A DNA stretch of 61,312 nucleotides, filler included, from Rhizaria sp. SCN 62-66 (taxonomy: Eukaryota), in NCBI GenBank assembly GCA_001724265.1. It is 3 parts of 3 records of this genome, joined end to end, with 100 filler letters (N's around TTAATTAATTAA, not from the genome) between each part and the next. Parts side by side here need not be neighbours in the genome. Positions count along the whole stretch, not along the records: positions 29,757 to 45,672 come from MEDY01000493.1; positions 45,773 to 61,312 come from MEDY01000494.1; 1 more part is not named here. One strand, given 5' to 3'. The translations under genes were made by a program, and so were the position numbers. This document shows, one piece after another, positions 1 through 61,312 of this stretch. Below the pieces are notes generated by a model that was given only the letters and a program-made list of their open reading frames with translations, had not been told where the DNA came from and did not search any database. Position 1 is the first letter of the stretch. Each line of letters starts with the position of its first letter.

Positions 1-414
1 GCTTTCAAGCGCGAGTCGCTCAAGAGTGTTGACGTTGCCGACAAGTCTGGCATCAATGCGACTGACGCCATGCTTGCTAAGATTGCGCACTTCCAGAAGA
101 GCAACCTGAAGCCCGCCACCACGCACGACTCCTCCGCGGCGCACCTGACTCTGGCCAAGCTCCTCGTCTCTATTGACCAGTTCGACGCGTCGGCCCTCAC
201 GGCGACGGAGACCAACGATAAGTCCGTCCCCAACCTCGCGCTCGAGGACGACACCGGTGCCGTCCTCGCGGCGAACCCGCTGCTGTCGGCCATCTCCAGC
301 TTCGACAAGGCCTCGCTCGCGGCCGCCGAGACGCAGGACTACTCGGCGCCGCTCTTGGTCGCCGAGAACGATGACGACGAAACTGCTGACGCTGTTGCTG
401 GTGAGGCGTACTAA
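1..414 (+). CDS. 5'-truncated actobindin / beta-thymosin (WH2)-repeat actin-monomer-binding protein
   Basis: Frame is open from base 1. Four repeats: FKRESLKSVDVADKS, FQKSNLKPATTHDSS, FDASALTATETNDKS, NPLLSAISSFDKASLAAAETQDYSAP. These resemble the actobindin/thymosin motif (helix + LKHAETVDKSAP). Ends TAA. Confidence 0.7.
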   Translation, partial: AFKRESLKSVDVADKSGINATDAMLAKIAHFQKSNLKPATTHDSSAAHLTLAKLLVSIDQFDASALTATETNDKSVPNLALEDDTGAVLAANPLLSAISSFDKASLAAAETQDYSAPLLVAENDDDETADAVAGEAY

Positions 415-1579
415 GCTTTCCTGTGTCTCCGACGTATTATCGGTCTCTGTGCCTCTATCTCTCACTTTTGTCTGTCTCCTACTGTAAATCCGTAACGGGT
501 ATATCTCAAACACATGCCCACTTTCTGTGTGTAGCCCACATTATGCGTGCCTAGTTTTTCATTTTAAAACAAACGTCTCACACTGTGTGCGCGCTATGAC
601 TCTTCATTTCGATTTCTTTCTTTTTCAAACTTTATTACGCAAACACTAGCCTTTACGTGCTTTGGTGCACCCGCATCTAGATTATATGTAATAATATTTT
701 TATTGAGAACCTCTCTATTGCTTTAGCCTAATACATAAATGTATTTGCATTTTCATAACCATTCGTAATCTTCCCTGGCACCATATGACTGACCCCGCAA
801 CTCGTGATGTGTGTGCACAACGAAGCTTCGATAGAAGTTGCTGATGCGAGTGATACAACGCATGCAGTTGTGTTGAGTGAATTATTAGATTGTTTGTTTT
901 ATTCATTTTGAAACATGGTAAAATTGACTTGATAAACGATTTTGCTGCTGCTACACAGGCACAAGCAGACATGCACACAATATTAGTGTGTAGCACTGTG
1001 CTAACCTTTGCCCTTTGCTGGTAGTAGCAGGCACGGATGCATGACACCCGCTTACATAGATATAACCTTATTAGGGTAATGAAACAAAGGTATGGACCTT
1101 GTCACCTTCTGAGACGAACTGCACGCATCACTCGTCACACCACTCACACAAAACAACGACATCTCATATCGACTCAACACACACGCGTCGAAAAGCGCAT
1201 GAGTGAATGTAGCAAGGTACGCGAGAGTAGAACAGTCACAAAACACCATCAGAGCTTCACGAAGCGCAGAAAAGACTCATGCGTATACAGTATACGCAAA
1301 GGCAGTTTGTTGCCTGCGCACTCGTTGACAGGAAGCTCGAGACGCAGCTGGCTGCATTCTAGCTCTCTCGGCGACGCTTGACGTGCAGTCATCGTTGTCG
1401 GTGATGTTCTTGATGCTGTAGAGCAGTCGTCACACATCACACACATATATGTAGCAAGCGTGATGTGCGGCGTGCTCCTCAATCAAGTCGTGTGTTGTTG
1501 TTGTTGCAAGTTTTGGCGGCGTTGTGCGTGGCGGTGCACAGTCTCATCTCAGTCACGGCGACCGACCCGCGCCCCCACT

Positions 1580-2491
1580 TCACTCGTTGCCGGCCGTGCC
1601 CGCGGCGGCGGCGGCCTTGGACTCCTCAACCTGGGCGCGGGCCTGCGCGATGGCGTCGTCATACTCCTTGCGCTCACCCATCATGGCCGTGTACTCGGCC
1701 GTGAACTGCGCGTCGAGCGCGATCGTGCGCTGCACCATCTGCTCCAGGTACTGGTACACGCGGTTCTCGTTGGCCTGTGCGGAGAGAGACGGGAGTGAGC
1801 GGCGTAAAAAACAAGAGAGATGCAGGGGAAGTGCGGGAGTCAGTAAGACGGAGGAATAGGGGCGAATAGGAAAAAACCAAAAGCACAGATGAATACAAAT
1901 AACAAATCAACAGTATTATCTCTATCCGAGGATATGTTGCAGAAGGCAAGATGACGATATGCAGGGCAAAAGCGGACGTACAATGAGGCCGGGCATCTCG
2001 CGGGATGCGATAACGATCTTGCTCGAGGGGGCGTGGTAGCGGCGGCCAGCGAGCTTGATGAAGATCTCCTTCTGGTAGGGCGTGAACACGGGGTCGAGGT
2101 CCGCGGTGTTGATGTCGATGCGGGCCTTGATGTGCTGACGCTTGTTGACCATCTGGTGCGCGCCCTCGATCATGGGGACGTCGTAGGTCTCCTCGCACGA
2201 GAGCTTGTGGCGGATCGGCAGGCTCCACTCGTGGGGCTCAGCGAGCACGGGGTACGTCACGAAGTTGTACTCGCGGTAGTGCGGCGCTGCGAATGGGTCC
2301 TGGGACGGGCACGGCTTGGTGGGGGCCGTCCAGAACGCGGGGTAGTTAACGCTCGCGAGGGTGTGGGTGCGCACACTCTCCTCCTGGGCACTGTCGCCAC
2401 CCGTAGAGGTCGAGAATGCGCGCAGCTGGGCAAACGCCGCAGAAGAAGTCTTCACACGGGGCACTCGTGCAAGAAAACGCTTAGCAAGCAT
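1580..2491 (-). CDS. MRPS35: mitochondrial ribosomal small-subunit protein mS35 (MRP-S28/Rsm24 family), 2 exons
   Basis: Exons 2491-1982 and 1774-1580; intron 1981-1775 (GTACGT...CACAG, phase 0). N-terminus looks like a mitochondrial presequence (MLAKRFLARVPRVKTSSAAFAQLRAFSTS). Spliced core IFIKLAGRRYHAPSSKIVIASREMPGLIANENRVYQYLEQMV matches the mS35 'L.G.RY.....I.I...P...N..Y...L' pattern. Ends TGA. Confidence 0.7.
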
Positions 2492-2977
2492 TTACAGACG
2501 GTCAAATGGAGTCACAGCAAACGGTGCTTTTTATGCTCTTCGTCTCACTCTGGCTGCCAACCGGCGCGCGGCTAAACTTTCCCGACCCACAGTCCCGAGT
2601 CCGATCGCTCGAACTCACCACAAACAGTTGATCACACAGGGTTCGAAAAGGGACTAAGCACGATCCTACAAATCGGTGTCGTTCTTCTGCAGTCGTCCTT
2701 ATGCAACTTTTCCGATGAGTGATTTGTCACTAATTGATAATTTTGTACTGCTATTTAAATTTAAGCATCTTCTTTACCGACACAATCGCGGTATTCAAAC
2801 ATCTTTTTCACTGGCACAAGCTCTTGTTCACTGCTTGTGCGAAACCGCACTGCCAGACAGCCTTGCTCACCATGATTTCATCTAAAAACTCACTTTCCTT
2901 GTAGCTCGTCTCTTTTAAACCAGTTTCAACTTCTTTTTACGTTCACTGGAGCCACTTGGCGCATTCCCCGTGGGGTC

Positions 2978-4117
2978 ATGAGTGAGCAGTCGCAGCAGTC
3001 TGCCGAGCAGCTGCAGCGCGAGAACGCCCTCCTGCGCGCTGCTCTCGCCCAGAATAACATTCCTCTCCCCGCTACAGTCCCCTCGGCGACCACTGCTCCG
3101 GCGGCGGCCTCGACGACGACGACGGCGGTGTCACAGGACCCCTTCGCGCGCTCCCGCACCGTCGCCGTCACCACCACGGTGACCTCCCCCGCGGCCGCTA
3201 CGCCCGCGCTCAACGCACTATACGGCTCCGACGCCGCGCGCGAGCTCGCAGACAGCACCGCCACCGCTATCGCCGCTACAAACGGCAACACTACGAGTGC
3301 TGCCGGCGGCGCGGATGCGGCGTGGGAGGAGACGGCTGTGGTGGACGTACCCAAGGACGACTGGTGGGTGCTTGTGCCGCGCCCAGGCGACGCGGCGCCC
3401 GCGGCCACGGCGTCCTTCTTCTCGCGCGCTTTCTCGGCGACCGCGGGCGACGGCTCCGCGGCCCCGCGCGGGCCGCTCACCTCGCAGCAGATCCTCGACG
3501 ACCTCGCCAAGCACGCCCCTCCCGCCTACAACGCCGCCGTCGACGGAAACAACATTACTGCCGTCCCCAGCTCTCTGAGCCCGTGCTCTACCGCGGCTGG
3601 CGCCTCCGGCGGCGGCGACGTGCTGGCGGCGAGCGGGCTGGACGCGGACTCGGCATACGTGGTGGTGGACGACCGCGAGCTCCGCGAGTCTCTGGCGCGC
3701 TTCGTGCTCGACACCCTGACGGCGATCCCAGAGGCGCGCGGGCTCAGCGAGGAGGAGGTCCGCGGCGCGCTCAACATCGCCCTGGCGCAGGCCTCGCACG
3801 GCGACGCACAGACCGGCGGCGGCGCGGCGCGCAAGGTGACCATCGATCTGCGCGAGGCCCTCCGCAACGCAGGCTCGCACACCGGCAACGGCAGAGGCGC
3901 GGGCTACCGGCGCGAGAGCGGGGCCACGGGTGCGCAGCGGCTCGCGCCCCGCGTGCGCGGCGTTTTCTCGGGCACGATGAGCGTCTGGAGTGCGCTCACC
4001 AAGATGTGGGGCTGGGGCGCAGTGACGTACCAGATCTACAAGAACCCCGTGTGCAACAAGTACATGCTCACCTGGGCATACAACACCATGTCCTGGGCGC
4101 TCTTCCTCATCCTGTGA
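2978..4117 (+). CDS. hypothetical protein, 379 aa, with a conserved-looking C-terminal domain
   Basis: ATG-initiated GC3-rich ORF flanked by AT-rich DNA. The C-terminal segment YVVVDDRELRESLARFV...WGWGAVTYQIYKNPV recalls an uncharacterised family I associate with plants and SAR protists (from memory, unverified). Ends TGA. Confidence 0.75.
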   Translation: MSEQSQQSAEQLQRENALLRAALAQNNIPLPATVPSATTAPAAASTTTTAVSQDPFARSRTVAVTTTVTSPAAATPALNALYGSDAARELADSTATAIAATNGNTTSAAGGADAAWEETAVVDVPKDDWWVLVPRPGDAAPAATASFFSRAFSATAGDGSAAPRGPLTSQQILDDLAKHAPPAYNAAVDGNNITAVPSSLSPCSTAAGASGGGDVLAASGLDADSAYVVVDDRELRESLARFVLDTLTAIPEARGLSEEEVRGALNIALAQASHGDAQTGGGAARKVTIDLREALRNAGSHTGNGRGAGYRRESGATGAQRLAPRVRGVFSGTMSVWSALTKMWGWGAVTYQIYKNPVCNKYMLTWAYNTMSWALFLIL

Positions 4118-4587
4118 GGGAACACAGGGGATGTGTGCGCACAATGTATAACCAACCAAAAATAATGCTTATATTCTGTTCTATTGCTCTCTGTTCTGTA
4201 CTGTTTGACCTCGAGCAGTGCTGCTTGTTGTTACACTGCTGTTCTAGAGTTACTAGTCAATCGTTTTTGCATTTGTTCGTTAAAAAAACCATTATTCAAA
4301 TAATAATACACAGTTATATTTTCCACTCATGCCTGTATATGAACCATCGGGGCTAAAGTCAGCTATATGTTATGTTTGCACTTGCAGTCACACTCGGTGA
4401 TGACTCCCGCGACTGCCAACGGTAGAGGAGAAACGACTGATGGGGAACTTTTTTGAAGTTGTTCGCGACGAAAGATCCGTGTGAGAGTGTGCACGTTACA
4501 CCCCGTGTGAGTCAATAGTAAAACACTGTATTTCCTCTTTTACAGTGCGACCTGCGAGTATCAGACCCGTTTTCTGACGTCTCTGCC

Positions 4588-5630
4588 ATGTCGGACACCA
4601 CTATCCAAGCCAAGGTTCGTCTCCCCCTCCTTTATCACCTTACAGTGCTTTCAAAACGGCATATGAAGGAGGTCCACTGACGTATTTGAGTCTTTCACTT
4701 GCCATTTCTTTCTATTTAGCTTGCGGCGATCAACCGCGCGCTGGTAATCGACGGCGTCCTGGACGTTTCCACCATCAAGCCGCTGGGCTGCACGCGCTTC
4801 ATCCACTTGTTGCGCGACGTCTTCACGCCCCCACAGGCGCAGGCGGCGGCCAAGTCGCTCACCAGCGTCGTGCTGCGCGACTCGTTTATTGGTGACCAGG
4901 GTTTTGTGCAACTGCTGCACGTGCTGGCGCACTTCCCGCCCGCGGCCGTCGCGCGCCTCGACCTTTCGGGCTGCTGGCTCTGGCCCGCCTCAGTGGCCGG
5001 GCTCTTCCGCTTCGCGCCCACAGACTTTATCCCCGCGGCCACCATTGCGCCGCCCTGCGCGCCGGTGTTTCCGCTTGCGGCTGTGACCGAGCTCGACCTC
5101 AGCAACAACCACCTGGGCGACGAGGGCGTCGCATACCTCTGCACCGCCATCTCACAGGTACGACTGCTGACGTTTCACACTCGATATTTCTTCATTACAT
5201 AGACGCTATTAAAGGCTTATTTGAAATATTAGATTTTTAATTGTTAATTGTGTAACATGGGTCTCCGTTTGTTTTTGAAATAATCTATTATCTCTTGATA
5301 CGGCGTGTTTTGTGCTTCTAACGTTTCTCTCTTCATCGTTTGTTCCTCTCCGCTGATTCAGGGCTGCTTCCCTTCGCTGACGGCACTGCTGCTTGACAAC
5401 AACAACATCACCGACACAGGCGCCACTCTCCTTGCTAACACGCTTTCCTGCTTCCTCCCGGCGCTGGCCTCGCTGTCGCTGCGCAGTAACGCGCTCTCAG
5501 ACACCGCTGCCAAGGCCTTCCTGCGCGTCCTGGGCGGCCCTGACCTCCTCTCGCCGCTGCCGGAGCTCGCGCCCGTCGCTGCAGAGCCCACCGAGCCCGC
5601 CGCACCGCCCCCGCGCGGCGTCGCCCGCAG

Positions 5631-5661
<31 letters not shown>

Positions 5662-6831
5662 GCTGGTGGCGCCGCCGCTGGTGGCGCTGGCGCTGCTGCT
5701 GCCGGCGCGGCCTTAGACGCTGCTGGCCGGCCAGTTTCCCGCAACCAGTCCATTGAGCTGCCCTCCGCGGGCTCCCCGCAGCTCCCCGCCACCCCCGCCT
5801 CCTCCGCCGGCGCGCCTGGCGCTGGCGCTGGCTCTGCTGCCGCCGGCGCTGCTGCTTCTGCTGCCGGCGCCGGAGCCGGCGCTAGCGGCGCGGCCAGGCC
5901 GTCCCGCGCGGCAGCCGCCGCCGCAGCTGCCGCGGCAGCCGCCGCGGCCGCTGCGGCGCAGTCGCTGGCGACGGGGTTCGCGAACGAGGGCGCGCTGCGC
6001 GCCGCCGTTGCCGCGGCCCAGGAGCAGGCTGCGCTGGTGACACCCGCATCCGTCGTGCAGCATGTGCTGACCGCCCTCATCCCCTTCGCGCTGCCGCCCG
6101 CCGCCGCCAACACCAGCACGAACAGCAACGCCACCCAGCAGCAACAACAACAGCAGCAACAACAGCAGCAGCAGTGTTCGCAGCAGCTCTGGTTCTGTGC
6201 GGCCTCCACCCCGATCGTCCCGCGCCGCGACCTCGCCCTGTCCGCACTAGACCTCGACGGCAACGCCCTCACGGGCAGCGGCGTCGCCGCGCTGCTTGCC
6301 GTGGCCGCGGCGACGCCCTGCATGCGCTCACTCCGAGCCGAGCCACAACAAGACGGCGCCGTGTACCGGACTAGCAGTGCCGCAGCGAGCACGGATGCTA
6401 GGAACAAGAAGGCGGCGAGCGCGCATGCCCTGACGAGTAACGTCACGAGTTCCGGCGGCGGCGTTGACGTGAGCTGCGTGGACCCGCGCACGGGCGTCGT
6501 GAGCTACCAGCGGCTTATCGATGACGTCCTCTCGGAGCACAAGACCACTGCCGCGAGCAATTACACCGGAGGCTGCTCTACTGCGAGCACGAGCGCGAGT
6601 GCGAGCGCTGAGGCCGAGGGCAGTGGCGGTGAGAGCGCGAGCCTGGGCCGCACGGCGCGCGCGCTGGCGCTGGCAGCGGGGCTGCACCCGCGTCTGGGCC
6701 GGGGCTCGGCGCTGTCGGTCCTCACGCAGGGCGTCCCCGGTCCAAGTGGCTCCTCTGCAAGTCCCCTGCGCGGGATGAGCGAGGCAGAGCTGGTGCGGCT
6801 TGTGGCCGACCTGCGCGCCCTCGTCGCGTAA
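4588..6831 (+). CDS. RNI-like leucine-rich repeat protein, 3 exons
   Basis: Exons 4588-4614, 4720-5157, 5362-6831. Introns GTTCGT..TTTAG and GTACGA..TTCAG, both phase 0. LRR motifs: VTELDLSNNHLGDEGVAYL, LTALLLDNNNITDTGATLLA, LASLSLRSNALSD, LSALDLDGNALTGSGV. Ends TAA. Confidence 0.8.
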
Positions 6832-7272
6832 GCGCGGTGCGAGTCTGCCGCCATGTCAGTCAGATCAGATGATGATGCTGTGGCTGCATTGGACGTACCG
6901 AGTGCTTTGAGAGTTTTTAATGTGTTACTTAGATAGACTTATGGTATTGTGCTTTTAAGGCATATTTTTTGTTATAAATACAGTTTGATCATGCTTTATC
7001 AATTTTTAGTGTTGCTGCGTCTCGTTGCTAAGTCACAGAATGTATTAGTGCTTGTTATGGCCACACTTGGATGGAGTGTGTTTGTTGGGAATAGAAATAC
7101 AATAATTCATTCAAAAAAGAATTGCGTGTCGTATTGACACTATGTGAAGTAAGTAAGTAAGTTATGTAACTAATATTACTAGTGAAGTCCAGCAAAGAGT
7201 CGGAATCGATAAATCAGATGTCAGAGTCATCACAACAATTAGTGGCAGTGGTGACTTGGTGAAGCGAGGTTT

Positions 7273-10200
7273 TCACACCTTGGTGCCGTCCTCCTTCTTC
7301 TCCTTCTTCTCCTTCTTGCCGCTGCCGCCGAAGAGCGAGAAGAACTTGGTCGCCGTGCCCTCGTCCTCGGTCTCGCTCGCGTCGCCCTCGACCGCCACGG
7401 AGGCCACGTCCTTGTCCTCGTCACCGGAGGTCTTCTCGTCCTTCTTGTCGGCGTACTTCGGAGAGTGCGAGGGCTTGGGCTTGAAGAAAGAGAAGATTGC
7501 ATCCGCGGGAGAGTCGGACTCCCCGTTGGCCTCGGCCTCGGCCTTGGCCTTGGCCTTGGCTTCAGCCTTGGCCCTCGCCTCTGCCTCCTCCTTCGCCCTG
7601 GCCTCGGCCTTGGCCTTGGCCTTGGCCTCCTCCTCGAGCCGCTCCTTCTCCTTCTCTGCCTCCGTCTTGGGCTTGGACTTGAACATTGAAAACAGCGCGC
7701 CCACGTTGGGCACAATGCTGTCCTTCTCCTTCTTCTTGTCGTCGTCTTCGCTGTCGCTTTCGCTGTCGGCCTTCTTCTTGGCGTCCTCGGACGCCTCAGG
7801 CTCGCTGCTATCAAGCTCGCCGCCCTCGTTCGCGTCGTCATCGTCCGCGCTCTTGCCCTTGTTGCTATCCTTGCCGCCGCCGCCGAAGAGGGAGAAGAAG
7901 GCCGTGGCGGGGTTGCGGTGCGCCACGTCGTCATCGCCCAGCTCCAGCTCAACCTCAGGCGCGGGCTCGGCCGCAGCAGCCGCCTTAGGCTTGGTCTCGG
8001 TTTTGGCAGCCACAGCTGCAGCCGGAGCATCGGCGGCAGGGACGGACTTGGGGGAGGTGACCGCGGAGACAGGCTTGTCATTGCTCTTGTTCTGCTCCTC
8101 GTCGTCATCGCGATCACTATTGCTGTTGCTGTTGCTCAGGGTGACGTGGGCGACGCCGGTGACCGAGTGTGCGGCGGCCGAGGCGAGCGAGCTGGATGCA
8201 CTCACCACGCTCACCTCGGTGCTCTTGTCGCCCGCGTGTGCCTGTGCGTCAGAGTCATGGCCGTCATGGTCACCGTGCTCGTCGTCGTCGCTGTGGTGGA
8301 GGCTGTGGCTGCGGTCCTCGTCGTGCCCGACATCGTGCTCGTTGGCGCTGCTGACGTCGTCGTGGTCGTCATCCTCGTGGAACTTCTCCGGGTAGCCCTC
8401 GCGCTTCTCCTTCTTCTCCGCCGCCTCGTCGAGGTCGAACCCTGTCTTCAGCACACCAACCTTGATGCGCCGCTTGGGTACGCTCACCGTCTTGACCACG
8501 CTCACCACGCGCTTGCGCCGCGGCGGCTCGGGCGCCAGCGGCAGCCCTGTCACGCCCTCGGCCCACACCGGCAGCTTCGACGGCAGGATCGCCGCCAGGT
8601 CGCCCGCGGCACCGCCGTCGCCGTACCCGTCGTAGTCGCCGCGCTGGCCGATGCGGCCGCCCCACTCGGTCTTGTTCATGCGATCGCCCACGGCCTTAAC
8701 GCGCTCCGCCTTGCGCTTCTTGGCCAGCACGGCGCGCCGCTCCTTTTCCTCCATCGTGCGGCGCAGCGCCTCTTCCTCGAGCGCCTTGCGCGCCTCGCTG
8801 ATGCCCTTGACGAGGCGCGACCGACCCTTGTTGCCACCAGGCGCCTCAGGGATGTCCACCGTCTCCTCCTGGTACAGCGCGCCGATGCGCAGCAGCCCGA
8901 TCTTCTCGAACGTCTCGGCGTCATAGAGGCGCCCGTTGGAGGCGAGGATGGCGCCCGGGCACGGCAGGCGCTCACGCACGACGAGCGGCATGACAATGCG
9001 GTGCAGCACGCGGCCCGCGAGGTCGGGGAACGGGAGCTGCTCGTCCAGCAGCAGCCGGCCCATCCACTGGCCCGAGTCCGAGTAGACGTTGAGCGCCTGG
9101 TCGACGAAGGACCCCGCGGGTGTGATGATGTCCTCGGGCAGCTCGTAAGGCACGCGCTCAGGCGGCGGGATCACAGTGAAGAAGGCTGCCTCGGCCTCGA
9201 GGATCTCTTGACGCTCGGCCGCGTTGCGGGGCAGCCCCGAAGCCGCGGCCGCCGCCGCCGCGGTCAGCGCCGCGTCGTCCATCGACGGGTGGTTGCCGCA
9301 GTGCATGCACGACGCGTCCCCGTGCGAGTGCGCGTGCGCACTGGGCGCGGGACTGTTGCGCCCCGAGGCCAGCGCGCCGGCGCCGGGACCCAGCCCGGGG
9401 GAGCCGGTGCGGTTCAGCGGCGTGAAGGCGAAGCTCTGGCGCGCCGCTGCGCCGCTGGGCGTGTTGAGGCTCAGTGCGCCGCCGCCGCCACCGCCGTTAA
9501 TGGCGGAGAAGCGCGGGGTCGAAGGCACGCCGGGCGGCAGCGAGGTCACGGACGCGGGCAGCGCAGTCACGGGCACCGAAGACAGGTTCCTGTTCAGGCC
9601 GCCGGAGCTCGCGGCCGCGGTCATCGAGGGGCGTGAGGGCGAGGAGGACATAGTGCTGCCACGCATCGCGCTCGAGCCGGCCAGGTTGTTGCCGCTGCCG
9701 CTGCTCGAGAGCTGGAGCTGCGGCCCGCGGCGCGAGGCCAACGGCGTCTGCGGCTGCCCCTGCTGCTGCAGCTGCGGCGCGGCGGCCGCGGACAGCGACG
9801 CGCGGCGGCCCAGCGGCGTCGTGTGCGCAACGGGGATGGCCGCCGCGGCCACCGCGGCCGCCGAGCCCGCGGGCGCGGTGCGGTCGCTGTTTATGTGCAG
9901 CGCGATGCTCGCGGGCTGCTGCACGAACGACGTGCGCAGCGAGTCGCGGCGCATCAGCGGCGGCGGCGACGCCAGCGCGCTGTCGCCCGCCGCGCTCAGC
10001 GACGCCGCCGCGGGCGCGCCCAGTCGCGAGTTGCCCGACGCAGCCAGAGCGCCCGGGGCGATAAGTGACTGGCGCGTGGTGGTCGAGGGCGCGCCAAGGC
10101 GGCTGGGCGTGGGCACTGGGGCGCCGATACGGCTCATCGGTCCGTCGTACTGGCCCTGGCCAGCGCCGGGCGCGCCGAGGCGGCTGTTGCCGCTGGGCGC

Positions 10201-11326
10201 GCCGAGGCGCGACTGCCCTGAGGCCTGTGCGCCCGCCGCGGGATTGGCGGCGTTGGCGCTGGTAGAGCTCGAGGTGTTAGGGGCCAGGCCAGGCGCCGCC
10301 GCGGCGGGGATGTTCTCCTTGACCTGGGAAACCGCGCGAATTTTGGCGTTGCCCATCAGCGCGGCGACCTAGAGGGCAAAGAGAGAGAAGAGACACGACA
10401 CCAGCAAAAGAGTGAGCACACGTTATACGTAAAACAAAGCTGACTTACAATGATTTAAGTGTTTTGCAACACGATACATACCTGGTTGCGCCAGTTGACC
10501 GCGAACGGCACCTTGTCGAAGTCAAAGATGTAGAAGAGCTTCTGCCGCGGGTTCTGCGGGTTGTCAATGATGAGCTGCACAATCGACGTCTTGGGGTCGT
10601 CGTACGGCGAGAAGTCGAGCGACGTGGCGAACAATACGACCGAGGGGATGAGCTGGAGTCGGCCGTTATTCTTCTCGTGGACCAGCACGAGGTGCTTCTT
10701 GAGCGACACGATGCAGTCGCCAATAAGGTTGCCGTTGATGTCGAGCTGCTTGCACGGCTGCGGGTCGATCAACACGTTGGGACATTTGGGGTAGCCGAAC
10801 TCGTAGTTGGCCGTGTCGAGGAAGCCCGCCGTGACTGCCTGGATGTAGCGACACAACGCGTCGCGGTCCTTGTTCGTGGCTACCACGTTGTTGATGATGG
10901 TCTTGCGCACCGTGTCCTCGAGCTCAAGCAGCACAAAGGCGCGCGGCGACTTGGGATTCTCGAAGCACGAGATGTCGCCGAAGGCGATCTGCTTGACGAT
11001 GGCACGCTGCGAGATGAAGCGGATTACGCCTTCGTCGGGGCAGATAGCCATGATTTGTGGCGCCAGGGAGCGCCCCGGATCCATGACATCACAATAGATC
11101 TGGAAAAAGATGGCTGTGGTAAACGCATACCAAGTGAAATCAGTGAACAGAACAGGGTCGGGGCACGGGGCAGGCCGGGAGGCGAGGGAAGTGAGGAGAA
11201 AGGTGAGTCGGCGAAAGGAAGAAACTCGGCAAGCGAAACGACATGTAGAGCGAGCTTTAGAAGCCAATTTTATAAGTAAACCATGTACGCACCTTTTGAA
11301 GGATCGAAAGTGACCGTTGAAGCCAT
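7273..11326 (-). CDS. ~1253-aa protein: N-terminal tandem PH-like domains, long disordered middle, charged C-terminus; 3 exons
   Basis: Exons 11326-11293, 11113-10482, 10368-7273. Introns GTGCGT..CACAG (phase 1) and GTATGT..TCTAG (phase 0) join track ORFs 10455..11450 and 7273..10356 in frame (3762 nt). The PH-like call rests on beta-strand runs ending in helices (DRDALCRYIQAV; FAVNWRNQVAALM). The first exon is the least certain part. Ends TGA. Confidence 0.65.
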
Positions 11327-11927
11327 GCTTGACGGATGTCTGTGCGGATATTGCACTCACTTTTTTCTCCTTCATGCCTCGTCTCGTCAATTGCAACTCG
11401 CTCGCTCGCCGCGGGCATGAGGTTCCTAAAAAAACACGCTGCGACACCAAGATTTTGCACTAATGTAACGGATTTGTAGACGCGTTGTTGCACTTAGTGT
11501 GTATTTTTTGGTTAAGTGCACATAACTCATAATGATAATTCAATTACTATTTATAAAAGCAGCTATCTACGTCAATACGACATCTTCAAACAGAGACTTC
11601 AGTGACAGTACGCATGCGAAGACAAGCTTGCCACAACAACAGCGGCACATAGGTCGCACACGATCGACATCTAAGCAGATCACAGAGGCACACAAGCATG
11701 TTTGCCAGACGTTCTCTGCTGAAAACACAGTATATCATGTCAAATGGCCCCGAAAAGTAGTAAATCACCACTCATCATAATCACGAGTACAAACCAAATT
11801 ACTAAACCAAATTGCTAGAGTTCTTAAAATAAGCAAGTCGAGACGGACAGAGTCACACAGCGCCCTCTTTTAGTCCGGGCAACTGCCGTCGATTCCGGAC
11901 TCATCGCGTTGCCGTGCTCACACGCGC

Positions 11928-12977
11928 TCAGACGAAGCCGCTCTTGGCGAGGAGCGTGCGGTAGGTCTCGACAGCGCCGAAGAAGACGCTGCCGCCGATG
12001 GTGATCCACATGACGCGCGGCGCGACGCCCGCAAAGAGGCTCTTAGCGCCGCCCTCTGCAGCCACGCGGCGCGCGCAGTCTGCGACGCCTGCGTACGGCA
12101 CGCCCGCGGCGTCGCGGCCGAGCATGAGACGCGTGCGTACGACGTCGATGGGCGTCGTGGCCGCCGCGCTGATGCCGCCCGCCACCGAGCCGCATAGCGC
12201 GGCGTGCAGCGGCGATAGCGCCGCGGCAGCCCACAGCGGGTCCGCGGCCCGCGCCGCGCTCGCAGTCATGCCCGCGCCCGCCTCGGCCGAGAAGGCCTTG
12301 CTGGCTGTGCTGCTGGTACTGTGCAGGAGCGCGTGGTAGCGGCGCGTGTGCCAGTGGCGCTTGAGGGCCTCGTACATGGGGAACTGGAGGATGGAAAAAG
12401 GCACGTCGCGCAGGATGGTGACGCCGAAGCCCGTGTACAGGCCCGACCCGCGGACGATGTGGGGCGTCGCGGCCGCAGCCGCAGAAGCAGCCGCAGCAGC
12501 AGCCGAGGGAGCGGCCGCAGCAGCGGGGGCGGGCAGGGGCTTGGTCTTGACAAGCGACGCGATGGCCTCGGTCATAGAGTTGACAGCGCCAGACTGCATG
12601 CGCACCTTGACGTTGTCAGTGGGGACGCGCACCAGGCACGCAGCGACCTCGCCCAAGGACGCGGCGACCATGTTCGCAAGGTAAACCTGCGAGCCAGAGG
12701 CTGCGGCGCCGCCGTTTGAGCGTTCGCAGGCAAGGGTAAGTGCCTGGCGCGTGGTATCGTAGGCAGTAAAGAAAAGAGCTGATGAGGGCGCGGAGCCGAG
12801 GGCGACGGAGTTAAGGCCCTTGTAGATGCCCTTGAAGCCGCCAGCCTGGAAGAAGCCCTGCGGAGCCTGCAGACGGGTCTTGATCGTGTCCAGAGGAAAC
12901 AGCGCCACGTCAACAGTAGTGCCGGCAAGACCGCCGGCGAGCAGGGAGACGAGGGATGGAATTTTGGGCTCGCTCAT
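11928..12977 (-). CDS. SLC25A26: mitochondrial carrier protein, S-adenosylmethionine carrier type (SLC25A26/SAM5)
   Basis: Three PxD/ExxK/R carrier repeats: FPLDTIKTRLQ, VPTDNVKVRMQ, TPIDVVRTRLM. Subfamily-like motifs LLAGGLAGTTVDVALFP, GGFKGIYKGL, GEVAACLVRVP, RDVPFSILQFPMYE, PRVMWITIGGSVFFG. Ends TGA. Confidence 0.9.
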   Translation of the reverse strand: MSEPKIPSLVSLLAGGLAGTTVDVALFPLDTIKTRLQAPQGFFQAGGFKGIYKGLNSVALGSAPSSALFFTAYDTTRQALTLACERSNGGAAASGSQVYLANMVAASLGEVAACLVRVPTDNVKVRMQSGAVNSMTEAIASLVKTKPLPAPAAAAAPSAAAAAASAAAAATPHIVRGSGLYTGFGVTILRDVPFSILQFPMYEALKRHWHTRRYHALLHSTSSTASKAFSAEAGAGMTASAARAADPLWAAAALSPLHAALCGSVAGGISAAATTPIDVVRTRLMLGRDAAGVPYAGVADCARRVAAEGGAKSLFAGVAPRVMWITIGGSVFFGAVETYRTLLAKSGFV

Positions 12978-13366
12978 CACGGACGGGCTGCGGTTGGTTG
13001 AGGGTGACGAGTCGGGGAGCGGTGAGTGCGTGCATGGGAAGAAAAAGAAGTAATTCAGCAGTGCGTAAATAAAAAAATAAAAAAATACAACTATATCAAG
13101 TCATAACACGACAAGCTGCACGAATTGACGAACTTTTCACGACGCTCGGCAATGTGCAAGAAAGGCCGTGAGTCCCCCACAATGCACCACCATCCCCGTT
13201 TTCGGATTTTGCCAGTGGCAACCACATCCACCACAAATAGTTCATGTGACTATTTCAAGTTGAATATGTTCGGAATTTAGCGTGGATCAATAAAATAATA
13301 TGTATTTACTCGGGAAAATAGTCAAATATACGGGTTTCTTTTAATTTACTTGACATTACGTCGACG

Positions 13367-16300
13367 TTACTGTTGAGGCTGATCGTTGCTATCGTCTGCC
13401 ACCTTCGAGTCCTCCTCGTTGTTGTTCACGTTGTTGTCACCATTGTTGTCAGTGGTTGCATCAGCATCGGTACGCACTGATGCAGGCCGTGCGCGCTTCA
13501 CAGCTTGACTCACATCCTCCTCGTTGCTGTCACTTATCTGAACACTTGCGTTGTTGCTGTTATCGGCAGTGCTGTCATCGTCGTTCTCAGCCGCAGCGGC
13601 TTCGATCGCAGCCGCAGCCGCACTCGCTCTCGTGCCCACGCCCTCAAACCCATCATCATCGTCGTCGTCACCATCGTCGTTGTGGCCTTCAGCAGCAGCG
13701 CTGCCAGCAACAGACTCTTCGCGCGCACGCTTCAGCCCCCGGCCAGTGTGCGCCGCGTTGAAGTTGGCAGCGGCGGCGGCGGCGGCGTGGCTGGTGATGG
13801 TCGCCGTTGTCGCCGCGCTGAGGCTCGCGGCGGTGAGCCCCGAGCCCTGCCCCAGCGCCGCCAGCAGCCCCAGCCCGCCGCCGCCGGCCTCGACGCCGGT
13901 CGTCCCCAGCGGCGCCGGCGCGAAGCGGCTGCCCACGGCCAGCGCGACCGCGGCGTTGGCAGCCGCGGCGGCACGGGCGCTTGAGGCGCTCTCGGCGGCC
14001 GCGGCGCTCGACTCGCCGCCGGGGGCCGCGCTGCTGGTGCCGTCGATGCTGTCGGTGTTGATGGGGGCGAGCGCGAAGGGCAGCGGCAGCGGGAGCGACA
14101 CGTCGGCTCTGCCGCTGTCGCCGGCGCCGTTCGCAGTCGTGGCGCTGCTGTCTGCGGGGCCGGCAGCCGGCGAATGCAGGCGACTTACGTTCGCGCTCGC
14201 GTTGGTGCTGGCGGCGACGACGGCTTCGGCCACGCTCGCAGGCGCAGTGTGGGCCCCACTCGCGGCGGCGGCGGCGGCGACCGCGGTGGCGGCGGCGGCG
14301 AGGCTGGAGCTGAGCTGGCCGGCCGCTCTGGCGCTGAAGCTGGGCGTCGCGGGGGGCGAGGCCGCGCGCGAGCCCGCGTCCGCGATTGGCTGGTGCTGCT
14401 GGAGCTGGTGCTGCTGCTCGTAGTGGGTGTAGGCCGCGTTGTCGGCTATCAGGCCGGCGAGCTCGCGAGTCATGCCAGCGCCGGCCGCGGTGTCGGCCGC
14501 GTCCGAGGCGCCGGCGGAGCGCAGCTTGACCTCAAGGGCCTTCTCAGCGCTGTTGGCCGCACTGCTGCTGCTGCTGTCGACGCCGCTGGGGGTGGCGGGC
14601 ACGGCGGCAGGGATGCGCATCTTCGCGTTGTCCCCGTCGTCCATAGCCACCGAGGCAGACGTGTCGCCCGCGGCGTCGTCGGCCGCGCCGCTCGACTGGG
14701 TGCTCACAGCGCTGTCGTTGCTGAGGCTCTTGCTGTGGAGGCCGGAGCGCGCTCTGGCGTCCGCGGCCGAAAGGAATCCGCTCGCGCTCGTCGCCAGCAC
14801 CGTCGCGCCCAGCGCGGCGCCGCCGGTGCGGCCCGCGGTCGCCGGCGAGCCCGCAGTGGCAAGGTTGGTGCTGTTGGCGCTCACGCCCGCGGCGCTCATG
14901 CCCGCGGCGCTGGTGGCCGTGGTGAAGGCGGGGGGCGGACTGGCGCCCGTGACGAGCTGCGCAAGCGGGCTGGCGCCGCCGACGAAGGCCGCGACGTCAT
15001 CGCCGTACGAGCCGCAGAGCGAGGCCGCGGCGGGCGTGTACGCCGTGTTGACCCGCCGCGCGGCCGAGTCGATCGATGTCGCGCCCGAGGTCGCGGACGT
15101 GGCGACGGTCACCGTGGGGCCCTGCGGCGGGTTCGCCAGCAGCGCGCCGGACGCCGACTGCGACAACGCGGACCAAAACGGCGTGCCCGCGGCCACGATG
15201 GCCGCCATCCACGCCGACTGCGGGTTCACGGCCGCCGCGCCCGCCGCCGCCGTGGCCGCGATGGCCGAGGATGACAGCGCGACAGCGCCCGACGCGGGCG
15301 GCGCGGTCAGCGTGGCCAGCAGCGCGTAGGCGCGGATGCGGCTCGCGGCGGGCGACAGCACGTGCGCCGCCGGGTGCGCCATCTGCAGCGCCAGCGTCGA
15401 CCCGTGCGACTGCGCCGCCACGCCCACGCCCGTCCCAGGGCCCAGCAACATAGACTGCGCCTGCGCCTGCGCACCCGCGCTGCCGGGGACGTTGAGCGCG
15501 GCGGCGACGGCCTGGTGCGGGCGGAACGAGTGCAGCAGCGTCGAGAACAGGCAGCGGCTGCCGGACCCAGAGCCCGCAGAAACGCCCCCAGTGATCGCGT
15601 TCGTACCAGAGACGTTTCCACCGGCACTGACCCCGGGGCGTGAGAGGCCGGCAACTGAGAGCAGGTCGCTCGCAGCGGTGCTACCGCCGCTGCCGCCGGC
15701 GACGGCGCCGACGGGCGTCGCCGAGGCGGCGGTGGCCGTGGCGGGCGCGAGCGAGGTCAGCGCGAAGCCGGAGCCCGCCGCGCCAATCACGCCCGTGCCA
15801 ACCACGCCCGCGCCGGCCGGGACAGCGCTCGCGCCGGAGCTAGAGCCGCTGCTGGGGAGCGCGAAAGATGCGCCCGCAGTGCGCAGTGCCGCGCTGGCGT
15901 CACCGGCGGCAGTCGCGCCGCCGCTGTGGCTGCCGTGGCGGCGCGCGGCGGCGGCGGAGGCGCCCCAGCCGCCGGTGCCGGTGCCGGTGCTGGTGCAGGC
16001 GCCGAGCAGGCCGAGCGAGGCCACGGCGGCGGGGTTCACCGCGCCGGCGGCCATGACGAGCGCGGCGAGCGAAGACGCGCCGCCGTGACCGCCGGGGACC
16101 GCGGCAGCGGGCGCGGCGAGCATCGAGATGAGCGGCGCGAGCCCGCCGCCCGAGCCGCCGTGGAGGGACACGGCGGCTTGCGCCAGCGGGGGCGTGGCGG
16201 CCGCCGAGGACGAGGACGAGGAGAGCACGGTGCCGAAGAAGGCGGGTGGCGTGCGCGAGTGCGCGTAGGGGCCCGGGCCGACGCCGACGGAGAAGAGCGC

Positions 16301-19300
16301 CGCGCGCGACGGCAGACAAGACAGCGCGGACGTAAGCGTCAGCGCTAGGGACAGGTCCAGTACGTACTTGGCCGTGACCGCGGTGAGCGCGGAACTGCGG
16401 CGGCCCAGCGACAGGCGCGGCGCCGACAGACTGCGACGGCTGTTGCTGCTGTTGCTGCTACTAGCAGAGGCGGATGCGAGACGCGAGCGCTTGACGCGAG
16501 CCCCGTTCTCAGTGTCGACCTCAACGACATCCCCGGAGTCCGCACCGCTCGCGCTCGCGCTGGCCACGAGCGCGGGCGCATAGGCCGAGACGAGGCTGAG
16601 CCGCTGCGCCAGCGCCGCGGGCGTCACGGCCTCGGCCTCAGCGCCGCGCTTGGCGCGCACCGCGGCCCGCGGCGGCGCCGGGCCGAAGCCCTCGACCGTG
16701 GCGCTGGCCCGCGCCCGCGCCAGCGCGCGCGCGTGCGCACCCGCCCGCGGCCGCGAGACAGCGGCGGCAGCGCCATCGTGCGGAACACGTGGGGGCGCGC
16801 GTGGAACGGGTACAGCGCGCGGTACTCGCGCAGCTGCGCACGCTGCGCGCGACGGGCCTTGCGGGCGGCCGCGGCAGCCGCAGTCGCAGTGTGCTTGCCA
16901 GCGGCGCAAACAGCGCCGTCGGTGTCGCTGTCATCGCAGTCGGACTCGGACTCGGTGTCGTACTCGGCGTCGCTCGAGTTGTAGCACTCGCTGTCGTCGT
17001 CATTGCGCACACTCTCGGCGGCCGTGGCGGCCGCGGCGGGCGGCGGCAGCGCGCAGTCGTGGAGCGCGGTCCAGCGGCCCGCCAGCGCGTCGTCGTCCTC
17101 GGCACCCGCCGCGCCGTACGCGCCGCGGCCCAGCAGCGCCTCCAGGTCCAGCCCCAGCCCGGCAGCGGCGATCGACAGGTCGCGCGTCAGCGCGCCGCGC
17201 GCGCGGCGACGGGCCTCGGCGCGCTCCTCCGCGCTCACAACGCCCGTGGCAGCGAGAGCGGCGTCGGCGTGGGCCTCGGCGGCGGCCTCGGCGGCGGCGA
17301 GCGTCTGCAGCGCCGAGACGACGGCGGCCGTGTGCAGGGGGTTGCCCTCGACGGCCTTAAGCGCGGCCGCGGCGCCCGCGTCGGTAGCCAGCAGCACGGC
17401 GGCGGGGGACGCCAGCGGGCCCGTGATGCCGGTGCACACCGCGGCCACCACGGCAGCCGTCACGGCGGCGCGGTGCTGCGCCAGCGCGGCGGGCGTGACG
17501 AGGGACGCAGGCAACAGGGTGAAGCGGGTCGAGCCCTGGCCGATCGGCGCAATCGCAGGTACGGACACACCGGCAGAACCGCCGTTGGTAGGCGACGGCG
17601 ACTGGGACGACGACGACGGAGACGCGGCGGCCGCAGCGGCGGCGGCGGCGGCGGCGGCGTGCGCGCGGTGCGCGGCGGCGGCGCCCTTCTTCTTGGATCC
17701 CGGCAGCGGCGGCAGCGACAGCGACGCGGGTAGCACCGCGGGCGCAGCGGCCGCGCCGGCGCACGGGCTAGCGCTCGCGCTCGCGCTCGCGCTGGGGCTC
17801 ACGCTGGCGGCGGCGGTGGCGGCGGCGGTGGCGGCGGCGGTGGCGGCGGCGGTGGCGGCTGCAGCGGAGGCGGCGGCGGCGGAGGTCGCGGCGACGTAGG
17901 CCGTGGCGCTGTTAGGGCCCGTGCCCGAGGACAGCTTCTGCTTGCTCTCGATCACGCTCGTCGTGGCGGCGCGCAGCTCGGCGTCGTAGAGCGGGTCCGG
18001 CACGAAGAGCGCGCGCGCAAAGACCGCGGCGAAGGGCAGCGACGGGTGCGACAAGAGCGCCTGCGTGAACGAGGCTGACAGCGCCAGCGACACGGCCGGG
18101 CCCGGGGCCGTGCCCGCCGCCGCAGCGGCAGCGGCGGCGGCAACGCTGTTGTTGACGCGGGGCTTGGCGGTGAAGCGAGGGCGCCCGGTCGCAGTCACAG
18201 GCGCCGTCGCAGACGCCGTCGCGTTAGCGGTGGCGGCAGGCGCGGCAGAGACTGTGTCGGCCTCGGTCTCGCTATCACTGCAGCTCGCGCTGGCGTTGGC
18301 GTTGGCATTGGCATTGGCATTGGCACTCAGCTGCGCGGCGAGCCGGGCCGCGGCCGGCGTCGGGCCGGCGCGGGGACTGGCATCTGGGCTCGCGCCCGCG
18401 CTCGCGGCGGGTGAGTACGCCTGCGCGATCGAGTGCCCGTCGGCCGCGCGCCACGCGCCCGACACGGACACGCCCGTTTCAGCGGCGGCGGCGGCGAGCA
18501 CGGCGGCGGCGCCCGTGGCCGCCGCGTCGGCCACGGGCAGGGGCAGCGGGCACGGCAGCGGCAGCGCGTCGGCGACGGCGGCGACGGCCACCGCGGTGGC
18601 GGCGGCGGCGGCGCTGCTCTTGGCCTCCGCAGCCGCAGCCGCAGCCGCAGCGGCCGCGTTGGCGTTCACAGACGCCGCAGCGCCGGCGGGGGCGAGAGCG
18701 CCCTTGCCGGTGGCCACTGCGGCGGCGGCAGCAGCGGCGGCAGCGACGGCGGCCGCCGTGGCTGCCACTGCGGCCGCCGTGGCGGCGTCGGGGCCGGCGC
18801 GGCGCGTCTTGCCCTTCTTGCCGTTCTTCTTGGCGCGGCGGGCGGCGGCCTCGGCGGCAGCGGCGGCCTCGGCGGCGGCGGCCGCGTGCGCCTGCAGGTC
18901 GGCCGCGGTGGGCAGCACGGGCGGCAGCACTGCCGCCAGCGCGGCGGGGCGCAGGACAGGCCCCAGCGCCAGGTCGGCCGACGCGGCGGCCGCCAGTGCG
19001 AGCGCCAGCGCGTCAGGGGTCGCGACCAGGGTGTCGTGGTCGCCCGCGGCCATTGCAGCTACCGCGCGACAGCCGCTGCTGTTATGATTACTCGCACTCA
19101 CACTCGCACTCGCGGCAGCGCTGCTGCTGTTGGCGCTTGCGCTCGCGTTGGTGAGCGGAGAGGTGATGTCGAGCGCGTGCGAGAGCAGCGACACGCACTC
19201 GTACTCGCTCACGCCGACCATGGTGCCGTAGCCGCCGCGCGCCGCGGCCGCGGCGGCCGCCGCCGTGTCTGCCGCGGCGAGGTGCGTGGCGCCCGCGACG

Positions 19301-22300
19301 ACGACGGGCAGCGGGCGCACCGCGGCGGCGCTGGCGGCGGCGCCCGGCACGAGCACGCCGAGCGTGGTCTGCACCGTCTGCGTCACCGCGCCGGGGTTGT
19401 TGTGCACCTGCAGGTACGCGCCGTGCGCGCCGCCCGCCGCGGGCGCCGTGGGCGGGTTCGAGGGGCCCGCGTCGAGCGAGGACTGGTACGTCGCCACGTT
19501 GGCCAGCTGCGCGTCAGACGCGCTCTGGCCGGGGCAGACCAGCGCCTGCGGGCCACGGTGCTGCGCGGGACCCGCGGCAGCGGCGGCCGCCGCGGCCGCG
19601 GCGGCTGAGGCGCCCTTCTTGTGGCTCTTGGCCGGGCGCGACGACGAGGACGCAGAGGAGCCAGAGCCCGCGGCACCTTTAGCGCCACCGCTGGCGTTGC
19701 TGGCGTAGGTGGGCGTCATGGTGAGTGTGACGACGGGGATGGTGGCCGCTGTGACCGTGGGCACGTATGCGCCGCCGAGGCCCGCACCCACAGTCACCAG
19801 CGCGCCGGTCGCGGGCCCGCCACTGCCGCCGACTGCGATGCCGCACTGGGGCGGCGGCATGGCTGTGGACTGCTGCGAGCTGGACAGCACGGCGGCGGCC
19901 GCGGCCTCGACCGCGCGCAGCGACGCCGCGGCCGCCGAGGGCAGCGTGGCGGCGGCCGCGGCCGCAGCGGCGGACGCGGAGGTCACGTGTGCGAGCGCGG
20001 CGCTCAGCGCGGGCGGCACGCGCGGGGGCGCAGTCGCTCCCGCGCCAGCGCCAGTGGAGCCCCCGCCGATTGCGGCAGAGGCGGCGGAGGCGAATGTCGA
20101 CGCGCTGCTGTTGGCTGCGCCGGCGATTGCGTTGTTGCCCGCGGCAGCGTTGGCACCCGACGCTGCGGCGGCGGCAGCAGCAGTTGCGGCGGCGGCGGCG
20201 GCGGCGGCGGTGGTGGTGCCGAGCGGCGGGGGCAGGCCGGCGGCAAGCGCGGCGGCGGCGGCGGTGGCCGCGGCTGCGGCGGCTGCGGCGGCGGCGGGCG
20301 CGGGGGCGTACACAGTGTCCTCGCCGCCGGTCACGGTCACCACGAGCTTGCCGCCGGTGACGGCACGGCCGGCACCCGTGGAGTTCGCACTCGCGCTCGC
20401 GATGGAGCTAGAGCTGGAGCTGGAGGTGTTGCCGTCGGCTTCCGCAGCGTGAGCGTTGGTGTGGACGACGACTGAGGGACACAGCGTGCCTGCGGCGGCC
20501 GCGGCGGCCGTGGCGCCCTGGGCGACCGCGAGCGCCGTGGCCGAGGCCGCGCTGCCCGTGGCTGACGCGCTGTGCCCGCCGTGCCCGCCGTGGCCGTAGC
20601 CATACCCCGCCGCCGCGGCGGCCGCGGCGCTCTGGCCCGCAGAGGCCACGGTCGCCGTCGCCGCCGCGCCCAGCAGCGAGCCCGCGGCGCGGCCGGGCAC
20701 GCGCAGCGGGGGGCCGCGCACCGTCGACGGCGGGGGCGGCGCGCCGCGCGCGGGCGCCGCGGCCGCCGCGATGGCCGTGGCGGCGGCGGCAGCGGCGGCC
20801 GAGTTGGGAAGCGGCGGCATGAGCGTCACTGACGGCTGCGGAGGCGGCCCCTGCGCCGCCGAGGCCGCGGTCGGCAGCAGCGGGCCCGCGGCCAGCGCGC
20901 ACGCCGCGGCCGATGAGACGGCGGCCAGCAGCGAGAGGTCGCTCGTGGGCGCCAGCGGCGGCTCGGGCTTGACGCCGACACTGGCGCAGGCGCTGTCGGC
21001 AGCTGCGGCCAGAGAAGACTCAGTTTTAACATCGTTGCTACTGCTGCTGCTGCTGCCGCTGCTGCTGTTGCTGCTGCTGCCGCCAATGCTGTTCTCGACC
21101 TTAATTCTGTCGTCGCCGTCGTCCATGCTCTTGGCCACGACAGCCACGGCCGCAGTCTCGCCGCCGCCGTGCGCGGCCGCGGGCAGCAGGCGCTCGGCGG
21201 GCGTGGCGAGCGTCTCCCTGAGCGCGACGGCGAGGAAGCCCGCCGAGACGGCCGCGCCGGGCGCCGTAGTGGGCAGCCCACGCGACGTCAGCCCCGGCGC
21301 ACGGGACAGCGCGGCCTGCGCGGCGCCGGCAAGCGCGCTGTCGAGTGCGGCGGCCGCGGAGCTGGGCACCGAGGCCGCCAGCGCGACCGCCGCGGCCGTG
21401 GCAGCGGCGGCCGCGGCCGCGGGGTCGGCGGACAGACCAGCGACAGCGCCAGCGCCAGTGCTCGCGGCAGTGGCGGTCGCAGGGGCAGCGACGGCGGCCG
21501 CGCCGACGGGGCCGATCGCACTGCCGGGGATCGCGCCGACCGCCGTGGTTGTCGCGGCGGCGGCGTTGTCGGTCTTGACGAGCACGGCCGCGAGCGCCGC
21601 CGCAGCCGAGGTCGCAGCGGCGGCGGAGGGCACCGCGGGCGCCGCAGCGGGATCGCCCGCCGCGGCCGCTGCAGCCACCGCCGCGGCGGACGCCGCGGCG
21701 GCGGCTGTGGCGACGGCGGCCGTGCCCGTGACGGCGGGCGCGTAGGAGAGCGTGAGCAGCGGGTGCGAGGGCGGCAGCGACAGTACAGTGGCGCTGGTGA
21801 CGGAGCCTATGCCGCCGACGCTGCCCGCGCCCGCGCCCTGGCCCGCCGAGCCCTGGCCTTGGCCCTGGTTGCCGCTGCCGCCGCCGCCGGGCGCGCTGGC
21901 GCCGGCGCCCGCGCCCGAGGCGACGCCGCCCCAGGCGTCGACGCGGCGACGCACGCTCGCGGCTTTGAGCAGCACCTTGTACGACACTGTCTGCTTGGAC
22001 ATGTAGTAGTAAGAGATGCACTCCTGCGTCGTCTTGTTGGGCAGGAAGGTCGAGATCTTGGCGTAGTTCTTGGGGTATTTGACAAAGCGCTTGGCGAAGA
22101 TGGCCTTCTCCTCCTCGCTCCAGGGATTCTGTTGCGCGATCCAGCTGTCATGTGCGTCCATGTCCGCGATGTAGCCGTTGTTGTTGACGAAGACCTTCTC
22201 GCGGCGCTGGTGTGGGCACAGCATCTGCTCCGTGGGCGCCGTCTCGCTGATGATGTACCTCATGTCGATCACCTCGCCGCTGCGGTGCACGCCGAACAGC

Positions 22301-25300
22301 GGGCCCGGCTCCACCGCGCCCTCCGCGCCCGCCGCCGCGCCCGCGCCCGCGCCCGCGGAGGCCGAGGCCGAGGCGCTGAAGTGTGGACCGGCCACAGCGG
22401 GCGCGCCGGCCATGGCGGCCGCGTGCGCCGCCGCCGCGGCCGTGGCGCCGCCGCCGGCCTGCAGGACCGCCGCGGTGCCCGCCACGGTGAGCAGGTTCGC
22501 GCCCGCGGGGATCGCGGGGGGCGCGTCGCCCGGAGTCGGCTCGGTCGACTCGAGCAGGCTCGGCGCAGACGGCAGCGCTGCGGCGGCTGAGACGGCCGAC
22601 GCGGCGGCGGTCGCTGCGGCGGCTGAGGCGGCCGCGGTGCTGCCGGCCTGCGCTAGAGCCGCGGCGTTGCCGGAGGCGGAGGCCGCGCGCCGCTGCTGCC
22701 TACGCGTCGAGCCCGCGCCCGCATGAGCGCCATTCGAGGCCGCAGAGGAGGAGGATGAGGGTGCGGCGGTGGCGGCGGCGGCCTCGGCGGCGGCGGCGGC
22801 GGCGCGCTCAGCCCGCTCCGCGGAAGCCACGGCAGCGGCGTGCTCCATGTGCGCGCCCGCGTCGCCCAGCGCGCCCACGCCGCCCCAGCCGTGCAGCGAG
22901 AACACCGGGCTCGCACCGTAGTGGAGAGGCGGGGGCAGCCGGCCCGCGCCGACGCCCGCGCCGGCCTCGGGCGCGGGGGGCGCGACAGGCACCGTGGCGT
23001 TAAAGCCCAGTCCCTCGACGCGCGCGACTGCGGCCGCAGCAGCGACGGTGGCGATGGCCGAGGCGTTGGCGGCAACGGCAGCGGCTGAGTTGGCGGCAAC
23101 GGCGGCAGCCTCGGTCGCGGCCTCGGCCTCAAGCAGCTGGTGCAAGAAGGCCTCGGCGGGCGGCGCGTCTGGCGGCAGCTGCTGCGTGTCGAGCTCGTGC
23201 TGATACTGCACGAATTGAGCGTGCACCAGGTGGTGGTGCTGGTAATGCTGCTGGAACACGCCCTCGGCGGCCTCGGCGGCGTCGGCGGCCGCGATCGCGG
23301 CATCCGCGGCCGCCTGCGCCGCCGTCTCGTCGTCTAGCGCGAGCGCGCGCACGGGCCGCGGCAGCGAGCCGGAGCCCAAGCGGTGGCCCAGCAGCACCAG
23401 CTCGGCCGCGCCACGCACCGCGCCCGGCGGCCCCGCGCGCAGCGCCGCGTCGGCGAGCCTCGCGCTCGCGGCCGTCTGCGGCAGCGCCGCGCCGGGCGTC
23501 AGCGTCGGCTGCCCGGCAGCCGCGGCCAGGTCCAGCGCGGCCACCGAGAGCAGCCCGGCGGCGCGCGCGGGCGTGGGGCGCGCGAAGAGCGTCACCAGCC
23601 GGTGCGCGGCGGCAACCTTGGTGAGCTTGGCGTGCGCGGCCGTGAGGCGGTGGCAGCGCGCCAGCAGCGCGCGGCGGCGCCGGTGAAGCTCGGCGTGCAC
23701 GCGCGCGTGGCCGCTCACCGTCGCCGCGGCCGTCGCCAGCGGCAGCTGCGCGCGCGCGGCGGCCAGCGTGGCCTCGGCAGTGGCCACGGAGACGGCGTCG
23801 TCGTACCCCATGCATCCACTGATGCCCTCAGATACACCCGCACTCGCACTCGAGCTAGAGCTAGAGCTGTTCTTGTTCACGCCTGCGTTGGCGGTGGCGA
23901 TGGCGGCGTTGAGAGCGGCGGTGGCGGCGTCAACATCGGCCATCGCGGCGGCCACCGCGGTTGCGTGCACCGCGGCGGTCGCCGTCACGGCGGCGGCGGC
24001 CGGGGGCGGCGCCACGGCCACAGTCACCGTCACCGTGCCGTCACCGGCAGCCACACCGCCGCCGGCGTTCGCGGCGGCGACGCGGCGCCTGACGACGGTG
24101 GCGGGCATGCCGGGGACCGTGGGCAGCGGGAAGGCGGGCGCGAACATAGGGTGCGTGTACAGAGGCGCCAGCGGGAGGCCCGCGAAAGTGGGCTGCGTCG
24201 CCAGCGCCGCCGCGGCCGCAGCGCCGCCGGGGGTCGCCAGCAGCGTCGCATCGCTCGCACTCGCACTAGAAGCACTGTTTGCATTAGCGTTGTTGATGAT
24301 CTGCGTCGTGGTGTCGCCCTGGAAGGGCCGCGACCACTCTGCAATTACGAGGCGCGCAGAGAGGGCACTGGGCGCCATGGGTACCAGGCTCGCGGGCGGC
24401 ACAGTCAAACCGCCGTTGTGCGATGAAACAGCGCTCGCGCCGTTGCTGCTGCCGTTGGCGGAGGCGCGGAGCCACGCGGGGATGGCGGGCGCCATCTCCG
24501 CGCGCGAGGCGGCTACACGGAGCGCGTTGCCGGCCTGGACCACGTCCACCAGCGACTGCCCCTTGCGCACAGAGACAACCGCGCTGTCGTTGTTCGCATT
24601 GCTAACGGTGACTGAGTGGGCCGAGTAGTGCGGGTGGCGCTCCGCCCAGGCAGCGTCCTGCACGTGCGTGAAGGCGCTTACACCGTGTAAGGGGGCCGCG
24701 CGCAGCGCCTGCTGACGGGATAGCGCGGCCTGGCCAGCCGCGGACGCCGATGAAAGCGCCGGCATCGCGCTGCTGTCGCTGATACTGAGATTCACATCAG
24801 ACTCGTACGCGGACTTCGCATTTGTCTCAGCCTTTACAAGGTTCTCAGCGCTAGAGGCAGCACCGACGACCGCGGCCGGCAGCGCCTGTTCCCAGGCACG
24901 AGCAACCGTCTCCCACTGCTGCACCAGCGCGGACAACGCACGCAGCGCAGACTTTTTAGGAACCGCAACCGAGGCGCTGTTCCACTGCCCCGTGGCGCTG
25001 CGGTCGAGCCGCGCCAGCGCCAGTGACCGCGAGCGCGACTGACCGTGGGCGTGGCCGTGGGTTTGACTGAGGGAGGAGAGGAGCGCGGCGGCGGCGGCGT
25101 CGCGGGCGGCGCGGCAGCTTACCCAGGCCTCGGGCAGGCCATTCACCGAACTTGCACTCGTGGTCGCATACACGCTCGCGCTCGCGCTTGCACTCGAGTT
25201 GTTCACATGAGAGCTCGTGGCGCAGTCCCAGTCGCCCTCGGGAGTCATCGTCAACTGCTGTTGCTGTTGCTGTGGCTGTTGCTGCTGAGAACGGCAGTAT

Positions 25301-26334
25301 TGCACCACGGCCCCGCTCTCACTGCCAGACTGACCGTGACCGTGGTCTTGAGTGACCGTGAGCGCGGCGGTACTCGGGTCGAACAAGATGCCCAGCGCGG
25401 CCGCGTCGGCCGGGTCCGCCGAGAGCAGGTACCGGCTCACCGCCTCCGCGTCCACCACGCCGTTCGCACCTGTGTTAGTGTTGCCGTTCGCATCTGTCGA
25501 GTTTGCCGTGGCCGCGACGACGGCGGCGACAAGCACTGCGGGCGCGGGCACGGCCACGACGGCGCCCGCCTGCATGCGCACCGCGGCGCCGCGCCAGGCG
25601 CCCACGCGCGCGTGGACGGCGCGCAGCTCGCCCTGCAGCCGCGCCAGGTGCAGCCGCGCAACCGTGAGCTCCACCGTCAGCCGCTGCCGCGCCAGGTGCT
25701 CCGCAGCCACGTCGGGCACGGGCAGGTTGCGCTTCGGTGGCGGGCGCGCGGCCGGGGCCGGCGCGTCGCCGCCTTTGCCCCCACCCGCGCCGCCGCCGCC
25801 GCCGGCCGCGGAGTTGGCGCCGCCCGCACTGGCGCTGGCGCGGCGGAAGGAGCCGCCGGGCGTGGCGGCCGCGGTGGGCGCGGCGCGCGCGTTGCTATTG
25901 CTGCCGACGCCGCCGACGCCGCCGCCCGTGGCTGAGCGGGAGGCCGCCACGGGCGAGGCCGGGGGGAAGCTGCCGCTAGCAGCGTAGCCCGAGCCGGAGC
26001 CGGAGCCAGAGGCCGCGGCCGAGGGCGGCTGCATCGGCAGCGGGGCCTTGGCGAGGTTGGCGGCCGTGGCGCGCGCCGTGGCGGCCTGCGTGGCCTGGTA
26101 CGGCGCGACCATGAGCGCACTGTAGAGCGAGACTTCGAGTCCGGCCGTGACGCGCGCGGCGTCCAGGCACTGTGTCAGCAGGCGGCGCGCGAGGGCACAG
26201 TCGCGAGCGTAGAGCGTGTTGAGCGTGGGGAGCGACAGGGGCCGGCCAGAGGAGGCCGCGGCGACGGCGGCGGCGACGGCGGCGGCGGACACGGCGGGGG
26301 CCAGCGACGCCACATCGCTCAGCGCGGTCTCGCC

Positions 26335-26366
<32 letters not shown>

Positions 26367-27345
26367 TGCTGTAGCTCGTGCTGACGGAGGTGTTATTGTG
26401 CTGCTGTTGGAGAGACGGCAGCAGCGGGAGGGAGAGCGCGTGCGTCAGGGTGGCCAAGTCTGAGGGGGCACTGAGACTGGCATTGGCTGCGGACACGCTC
26501 TTGGTCTTGTTCGAACTCACAACAGCACTAGAGCTGGAGCTGGAGGCCGTGTGCTCGTCAGAGTCAGCGTCGGACTCGGCGTCCGAGTCCGAGTCCGACG
26601 GGACGAGGTCGTCGATGGTCATGGCCACGTTGTCAACGTTGACGCCCTCGCCGGCCTCGCCCGCGCCGGCCCACGCGCGCTCGCGGCGGGCCACGACGGC
26701 GCGCAGCACCGAGAGCACCGCCGCCGCGTGCGCCAGAGTCGTGCCGCGGAGCACTGCGGTGGCCTGCGGCGACTGCGCCTGCGAGCCTTCGGGAGCGAGC
26801 GCAAGAGCGATCGGGGTTGCGGCAGTCGGGGAGACACTCATGGAGCGACTGTGCGCAGCAGAGCTCGAACTCGCGCCCGAGCTCGAGCTTGAATGAGAGT
26901 TGGCTGTCGCAGTGGCAGCCAGACAGAATTCTAGGCGCGATGCCAGTGTGCGGGAGCTGAAGGCAAGGGAGCGCCAGCGGGACAGGCGCGCGCGCTTAGC
27001 AGCGTGGCGCGCGTCCGTCTGCGCGGCGGCCGCAGCGGTGGCGTGGGCGACTGAGAGCGACGAGACGGCGGCGTCGGTGGCGGAGAGAGCAGCCAAGAGC
27101 TCAGCATCACTGAGAGAGGTCAAATCATTGGCGGAAGACGTCAGGAGAGACGCGGGCAGCAACGGCGCATGAAGGCCGAGCTGCACGCGGACATCGGCAG
27201 ACAGCGGGACTGGTGCGGGTGCTGTGGCAGGCGCAGTCACCGTCGCGGAGGCTGTGGACGACAAGGCAGGAGAAGAAGGCGCGACAGTGGGGGCATCCGG
27301 AGGGGACGCGGCTGCCAGGGTCGCGGACGCAGGCGTTGCGCTCAT
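13367..27345 (-). CDS. giant Ala-rich SANT/Myb-domain protein (N-CoR/SMRT/Snt1-like), ~4660 aa, one apparent frameshift near 16760
   Basis: ATG at 27345. SANT domain NPWSEEEKAIFAKRFVKYPKNYAKISTFLPNKTTQECISYYYMSK at ~22130-21990, preceded by a N-CoR-like 'F.NNNG.I.D' segment. Coding signature continues in the overlapping frame 13367..16909. Ends TAA. Confidence 0.75.
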
Positions 27346-28121
27346 GCGGGCAGTAAAATGCGCAAAAATAAATTTATAAGACGGGGTGCACACGCTGTTG
27401 CTGTTGGCACAATTAAAGGGCGCAAGGCGCCGGCTAAATGACAGTGGTGTGGAACGAAAGAGCGAGAGTTGGGTGAGGAAGGACGGTAAGATAGCTAGCG
27501 GGGCATGGTGAATACGAATAGAGATTTAGGCGCGCACGCGATTATAGTTACAACAGAGCTCTATGATACTCAAACAACGTCTCCATTGGGGCCAATTTCG
27601 GTCGCACAGCTACAGGCGGAGTGGACGAAGCAAGATGAGCGAGAGAGCGCGCCCTCGGTGCGCGCAGATTGCAGTATAAGACCTTGCCGTATTCAGGCAG
27701 AGCCTCACTTGAAACATCGGACACAATACGCGCATTGAAATGCAAAGGTAATGTCCTCATCCAATAGAGTCAACGCAGCTTGAGATATCCCTTGTCAAAG
27801 TGCAGTCAAATTCGACACTACAGTCTACCTTTTTCGGTCCACCACAAAGAGGACGAAGAAAACAAGAATTGCTTCGAGCAAAGACCGACTCAAAATCACG
27901 CTCAAAAATCAGCTGGAGCAGGCCGTTGTGGATGGAGTGTTAGGGATGACGACTGGTTTCTCGTAGTATCATTATCTCACAATCCCGCGGGTCCGAGTGC
28001 ATACTTTAACAATGATGGGAGTTGAAAGCACCCATCATCTTCTGTATTATTTTTACATTTCTTCAAATGACTTATCTATCATGTTGCTCATGTTCTTGAC
28101 TTTGACCACAAAACCAGACCA

Positions 28122-29075
28122 ATGTCCGCTCCGCTCGAGACACCCAAGTTCCGCCTGTCCCGCGGCCAGGCCCTCACCCCCGATGAAGTTTCGCTAATGC
28201 AGGCGATGGAGGCCGAGTGTGCCAAGTGCTCCGACGCCTGTGGCACTGATTCCGCCGCCGCTGACATCGAGACTTTGCAGTACCCTCCCAACTTTGACAC
28301 CAAGATTGAGCGCGGCGAGCCGCTCTTCGGCACGTCTAAGGCGCACCGCTGGCACGTCATCATGTGCCTCGGTGTTTCTGCTGCGCGCTGGCCTGCGCAC
28401 CTGGACGAGAACTCCGACTCGTACGCCGCTAAGGCGACCGTCGCGCTGGACAAGGTGCTCACCAAGACTGGCAACGACAAGGCGTTTCTGCACGCCATCA
28501 CGCGCGCGAGCGAGAACGGTGTCGACCCCGAAATCGAGTGCGATATCATCATCTTCCCTGAGGCCGTGATCTACCACGCCGTGCCGCGCGATGACATCGA
28601 GGCACTGCTGACGCAGCACATGGTCACCAACAACGCCGACCCCGCCGCCGCCGCCGCCGCCGCGCCGTCGTTCCCGGCGCCTGTCCCTCTGCCCCGTGGC
28701 ACCTCCTGGGTGTTCATCTGCGGCCACAAGCTGCGCGACAACCGCTGCTGGGTGGCCGCGCAGGTGCTGTCGAAGCAGTTTGCGATGGTGCGCGAGGCGC
28801 TGGGGCTGGACGAGAGCATCGAGATCGACCTTATCTCCCACGTCGGCGGGCACAAGTATGCCGGCAACGTCGTCATCCACCGCCCCACCGACGCCGCCAC
28901 GCTCGTCGCCGCCGCGGACGACGCCGCCGCGGCCAAGGGCGCGCTGCCCGAGGTTACCAGCACAATTTGGTACGGCCGCGTCGGCCCCGAACACGTGCGC
29001 GCGATCGTGGAGAAGACGCTGCTCAAGGGCGAGGTGCTGCTCCCGCTGCTCCGCGGCCGCACCGGCCAGTGGTAA
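28122..29075 (+). CDS. sucrase/ferredoxin-like (Apd1/Aim32-type) thioredoxin-fold [2Fe-2S] protein
   Basis: Motifs C-x8-C (VFICGHKLRDNRC), H-x3-H (ISHVGGHKYAGNVVI) and WYGRVGPEHV..IV..TLLKG typical of the Suc_Fer-like family. Ends TAA. Confidence 0.9.
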   Translation: MSAPLETPKFRLSRGQALTPDEVSLMQAMEAECAKCSDACGTDSAAADIETLQYPPNFDTKIERGEPLFGTSKAHRWHVIMCLGVSAARWPAHLDENSDSYAAKATVALDKVLTKTGNDKAFLHAITRASENGVDPEIECDIIIFPEAVIYHAVPRDDIEALLTQHMVTNNADPAAAAAAAPSFPAPVPLPRGTSWVFICGHKLRDNRCWVAAQVLSKQFAMVREALGLDESIEIDLISHVGGHKYAGNVVIHRPTDAATLVAAADDAAAAKGALPEVTSTIWYGRVGPEHVRAIVEKTLLKGEVLLPLLRGRTGQW

Positions 29076-29656
29076 GGCGTCATAACAAGCGTCTTTAAGC
29101 GCCCTGTGACCAACATAGTGTGAACTGTAGGTAAACCATCCGCACAGCGGCCCTTATGCTCTACCTAAACAAACCAAAAACTCGTGTTTTTTTGATGTTT
29201 TTTTTGTTTTAAATATTCAGCTAGCTAACCAAGCGCCCAACAAAGTGCGGCTGAAGCACTTAGCGCGACCAGTTGTAAATTTATGTTTATATACGAAATG
29301 CTATATGCAGCAAGACCCGACGGATTAAATCAACAGTCTAACTGTGAGCAGTATGAGTGATCATGAGTATGTCTTTTCGCTCTCTTTGTCCGAGATTTTG
29401 AGCAACGTATGTCTTATTATGAAGTGTCATCTTTCAGATTCTGAGATGATTTTTTTTTATTATTGGTACAAGCTTTCATCCATGCAACATGTAGGTACAA
29501 GTAGAGCTAAAGTACATGTCCACAGTAACCACACGTATGTTATACGAACCGAACACGTATAACCCCTATGTAGCGTCAACTAAAAAACGCCAAAAACGCA
29601 GTTTTCGGCAGGTAACTTCCACAATAGAAATCTCTGTGAAATAATCGTCAAAGCTT

Positions 29657-29756
29657 NNNNNNNNNNNNNNNNNNNNNNNNNNNNNNNNNNNNNNNNNNNN
29701 TTAATTAATTAANNNNNNNNNNNNNNNNNNNNNNNNNNNNNNNNNNNNNNNNNNNN
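29657..29756. other. artificial contig linker
   Basis: 44 N + TTAATTAATTAA (stops in all six frames) + 44 N = exactly 100 nt; repeated identically at 45673. Confidence 0.97.
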
Positions 29757-30750
29757 GACCTGAGCTCTGAGGAGTTCAAGAAGATGTACCTCGGTCTCAA
29801 GGTGCCCGCCAGCGCCTACCGCGCCCTCATCGAGGCCAAGGCCGAGGCTGAGAACACCTCTGAGGCCGAGATGGCGTCCCTCATGGAGATCGCTGCCGAT
29901 GTCGAGGCTGAGGCTGAGGCCGAGGTCGAGGGTGTCGACAAGCCCAAGAAGAAGTCAAAGAAGGAGCTCAAGGCTGAGGCCGAGGCTGCTGCCAAGGCTG
30001 CTGCCGAGAAGGCTGCTGCCGAGAAGGCTGCCAAGGAGGCTGCCGATAAGGCCGCCGCCGACAAGGCTGCCGCTGAGAAGGCTGCCGCTGAGAAGGCCAT
30101 TGCTGACGAGAAGGCCAGCTTCGAGTCCTTCAAGGCCATCGACTGGGTTGCTGCCGGCAAGGTTGGCAAGGTCAAGAACCAGGGCGGCTGCGGCAGCTGC
30201 TGGTCCTACGGCACTATGGCGACAAGCCCTCGTTTCCTGCGACACCAACAACTACGCCTGCAACGGTGGCTGGTACACCGCTGCTTACAACTGGGTCATC
30301 AAGAACGGTATCTTCACTGAGGCCAACTGGCCCTATAAGGCCACCAAGGGCACTTGCGACATCGAGACCCGTACCAAGTCCTCCCTAACCATCTCCGGCC
30401 AGAAGTACCGCGCTGGCTCCGACCAGGCGCTTTACGCTGCAGTCACCCAGGGCCCCGCCGCCGTCGCTGTTGACGCTGGCTACCTCCAGTTCTACTCCAC
30501 CGGCCTCTACAGCCACGTCAACTGCACTAACCGCGTCTCCCATGCCGTCGTCCTTGTCGGTGCTGGCAAGCTGTCCGCTGCCGAGGTCACCCGCGGCTCC
30601 AACACCATTGCTGCCGCTGCTGGTGACCGCTACTGGCTTATCCGCAACTCCTGGGGCACGACGTGGGGCGAGAAGGGCTATTTCCGCATGCCGGTGACCG
30701 GAGCCAGCGTTTGCGGCATCCATACCGCGGCCTACAACGCTGTCGTTTAA
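29757..30750 (+). pseudogene. papain-family (C1A, cathepsin L-like) cysteine protease, 5'-truncated, with internal deletion and frameshift at ~30222 (pseudogene or misassembly)
   Basis: End of I29 prodomain DLSSEEFKKMYLG. Mature domain IDWVAAGKVGKVKNQGGCGSCWSY, then +1 frame QALVSCDTNNYACNGGW...HAVVLVG...YWLIRNSWGTTWGEKGYFRM. Catalytic Cys/His/Asn all present. Ends TAA. Confidence 0.8.
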
Positions 30751-31358
30751 GTGCGCATACGTGCGCCTGGCCTCTGTCGCCACCCCTTGTTTTCCGCCAT
30801 ATCTGTCGACACTCCGTATGACGCTAAAACACGCACATTGAGTGTTCGTGTTCTGTCTTTCTCCCGCCTTGTTTCTCGGACTAGATGGGTGCGACTCGAA
30901 TGCGTCCTGTGTGTGCTGTGTTCTACGGCTGTTGTTTGCCTTTATGGGAGGTTGTATACTTTGTGAGCTACGTTTGTGTTGTTATTGTCCTTACTGTCAT
31001 ATGATCGCTCGATTGAACGTCGTTGCTGAGACCTGTCTGTGAGATTTGCTTCAGCGACGTTTGTTTGACACTGTTTGCCACTGCTGTGTCATGTAACATG
31101 TGGACATACGAACGCGTCTGAGAACGCCCAACACGTGATATAATACACCACCTTTAAGATGGACCAATGTAATGTTCATGTTCACATCGAATAATTATAA
31201 TTATCTATTGTATCAAATCGTATTCGAAAAATACATCCTCGTTACCATCGTTACCTGTTAACAATAGAAAATCACACAATTGAAAGAGTCGCGAAGCTGT
31301 AACTAAAGTTAATCACCTTAATGGCCAGCCTGCTGGTTGATGCGCGCATTCGCAATGT

Positions 31359-34124
31359 TCAGAACGTCAGCGAGTACTGGTTGGCAAGCGCTGCGGTGAG
31401 CTGCGGCGGCAGCCCCGCCCAGGCAGGCCCCCAGTTAGCGCCCATGAGTCCCTGGAACGCCTGCAGCACCTGTCCGACGATCTCGGCCAGCTCAGGCACG
31501 GTGTGGGCGGCGTAGAGCACGCGCGCGAGCAGCCCGAAGCAGTCGGTCTGCGCCATGAAGTCCGGCGCGAGCCCAACAACTGCAAAGTAGCCGCGCATGG
31601 GGCCAGTCTTGTCGGGCAGCTGGCCCAGCCAGTAACTCCACTCGGCCACGATGTGGGGCAGCACGGCCAGCACGAGGTCCGGGAACAGTAGCCCAACCCA
31701 GCCGAGCGTCGACGCCGCGGTCATGTGCACCGCGCTGTTACTCTGGTCGCCGTCCTCGTCGTCCGTGGAGCGCGCGAGCAGCCCGCAGAGCCGCGGAATG
31801 GCCTCCTTCTGCAACGCCGCACGGTCGAACACGGCCTCGCCGAAGCGGTTGGCTGCGATGCCCATCACCCAGGCGGCGTTGTTGCTCAGCGCAGTGTTGG
31901 CCGGGTCAAGCGAGATGTTGGTCACGACGCGCGGCATCACCTCGGCCATGAAGCCAGTCATCTCCTCGGCGCCGCAGTGCGTCGCCACGTCGCCCAGCAG
32001 GCCCAGCGCAGAGACACGCACAATCGTCTGCGGGTCGGCCAGCACGGCGCGCACGAGCCCGATGATGTCGGTGCCGGACCACAGTGCGGCCGCGGACGCC
32101 TTGAGTGCGCCCGTGAGCGCCGAGGTCGCGTCGAGCAGCGCGGCGAGGCGGTTCACGTCGTCCATGTCGTCCTGGTCGGCGCTGTAGGCGGATCCCTGGC
32201 CCGCGTAGGCGTTGCGGAGCTCCGTGATGCGCGAGTAGCACTCGCTGAGCGTCTTGACGAGCAGCGGCGCGAGCTGGGGTGCGTAGTCAACGCAATCGCC
32301 GCCGACGACGTTGAGGGCCGTGATGGCGTAGACGCAGACGTCGACGACCGAGTAGTCGTCCGACGGCAGCGCGCGGAAGGCACCCACGACGCTGTTCATG
32401 AGCGCAGGCAGCATCGTGGGGGACGTTGCGTCGGGGCCCACGGCGTCGGCGAGCGAGTTGAGTGCGTCGAACATCAGCGCGCGGTTCTTGGTCTGGTAGA
32501 GGCTGGCGCAGCGGTCCATGACCTCGAGCAGCATTACAGCGTAGGGCGTGACGGCAGGACCTGCGGAGTCGATCAGGGTAGCGAGCAGCGAGCAGGCGGA
32601 GTGCTGAACCATCTTGTTGCCGTCCTGGATGCGGGACACGGCGGCTTCGAGCAAGGGGAAGAAGAGAGTGCCGTCGGCAGCGAGGTAGTTAGAGTAACAC
32701 GACAGGGCCCAGCACGAGGTGGAGCGGACAAGAACCTGCTCATGGCTCATGAGCGAGATGATGTAGGGACCGATCTCGGGCAGCGTGGGGGCTACGTGCG
32801 AGTGGCAGCCGTTGGCAATAGCGCCGAATACGAGCAGCGCGGCCTCGACCACGCGCCAGTCTTGCGAGTGGAGCGCAACCTGGAGCAGCGGTGTCGCCAC
32901 AGTCATCACCTCGAGCGGGAAGATGCCGCCGAGAGAGTCGACGGCGCGGCCACATGCGCGGCGCACAGTCCACATGGCTTCGGCGTCCTCGCCGTTGGTC
33001 TCGTCGTCGTCGTCATCGTCGTCCTCGTTGAGGTCGTCGTCGGCAGCCTGGTTGTAGTGGCGCGGCTTAATATCCTGTGCGTCGTCGGCCTCGAGGGCGT
33101 CGTTGTGCAGCTTGTGGCTCATTTCCATCAGGTCCTCGTCGGAGTATTGCGTGTACTGCACCAGCAGCGGAACGACCTCGTTGAGGTACGGCGCAAAGAG
33201 CCGCTTGCGCATCTCCGCCTCCTCGGGCTCCATGTCGCCGTTCATGATGGCGGTGCAGCCGAGCAGCTGGACCCAGTAGTCGCACGCGCCCACGCGGGTG
33301 CGCTCGTCGTTGTCGTCGGGCGCCATGCAGATGATCATGTAGCGCACGACTTGGTCGATGAATGGCATGATGACCTCGAGGTGCAGCGCCGTGAGCCGGG
33401 ACAGCGCCTGGCAAACGTGGTACTGCGCCTCGGGGTTCTTGAGCTCGTCCGCCAGCGCGAACACGCACATCAGGAACGGCTGCAGGTTGTCGTCGACCGA
33501 CGGCAGCTGAAGGTCAACGAGCAGCAGCAGAGTGCGGAGCGCGAGCACGCGCGTCTGGTGCGTGTGGCCCGCCGCGGTGAGCGCGATGAGCTGCGGGATG
33601 ATGTGTTTCATGGGGCGGCCCAGCGCGTTGGACTCGAGGGTCTCGAGGATGTCGTCGCTATCCTGCGTGCAGCTGATGTCCTCGATCAAGTACCAGAGGT
33701 TCTTCAGCGCGTTGTAGGGCTCGGGGGAACTGAGAAGGTTGTAGAAGTGTTCGAAGATGGGGCCCCAGCCGTTGAGGCGCTCGGCGATGGCGATGCGCGC
33801 AAACACGGGGCCGACGGACGCGACTACGCCCAGCACAGTCGTGAGCTGTGACTTCATGAACGCAAGCGTGTCCGCAGAGACAGTGCAATGCGCGACGTAG
33901 TCCTGAAGCTGCGAGCACGCCTGGAGACGAGACGCGGCGTCGCCGGTCGGGTGTGAAGCAATGATGTAGACGATGTAAAGAGGGTAGTCGGGCAGAGCGC
34001 GGAGCTGCTCGAGCTGCTCAATCACAAGCGCCTGGTTGGCCACACCGCCGCGCACGTCGGCAAAGAGCGAAAGAATGTGCGTAAGGACATCCTGGGACGG
34101 GGTCCACTGAGCAGCCTGGGACAT
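31359..34124 (-). CDS. TNPO1: transportin-1 / karyopherin beta-2
   Basis: 921-aa HEAT-repeat protein with the H8 acidic loop (QDIKPRHY...EDDDDDD...WTVRRAC), plus EAALLVFGAIANGC, LVRSTSCWALS, DGNKMVQHSACS, YQTKNRALMFDALNSLADAVG and NNAAW. Ends TGA. Confidence 0.9.
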   Translation of the reverse strand: MSQAAQWTPSQDVLTHILSLFADVRGGVANQALVIEQLEQLRALPDYPLYIVYIIASHPTGDAASRLQACSQLQDYVAHCTVSADTLAFMKSQLTTVLGVVASVGPVFARIAIAERLNGWGPIFEHFYNLLSSPEPYNALKNLWYLIEDISCTQDSDDILETLESNALGRPMKHIIPQLIALTAAGHTHQTRVLALRTLLLLVDLQLPSVDDNLQPFLMCVFALADELKNPEAQYHVCQALSRLTALHLEVIMPFIDQVVRYMIICMAPDDNDERTRVGACDYWVQLLGCTAIMNGDMEPEEAEMRKRLFAPYLNEVVPLLVQYTQYSDEDLMEMSHKLHNDALEADDAQDIKPRHYNQAADDDLNEDDDDDDDETNGEDAEAMWTVRRACGRAVDSLGGIFPLEVMTVATPLLQVALHSQDWRVVEAALLVFGAIANGCHSHVAPTLPEIGPYIISLMSHEQVLVRSTSCWALSCYSNYLAADGTLFFPLLEAAVSRIQDGNKMVQHSACSLLATLIDSAGPAVTPYAVMLLEVMDRCASLYQTKNRALMFDALNSLADAVGPDATSPTMLPALMNSVVGAFRALPSDDYSVVDVCVYAITALNVVGGDCVDYAPQLAPLLVKTLSECYSRITELRNAYAGQGSAYSADQDDMDDVNRLAALLDATSALTGALKASAAALWSGTDIIGLVRAVLADPQTIVRVSALGLLGDVATHCGAEEMTGFMAEVMPRVVTNISLDPANTALSNNAAWVMGIAANRFGEAVFDRAALQKEAIPRLCGLLARSTDDEDGDQSNSAVHMTAASTLGWVGLLFPDLVLAVLPHIVAEWSYWLGQLPDKTGPMRGYFAVVGLAPDFMAQTDCFGLLARVLYAAHTVPELAEIVGQVLQAFQGLMGANWGPAWAGLPPQLTAALANQYSLTF

Positions 34125-34783
34125 TCCGAGAGCTGGGAAGCGCGGAGATAGCGCGGCGCTGCGGCGATGAGGTGTCGGTAGAACAAAGGCGTGCGGAAGG
34201 ACGTATTGTTGTCCTGAAGAGACCTATACTCAGAGGTTCAAAAATTTATAAGCATGACGTATGAGAAAAACGATGTGCTAGTTCGTAAATTTGAGAATAG
34301 GCTGCGATAGGCAGCGCTAATGATGGATGAAATGAACAGAGTTGCGAGGACGAAGCCGCGTGCGGAGATTGCCGACAGTTTGTGGTAGTGTCAAGGCATC
34401 AACATGTTATTAGTTATTCCACGTTGTATACTCAAACAAATACACTAATCAATGTGTTACAGAACAAAATCCGGTCAGATGGATGCACATCTGACTCGCG
34501 CAAGTAGATGTTGCGGACTGGCTGTGCTGTGTTGTGACACGATGCTGTGGGCCGAAAAAATGTTATGTGGTGAGCCTCCAAAAACGATATCATACACCAT
34601 TGTTTGATCGTCAATCTTGATATAAGCACCACTTCTTACTTGTGCTTGTACTCACAATTTTGAACCTCTTATCACATCTTTTGTACTTCTGTCCAGCCTC
34701 CGCAAGAGACCATCTTACACAACGACGACCTCAGTCGTCAGTTTCTCTCATCCACCTCGCTTTGGTTCACGCCCAGTCTTACA

Positions 34784-37700
34784 ATGAGCAGGGCCGCGCC
34801 CCTGGCACAAGTGCAGGGACCGGTTGCTCCCCCACCAATCTATCAATCTCGGAACGCCGTGTCCTCATCTTCGTCCTCGCGTCCTGTCCCTGTCACAAGC
34901 AACACTGGCTCTGTCAACTACACCAGCAGCGGCGTCGTTGTTTCTCGTGCTCCCGCTGCTGCCGCATCAACTTCGCGTCTTGACCCCGCCCTCATAGCAA
35001 CTCTGCCCCCACTTTTAGCGCGCTCCCAGCCTTCCGCTGTGTCACAGCGCGTTGATGCGAATCTTGCCCGCGCTCGCCGCGACACACTCGCTGCCACTGT
35101 GCATTCAGCCATCGCAGACATCACCACGCAGGATAGAGACGACTTCAACAACCCCAGTGCTGCAACCCAGTCAAACACCTTGGATTGTTCTGTTTTTTTG
35201 TCTGACAGTGCGCAGTCAGTGGCGTTATCTCCGTTATTGAGCGTTAACGCGAAAGCAGCCACTGCACAAACAGCGTCTGCGACGGCAACATTCCTTGACT
35301 CTGCCTCCTCTGCTTCAGCTCAGTCAGACTCATCATCCCGCGTCATTGCCTACATTCCCTCTTTTTCCGGCCCCTACCGCATCCTTATCCCCACGCCGCT
35401 GCCGCAGCCGGCGCTGTGCGCGCCGTCGCACCGCTCCGGTCTCGTCGCCTCAGCGCTCGCCGCCGCGCTCCCGACCCGCGCCCGCGAGCGCGCGGAGACC
35501 GAGGTCGCGGAGCGCAGCCAGCGCAGGCGCGCCAGGGAGGCGGCCGCGGTCGCGGCGGCGCGCGCGGCTGCGGAAGCTGCGATTGTCATTGGACACAATG
35601 GCGGGGACGCGATTGCAGCGGCAACGGCCGCGGCTGCCACTGCGGCCGCCGCGGCGACTGCGGCCGTGCCAGAGGGCGCGGGCAAGCGCCGGAGAGGCAG
35701 CTACAGACGTCGTAACAGTTACGGTCTTGATTCTTTGTTGTATGTGAATACCAACAGCTCCAATGCAGACGACGAGTTTGGCAACGCCGATTTCACTGGT
35801 GTTTACGACGTTGACGAAGAGGAAGAAGCTGAGGCCGAGGCCGAGGCTGCTGCCGAGGCCGAGGCCGCCGCCGGCGCAATCGCGACGATGCCGCGACGCG
35901 AGCTGCGCGCGCTGCTACGGGACCTGGCGCACAGCCACCGCGCGGGCGAGGGCGACCCGCAGCTGCCGTCGTCATCTCTGCAGCCGCTGCAGCAGCTGCA
36001 GGCAGGACTGCAGCGACAGGGTCTCGTGCAGGGCACGGTGACGCAGCAGCAGCTGCTGCAGATGCAACGGCAGCGGCTGCACTATCACATCCCGCACCCG
36101 ATGCCGCGGTCGTTCAGCGGCCCCACGCTCTGCACAGACGCTGATGACCCGGTCACGAGCAGCGGCGACAACGGCGCGCGCGCCGCCAGCGCGGCACCCA
36201 CGGCGCTCTGCCTTGAGCAAGCCTATGCGTGCGACGCTGCGAGCGTGCGCGGGACTCCGGGACTTAGCATGAATGCGAGTGTTGTTTGCCTCGCCTCAGG
36301 CAGCGCGCGCGCCAGTCCTGGTCCCACACTCAGTGCGACAAATGCCAATGCTAGCCTCCCCGCTCTCGCCGACGTCAAGGTGTGGGAAAGGGTCCGCCGG
36401 TGGGAGGCGGTTGCAGCCCCGCAGGACGCCTTCGACGATAGTTTGTGGCCCTGCGGCAGCGAGTCAGACTGCGAGTCAGACTGCGATCATGAGGGCGGGT
36501 CGGACGATGGCATGAGCAACAGCGAACCTGATGATGACAAGGTTGCAGACTCAGCCGATGATCAGACAAACGTCGACAACTGCGCACGTTTGCAGAAGCA
36601 CGCTGCTTGCCGTTTGACGTCAGGGTGCGGCGGTGCGACTTCCAAGCAGAGTGTTTTGCCACCGCCGCCGTCACTGCTGCTTTTGCCTCCGCCACCTACA
36701 ACGATTCCTGGCGTGCTCTTACCCCCGCCTCCTTCGCACCCGGAGGCCGCACCTTCTCAGAAGCCTGGCAGTAATAGTAACAGCAGTAGCAATAATGGCA
36801 CCGGTGGTTCGTCCGCTTCGACGAGAGCGAGTTCCTCTCGCGTGTCAAGTGCAATGCACAGTAGCGGCAACAGTAGCAACATCCATGGTCAGTACAGCAG
36901 CTCTCGCGGCAGTGGCCGCCACGGCGGTGGACGCGGCTCAGGCTCCGGCTTGGGCACAAGTCAGAACAAAAACAAGAGCAAAGGAAGCGGTTGCAGCGGC
37001 TCAAGCACTGCTGCAACCAATGGGGTCTTTACACCGATTCGTGTTCCCGTTGAGGTCGCCGTTGCGATTGCAGCTGCAGCTGACGTTGCCGCAGCTGCGG
37101 CGCTCGCGGAAGCGTCACTGCGGAGTCCATCGCCTGTGCCGGAAAACAACGGGAGAGCGCAACCGTCGGTGCCGCGGGCATCCTCAGTGAAGCAGACGAA
37201 CCTGCACTTGCACGCGCAGCCGCAGCCGCAGCTGCAGCTGCAGTCGCGGCCACTGTCGCGCTCACAGTCGCACGTGCAGCCACTGTCACAAGCGCAGCTG
37301 CATTTGCATTTGCACACCAATTCCCGTCCTGGCACGTCCAACGCACCAGTTGCAAGCTTATCCAATAACAATCCTCACAATAACACGGTGCCTGCGTCTG
37401 ACGCCAAATCATCGACGTCAACTGAAGCTGACGTGTCGACAGCCGACACATCTTCGGCTGCTGCTGCCAACAGTGCGGTGACCTCCGGTGTCGAAGGAGT
37501 AGACTTTGCGCGCGCCCGCGCCCATTCGCGCGGAACCACTCTGCCATGGATCCTCTGCCCGTGCCCCGTCGCGTGTCGCGGCAGCGTGCACAGCGTCGCG
37601 TTGTTGACGCTCGAGGCGGCGCACGCTGTGGCGGAACTGTACGTCACGCCGCCACCTGTGCACGCGCGCGCCGCGAGAAGTGCGACGGCGGACAGCAAGA

Positions 37701-38518
37701 CTGGTGTCACCCAAAACCAACCGAGCGCTCCTGCTGCTGTTGCGTCGACTGGTGCAGCTGCGACCGATGCAACTGCAACGGATTCTGCGACAGCAACATC
37801 ATCGTCAGTGGCAGACGGTGTCGGACTAATTGCAAGTGTGCCCATTTCTTCTGACGCAGACGGGCTTGTCACGGTGGGCTGGCTCTACCACACCGAAGCC
37901 ACTGGACACCCGTCGTCGCACACTCCCAGTAGCAGCAGCTATACTGCCTCTGGAGCGGCGGCAGCAGCATCAACGGGCACGTCGACCGACGTGGCAACCG
38001 GTGCAGCGGCTGCTAGCGGCCACAACCTCTCCGGCCGCTACAGCAACGGCGCCAACTCTCGCCGTGCGCTCCAACGCAGCAACGCCAACAGCACAGTCGC
38101 GAGCGCAAGCAGATGCGACGGCTTCGGCGGCCCCAACGACGAGTACATCGGCAGCAAGTCTCGCCAGGCGTCCCCGTCGCGCTTTGCGCAGTTTCTGGAG
38201 CGCATCGCGTCGCAAAAGGCGGCCTCGCAGCGCGCAGCGCTGGCCGAGAAGGTGCTCATGTTTCACCGCACGATGCCGCCCTCAGCGCTCGCCAAGCGTG
38301 CGGCTGAGATGGCCAAGGCGCAGCGCAAGGGCGTCGCGGCGCTCGCGGCGCAGGCAGAGGGACAGCGCGCTGCGATGAAGCGTGGTGCGCGGCTCGGAGC
38401 GCAGGCGGCCGCGGCGCAGGCTGCGGCTGCAGCTGCGGCTGCGAATGACGTGGTTGGAGAACAACAGCAGCAGGTGGATGCGAGTAGACTTGTAATGCAG
38501 TCGCTTGGCTTTGAGTAA
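34784..38518 (+). CDS. hypothetical low-complexity protein, 1244 aa (Ala/Ser/Pro/Gln-rich)
   Basis: 3.7-kb ATG-initiated ORF bounded by AT-rich DNA; no domain recognised. Ends TAA. Confidence 0.75.
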   Translation: MSRAAPLAQVQGPVAPPPIYQSRNAVSSSSSSRPVPVTSNTGSVNYTSSGVVVSRAPAAAASTSRLDPALIATLPPLLARSQPSAVSQRVDANLARARRDTLAATVHSAIADITTQDRDDFNNPSAATQSNTLDCSVFLSDSAQSVALSPLLSVNAKAATAQTASATATFLDSASSASAQSDSSSRVIAYIPSFSGPYRILIPTPLPQPALCAPSHRSGLVASALAAALPTRARERAETEVAERSQRRRAREAAAVAAARAAAEAAIVIGHNGGDAIAAATAAAATAAAAATAAVPEGAGKRRRGSYRRRNSYGLDSLLYVNTNSSNADDEFGNADFTGVYDVDEEEEAEAEAEAAAEAEAAAGAIATMPRRELRALLRDLAHSHRAGEGDPQLPSSSLQPLQQLQAGLQRQGLVQGTVTQQQLLQMQRQRLHYHIPHPMPRSFSGPTLCTDADDPVTSSGDNGARAASAAPTALCLEQAYACDAASVRGTPGLSMNASVVCLASGSARASPGPTLSATNANASLPALADVKVWERVRRWEAVAAPQDAFDDSLWPCGSESDCESDCDHEGGSDDGMSNSEPDDDKVADSADDQTNVDNCARLQKHAACRLTSGCGGATSKQSVLPPPPSLLLLPPPPTTIPGVLLPPPPSHPEAAPSQKPGSNSNSSSNNGTGGSSASTRASSSRVSSAMHSSGNSSNIHGQYSSSRGSGRHGGGRGSGSGLGTSQNKNKSKGSGCSGSSTAATNGVFTPIRVPVEVAVAIAAAADVAAAAALAEASLRSPSPVPENNGRAQPSVPRASSVKQTNLHLHAQPQPQLQLQSRPLSRSQSHVQPLSQAQLHLHLHTNSRPGTSNAPVASLSNNNPHNNTVPASDAKSSTSTEADVSTADTSSAAAANSAVTSGVEGVDFARARAHSRGTTLPWILCPCPVACRGSVHSVALLTLEAAHAVAELYVTPPPVHARAARSATADSKTGVTQNQPSAPAAVASTGAAATDATATDSATATSSSVADGVGLIASVPISSDADGLVTVGWLYHTEATGHPSSHTPSSSSYTASGAAAAASTGTSTDVATGAAAASGHNLSGRYSNGANSRRALQRSNANSTVASASRCDGFGGPNDEYIGSKSRQASPSRFAQFLERIASQKAASQRAALAEKVLMFHRTMPPSALAKRAAEMAKAQRKGVAALAAQAEGQRAAMKRGARLGAQAAAAQAAAAAAAANDVVGEQQQQVDASRLVMQSLGFE

Positions 38519-38801
38519 AGTTATTTCTATTTAGTTCAACTATTATTTGACATAAACCAACTACAACATGATACATAGCCCTTTTTTCCCAGTGCAGGCT
38601 CATTGGTGAGGATACACAAAACTAAGGTAAATATGACTGTATTATTGTGAGTATGGAACTAGAGTAATATTGAATAGCCTCCTGGCCACTTGTTCTCAAG
38701 ACAGCAGCACAGGATAAATGGGCCAGCAGATTGTTTGAAGTAAGATCACGCACATCCAGAGAAACCGGTCAAGCACGATCAATCGAAGGTCGCAAGGTGA
38801 C

Positions 38802-39692
38802 TCACTCGTCGTTGTTGTCATCGAGCATCTTCTTGACAGCCTTATCCTCCTTGATCTTCTTGTTGACCTGCTCCATGGCCTTCTGCGTCGCCAGCTTGCG
38901 CTGCATCTTAAAGCTCTCGCGCTTCTGGATCTTCTTCTTCTCCCACGCGTCCTTCTCCTTGGCGCGCGAGATCTGCTTGCTTTCCCAACTCTCCTGCTTC
39001 GTCGCCATCTGGCCCAGGATGCTCAGCAGCGTGCTGTTCTCGGACTTGAGGAACTCGCTCTTGTCCGCTTTGGCCGCCGTCTTGCTCTTGCCCTTCTTGC
39101 TCCCCTTACCGTCGCCGCCCTTGGTCTTAGCAACGGCGGCCTTCTCGTTCTTCTTGGCCTCGAGCAGCGTCTGCTTCAGCGACTTACCGCCCGCGGCCAC
39201 CAGCGCCACGGCCGCCTCCGCCGCCTGGGCAGCGGCCTCGGCCTCACGCAGCCGCAGCCCGTTGCCCTTGCCCTTGCCCATGGCGGCAATCGCCGACACC
39301 GCGGCGCGCGCCTTGCGGGCCTCGGCCCGGGCGATAGAGAGGTAGTCGTACAACCCGTTGGCGCCGACGGGGCCGAACTTGCCCTCCTGCTGCTGCTGCA
39401 CCTTGCCACCCGCGTCGGCGCCGCCTGCACGTGCCTTGGTTAGCTTCTCGTTGACGGCCTTGCACTTGGCGACGGCGGCCGCGGCGGCGGCGGCCGCGGC
39501 GGCAGCGTGCTCGTCGACGGCGACCTTTGTGTGCGAAGTGACGCCGATGATCACCTTCTTCTTGTTCCCGCCCTTCTTGCCATCGCTGACAGCGGCAGCA
39601 GCAGCCGCGGCGGCGGCAGCCTCGTCGTCGGCGACCTTGCTATCCTCCTCGTCGTCGTCCTCAGCCTCTGCGTCGTCGTCCTGGTCAGCGTC

Positions 39693-39723
<31 letters not shown>

Positions 39724-39822
39724 CCGGTAATCTCGAAGGACATACCATCCTCGTCGTCGTACTGTTCAACCTCCTGCTTCTTTGCAGCGACCTTCTTAGA
39801 AGCAGCAGCAGGCGCAGCAATA

Positions 39823-39858
<36 letters not shown>

Positions 39859-40730
39859 GCGGCGGCCTTGGCGGGCTTAGACTTCGCCTCTAGAGCAGCA
39901 GCAGCGGCAGGAGCAGACTTAGAATCCTTATTGTCGTTCTTGTTAGTCTTGCCCTTGACTTCAGCAGCAGTAGCAGGAGCAGCAGCAGCAACAACAGCAG
40001 CGGGAGCGGCGGGGAGCGCGGACAGCTTGGCGGGCTTGGCCTTCTTGGAGACGGGGCGGAACTCCTCGTTCTTGTCCTCGTCGTTGTCATCACCGCCCTT
40101 GCCAGTCTTGACGACGCTCAGCTCGTCCTTGCCACCCTTGCCGGCAGCAGCGCCCTCAGTGACATCAACAGTGGGCTCGGGTGCGCGGCGTTTGAGCTCG
40201 AGCTCGGCGGGGATGGCCTTGCCCTGCTTGGTGAGCTCGAAGATGAGCTTGCGCTTCTGACGGTTACTCATCGTCGCCTTGCCAGCCGCGGACCGCGCGG
40301 CGCGGGCGGCGCGCTCGGCCTCGTGCGCGTCGCGATGCATCTGCGCGTCGCCCATCGACGCGTCGTCGTCGTCGCCGCGCAGCAGGTAGTGCTTCGACAG
40401 GTCCGTCGTCGCGGGCGCGGAGGGCGCCACGATCTCGAGCTCCTTGCTCTGCGCCTTGCGGAGCTTGTTGCGGCGGCGCTTGTCCTCCTTGCGGCGCCGC
40501 GCGGCATCGGCCTCCTCGGCGTCGGCGGCGGCAACGGCGCGCTCGTCAGTCTTCTCCGGCTCAGCATCGACGTCGACGCCGTTGACGGTGTACAGCTCGG
40601 AGTCAGGGATCTTGCTTTCGTCGGCGTTGTCGGCGTACGAACCAGCACCGCTAGAGGAAGACGGGCGGGCCTTGCCACGCATGGTGAAGTTTTTACCGCC
40701 CGAGCTAAAGCTGGTGACCGACTTGGACAT
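38802..40730 (-). CDS. Lys/Ala/Asp-rich, probably nucleolar protein with a Loc1-like (60S assembly factor) C-terminus
   Basis: 642-aa ORF. C-terminal FLKSENSTLLSILGQMATKQESWESKQISRAKEKDAWEKKKIQKRE resembles the conserved helical region of fungal Loc1 as I recall it. The CDS is secure; the function is tentative. Ends TGA. Confidence 0.55.
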
Positions 40731-41143
40731 CCGGGCTACGCGAATGGAAAGGAGGAGAGCGTGGGTGCGCGAGCGGAGGCGAAGACCAGGAGGTGCGGTT
40801 AGATAAGTGAAAAAGTGGCCAGCTAGACAGGATATCTTCGTCAGAATAGAAAATGGAAAATAACCCGAAATATTGCAGTTGTAATATCTTTCAATTTCTT
40901 TGACAACAATTTGTATGAGACACTATATAAACACCATCAGTCATTTTCCGTTCCTGCTCGGGAACACCTTTGACAGCCGTCCTGGCAGAGCCACAACTAC
41001 CCGCCCATACGACGAGCGACGACGAGGTGAAAAACAACTTGAAAAGACAAAAGACATGCGGATTTTGCACTGAAACTTCGTAGGCACACATATCACTGAG
41101 TTAACCATCACAAATTAAGGGCAACAACATGGCACAGAACAAT

Positions 41144-42488
41144 TTAGTAGTGCGGCACGCTGTCGCTGTCGCCGAGCAGAGGCGTGTGCATTGAGCTGGG
41201 CTTCTTGTTGTCCTTACTCTCCTTCTTGGCGTTCGCGCTACTGGTGCCACTGTTCGACACATCGGCGCTGTGGCTATCCTTGTTCTTGCTCTTGCCGCTC
41301 TTGCCCTTGTTTGCGGCCGCCGCAGCCGCTGCCGCGGCGTCCTGGCGGGCGACATTGGCCTCAGCCTCGGCCTTAAGCGCGGCCTCGGCCTCCTTGATCG
41401 CCTTACGCTTCATACGCTTCTCCTCAGCCGTCTCGCCGTCGTTGCCGCGCATCTTGGCAACCTCGGCCAGCAGCGCCTTCTCCTCCTTCTCCTTGGCCTG
41501 CACGGAGCGCTCCGCCGCCTCCTTCTCGTCGAGCGCGTAGCGCATGCGGTAGATGCGCGTGTGCAGCGCCTTGTCAATCAGGTTCACGACCTCGTACTTG
41601 TGCACCCAGCCGTCTGACACCACGTCCACGCAGTCCTGGTTCCACGGCACGTTGATCTTCTCCAGCTCCCTGCGCATGTGGTCGATCTGGTCCGCAGTGC
41701 CAATGATGCCGTTGGTCGTGGTCGCGATGAACTTAAACGCCATCTTGAACTCTTCCTTGACGAGCTCGAGCGCGCGGTCCGCGTTGGCCTGGCGCTGCTC
41801 GTCCGCGAAGGCGTCCTAGCCATCGCCGAGCTTGACCTGTTCCTGGTTGAGCTCGAACAGGCGGTCCTGCATGTCCTCGAGCGGGGCGATGATCTCGTCG
41901 AGTTTGTTGGCTTCGTGGGAAATCAAACCGACCTCCTTGCCCAGCGTGCTGAGACGCTCGCCGTAGACGTCAGTGGCCTCGGAAAGGGACTTGTTGATAA
42001 GGCAGTACTGCTCGCGCTCGAGGATACCCTTGCCTGCCACGCCTTCAAGCTTGGTCGCGGCGTCGGCGAGAGCCATGATCTTACTATAGCCCCAGACAAA
42101 CAGAGTAGAGCCGACGCCGACGAAGCACAGCGCAGCGCCGACGGCCGGGGTCGGGATACCAAGGCCCTTAAGGGCAAGGTAACCGACGGCCGCGCAACCC
42201 AGGAGAGAAGTGATGCAAATCATCTACATGACAAAGCAGCAGAGTGGCGTGAAAAGAGAGGGGATGCGAGCAAGTGTGAGCAGGGTGGCTGAAGGAAAGG
42301 CAGGGCGGGAGGGGGCAAGACAGACTGGGGAATGGATAATAGAGACGTACCTCGGTAACGTGGCAATCGTGGCCAAAGTACTCGCCGACATACCACTTCA
42401 TACACTTGTTCTAGGCGACGGCGTAGCAGCCCTCCTCTTCCTCTTGGTGGTCGAGCCCTTCCTCGAGGTCGCGGAAGCGCGACTCCAT
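41144..42488 (-). CDS. membrane-anchored coiled-coil protein with a degenerate EF-hand pair; 2 exons; contains two in-frame TAG codons
   Basis: Exons 42488-42351 and 42223-41144; intron GTACGT..TGTAG, phase 0. In-frame TAG at 42413-42411 and 41818-41816. Hydrophobic hairpin, then heptad repeats, then KEEFKMAFKFIATTTNGII...VDVVSDGWVHKYEVVNLI (calmodulin-like). Ends TAA. Confidence 0.75.
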
Positions 42489-42774
42489 GTTTTGACGGAA
42501 GTCAGACATCGTCGTCAAATTTCGCGCAATACACCTTTAACTAGAGCTCTCGTTCTAAAGGGTTCTGGCGTTAAAAAAGCCTGTTGACGAATGACAACGC
42601 CGTAGCACAATGCGCAAATCCCGACGACGACACCTTTGCTCACCACTGGAGGGCTCGCTCTGCTTTGGGCCCACGGTCCTTTGGCCGACCGACGGACTGA
42701 ACGGACCGTTCATGGTGAGGGTGTGGTGCGAGACGCAAAGTGCACATAGTTCTTGGTGTGGGTAACCGTTAAAG

Positions 42775-44655
42775 ATGCCGCAGTTAGAACACATCGTGTC
42801 TATTTCCCCCAAAGAGGGCATCGACGTTTTTAATCTCGATAACGGAGCTCACCTCCGGTCAATCAACATTCCAGCCATTGGCGCGCCCGGCGCCCCAGTC
42901 ATGTTGGACGAGGAGCACATCATCCTCCCCCAATCTGACCGCGCCATCATGCTCATCATCAACACAAAGACCGGTCAGGTCAAGATGCGCTCCCCTCTGA
43001 GCGAGCTGGTGCGTCCGCTTGCCGTCTCGGCCGCCAAGGACTACCTGGCGGCCGGCGCCGCGTCGGGCAAGGTGTACCTCTGGCACGTCCCCACAGGCGA
43101 GCTGGTCCGCGTCTGGGACGCCCACTATAAGGGCGTCTCGGCGCTCTGCTTCTCCGACGACGACTCGTTTCTCTTCTCCGGCGGCGACGACGGCATCCTG
43201 AACGTGTGGACACTGGGCACGCTGGTCGACGCCATGGCCGAGGACGCTACGGCGCGCCCCGCGCCCACGCTCGAGTTCTCGCACCACTCGCTCCCCATCA
43301 CCGCCATCGTCTGCGGCGCGGCCGTCTCGGGCGGCGGCAAGCTTTACACTACCTCGCTCGACCGCTCCGTCAAGTCCTACTCGCTGCCGGCGCGCGCGCT
43401 GCTGTCGTCCTACTCCTTCCCCGCCGCCGTCACCGCGCTTGCGCTCGACCCCGCGGAGCGCTTCTTCGTCGCCGCCGCCGCGGACGGCAACCTGTACAAG
43501 TACCTTCTGCTCGCGCCCACACAGACCGACGAAGGTAGCGCTGCCGTCGCCGGCGGCAACCTGTGGAGCGCGCTCGCCGCCGCCACGGCCACCAACGCCG
43601 CGGGCGCGCCCGTCGCCTCGCAGGGTGCGGGCGCCGCGGCCTCGCTCGCAGGCGCTGCCGCCGCGGCCTCGGCCTCCGCCGCGCGCGCCGCCGCGCAGGC
43701 GTCCGGGCTGTCGTTCGCGGGCCACACGCGCGAGGTCACGGCCGTGTCGCTGTCCTATAACGGCGCAGTCATGGTCTCCGCCTCTGCCGACGGGTACGTT
43801 CGCCGAATGCCTTGCTATTGTTTCATATGTAATGTTCAAGTTGATATCGTGCACACTTAGATGCAAAACCAATATATCGTGTGTATCCTATCAAGTCCTG
43901 ACTAATTCAAACCTGCTTGTTTTCTTGCCTCCTCTTTTGGTCGTGATATATCCGCCCTACTTAGCACTGTGCGTGTTTGGGACGTGCCGACCCGCCAGTG
44001 CCTGCGCACCCTCGCGACGCACCGCGCCTCGGTCGCGGCCGTCTCCCTGCTTCCCTCCCCGGTTGCGGCGCTGGGCATGCGCTCCACGGCGACAGCCAAG
44101 CGCGCTTTCGCGATGCTGACGAAGCACCTGATGCCCGCGATGCCGCTGGGCGCGCCCGATGCCGCGGCTCTGCTGCGGCCCGGGCACGCGCGCGGCACCA
44201 TCGCGATCATGACGGCGCAGCGGCCGCTGCTGGGCGCGCACGGCGACGCCGCTGCCGCGCTCACGGTCACCCCCGCGCTGCTGCCCTGTGGCGGCGCCGC
44301 GGGCGGCGCAGGCGCAGCCGGTGGAGCCCTCGGCGAGGCGACGTCAGGCGCGCTCGCGCTCTCCTGCTTCCCTGCTACTAGCGCAGCGCCTGCCACCACT
44401 GTGGCCGCTGCGGGTGCCGCGGCGCAGCAGTGTGGGCGGGCTAAGCGCCCCGCCCCCGCAGCTACTGCCGGGGCCTCTGCGTCCAAGAAGGACGACGAGG
44501 ACGAGGATAAGGACGCCGGCAAGGACGGCGAGGCTGCTGGCGATGTCAACGCCAGTGCGCGCGAGGCCGAGCTCGAGGCTGAGGTGCTCAAATGGAAGAA
44601 GAAGGCCGCTGACCTGTACAAGAAGCTTACAAAGGCCACCAAGACGCAGGATTGA
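42775..44655 (+). CDS. WDR18: WD40-repeat pre-rRNA processing protein Ipi3/WDR18, 2 exons
   Basis: Exons 42775-43793 and 43965-44655; intron GTACGT..CTTAG, phase 2, restoring SASADG-TVRVWD. Motifs GKVYLWHVPTGELVRVWDAHYKGVSALCFSDDDSFLFSGGDDG and HSLPITAIVCG...TTSLDRSVK; C-terminal coiled coil. Ends TGA. Confidence 0.85.
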
Positions 44656-44994
44656 GCTGCACTATGTCTCTAGCTGTGTGACAGTCGCACACGCTTGTAC
44701 TTGAGTTTGTGCGACGATGTTGCTGGTTTGATTGTAGTAGCTGTAATGCGTATTATTATATAGTAGTCGTCTATCGTATTGTGTGTTGATTGTGTTATTT
44801 CATATCAACCGCGGCGTGGCCATCGCTCGCCTCCACCAGTAATGTCAATCAAAAATGTTCAACGTTGGTCATATCTTGATGATGGTCATGACACATGATG
44901 CGCTTCATAAAGAATACACTGGAGTAATAAACTTGTATGCTTCGATCTCCATTTAGAACTGTAATATCCTCGTCCCGTCGGCCTCGAAATGATC

Positions 44995-45672
44995 TTAGTC
45001 GGCCTCGTTGTCATCCTCATCGTACTCGGAGCCGTCGCCCTCAACCCCCGTGTCGGAGGAGTCTTCATAGTCGGCGCCGCTGTCGTCAGAGCTGTCGTCA
45101 TCGTTGCTCTCGCTTGAGTCGTCGCTGCCCTGCGCCTGTTGCGGCAGGCTTTCAACCGTGTAGCAGCTAATGATGCTTACGACGAGCTGGCACAGCTGCT
45201 GGAGTTCACACATTGCGTCAACGAGCGCATTCTCACTCTGGATCAGTTCCAGCAATGCACGTAACCCGCAGCTCGCCATAAACGCTGCCAGAAAAGCGTT
45301 GCGCGGCATAGTCCCCTTAGCCAGCACCTCAGAGTTCGCTCCTGTGTCGCCCGCCTCGATCATTATGCGCACGACATCGAGAATCCTATTCATTGACTCT
45401 TTGGGGGGCGGTGCAGACAAGGTAGCGGCAGCGGAGAGATACCTTGCGCAGTAGCTTCCCTCGTCCACGCCTCACGCGCCATTCACTGCAACAGTCGCAG
45501 TCAGTGCAGCAGCAGTGCACCGACCGACGTTGCGGCGGCCTGGGCTGTGGCCGCCTTTGCCTGTGGCGGCGGTGGCGGCAATGGCGGCGGCGGCGCGGCG
45601 GGCGGCTCTGGCCCCGTGGCCGAGGAGGCTCTGGAGCGAGCTGTGTGGCGCGACGGAGAGCACCAGCGCATT
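44995..45672 (-). CDS. 3' fragment of a hypothetical gene with an acidic tail; in-frame TGA at 45474-45472 (possibly degenerate)
   Basis: Track ORFs 45472..45663 and 44995..45468 are in the same frame, separated only by TGA-GGC. The frame is open to the contig edge. Ends TAA. Confidence 0.4.
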
Positions 45673-45772
45673 NNNNNNNNNNNNNNNNNNNNNNNNNNNN
45701 NNNNNNNNNNNNNNNNTTAATTAATTAANNNNNNNNNNNNNNNNNNNNNNNNNNNNNNNNNNNNNNNNNNNN
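45673..45772. other. artificial contig linker
   Basis: 44 N + TTAATTAATTAA + 44 N, identical to 29657-29756. Confidence 0.97.
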
Positions 45773-46469
45773 CCCCCCCTACCACTAATCAGAGTCTAGC
45801 CGCCTCCATTTTGCGCAATCAAAAATCGTTTGTGGTGGAAAATACCGCCACTTCAAATGCACATCAAATCAGCAAATACTCCTCATTCGTAAAATTGGCG
45901 CGGGAAATAAAAAAGTTTCTAGAATTTCAACCGCATTAATCAATCATAGAGCGTGATGCGGAATGTAAACTCGATCATATGGATACATTTGGCGTGATGA
46001 AGAAGTGCGTTTATTCGAATATTTGAATGTGCAAAAGCAAGGGATGGGGTGACACTTCTTAGAGTACAGAGACACAGCACTGTACAAGCTGGTCTGAGTA
46101 CACAAACAAACGGTAAATTCAACAAGAGAAACACAATAAAAGCTTTAATGGCAATGGCAGTCCATATACGCTTGTGTGATGCGCACGTGCGAAAACACGC
46201 AATCGAGGCAGTGGACAAGAAAAATATATCAACAGTACGTGCATTCAACAAATAAAAAAAGAAAACCAAAAATCCAACTCCCATCCTTTACAACAAAAAG
46301 AACTCTCTCACTGACAACGAGTATTTCGTTTGTGTAATTGAAAAAAATCATAGACCGCACCGCGCAAACAACAAGAGCCTCTCTTAGGCGAGTCACACCC
46401 GCCGAGCCGCTCCCGCGCTTAGCTGTCATTGCCCAGCTGTCGTCGTTGCGCACCCAGTCACTCACCCGT

Positions 46470-49400
46470 TCACGCGTGGTAGTTCTTGACCGCGACGGCC
46501 TGGCCCGTGCGCGCCGACTCGATCGCCGCGGCCGTAACCGCGACCGAGGTGACACTGTCGGCCAGCGAGACGGGCGGCGCCGCGCCGCCGCGCACGGCCG
46601 CCACCACGGCCTGGTAGTAGTCGGTCCAGCGACCCGGCAGCGTAGGGACCGGCTCGGCGACGCCGGCGCGCGTGCGCAGCGTGCCGTACTCGGCCTTGGG
46701 CTCGACGGCGACTCCCAGTGCACGCCCAGCCACGAGCACGTGCTCCTGCGTGTCCATGCCGTGCTTGGCAAAGGTCGCGACGTCGCCGACCACCAGCATC
46801 TTGGGCTTGGGCACCGCGACAAACGCGCCCACGTCGACCACGGCCACGGACCCGTCAGAGAACGTCACCGTGACTTGCGCGTGCGTGTCGGTGTCGGGTG
46901 CCGCTGCGTCCTCGCGGAGGATCCGCGCATACACCGAAGCGGGCACAGGCGCCGCGGCCTCGGGCTCGTCGGGCTCAACCCCGGGCTCCGCGCGCCGCGC
47001 GTGGCGGAACACCGTGAGCGCGTGGTCCAGGCAATGGGCGCCCAGGTCCCAGAGGCGGCCGCAGCCGGCCTCGTTGGCGCCCCGCTTCCACGCCTCGGGC
47101 GACTTGGACAGCCCTGCGTTCCAGGCGAACTCGGCCCAGCGCACGCGGCCGAGCGCGCGCGTCTTGAGCAGACTGCGCAGCGTCGCAGCGTCGCCGTCGA
47201 AGCGCCGGTTCTGGAACACCGTGAGTACGCGGCCCGCGCGCGCGGCCTCGCCCGCCAGCGCCTCGGCCTCAGCTACGGTGGGCACGAACGGCTTGTCCAG
47301 CACGACGTGCTTGCCGGCGCGCAGCGCTGCCTGCGCGTACGCGGCGTGCGTATCGGGCGGGGACGCGATGACAACCAGCTCGACCGACGGGTCCGCCAGC
47401 GCGGCCTGGAGCGACGGGTACACAGTGGCTTCGCGCGCGGCGTCGAACGTCTCGGCCGTGGAGAAGTCCGCCAGCGACACGGGCCCCGCGCGTGCGCCGT
47501 CGCCGTCGCCGCTGCCCTCGGCCGCCGCAGAGTAGCTCGCGGTAGACAGGGAGAGCGAGAGCGAGGGCGAAAGCGAGAGTGAGACGCCCGCGCTCGCGGC
47601 CAGCGCGTCGGTCGCCGACACCGACAGCGCGGCGGGGCGCGTCAGCAGACGCATGTCCCACGCCACGCCGTGCGCGGTGACAAGTCCGTCAAACTGGTCC
47701 TGCTCGCGGGCAGACAGCGCGCACGGGGCGGCGGCGCGGCACGGCGCCTGCGTGTCCGCGCGGCCGAGCGCGTCGGCCTCGGTCACCGTGGCAAAGTGGT
47801 GCGCGTCGATCGGCACGCCCGCCTCGCCGAAGTGGTTATGCAGCTCGACGACGTGCTGCCTCACCGCGGCGGCGCGCTCTGCGTCGGCAGTGGCGTCCTC
47901 GCCACGGGGACGCACGACGGCGCCCTTGAGCACGATGCCCGCGGCCGAGGCCAGCGCGGGGGGGTGCAGGTCGCGGCCCGCGAGTCCCCAGCCGACGACA
48001 ACGGCGCGCACAGGCGCCACGCGCGCGGCGACGGGGCGGCCGTCACGCGCGGTCGCCGTCGTCGCCTTGGCCTGCAGCACGGGCTTGACGGCGAGCAGTC
48101 CGCGCGTGCGCATGTAGTAGTAGCCCTTGAGGCGCAGCGCCGCGTAGCCCAGGTAGTCGAACGCGACGCCCGTGGACAGCGACATAACGACGGACCACGA
48201 GCCCCAAAAGAGGTGCGCGGCCAGGACAAATCCCATGACGCGGCGCCGCAACACTTCGACGCGCGCCTCAAGCACGGGGTCCTCGCTCTGCGCGGCCTCA
48301 CTCAGCGATGCGGCGTCGGCGTCGAGCGTCGTGTTGACGTCGCCGGACCGCGCCGCAGACAGCGCGCCTGCCGACAGCGACTGCGGCGGCGGCGGCGGGG
48401 CAAGCATCGAGGGAGTGGTCGGCGACAGCAACGCGCCGCCATCGGGCCGCGTGGCCGCGCCTGCCGAGTAGAGGTCGGCCGCGCGGAGGTACGTGCGGAT
48501 GAAGTTACGCTGGTGGTCCTCGTCGGGGAACTGGCGCCAGTCACAGTCGAAGCCGGAGCACTCGCAGAAGTGGTTCGCGATGTCGAAGGCGCGGAAGTTG
48601 ATCGCGCCGTACTCGAAGTCGATCAACGTGACCGTGGGCACGCCGTGCTCGTCGTAGGTGTGCAAGATGTTGCCCGACAGCAGGTCGTTGTGGCAGAATA
48701 CGAGGGGCTCGTCAAGCGCCAGCAGCAGCGCGCGCAGCTCGACGAGCTCGCGGTGCACGCGCGGCAGGTCGAGCGAGCGGTATAGAGCCAGCCGGTCCGC
48801 GTCGCCCGCGGCCTCGAAGGCGGCCTCGGCCTTGATGGCGAGGGAGAGCCAGCTCTCGATCGTCGTCCACAGGGAGCCGTTCGCAGCCACGGGCTTCGGC
48901 GGCTCCGGGGACGGGCGCGGGGGCACGGACGAGCCTGTCGAAGCAGTAGACTGGGAAGCAGCAGCAGACGGAGCAGCAGTCGGGGCAGCGGCAGTGGCCG
49001 CGGCGGCAGTGGCAGAGGCGGTGGCGGCGGCAGCGACGGGCTCCTCGGGGGAGGGCATGCGGAAGCGGAGCGAGTGGAGCGCGGCGACGGAGACGGCGAC
49101 GGCGGAGGAGATCTGGCGGTCGAGCATCTTGGCTGGTGTGAGGCTCTCGGCGCCGTCGAGGAAGCCCTCAAGACGGCCGTTGGTGAAGGAGCCGAAGATC
49201 GAAGGGCCGACGCGGTTGCGCGAGATGAACTTGGCAACCTGGAGCTCCGAAACGCGGTTGATCACGGCCGACGAGTGGCGGCCAAAGAGGCGCACAATGA
49301 CCGGCGGGTACGGCGCCATGCGGCACACGAAGAGGCGGTTCGTGATGCCGCCCTTGAGCACGAGGTGCTCGAAGTCAACGGGCGCCTCGGCGGGAGCGGG

Positions 49401-49892
49401 ACCGGACGGGTGGTACCTGCGAGAGACATACGGGGACAGGGCAAGGTGGGGCAAAGATAGAAAGGCTGGGAGCGACTTGAGAGGGCGTCGGAGCGAAACA
49501 GAGGCGGAGACGTGGGGGATGGGTAGGACAGGAGGGGTTTGAACGACTTAAGGTTCTAGAGACGGACCTGTAGACAAGCTCGGAAATGACGTGATAAAGG
49601 TCAGCGCGGATGTTATCAAATGACTTGTCCATGTCGACCACAAACTTGATACGGCGGTCCTCTGGTGCGAGCTCAGACTGTGGAAGGAAGCAGTATTAAA
49701 ATAAGGGCAGTGCGACGTTGCGGGTTGAGTTGGGACGAGAGCAGTCAGAGAAATTAGTACTAGCGAGACATAAGCAGCAGTGGACGCCACAAAAAGAACT
49801 CAGCAATAAACATCAGCATGCGTCGCTCGTGGTATCAGACGTACCTGGTTGGGGTGGTCGTGAGAAGGCGGTCCAGTAGCAAATGCAGACAT
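46470..49892 (-). CDS. fusion protein: ethanolamine/choline kinase + Gfo/Idh/MocA oxidoreductase (YdgJ/IolW-like), 3 exons
   Basis: Exons 49892-49845, 49677-49568, 49416-46470; introns GTACGT..CACAG and GTCCGT..CGCAG. Kinase motifs: LKGGITNRLF, VIVRLFG, FTNGRLEGFL, VFCHNDLLSGNIL, LIDFEYG, FDIANHFCE, FDYLGYA. Oxidoreductase motifs: VVGWGLAG, GKHVVLDKPF, VFQNRRFDGD, GRLWDLGAH. Ends TGA. Confidence 0.88.
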
Positions 49893-50504
49893 TCTCGGTC
49901 ACCAACTTTGGATAGCGCGGCAGCAAAGGAAGGAGGGTGTAATAGGGGATATAAGTCGTAGGCACAAGTTAGAGCAAAATATAACGCTAGAAATTCCATC
50001 AGATTATATGGAACTATGCATATTTCACAATATACTAACGAGGAATCGTGGTGTAATAGTCTTCGCAAGTCACGTGAAGTCGTTGACCGATTCTCTCGGT
50101 GCAGCTCTCTGTTCTTAACTCCCCCTCTGACTTGGGAGGAGCTGCGCCGTCTCATTCTAGGAGCAGATCGGAGTCAAATCTGAGTCTTGGTAATTGTCGA
50201 TTTTCAATATGATGTGCTCAGTAGCGCGCATGTGTGTGTTTTTAATAGTATCTCTTGGTGATGTGTCGGGCGGTCAGTGAAATTGTGATATGGTTCCCTA
50301 TCAAACAAGGAGCGTGCCCCTTCTCCAAAATTGAGAAACCGAGTGTATAACATCTTCATATGACTCACCAATACGCACCACTCAGTAATTGAAACTTATG
50401 ATTTTTATGATATTGTGTTTCTAATCGGTTCAACCTCTCCACAGGCGCGTTTTCGACAAGAGAGTGTTGACGGCTTTCTTTGTCGAGTCCTCGCCGCTCC
50501 GTCA

Positions 50505-52568
50505 ATGTCCATGATGTCGACAGGACTCGCCGACCGCGTCCGCGCCATGCTGCGCCGCGAGGAAGACCTGGCCCAGCAGACACGCGGCTACCCCGCCAGC
50601 GGCGCTTCCCGCGGCGCTCCCGCGTCAGCCCACCCGCTCCGCAGCCGTTCTGGCGCCGCCAACACAAACTACAACAGCACCACGTACCACGGCGCCACCG
50701 ATGTCCCGACGCCGCGCGCGCAGCTCAACTTTAACTACGCTTCTCCTGCGCCCGCGCGCCACGGCTACGCCGCCGCGGAGCGCTTCCCGCTCGCCCGCGA
50801 CCGCGATGCAGCATACCCGCCGCGCAGCGACGACTATTCATATTCATCTGCCGCCGCTGCTGCTGCGCCCTACGCGTCGCCGACCCACCACGCAAGCGTC
50901 TTGCAGCACAGCACGCACCCGGGCCCGCTGCACCACTCTTTCACCGCCGCCGCCGCCAATGGTTACGGCGGCCTCGGCTCGAGCCTCCCCGCGCTGCCCC
51001 CACCGCGCTCCCCCGCTATGCTGCACTCGGCCTCCACCGCACTGGCAGCCTCTGCGACCGCGGCCTCCTCGGCGGCGGCTGCGTCGGCTCCCGCGCACGT
51101 GCGCTCGCTGCGGCACCAGCACCTGGTCGCAGCACGCCTAGCCGCCCACTTAAGCGCAGTCGTGCACCGCGGGCGCGCGCGCGAGCAGGAGCTTCTCTCG
51201 GCGCTCTCGGCCCTATCGCCACACGCGTCGGCCGGGCTGGGCCCCGCGGGCGCATGGGCTGAGGGGCTGGGCGCAGACGCGGGCCCCGCGCCCGGGGAGC
51301 CCGCCGCCGTGCGCGAGGTCCGCACCGTCGCGCTCTACGAAGGACTCGTCTCCGCTCTGGGCCTCGCCAACACACTCTCAGCCACAACCGCGGATAACGC
51401 CGGGGGCGAAAACGACGGCGAGGCGGTGTGGTGCTCCGTGTGCGCGGGCGCGTCGCTGTCGCCGGCGCGCGCGCAGGAGCTGGAGGACCTCTCGGCCGCG
51501 CTGGCAGCCGCGCAGAGCGAGACGGCTGCGGTCCGCGCCGAGCTGGCCCGCGCGACTGGGCTGCTCTCCGACGCCAGCGACGCTGCCGCGCGCACGCGCG
51601 TGCAGATCGACGCGCTGGGCCGCGAGGCGCTGCACGCGGCCGAGCGCGCCGACGCCGCCGAGGCCGCGCTGCGCGAGCTGCAGATTGCCAAGGCCGCGGC
51701 CGAGCGCCGTGTGGCCGCGGACGAACTCGCGGCCGGAGACGCGCGCGGAGCCCTCGCGCACGCGCAAGCAGAGGCCGCGGCGGCGCAGCAGGCGCTGCTG
51801 GCCGAGCGCGACGCCGCGCGGGCCCGCGAGGAGCAACTGCGCACGCGCGCTGACGCCGCTGCGCACCGTGCGACCGCCGAGGCGCAGCGTGCAGTCAGTG
51901 AGGCACAGCGCGCGGCGGCCGCGGAGCTGCGCGAGAGCGAGGCCACGCGGCGTCTGCAGGCGGCCGACGCGCACGCGCACGCCGCCGTGCAGGCCGCACA
52001 GAACGACGCGGCGGCGGCGGAACGGCGCGCGGGCGAGGCCGCGGCAGAGGCGCGGCGACTGACGGTCGTGCACGGCGGCACGAGCAAGGGCTGGGAGGAT
52101 GAACGCGCCGAGCTGGCGGCCGCGGCGGAGCGTCACAAGCGCCGCGCCGTCGAGGCCGACGCGCAGGTGGTCGCGTTGGAGCAGCAGGTGCGCGAGCTGC
52201 GCGCCGGGCTCACCGCGGTCCGCAATGCCACGGCTCACGCGCCACACACGGTCCTGGCCCTGCCCGCGCCCGCCGGCCTCCGTCCCGAGAGCGACTACGC
52301 GGCTGCTTCTGCCTCTGCGACGCCGCGCTTCGGCATTCCGTTTGCGGGCCCGCCTGGCGTGTTTGCCAGTCTGCAGCAGCACGACTCCGCCGGCGCGCGC
52401 GGCGGCTTCGGCGGCGGCTACAGCAGCGACTTCGGCGGCAGCGACAGCGGCAGTTCTGTTGTGGCGGCGCGCGCTGAGAGTGAGGAGCTCCGTGCGCTGC
52501 TCGCGCGCGCAGAGGCGGAGCTCCGCGTCGAGCGCAACCGCGTCGGCGCGCTCTCTGCCGAACTCGCT

Positions 52569-52611
<43 letters not shown>

Positions 52612-54986
52612 TCACGACTCCGCGCATAGGCTTCGGCTCCAGCTCCAACTCGAGCTACGGTTTAAGCTCTAGCACTAGCGTGGAGGAGCGCGGTCTCGTG
52701 CCGCACAACCCTTACGCGGCAAACGCCAACGGCAGCGGTCATGGCGCGCACAGTAGCGCCGCAGTGATCGAGGCGACTGCGCGCGCGCGTGAGGCTGAGG
52801 CCCTTGCCGCGAGCGCCGCGCGCGAGGCCGCCGCGCTGCAGAAGCAGCTCGCGCAGGCCGAGGAGCGCAACCGCACGCTGCTCAAGGCGCACGGCGCGGC
52901 GCGCACAGACTGTATGCGACTGCGGCAGCAGCTCATCGACGCGCAGGCCACCGCCAGCACGGGCGCGGCCGCGGTGCTGGTGCCCGAGCTGCGCGCGCTT
53001 CTCGCGGCCAGCGGCGCCAACGGCCACAGTGCTCCGGGCTCGCCGCGGGGGGCCTCGTCGGCGGCCGCGCGCGGGGGCATCGCTGCAGCGCTGCAGGCCG
53101 TCGCCGTTGCCGCGTCGAGCCGTCAGGGCAGCCGCCTCGGCAGTCGCCGCGGGTCATTCGCCGGCTCCTCCCCCGTCAACGGTGCGCGCGGCCGTGTCGG
53201 CGAGGGCGCGTGGGCCGGCGGCGGCGTGCCTGAGCACGGAACCCGCGACCACGAGTCTGAATCTGCGAACGCGCTGCCGTTTGTCGGCGCGCTCATGAAG
53301 AGCTTCACCGAGGCGAACCTTACCGCGCGCGCGCTGGCCGAAATCGCCGCGGGTGCGAGCCCCGAGCACGGCGTGGCGTTCGCGCCGCCGCAGGAGGTCG
53401 CCGCGCGGCTCGCCGGCATGGGCGTTGGCGCCGGCGCTGTCGACACGCGCACGCCAGTGCCGCGCACGCTCAGCGCGTGGCCGGACTCTGCGGTCGGCCC
53501 TGCGGCGGGTGAGAGTGCTGCGCTGGACGTGGGTTACGACGTGCCCGCGCTGCTCACGCTCGCCAACGCGGTCAACACGGGCACGCTGCTGGCCTCCGCG
53601 CAACTGGGCTTTACGCCCGGCGACAGCGACTGCGACGGCGACGGTGGCGATAACAGTGAGCACCACGCAATTGCGGCCGCAGCGGTGCTGCCCGAGGGCG
53701 CAAGCCCGGCGGCGTGGGCGTCTGCGCGCCGGCACCCGCGGCTCATCAGCACCGCCGCCAACGCGCTCTTGAGCTCGCTGCTGCAGTTCGGCGACGGCGC
53801 GAGCTCCACAGAAGGCAATGGCAACGGCAATGGCGCTGGCAAAACTGTGCAGGTGTTGTTCCCGCTGTTGGTGAGCGAGCACATGAGCCCCGCGCAGGCG
53901 GCCGCGGCAGTCACTGCGCAGGTGCGACGCGTGGTGCTGACGAGCCGGCTCGTGCTGGCGCTGGCCGAGTCGCACCAGGCCATCACAGCGCTCGCACAGA
54001 GCCTCGTCGTCGGCGCGGAGGACCTAGCGCTCCTCAGCCAAGCCGCCGCGGACAACGGCCACGACGGCGCGGGAACCTCCGGGGCGTCCGCTGCGGCGGC
54101 CGCGGCGCTGGTGAGGGAGCGCGCGCTGCGGGCCGGCGTGGCGAGCTCGCTCGAGGCGTCGTGCGCAGCGCAGACGGACCTCGCGGAGAACGCCGTGGAC
54201 GACTTCCCGCCCGCGCTGGCGCACGCTGTCGGTCTGCGCGGCGATCGGCCGCCGCTGGGACTTGTGTCAGAGCAGTTCCGCCAGCGCCAGGCCTCGGCCG
54301 CCATGGTCGCAGACGGCATGGACGGCGTCGACAGCGACAACGACACCTACAACAACAACAATAACAACGACGGTGACGACGACGACGACGATGACGCGGA
54401 CTTTGACCTACTGATGATGGGCTCGGGGCTCACCCTCGAGGATGGCCTCAGCGGCGCTGCCGGCGGCGTGGGGGTGGATCTGGACGCACTGCTCAACGCA
54501 CACAGCGCGGCCTCGACCAACGCACCCACTACGCCCTCCGCCGGGTCCGCGTCCGCGCCCGCGCGCGGCGGCTTCGCGCTGTCCTCTCTCAACAGCGGCG
54601 GTGGTGACGGCGCGAAGCGGTCGTTCTCGACGGCTGAGGTGGAGCGCGTGGCACGAGCCATCATCGCGCGCTTCCGCGGCGAAATGGAGACGCTGGCGGC
54701 GCAGAACGTGTCGACGTCGGAGAAGCTCGCGCGCAGCCGGCTCCGCTGCGAGCGTCTGCGCGAGGCAGTGGGACAGGCGAATCTAACTGTGCGCAAGGCG
54801 CGCGAGGCGCTGGCGCTCGTGAACGGGCGCGTCGACACTCTCGCGACCGTCACGCGGAGTAGGGAAGAGGAGGCGCTCGTCGCCGTGGATGATCTGCTCG
54901 AGCGACATGTGCGCCTCAGCCGCGACAACGGGAAGCTGCGCAAGGAGCTCGCGAGGCTCGAGGCCGCGCACAACTACGCTATGTAA
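50505..54986 (+). CDS. hypothetical long coiled-coil protein (~1490 aa) with a poly-Gln tract
   Basis: First ATG of the 4.5-kb ORF is at 50505. Extended Ala/Glu/Arg heptad regions at ~51470-52230 and at the C-terminus. Ends TAA. Confidence 0.8.
52572..52610 (+). repeat. (CAG)13 microsatellite encoding poly-Gln
   Basis: Perfect CAG run following CAA, inside the coiled-coil gene. Confidence 0.9.
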
Positions 54987-56200
54987 CTAATCTTTTATCA
55001 TGCACGCAGGAGTGAGTCCTGCTTTGTCCATGAGATGCACGCTGTACATAAGCGTTGTGTTTTTTAGTCTTTTCCTGATTTAAACGTCTCGTCGCTATGA
55101 TGCGAGAGCACTGCAGCGTGGTTTTGTTCACTCATTTTGTTTTTTTCATCACTACCATTGTATACTTTTTTGCTCGGTAATATTTTGTACACTTGTTCAT
55201 GTTAATAAGATTCACAGGAGTGCGGCTGATTACGTGCGTTGCCTGGATTGTAGCCGGTACAGCGGTTTCCACAAATTGCCCCACGTGGCAAGTTTGCGAT
55301 TGTTTCTTGTTGTTTTGCTTGGTGTGATTAGTTCGCTGTGACGCAATGTTACGCATTTTTGCTCTCTGTCATTTGTGAGTGCGGAGAACATACCTCTTGT
55401 TCAAGTGCAGAGTATAGGAAGAAAATTTGATTATGTCCTCATACAGAACCCTTTAATACTCTTCTTCTTTTTTTTTTGCACTAATGATCGTCCACGAGTG
55501 GTATCCTCGTATTTTGATCTTTCCGTACATTACCTTACCAGGGTGGCCGGACGGAGCTTCGAGACCAGACCACGTCGCCTCTCTTCGGATCTTAACTGCG
55601 CATAAAACCGATCGTCATTTTGGACGCTGCGAAATATTAAGATATTAATATGTAATTCAATACTTGTGTTTTGGTTAAATTTCCTGGGGTTCCTAACCAT
55701 GATCTCCAGTAATCATTATGCGACAGCCAGTTCCGGTGGTGTGACCTGCTTGCATGCCCATCATTCTGACACCATCTCATGCGATACAAGAGTGAGCTGA
55801 TAGCATAAAACCGGATCGTTGCTGGTCTATTTTTGTTCATGCGCTGCCTGGTACTGCGTGTTTCTCATGTAACCTTTCTTACTCCCTGTTAAATCCTGGC
55901 GGAGCAGTGATGTCGCAAAAGATGCAGCGCGAGTCGGCTCAGAAATGCGAGGTCAAATGGGGTCTAGACATAGCACCACGATAATATGCGCATGCATGAG
56001 AACTTAATTTCGTATTTTTAGCTCGTATACCTCCTCATAAATCCTTTAATTGTCTGTTTTCCTTCACTTTAGCCGTATTTTCTCTTCGTTTCCCCCAGTC
56101 CGCAAGTCGCGCACGTCAGCTTTCCCCGCATCATCCTCGCCCCTGCACACCCGCGCCTTCGTCGCCTGCGCTTGCGCCCGCGTCTCCGCTTGCCGCCGCC

Positions 56201-59200
56201 ATGTCGTACCCGTCCCACATGGGCATCCAGATGGGCCACATTGGCAACAACGTGGAGGACGACTTCATCCGCATCGCCGGGCTCGACTACACGGCCGAGG
56301 AAGTTGATCCTCTGCGCGCGCTCTGGCTCGACGTCAATGACCCCGACGCGGCGCCCGCCGAGCGCGACGCCGCACGCGAGGCCTTTTAGAAGGAGCGTGC
56401 GCGCCTTAAGGCCGTCGTCGCGGACCGCGCGTCGATGCAGCGCCGCCATTGGGGCAACGTTGCTTGGCTCGACATCATGCTGCAGCGCTGGCTCACGCCC
56501 GTGATCATGCTCGCCTACCGCCACACCGTCACCGAGCACGACATCCCCGCGCTGCCACCCGCCGAGAGCGCGGCGGGCGTGGCGAACGACTTCAACCGCG
56601 AGTGGCAGCGCGAAATCGAGCGCGCCGTGCGTCTTCGCCAGCCGCCCTCGGCGTTCCGTGCCGTCGTCAAGAGTAACCTCCGGCCGTTCGCGACCATCGC
56701 GGTGTACGAGGCGATCTTCTACGCGACGACCTTCGCGTCGCCGTACCTAGTCGACGCGCTGACCAGCTTCTTCGAGCGCGCGGGCCGCGGCGAGCCCACC
56801 GATGCGAGCGAGGGCTTGCTCTACGCAATGGGGCTCGCGCTCGTCGCGCAAGCCGCGGCCGCGATGGTCGTGTACAAGTTCTTCTACTGCACGACCTTTG
56901 GCCAGCGCATGCGCTCGATGGTGATGATGACCGTGTTTGACAAGTCTCTCGCCATCGCGCCCTCGGCCGCGCTCGAGACGACCACGGGCGAAGTGATGAA
57001 TCTCATGGCCAACGACGCGCAGAAGCTGCCCGGTGCAGCTCTCTTTGCGCACTTGCCGTGGATCTCCCCCACGGTTATCCTCATCTGCATGGTGCTTCTG
57101 TGGGCCAAGATTGGGCCCTCTGCGCTGGTGGCGATGGCGCTCATGGCGATGCTGCTGCCGATGCAACTGCTCGTCGCGCGCTGGGTCGGCAAGAACCGCC
57201 GCGCGACGCTCGTGTTCACCGACGCGCGCGTCAAGCAAGTCAACGAGATGCTGCAGGGCGTGCGCGTGATCAAGCTCTACGCCTGGGAGGGCGCGGTGCG
57301 CCGCACGCTGGCCGCGATCCGCGAGAAGGAGCTCCGCTTCATCCGCAACGGGCTGCTCTACCGCATGCTTAACCTCGTGATGCTGTTCGTGTGGCCCGCG
57401 CTGGTGACGTACCTCACCACGGTGGCGTATGCGCACATCGGCGACGGCGAGCTCCAGAGCAACACCATCTTCTTCATTCTGTCGTTCCTCAACGTCGCAC
57501 GCTTCCCCATCACTCTGCTGCCGTACGTCATGCAGTCGCTCGTCGAGTCCCTCGTCGCCACCAAGCGCGTCGCCACATACCTCACCCGCGCAGAGTTGCC
57601 CCAGCGCCCGCTGCTCCCCGCACCCGCGCACGCAATCACTCCGGCACCCCAGTCAGCAGCCGCCGCCGCCGCCGCTGCGTCCCCCGCTGCGACTCCCAGT
57701 AAGCGTGGCGGCGCAGCGGCACACTCTGCCCCCGCTGCTGGTGTGATGAGCGCGCCGTCGCAGGCGACGCTGAGCAAGTCCCTGTCGCTGGTGCCGCCGT
57801 ACGCCGCGCGCTTCGCCGTCGCCATGCGGCACGCCGCCTTCACATGGTCGCGAGAGCCGCTCTCTAGCGACGCCCCGCCCGTGCTCGCCGACGTGTCCCT
57901 TGCCCTGCTGCCCGGCTCGCTGACCGCGGTTGTGGGTCCCGTCGGCGCGGGCAAGTCGTCGCTGATCTCGGCCATCCTGGGCGAGATGCACCTCTACGCC
58001 TCGGGCGACTGGGCGCGCGCGGCGGGCGCTGTCCCTTCGGGACTCACCGAGCAGGAACGCGCGCTCTGGCAGCTGGCCGCGCGCGGCGAGGCGCGCGCCC
58101 CCGACGCCGCGCCTGCCGTGCCCACGCAGCGCCAGCGCCCTGAGGCCGGCGCGCTCGCCCCCATCAAGTCGTCGGGCCATGGCGCTGGCGCAGGCTCAGC
58201 GGCTGAGGGCGAGGAGCCGTTCATGCTCTCGCCCGACACGGGACTGCCGCTGCCGGCTTCGTTCCTGGAGCTGCCCGCGCCCGCGTACTCGACGGCGATG
58301 CCGCCGCCGCCACCGCTGGCCGCGGGGCCCGACGGCGTGCTGCTGGCCGAGCGCCCCGCCGCGGGCGACCTCGACTGCTCGGACCCGCGCGCAGCGCTGC
58401 AGCTTGTCTGTCTGCGCGGCCGCGTCGGCTACCTCGCGCAGGACCCATGGATTCTGCACGCGACCGTGCGCGACAACATCACGCTCGGCCTGCCGTACTC
58501 GCGCGCGCGCTTCGACGCCGTCGTCGCCGCGGCGGCGCTGGCGCCCGACTTTGCGATCCTGCAGCACGGCGCTGACACGGTCATCGGCGAGCAGGGCGTG
58601 AACCTTTCGGGTGGCCAGAAGGCGCGCGTCGCCATGGCCCGCCTGCTGTACCGCGCGGACCTGCTCGACGTTGTGCTGCTCGACGACCCCTTCTCCGCCG
58701 TTGACATGGGCGTCGGCAAGCACATGTGGGAGCAGTGCGTTCTGGGCGTGCTGCGCAACAAGACGCGCCTCATCTGCCTCAACTCGCACCTCCACTTCCT
58801 GCGCCAGGTCGACGCTATCGCTGTGCTTGACGCCGCTGCCGGCCGCGGCGCCTCTGCACCCGCCTCGCCCGCCCACCACAGCCAGGACCACAGCCCTGGT
58901 CACAGTCATGGGAACGTGCACGTGCACGACATCGACCTCGACCTCAGCGTCGACTCGAGCGCCGCCCGCAGCGGCTCCAGCCTCGGTGCTATCGGCGCCG
59001 GCGCTGGTGTTGATGTTGCGGCGGGGCTCGTCTCGGACATGACGCGCCGGCCCGTGACGACGATCGTCGCGCAGGGCACGTACGCAGAGCTCGTGGCGGC
59101 TGACGTCGAGTTCTCCCGGTTCGAGCACCACAACGAGGGCCACGACCCCGAGGAGCCGCCCGCGATGGGCGCCACCGACGCCGACGGTGAGCCCATCGCC

Positions 59201-61312
59201 GTGCCCGCGCCCGACGACGCCGCGGCCGCGCACGAGATCGTCGCGATCGAGCCGGAGTCCGAGGCCGAGACCGACGGGACTGACGGGGCCGGCGGCAAGG
59301 AGGCTGAGGGTTTCTCTCCGTCACCCGAGAAGGCGCGGCGCGACTCTGTCGGCACGGCGCGCGAGCGCGTGCGTGCGGCGAGAGCGGAGAAGCGCGGCCA
59401 CCACGCCCTGCACTACGGCGCTGCGGCGGCGGCGCAGCAGCAGCACGGCAAGGCCAACGCCGCGCCCGCCGGCGGCGCGCGCAAGGCCAAGATCGGGGAG
59501 GAAAAGGTGATGCAGGGCGACGTAGGTCTTAACGCTTACTTAACCTACTTCCACGGCGGCGCGACATTCCAGGGTATGGTCCTGAAGCTGAGCGTGATGA
59601 CGGTGCTGGCGCTGCTGGCGCAGGTCACGCGCATGCTCGTCGACTACTGGGTCATCGAGTGGGCCAACGACTCCCCCGAGGGTCCGCTGAGCGCGCACAC
59701 GCTGTCGTGGTGGGAAGGCACCAGCGGCATCATCATCACGTCGTGCTTTGCGGCGCTGTTTATGCGCACGTTCTCGTTCGTGTACACCAACATTTCGGCC
59801 TCGCGCAGTCTGCACGACAGCAACTTCGACCGCGTCCTGCACGCGCCCATGGGTTGGTTCGACGTCACGCCGCTGGGACAGATCGTGAACCGCTTCTCCA
59901 AGGACATGGACGACGTCGACATCCTCGTGCCGGACAACCTCGTGACCGTCGCGCAGCAGTCGCTCATGCTCGTCGGCATCGTCGTGCTCGCCTGCATCTC
60001 CACCCCCGTGTTCCTGGTGCCCTTCACCGGCATCGCCGTGCTTATGGCCTACGCCGTCGTCGTCTTCCGCCGCTCGCTCACGCAGCTCAAACGCTGCGAG
60101 TCTAAGTCCTTTTCGCCCGTGTACGCGTCGTTCTCGTCCGCAACCAAGGGCGCGATGACGATCCGCGCCATGGCGCTGGTGCAGCAGTTTACGGCGACGC
60201 ACGAGGCGCTGCTGGACGTCAACACCAAGGTGTGCTACATCTTCAACCTCATCCAGCGCTGGCTCTCGTTTCGCCTCGACTCGCTATCGTGCGTCTACAT
60301 CTTCGTCGTCGGCGCGCTCTGCGTGCTGCTGCGCGGCAGCATTAACCCTCGCGTCGCCGGCCTCGCCATCGTGTACGCGTACCAGCTCACCGGGCTGCTA
60401 CAGTGGACCGTGCGCTCCGCGCTCACGCTGCAGGCCGCCTTCACCTCGGTCGAGCGCATCGAGCAATACGCACACATTCCACAAGAGCCCGAGTACCGCA
60501 CCACGCCCGACGCGCGCATTGCCGTGCGCCGCGCCGCCGCCGCCGCCGGTGTCGACCTCTCCTCGTTCCCCATCGAAGTCTCCAACGGCACAGCGCGCGT
60601 CGCCGCGCACTCCGTCACGGTTGCAGCGCACTCCGCGCCGTCCTCGCCCTCCCGCGCCTACGCGCGCTTCGACGGCGATGACGGCGGCGCAGCGTCCGGG
60701 GTCGCGCTGACCGCCGCGACGATCGAAGACGCGCCGACGCCGATGTACGGCTGGCCGTGGCGTGGCGCGATGCGCTTCACGCGCGTGACGATGCGGTACC
60801 GCCCCGATCTGCCGATTGTTATCCATGACCTCTCGTTTGCGCTGCCGCCCGGCAAGAAGGTTGGCATCATTGGCCGCACCGGCGCGGGCAAGTCCTCACT
60901 GCTACTCATCCTGTTCCGCATGGTGGAGCTCTCCGCGGGCCGCGTTGAGATCGACGGCGTCGACATCTCCACTCTCGGTCTCGGCGACCTCCGCGCGCGC
61001 ATGTCGATCATCCCCCAGCAGCCGACGCTCTTCTCGGGCACTGTGCGCTACAACCTCGACCCCTTCGGCCACCACAGCGACACCGAGCTGCTGACGGCGC
61101 TGCGCCGCGTGCAGATGCTCGAAGTCGTCGAGGCCATGCCCGGCGTACTGCAAGCGCCCGTCAGCGAGTTCGGCGGCAACTTCTCGCAGGGCCAGCGCCA
61201 GCTGCTGTGCATTGCGCGCGCGCTGCTGCGTAACAACAAGATCATCGTGCTTGACGAAGCCACGGCCGCCGTCGACCCGGCGACTGACGCGGCGATCCAG
61301 AGCACAATCCGC
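56201..61312 (+). CDS. ABCC/MRP-family ABC transporter (short form, no TMD0), 3'-truncated; in-frame TAG at 56387-56389
   Basis: Absent from the ORF track because the frame runs off the window; translated by hand. ATG in GCCGCCGCC-ATG context, lasso-like motif WLTPVIMLAY..VTEHDIPALP, TMD1 (GEVMNLMAND, VIKLYAWE), NBD1 (GPVGAGKSS, LSGGQ, VLLDDPFSAVD), TMD2 (FDVTPLGQIVNRFSKD), NBD2 (GRTGAGKSS, FSQGQRQL, IVLDEATAAVD). Confidence 0.93.

What the first reader, a model, noticed from the sequence alone, without database searches (positions are those of the whole stretch)
41144..61312. Candidate non-canonical nuclear genetic code: UAG read as sense (probably Gln) while UAA and UGA remain stops
Seen: three in-frame TAG codons interrupt otherwise intact, GC3-rich reading frames in two unrelated genes on two different contigs: CYAVA*NKCMKW (42413-42411), KLGDG*DAFADEQ (41818-41816) and AREAF*KERARLK (56387-56389). 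All 17 gene ends visible in the window use TAA (9) or TGA (8); none uses TAG. Established: UAA and UAG nearly always change meaning together in nuclear codes, and UAG-only reassignment is known from few lineages (e.g. Iotanema spirale UAG=Gln, an uncultured rhizarian UAG=Leu, some ciliates). Inference: this organism has a UAG-only reassignment, which requires a CUA-anticodon tRNA and an eRF1 that ignores UAG. TAG is rare here, as expected if CAG dominates in a GC-rich genome. Alternatives are A-to-I editing of UAG to a Trp codon, nonsense alleles, or C>T consensus errors.
Basis: partly seen in the sequence, partly recalled or inferred. Interest (0 to 1): 0.93.

Follow-up and report, generated by a model that had tools for sequence, protein, structure and literature searches.

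The report
UAG probably read as sense codon
An uncultured, GC-rich microbial eukaryote from wastewater bioreactors carries three TAG codons inside conserved protein-coding sequence and ends no visible gene with TAG, so it most likely reads UAG as an amino acid (probably glutamine), a rare kind of genetic-code change.

Summary
All three TAGs sit where stated, in frame, inside coding sequence of two genes on two contigs. Related organisms have unbroken, ungapped protein across every site. They carry Gln opposite TAG 42413-42411, Glu opposite 41818-41816 and Thr opposite 56387-56389. The first two TAGs are letter-for-letter present in contigs of two other studies. A co-occurring variant has CAG (Gln) at the first site, next to four synonymous changes. 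TAA and TGA each end a gene at a C-terminus shared with homologues. By my count 19 gene ends use TAA (10) or TGA (9), and none uses TAG. In a scan treating the three stops alike, only TAGs (2 of 88, against 0 of 224 TAA/TGA) are flanked by coding-like sequence on both sides. Introns, upstream ORFs and assembly error are excluded as explanations. UAG-only stop-to-sense reassignment, probably to Gln, is the best reading (about 0.75). It is not proven. The sample is only 61 kb and TAG is very rare (3 of 16,076 codons). Random nonsense mutations here would also mostly give TAG. No tRNA(CUA), eRF1, RNA or peptide evidence could be obtained. The lineage has no named close relative.

The parts
42411..42413 (-). 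In-frame TAG no. 1, codon 33 of exon 1 of gene A
   Evidence: Sequence. Aligns with Gln in the spliced orthologue P0006. A variant contig in run X4 has CAG here. Identical TAG in contigs of X3 and X4.
41816..41818 (-). In-frame TAG no. 2, in the middle of exon 2 of gene A
   Evidence: Sequence. Aligns with Glu in P0002/P0006 in an ungapped, 75% identical alignment. Coding score is high on both sides. Identical in metagenome contig L001 and in contigs of X3, X4 and X7.
56387..56389 (+). In-frame TAG no. 3, codon 63 of the ABC transporter gene
   Evidence: Sequence. Aligns with Thr in P0021, ungapped over residues 19-250. Coding score upstream is 1.08 bits per codon, against -0.2 in the leader before the ATG. 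The 62-residue piece ending at this TAG (P0022) was called on 7 contigs from 4 sources.
42351..42509 (-). Gene A exon 1. First ATG at 42509-42507; the orthologue's start aligns with the ATG at 42488
   Evidence: tblastn of P0006 gives 36 of 53 identities. Coding score.
42224..42350 (-). Gene A intron, 127 nt, GTACGT...TAG
   Evidence: P0006 joins the two exons directly. The two exons are in different frames. The intron has a non-coding score.
41144..42223 (-). Gene A exon 2, a membrane-anchored coiled-coil protein with no Pfam family, ending in TAA 41146-41144
   Evidence: Its C-terminus coincides with that of P0006, so TAA is a true stop.
56201..61312 (+). ABCC-type ABC transporter gene, running off the window end. 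An internal ATG (Met79) lies at 56435
   Evidence: Pfam ABC_membrane and ABC_tran. The N-terminal extension is conserved in P0021. The gene models P0003 (own) and P0004 (80-81% identical relative) start at Met79.
31359..34124 (-). Transportin-1 orthologue, ending in TGA 31361-31359. Used as the control that TGA is a stop
   Evidence: Its C-terminus aligns with the C-termini of 4 of the 5 homologues (the fifth, P0012, runs on in a long unaligned tail).

Best explanation
The organism is an uncultured, GC-rich, intron-poor eukaryote found in bioreactor and wastewater metagenomes. It decodes UAG as a sense codon, most likely glutamine, while UAA and UGA still terminate. Shown here: TAG occurs in frame at conserved, ungapped positions of two expressed-type genes. 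It is stable across independent assemblies. It is not used at any of 19 visible gene ends. TAA and TGA end genes at conserved C-termini. Inferred, not shown: a tRNA-Gln with anticodon CUA, one base away from the CUG isoacceptor, reads UAG, and eRF1 has lost or weakened UAG recognition. TAG accounts for only 3 of 16,076 codons, against 468 CAG and 54 CAA. This suggests a recent or still inefficient reassignment, in which TAG was first purged from gene ends and is only beginning to reappear through CAG-to-TAG changes.
For: 1; the three TAGs are in frame; codon-usage scores on both sides of each TAG are as high as in gene bodies (0.73-1.4 bits per codon), while the intron and the leader score about -0.2.
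2; the gene A orthologue (75% identical, 184 of 245) is continuous, with Gln opposite TAG no. 1 and Glu opposite TAG no. 2. P0006 also proves that exon 1 and the intron are real.
3; the ABC relative P0021 has the N-terminal extension fused to the body with no gaps (115 of 232 identities) and Thr opposite TAG no. 3. The upstream ORF is therefore part of the protein.
4. TAG no. 2 is in an identical 3,220-nt metagenome contig. Both gene A TAGs are in zero-difference contigs of X3 (39874-43458) and X4 (41368-42468), which belong to two other studies. In X3 no alternative letter is seen at either site.
5; a second contig in X4 differs at 6 positions within 37 nt. These are TAG to CAG, four synonymous third-position changes, and one Ala to Thr.
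6; 0 of 19 gene ends use TAG. The chance of that is 0.014 if TAG ended 20% of genes and 0.135 if 10%.
7; stops flanked by coding-like sequence on both sides number 2 of 88 for TAG and 0 of 224 for TAA plus TGA.
8; a TAA and a TGA each end a gene at a conserved C-terminus.
9. The base after the three TAGs is A, G and A, which is not the leaky C context (recalled knowledge).
Against: The sample is small: 61 kb, 19 gene ends and 3 TAGs. TAG is about 150 times rarer than CAG, which is also what rare nonsense alleles would look like. With this codon usage about 70% of random nonsense mutations give TAG, so the fact that all three are TAG proves little. The residues opposite the TAGs (Gln, Glu, Thr) do not agree on one amino acid. 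The CAG variant could be the working allele and TAG a null allele. The ABC gene could still work from Met79, and both its own gene model and that of the 80-81% identical relative start there. No tRNA was found in the window. Neither eRF1 nor the rest of the genome could be reached. No RNA contig or peptide was seen across a TAG.
Confidence: 0.75

Rival explanations
1. The code is standard and the three TAGs are real nonsense mutations. Gene A would be a recently dead gene with two hits, and the ABC transporter would be made from Met79.
For: About 70% of single-base nonsense changes in this codon usage create TAG. TAG is extremely rare (3 of 16,076 codons). A CAG allele exists at site 1. ABC gene models start at Met79. 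Zero of 19 TAG gene ends has a 1-14% chance under ordinary usage.
Against: It needs three hits in 2 of about 20 genes, while 0 of 224 testable TAA/TGA triplets are embedded in coding sequence. There are no frameshifts, and codon bias is fully intact downstream of each TAG (GC3 0.90 and 1.4 bits per codon after TAG no. 2). The TAG form is the only one seen in X3 and persists in studies dated 2015 to 2025. The sequence before TAG no. 3 is conserved as protein. The rival does not explain the absence of TAG gene ends.
Confidence: 0.13
2. UAG is still a stop but is leaky or ambiguous. A near-cognate or weak suppressor tRNA reads through at these sites, so both truncated and full-length products are made.
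For: The very low TAG frequency fits a codon that is costly to use. This state is the expected intermediate on the way to full reassignment (the ambiguous-intermediate model, recalled).
Against: No gene end uses TAG (0 of 19). The base after each TAG is a purine, which is not a known readthrough context (recalled). Two leaky stops in one gene would multiply the loss of product.
Confidence: 0.08
3. The mRNA is edited (A-to-I, UAG to UGG, Trp), as in the sexual stage of some filamentous fungi, or the TAGs are removed by splicing.
For: In fungal A-to-I editing, premature UAG codons are known to be corrected (recalled, not checked in a paper here).
Against: Relatives have Gln, Glu and Thr, not Trp, and the variant differs at codon position 1 (CAG), not position 2. 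Alignments are ungapped across all three sites, and the three real introns all begin with GTACGT, which is absent at the TAGs. Splicing is therefore excluded.
Confidence: 0.03
4. The TAGs are sequencing or assembly errors in this assembly.
For: None was found.
Against: Identical sequence is present in contig L001 and in contigs of X3, X4 and X7. The protein pieces bounded by the TAGs were called on 6 contigs (P0001) and 7 contigs (P0022) from several sources.
Confidence: 0.01

Closest known systems
Iotanema spirale (Fornicata), nuclear UAG = Gln with UAA and UGA as stops (Panek et al. 2017, PMC5304391; passages read)
   Same: Only UAG is reassigned and the probable meaning is Gln. UAA and UGA terminate. 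The predicted mechanism is a tRNA-Gln(CUA) one base away from tRNA-Gln(CUG), plus a change in eRF1.
   Different: There UAG is a common codon: in 81 of 574 checked transcripts the first downstream stop-type codon was a sense UAG. Here it is 3 of 16,076 codons. Iotanema is a fornicate (Metamonada; called anaerobic in the PMC9161772 abstract), whereas this organism encodes a mitochondrial carrier and what looks like a mitochondrial ribosomal protein by its targeting-like N-terminus (that label is my reading, not a database hit). Its coding GC3 is about 0.87.
Rhizarian exLh, nuclear UAG = Leu (same paper)
   Same: The reassignment is UAG-only, and gene ends are exclusively UAA (56) or UGA (15).
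   Different: The meaning there is Leu, with 384 in-frame UAGs in 71 genes. Here Leu is not opposite any of the three sites, and the density is about 100 times lower.
Phyllopharyngean ciliates: Hartmannula sinica and Trochilia petrani UAG = Gln, and a TARA lineage UAG = Leu (McGowan et al. 2024, PMC11687900; abstract read)
   Same: UAG alone is reassigned, UAA is kept as a stop, and suppressor tRNA genes were found in two genomes.
   Different: Those are ciliates with widespread UAG use. This organism is GC-rich, has GTACGT introns of 127-207 nt, and has no named close relative (its transportin is 26-28% identical to fungal and animal ones).
NCBI translation table 15 (Blepharisma nuclear code, TAG = Gln); recalled, not checked in a call
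   Same: The same formal table would translate these genes without interruption.
   Different: Membership in that ciliate lineage is not suggested by anything seen here.

Membership tests
UAG-only stop-to-sense nuclear code (Iotanema / table 15 type) | In-frame UAG at positions where homologues have a sense residue, in otherwise intact genes | tested here: met
   3 of 3 TAGs lie in ungapped alignments, opposite Gln, Glu and Thr.
UAG-only stop-to-sense nuclear code (Iotanema / table 15 type) | UAG is not used to end genes | tested here: met
   0 of 19 gene ends. The sample is small: P = 0.014-0.135 by chance for 20-10% TAG usage.
UAG-only stop-to-sense nuclear code (Iotanema / table 15 type) | UAA and UGA still terminate | tested here: met
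   Gene A ends at TAA at the orthologue's C-terminus. Transportin ends at TGA at the C-terminus shared with 4 of the 5 homologues (the fifth, P0012, runs on in a long unaligned tail). 0 of 224 TAA/TGA triplets are embedded in coding-like sequence.
UAG-only stop-to-sense nuclear code (Iotanema / table 15 type) | One consistent amino acid (Gln) at UAG columns | tested here: inconclusive
   Only three columns, showing Gln, Glu and Thr. A near-identical variant has CAG at site 1. This favours Gln but does not establish it.
UAG-only stop-to-sense nuclear code (Iotanema / table 15 type) | A tRNA with anticodon CUA | not testable with these tools
   No tRNA in the window (ARAGORN; Rfam). No genome is held. 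No further DNA of the organism was found.
UAG-only stop-to-sense nuclear code (Iotanema / table 15 type) | eRF1 N-domain altered so that UAG is not recognised | not testable with these tools
UAG-only stop-to-sense nuclear code (Iotanema / table 15 type) | UAG is present in mature mRNA and translated | not tested
   No listed contig of the polyA RNA run X5 spans a TAG. Run X7, which holds TAG no. 2 unchanged, is probably DNA.

The most novel reading that the evidence does not exclude
This is a snapshot of a nuclear code change in progress, in a eukaryotic lineage with no sequenced named relative. UAG has already been removed from all gene ends and captured by a Gln-type suppressor tRNA, but it has returned at only about 0.2 per 1,000 codons. 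At mutational equilibrium it should be roughly as common as CAA (54 against 3 in this window). The CAG/TAG polymorphism between co-occurring strains would then show reappearance happening now. The 80-81% identical relative, whose ABC model also starts at Met79, may share the trait, which would date it.
Probability: 0.45. Interest if true: 0.9.

Novelty: new member of a known kind. Interest (0 to 1): 0.78.

Why it matters
Outside ciliates, nuclear codes in which UAG changes meaning while UAA stays a stop are known from only a handful of lineages (PMC5304391, PMC11687900). A further, independent case in a GC-rich, aerobic, uncultured eukaryote would add a data point on why UAG and UAA are usually coupled. 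A case with so few sense UAGs would also let the codon-capture and ambiguous-intermediate models be tested on a natural early stage. In practice, standard-code gene callers already split this organism's genes at TAG in public protein sets: P0001, P0003 and P0022 are such fragments. The organism recurs in wastewater and bioreactor metagenomes from six studies dated 2015-2025, so material for follow-up exists.

Tried and rejected
- Upstream-ORF reading. My first idea was that TAG no. 1 and no. 3 simply end upstream ORFs. I rejected it because both upstream parts are conserved as protein and fused to the body in relatives.
- Mini-intron around TAG no. 2. Rejected because the alignment is ungapped and there is no GTACGT.
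- RIP-like C-to-T mutation. Rejected because GC3 stays at 0.8-0.9 around the sites.
- Whole genome: none is held.
- The metagenome scan returned only an identical 3.2-kb contig.
- Genome contigs and viral contigs returned nothing. The handle for L001 is not held.
- RNA evidence. PolyA run X5 shows the organism's contigs on neighbouring genes, but none of its listed pieces crosses a TAG. This says nothing either way.
- P0021 ends 13 residues after the Walker B motif in a non-homologous tail, which is probably read-through into an intron. It gives no information on the code.
- Taxon. The Atlas look-up of P0006 gave only weak eukaryote clusters (score 0.91, recognition below the usual level). Named transportin hits are 26% identical fungi and a tapeworm. 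No placement is claimed.
- Literature. Four full-text searches listed no report of a UAG reassignment in a wastewater or GC-rich non-ciliate eukaryote.
Full report
**What the window is**

The 61,312 bases are three contigs (1-29656, 29757-45672, 45773-61312) joined by N runs around a TTAATTAATTAA spacer. The sequence is eukaryotic.
- A transcript-like orthologue (P0006) joins two exons across a 127-nt GTACGT...TAG intron.
- Two further introns also begin with GTACGT.
- Coding GC3 is about 0.8-0.9, and most genes are single long ORFs.
- Pfam recognises an ABCC-type transporter, a transportin-like HEAT protein, a WD40 protein, a choline-kinase/GFO-oxidoreductase fusion, a mitochondrial carrier, a Suc_Fer-like protein, a papain-type protease and a Myb domain in a 3,633-codon ORF. 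About half of the ORFs have no family.
- Runs holding the stretch are bioreactor, wastewater and activated-sludge metagenomes from six studies dated 2015-2025.
- The transportin is 54-56% identical to two unnamed metagenomic proteins and only 26-28% identical to named fungal and animal ones. I cannot place the lineage.

**The observation**

One search examined 20 candidate coding frames, delimited by TAA/TGA only, and found nine TAGs.
- Four lie in leaders upstream of the real start (10371, 11462, 34226, 40925).
- Two lie in introns (42226 and 43858).
- Three lie inside coding sequence (42413, 41818, 56387).

Codon-usage scores trained on ten other ORFs of the window (10,569 codons) are as high on both sides of each TAG as in gene bodies. 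The gene A intron and the ABC leader score as non-coding. I also ran a scan that treats the three stop triplets alike. Of 312 stops in any frame with 40 open codons on each side (172 TGA, 88 TAG, 52 TAA), only two have coding-like flanks on both sides, and both are TAG.

**Are the TAGs inside real protein?**

Yes, for all three.
- Gene A. The orthologue P0002 is 75% identical (184 of 245, no gaps) and runs straight through TAG no. 2 with Glu. Its cluster-mate P0006 (381 aa, on contigs of at most 1,300 nt) adds the spliced exon 1 and has Gln opposite TAG no. 1. Both proteins end at the same C-terminal Tyr, so TAA is a true stop.
- ABC gene. Its own model (P0003) and that of the 80-81% identical relative (P0004) start at Met79. 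This first suggested that TAG no. 3 merely closes an upstream ORF. However, a full HMMER scan found P0021, which is 50% identical to residues 19-250 with no gap. There the extension is fused to the transporter body and Thr sits opposite the TAG. The extension is therefore protein.

**Are the TAGs real DNA?**

- A 3,220-nt metagenome contig is identical to 39087-42306 and holds TAG no. 2.
- Contigs of X3 (39874-43458) and X4 (41368-42468), from two other studies, match with zero differences and hold both gene A TAGs. X7 holds TAG no. 2.
- The fragments bounded by the TAGs were called as separate proteins on 6 contigs (P0001) and 7 contigs (P0022) from several sources.

**The variant**

In X4 a second short contig (depth 10.4 of 15.8) differs at six positions within 37 nt. 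On the coding strand these are TGT to TGC, TAG to CAG, GCC to ACC, GGC to GGT, GAG to GAA and GAA to GAG. That makes four synonymous changes, one Ala-to-Thr change, and TAG/CAG. If UAG means Gln, five of the six are silent. In X3 only the TAG form is seen.

**Stops**

- I count 19 gene ends, with 10 TAA, 9 TGA and 0 TAG.
- The transportin ends at TGA exactly where 4 of the 5 homologues end (P0012 runs on in a long unaligned tail).
- The chance of 0 of 19 is 0.135, 0.014 or 0.004 if TAG normally ended 10, 20 or 25% of genes.

**Weighing**

The points against are real.
- With this codon usage 70-72% of random nonsense changes make TAG.
- TAG is only 3 of 16,076 codons, against 468 CAG and 54 CAA.
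- The three opposite residues differ.
- The ABC gene might work from Met79.
- Nothing here shows the tRNA, the release factor, the mRNA or the protein.

The nonsense-allele rival, however, needs a lot.
- It needs three hits in two of about twenty genes, two of them in one gene that otherwise keeps perfect frame and codon bias.
- These alleles would have to be fixed in populations sampled over ten years.
- It needs, in addition, a chance absence of TAG gene ends.

Introns, upstream ORFs and assembly error are excluded. Editing to Trp fits the relatives and the CAG variant poorly. I put UAG-as-sense (probably Gln) at about 0.75, nonsense alleles at about 0.13, leaky or ambiguous UAG at about 0.08, and the rest at about 0.04.

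**Comparison**

The pattern matches the UAG-only codes described for three groups.
- Iotanema spirale (Gln) and the rhizarian exLh (Leu; 384 in-frame UAGs in 71 genes, with ends UAA 56 and UGA 15). Source: PMC5304391, passages read.
- Phyllopharyngean ciliates. Source: PMC11687900, abstract read.

It differs in lineage: aerobic, GC-rich, and without a named relative. It also differs in the very low density of sense UAG, which would fit an early stage. Four literature searches listed no report of such a code in a wastewater or GC-rich non-ciliate eukaryote. Supplements were not available.

Noticed in passing
window 29657-29756 and 45673-45772: The window is not one molecule. It is three contigs joined by N44 + TTAATTAATTAA + N44 spacers, which carry stops in all six frames.
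   Followed up: yes
window 42345-42350(-), 1976-1981(-), 43795-43800(+): All three introns recognised in the window start with the same hexamer, GTACGT, and end in YAG. Their lengths are 127, about 207 and 169 nt. The 5' splice site seems strongly constrained.
   Followed up: partly
window 16624-27525(-): A single 3,633-codon ORF lies in sequence of 72-79% GC. Its only Pfam match is one Myb DNA-binding domain at residues 1800-1842, and it has no in-frame TAG. The next ORF (13367-16930) overlaps its end in another frame.
   Followed up: no
window 46470-49547(-): One ORF fuses a choline/ethanolamine kinase domain (residues 64-476) to a GFO/IDH/MocA oxidoreductase (residues 696-1020). This is an unusual domain combination.
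   Followed up: no
window 30257-30387: Runs X7 and X4 hold a second contig with 13 substitutions within 90 nt of the papain-type protease gene region. This is a second patch where a co-occurring strain or allele differs sharply while the flanks are identical.
   Followed up: no
window 39315-40376 and 45156-45672: Contig depth is very high from all four runs (up to 1,378 and 7,392), with many chimeric-looking joints. These are GC-rich Ala/Asp/Glu-coding low-complexity repeats that attract contigs from other loci or organisms.
   Followed up: no
protein cluster of P0002: The 90% cluster of the gene A orthologue lists a 54-residue member (P0005) whose sequence looks unrelated to the family. It is probably a clustering artefact.
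   Followed up: no
P0004 (relative, 113-kb contig): The gene model of the 80-81% identical ABC orthologue starts at the same internal Met79 as the window's truncated model. That would be expected if this relative also has an in-frame stop in the N-terminal extension. Its DNA could not be read.
   Followed up: partly

Follow-up and report, generated by a model that had tools for sequence, protein, structure and literature searches.

Structure of the gene and its in-frame TAG codons

The locus at 41144–42488 (minus strand) raises the question of whether a TAG codon that interrupts its reading frame is translated and, if so, as which amino acid. The window referred to below is the whole stretch of DNA analysed, 61,312 nt in length including filler. 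As an earlier note had described, the TAG at 41816–41818 (minus strand) lies in frame 24 codons before the ATG at 41743, with the frame running unbroken into the ORF that ends in TAA at 41144–41146, the true stop of the gene (minus strand). The gene was found to extend further upstream into an exon 1 (42351–42488, minus strand; 46 codons from the ATG at 42488), which, together with a second in-frame TAG inside it (42411–42413, minus strand), had been overlooked in that note. In the translation, exon 1 ends at a GTACGT donor in phase 0, followed by a GT..AG intron of 127 nt (42224–42350, minus strand) and by exon 2 (41144–42223, minus strand; 359 codons plus TAA); in the resulting gene of 405 codons, the ATGs at 42223 and 41743 are both internal. 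Exactly the 127 intron bases are skipped by a single X5 contig with 26 letters on its short side, X5 being the sole run with spliced evidence and possibly containing DNA as well. BLASTP with exon 1 gave matches in the homologues P0128 and P0130, and the paralogue L002 reads unspliced over the exon 1/exon 2 junction.

Two hydrophobic, probably transmembrane segments (42086–42223, minus strand) were judged by eye from the translation, and a degenerate EF-hand-like region (approximately 41534–41770, minus strand) starts before the ATG at 41743. The EF-hand-like domain proposed earlier was borne out for the family, with a C-terminal Pfam EF-hand in five of the 17 homologues scanned (P0133, P0134, P0135, P0139 and P0141), whereas the Pfam scan of the 405-codon protein itself gave no match. 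From its sequence, the gene product is best read as a membrane protein with two transmembrane segments, a coiled coil and a degenerate EF-hand.

That the TAG at 41816–41818 is not an assembly error is evident from contigs of three other studies, none of them flagged as a possible source, X4 (41368–42468), X5 (41495–42068) and X7 (41784–41934), which agree with 0 differences. A JGI contig (L198), possibly not independent, carries this TAG, too, and the one at 42411–42413 is identical in X4 (record 10) and X5 (record 24). The labels of the runs that contain the stretch describe them as metagenomes from bioreactors, wastewater and fuel cells. Over positions 41399–42476, X4 contains the same organism and at least one relative that is 81–88% alike and would be useful to date a code change; the metagenome scan for relatives returned one identical contig and no relative besides. 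Removal of the TAG by splicing was rejected, in agreement with the earlier note: none of the 10 GT dinucleotides within 230 nt upstream of the TAG fits the donor consensus, the 30 nt preceding it contain 3 T only and no pyrimidine tract, homologues align gap-free, and an X5 contig spans the codon unskipped. The contig of the poly(A) run X13 stops at 41847, short of the TAG.

The search of 1.84 billion database representatives returned 21 matches, comprising 19 other proteins and the two halves of this gene, which sit in the database as separate proteins; standard gene calling splits genes with an in-frame TAG in this genome. Seventeen of the 19 were aligned together with the own-genome paralogue (n = 18), which is located at G000:C272, is 32% identical over residues 2–347 and aligns without a stop across the TAG at 41816–41818. 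Sixteen of the 18 homologues align across this TAG, upholding the claim that the two ORFs are a single gene whose TAG is translated through; the in-frame TAG itself is confirmed. Reading the column in homologues and paralogue, as had been proposed, gave Glu in 8, Gln in 7 and Ser in 1 of the 18, with 2 gaps. Gln is the residue of P0124, the database homologue nearest to the protein, and this counts against Glu; the next six matches covering the site have Glu, and so has the paralogue. In the X4 relative, among the rows listed of the difference table, GAG was found at 41816–41818 in three contigs and CAG at 42411–42413 in one, the latter counting against Glu; the 42411–42413 column holds Cys in two distant homologues. 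The earlier assignment to Gln had been drawn from a heptad repeat. Gln does occur at −7 and +7, but in the wider register Leu, Ile and charged residues prevail, and since the family column favours neither residue (eight Glu, seven Gln), the heptad argument is unable to tell the two apart.

A third in-frame TAG of the window (56387–56389, plus strand) belongs to a different gene, 62 codons past its likely ATG, and has an in-frame coding score on both sides; because the 131-aa piece around it gave no Pfam match, its column was uninformative.

Elsewhere in the window, a 994-aa ORF (46470–49454, minus strand) fuses a choline/ethanolamine kinase domain to a GFO/IDH/MocA oxidoreductase, and a short ORF (70–414, plus strand) has a thymosin beta-4 (WH2-like) Pfam match above the cut-off. 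A 3,589-aa ORF with one Myb-like domain (13367–27393, minus strand) overlaps the start of a 1,180-aa ORF in another frame, and the two may form a single giant gene interrupted by an intron or a frameshift around 16624–16930. Paired 44-base N runs flanking 12 bases at 29657–29756 and 45673–45772 are contig joins, the window comprising more than one G000 contig.

UAG usage across the genome

Stop codons were tallied in the window and ~976 kb of further loci (together ~1 Mb of the 34.9-Mb assembly) with a coding model trained on long ORFs rather than a full annotation; because the sample mixes random stretches with loci picked by family or TAG content, the rates are rough. Where the best-frame coding signal continued on either side of a stop, that stop was TAG in 23 cases, including the antisense-looking site L072, and TAA or TGA in none. 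Gene-end-like stops comprised 40 TAA, 23 TGA and 2 TAG, the two TAGs being explained by the exon-1 TAG of the present gene and by a TAG within an intron donor. In the near-random 381-kb subset, internal stops were 8 TAG, 0 TAA and 0 TGA at threshold 4, and terminal stops were 23 TAA, 14 TGA and 0 TAG at threshold 8. Since internal stops are all TAG and genes end in TAA or TGA, UAG is a rare sense codon; a sense reading had also been inferred in the earlier note. Its use was roughly estimated at 0.4% of Glu codons, based on 30 curated sites versus 7,792 GAG and GAA codons in long ORFs. In-frame TAG was found in conserved genes, namely those for eRF1, FAP21, kinases, an E2 enzyme, SUV3 and MetRS.

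With an unchanged code, each internal TAG would have to be an error of sequencing or assembly (from G>T damage, for instance), a newly arisen nonsense allele or a case of gene-specific programmed readthrough. The rarity of TAG and its absence from the long sense-frame dynein heavy chain exons examined would suit such an explanation, as would the many TAGs inside HMM matches that proved intronic (23 of 27 in one set, judged by eye and removed). It is countered by the uniformity of the 23 internal stops (p = 2 × 10−4 under random point errors and p = 3 × 10−5 under G>T/C>A damage), the identical base in three other studies, the interruption of the sole eRF1 gene found, the lack of TAG at gene ends, the presence of a cognate tRNA(CUA) and the 30 internal sites, among which no shared downstream motif was found. 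An unchanged code is, hence, largely refuted and scarcely credible, and that the readthrough reflects a genome-wide code change can be taken as virtually certain.

Regarding the candidates screened, two TAGs flagged in dynein heavy chains turned out to be intron acceptors, and those in the DEAD, ABC, kinesin, myosin, SNF2 and mitochondrial carrier families were all intronic among the ones cut out and read. Matches with mixed stop types were mostly left out of the family searches. Of the 1,832 TAG candidates, 102 from the top-ranked 150 were scanned with Pfam; six gave a match, and many were antisense-looking.

Analysis of the +4 position revealed G after 5 of the 30 internal TAGs, compared to 39% after GAG (p = 0.007) and to 35 of the 63 true stops, with L072 left out of this count. 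The deficit hints at residual competition by eRF1, as would be expected from a partial recoding in which UAG is mostly read as Glu, while eRF1 ends some chains and near-cognate tRNAs add Gln, Lys or Tyr. Partial recoding would hold UAG rare; it overlaps with the full recoding preferred here and differs from it in efficiency. The rough share of 0.4% of Glu codons, the single tRNA(CUA) gene found and a T32S exchange in eRF1, which is milder than the T32G of Iotanema, point in the same direction. However, the deficit is not significant versus the CAG context (p = 0.10) and could result from the avoidance of cryptic TAG/G splice acceptors; moreover, a TAG lies inside eRF1 itself, and none of the 63 real gene ends has TAG. 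On balance, we regard partial recoding as rather unlikely.

Amino acid assignment of UAG

In the eRF1 gene (L003, G000:C63), the in-frame TAG is located at locus position 1596 (minus strand) and falls within the stop-reading domain, at position 107 of the protein. Among 117 homologues, this column contains Glu 106 times, Asp 10 times, Val once and Gln never, with the single Val being that of the closest relative. The TAG column of FAP21/EFHB holds Glu in 5/5 of the alignments listed, from green alga to mammal, and at a TAG in a kinase hinge, Glu was favoured over Gln by 2.4 bits. Asp was found at the TAG column of SUV3, in yeast Ubc6 and in the two closest paralogues of kinase L165. Pfam log-odds summed over 10 sites were 0 bits for Glu, −3.6 for Gln, −4.2 for Lys, −7.4 for Asp, −11.2 for Ser, −20.3 for Tyr, −23.8 for Leu and −26.6 for Trp; the 3.6-bit margin of Glu over Gln comes mostly from one site, and Gln lies 0.1 bit above Glu at 5 of the 10. 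The sum leaves out the USP site L204, because its Glu, Gln, Trp and Asp versions gave no match at the cut-off, and Pfam scores at the SUV3 and EFHB sites did not discriminate between residues.

Reading UAG as Gln, the assignment favoured earlier and the one known from Iotanema, would require a Gln-charged suppressor or decoding by tRNA-Gln(CUG) via first-position wobble. It draws on the CAG of the X4 relative at 42411–42413 (among the rows listed), the 7 of 18 homologues, including the closest, with Gln at 41816–41818, the TAG in the ubiquitin-derived domain L070, where the own ubiquitin has CAG, and three TAGs within Gln-rich tracts (two in L154 and one in L231), the last two observations counting against Glu. 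These signals all appear to lie at loose positions, whereas the strongly conserved ones call for an acid, with Gln in 0 of the 117 eRF1 homologues and 0 of the five FAP21 alignments listed. Since CAG-to-TAG is a transition, Gln neighbours at loose sites would be expected under either code, and such sites would presumably tolerate the change as Gln to Glu. Counting against Glu are also Ser at the TAG column in the closest solved relative of kinase L202 and in UBE2J2, and Cys in USP5.

Pattern searches and ARAGORN identified one tRNA with a CUA anticodon (G000:C84:76008–76080), scoring 58 bits with Rfam RF00005 (cut-off 29) and followed by a T run. Among the 25 other tRNA species recovered, it is nearest to tRNA-Glu(CUC), with a score of 34 and 47/73 positions identical (64%); the next-best score was 21, and the two tRNA-Gln reached 10 and 1.5 only. 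FastTree placed it as sister to the genome's own tRNA-Glu(CUC) with a support of 0.93. The T-stems of the two are identical and the acceptor pairs U1-A72, C2-G71 and C3-G70 are common to both, whereas the tRNA-Gln genes have G1-C72 and U73 in place of the U1-A72 and G73 of tRNA(CUA). By this resemblance, tRNA(CUA) most likely derives from tRNA-Glu. A second tRNA(CUA) was not found by ARAGORN on 60 of the 81 and 17 of the 27 matches of two pattern searches; of the CUA pattern matches outside ARAGORN, 16 were Gly, Ile or Leu tRNAs already known, occurring in strings, and 15 had C37. The 11 pattern matches obtained for tRNA(UUA), with intronless spacing only, yielded a single tRNA, a tRNA-Lys, and no tRNA(UUA). 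tRNA-Glu(UUC) was not located with two tRNA-Glu patterns, and a T-loop pattern was uninformative, too; the lack of this tRNA for comparison counts against Glu, as does the identity of only 64% with tRNA-Glu(CUC).

The Glu body of the sole CUA tRNA found, the Glu at strongly conserved columns and the GAG of the relative at 41816–41818 all speak against Gln, and the earlier assignment was abandoned as very unlikely; that UAG stands for Glu rather than Gln is highly probable from these comparisons. The preferred reading, to which we assign a probability of roughly 0.85, is a nuclear code in which UAG would be a rare Glu codon and UAA and UGA would be the stops; the TAG at 41816–41818 would, most likely, be an ordinary Glu codon inside one gene.

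Release factor, proposed mechanism and known codes

eRF1 is essential, and the TAG interrupts the only eRF1 found in the genome; the other eRF1-like match is one that we take to be Pelota. The protein carries T32S and G57S at positions with Thr and Gly, respectively, in 117/117 homologues, T58K at a position with Thr in 116/117, and M34V at a nearly invariant position. The motifs GTS and TASNIKS are, thereby, changed, while NIKS, Glu55, Ser70 and YxCxxxF are retained. The closest relative (P0006, JGI; 84% identical) shares M34V and T58K and keeps Thr32 and Gly57, and its source may stand before or beside the code change. In the available text of the respective papers, Thr32 is tied to UAG recognition (PMC5304391, PMC9161772, PMC3384315), and it is described as bonding the G of UAG and as altered in Iotanema (PMC5304391); the available part of PMC12440015 contains nothing on T32 or T58. 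By analogy (PMC5304391, PMC3384315), T32S, G57S and T58K would weaken the reading of UAG.

We propose that a duplicated tRNA-Glu would have switched its anticodon from CUC to CUA and would still be charged by GluRS; it would decode UAG only, because CUA is without wobble onto UAA. T32S, G57S and T58K would loosen the hold of eRF1 on the third-position G and make UAG an inefficient stop. UAG may have been lost from gene ends first and then sparsely regained from GAG and CAG, with its rarity reflecting the GC-rich genome and the one such tRNA gene found. Both parts of this mechanism, a tRNA-Glu-derived suppressor and three eRF1 substitutions, are present and amenable to readthrough assays in yeast or human systems, and the substitutions could possibly guide the design of eRF1 variants for amber suppression.

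The UAG in the eRF1 gene makes autoregulation possible, although the closest relative has Val at this position. The lone tRNA-Glu(CUA) would compete with a partly blinded eRF1, and, reminiscent of the RF2 frameshift of bacteria, more eRF1 would cause more eRF1 truncation at its own UAG. Taken jointly, an undescribed UAG = Glu code that is still young and leaky in its GC-rich rhizarian host, including such a feedback switch between eRF1 and UAG, is improbable.

UAA and UAG nearly always share the same meaning, and the few exceptions are test cases for code change. According to the available text of PMC11687900, UAG alone is recoded to Leu in the rhizarian exLh and TARA ciliates, to Gln in Iotanema, Hartmannula, Trochilia and Protocruzia, to Ser in Scotinosphaera, and to Leu or Gln in phyllopharyngean ciliates; Gln for Iotanema spirale and Leu for exLh are also given in PMC5304391. 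As in these codes, UAG is a sense codon and UAA is kept as a stop in the present genome, with in-frame UAG in conserved genes and a CUA tRNA without a UUA counterpart among the matches obtained. As far as the available descriptions go, a CUA suppressor tRNA is also present in two TARA ciliate MAGs and an altered Thr32 of eRF1 in Iotanema. In the same descriptions, the amino acid is Leu, Gln or Ser, in contrast to Glu here; UAG use is "widespread" (PMC11687900), while it is very rare in this GC-rich genome; and eRF1 of exLh has Ala at position 69, whereas Leu69 is kept here and T32S is accompanied by G57S and T58K. The features of an Iotanema-type code were not observed, the strongly conserved TAG columns being Glu/Asp and tRNA(CUA) grouping with Glu.

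UAG = Glu is described, in the available text of the respective papers, for Oligohymenophorea sp. PL0344, where UAA = Lys (PMC10553269), and as part of UAR = Glu for Blastocrithidia (PMC12153298) and peritrich ciliates (PMC11687900). On that basis, PL0344 shares with the present genome a tRNA-Sup(CUA) closest to tRNA-Glu, but it has UAA as a sense codon, UGA as the sole stop and 10 CUA tRNAs, whereas UAA is the commonest stop here and one CUA tRNA was found. Blastocrithidia reads UAG by a tRNA-Glu(CUA), as would be the case here. In both Blastocrithidia and peritrichs, UAA is recoded along with UAG, in contrast to the 0 internal versus 40 terminal-like TAA and the lack of a tRNA(UUA) among the matches obtained here, and the code of Blastocrithidia has been linked to AT pressure, unlike the situation in this GC-rich genome.

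In the literature searched, consisting mostly of open-access texts without supplements, so that an earlier description is possible, the combination of UAG = Glu with termination at UAA and UGA was not encountered; the main text of two recent rhizarian papers contains no nuclear code change. The code works like the known UAG-only codes, with an assignment that was not found reported. If true, it would constitute a new codon table (UAG = Glu; UAA and UGA stops), as far as that literature goes, and would probably mean that UAG was recoded a second time within Rhizaria, independently of exLh and to another amino acid. The change would have arisen in a genome rich in GC, in contrast to the AT-driven model for Blastocrithidia.

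The host is probably a rhizarian, although this is weakly shown by the sequence comparisons. The GC-rich genome contains long GT..AG introns, dyneins, FAP21, myosins and mitochondrial carriers, and the best named match of one window protein is from the chlorarachniophyte Amorphochlora, followed by stramenopiles. Two ubiquitin genes begin with Met-Ser-Met-Gln, with an extra Ser before the usual start, and no monomer junction was found in the assembled sequence; these starts fit the ubiquitin insertions of Rhizaria as given in the available text of PMC12930898 and PMC13746701. With reference to the loci L214, L215, L216 and L217 (G000:C168, C182, C445 and C594, respectively), the ubiquitin of this genome is unusually divergent and has the Met-Ser-Met-Gln start. 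The ubiquitin-derived domain of L070 is close to it and lies within a longer ORF with TAG. A 1,296-aa open frame at G000:C323:27188–30508 (plus strand) contains six mitochondrial-carrier repeats and represents a doubled carrier.
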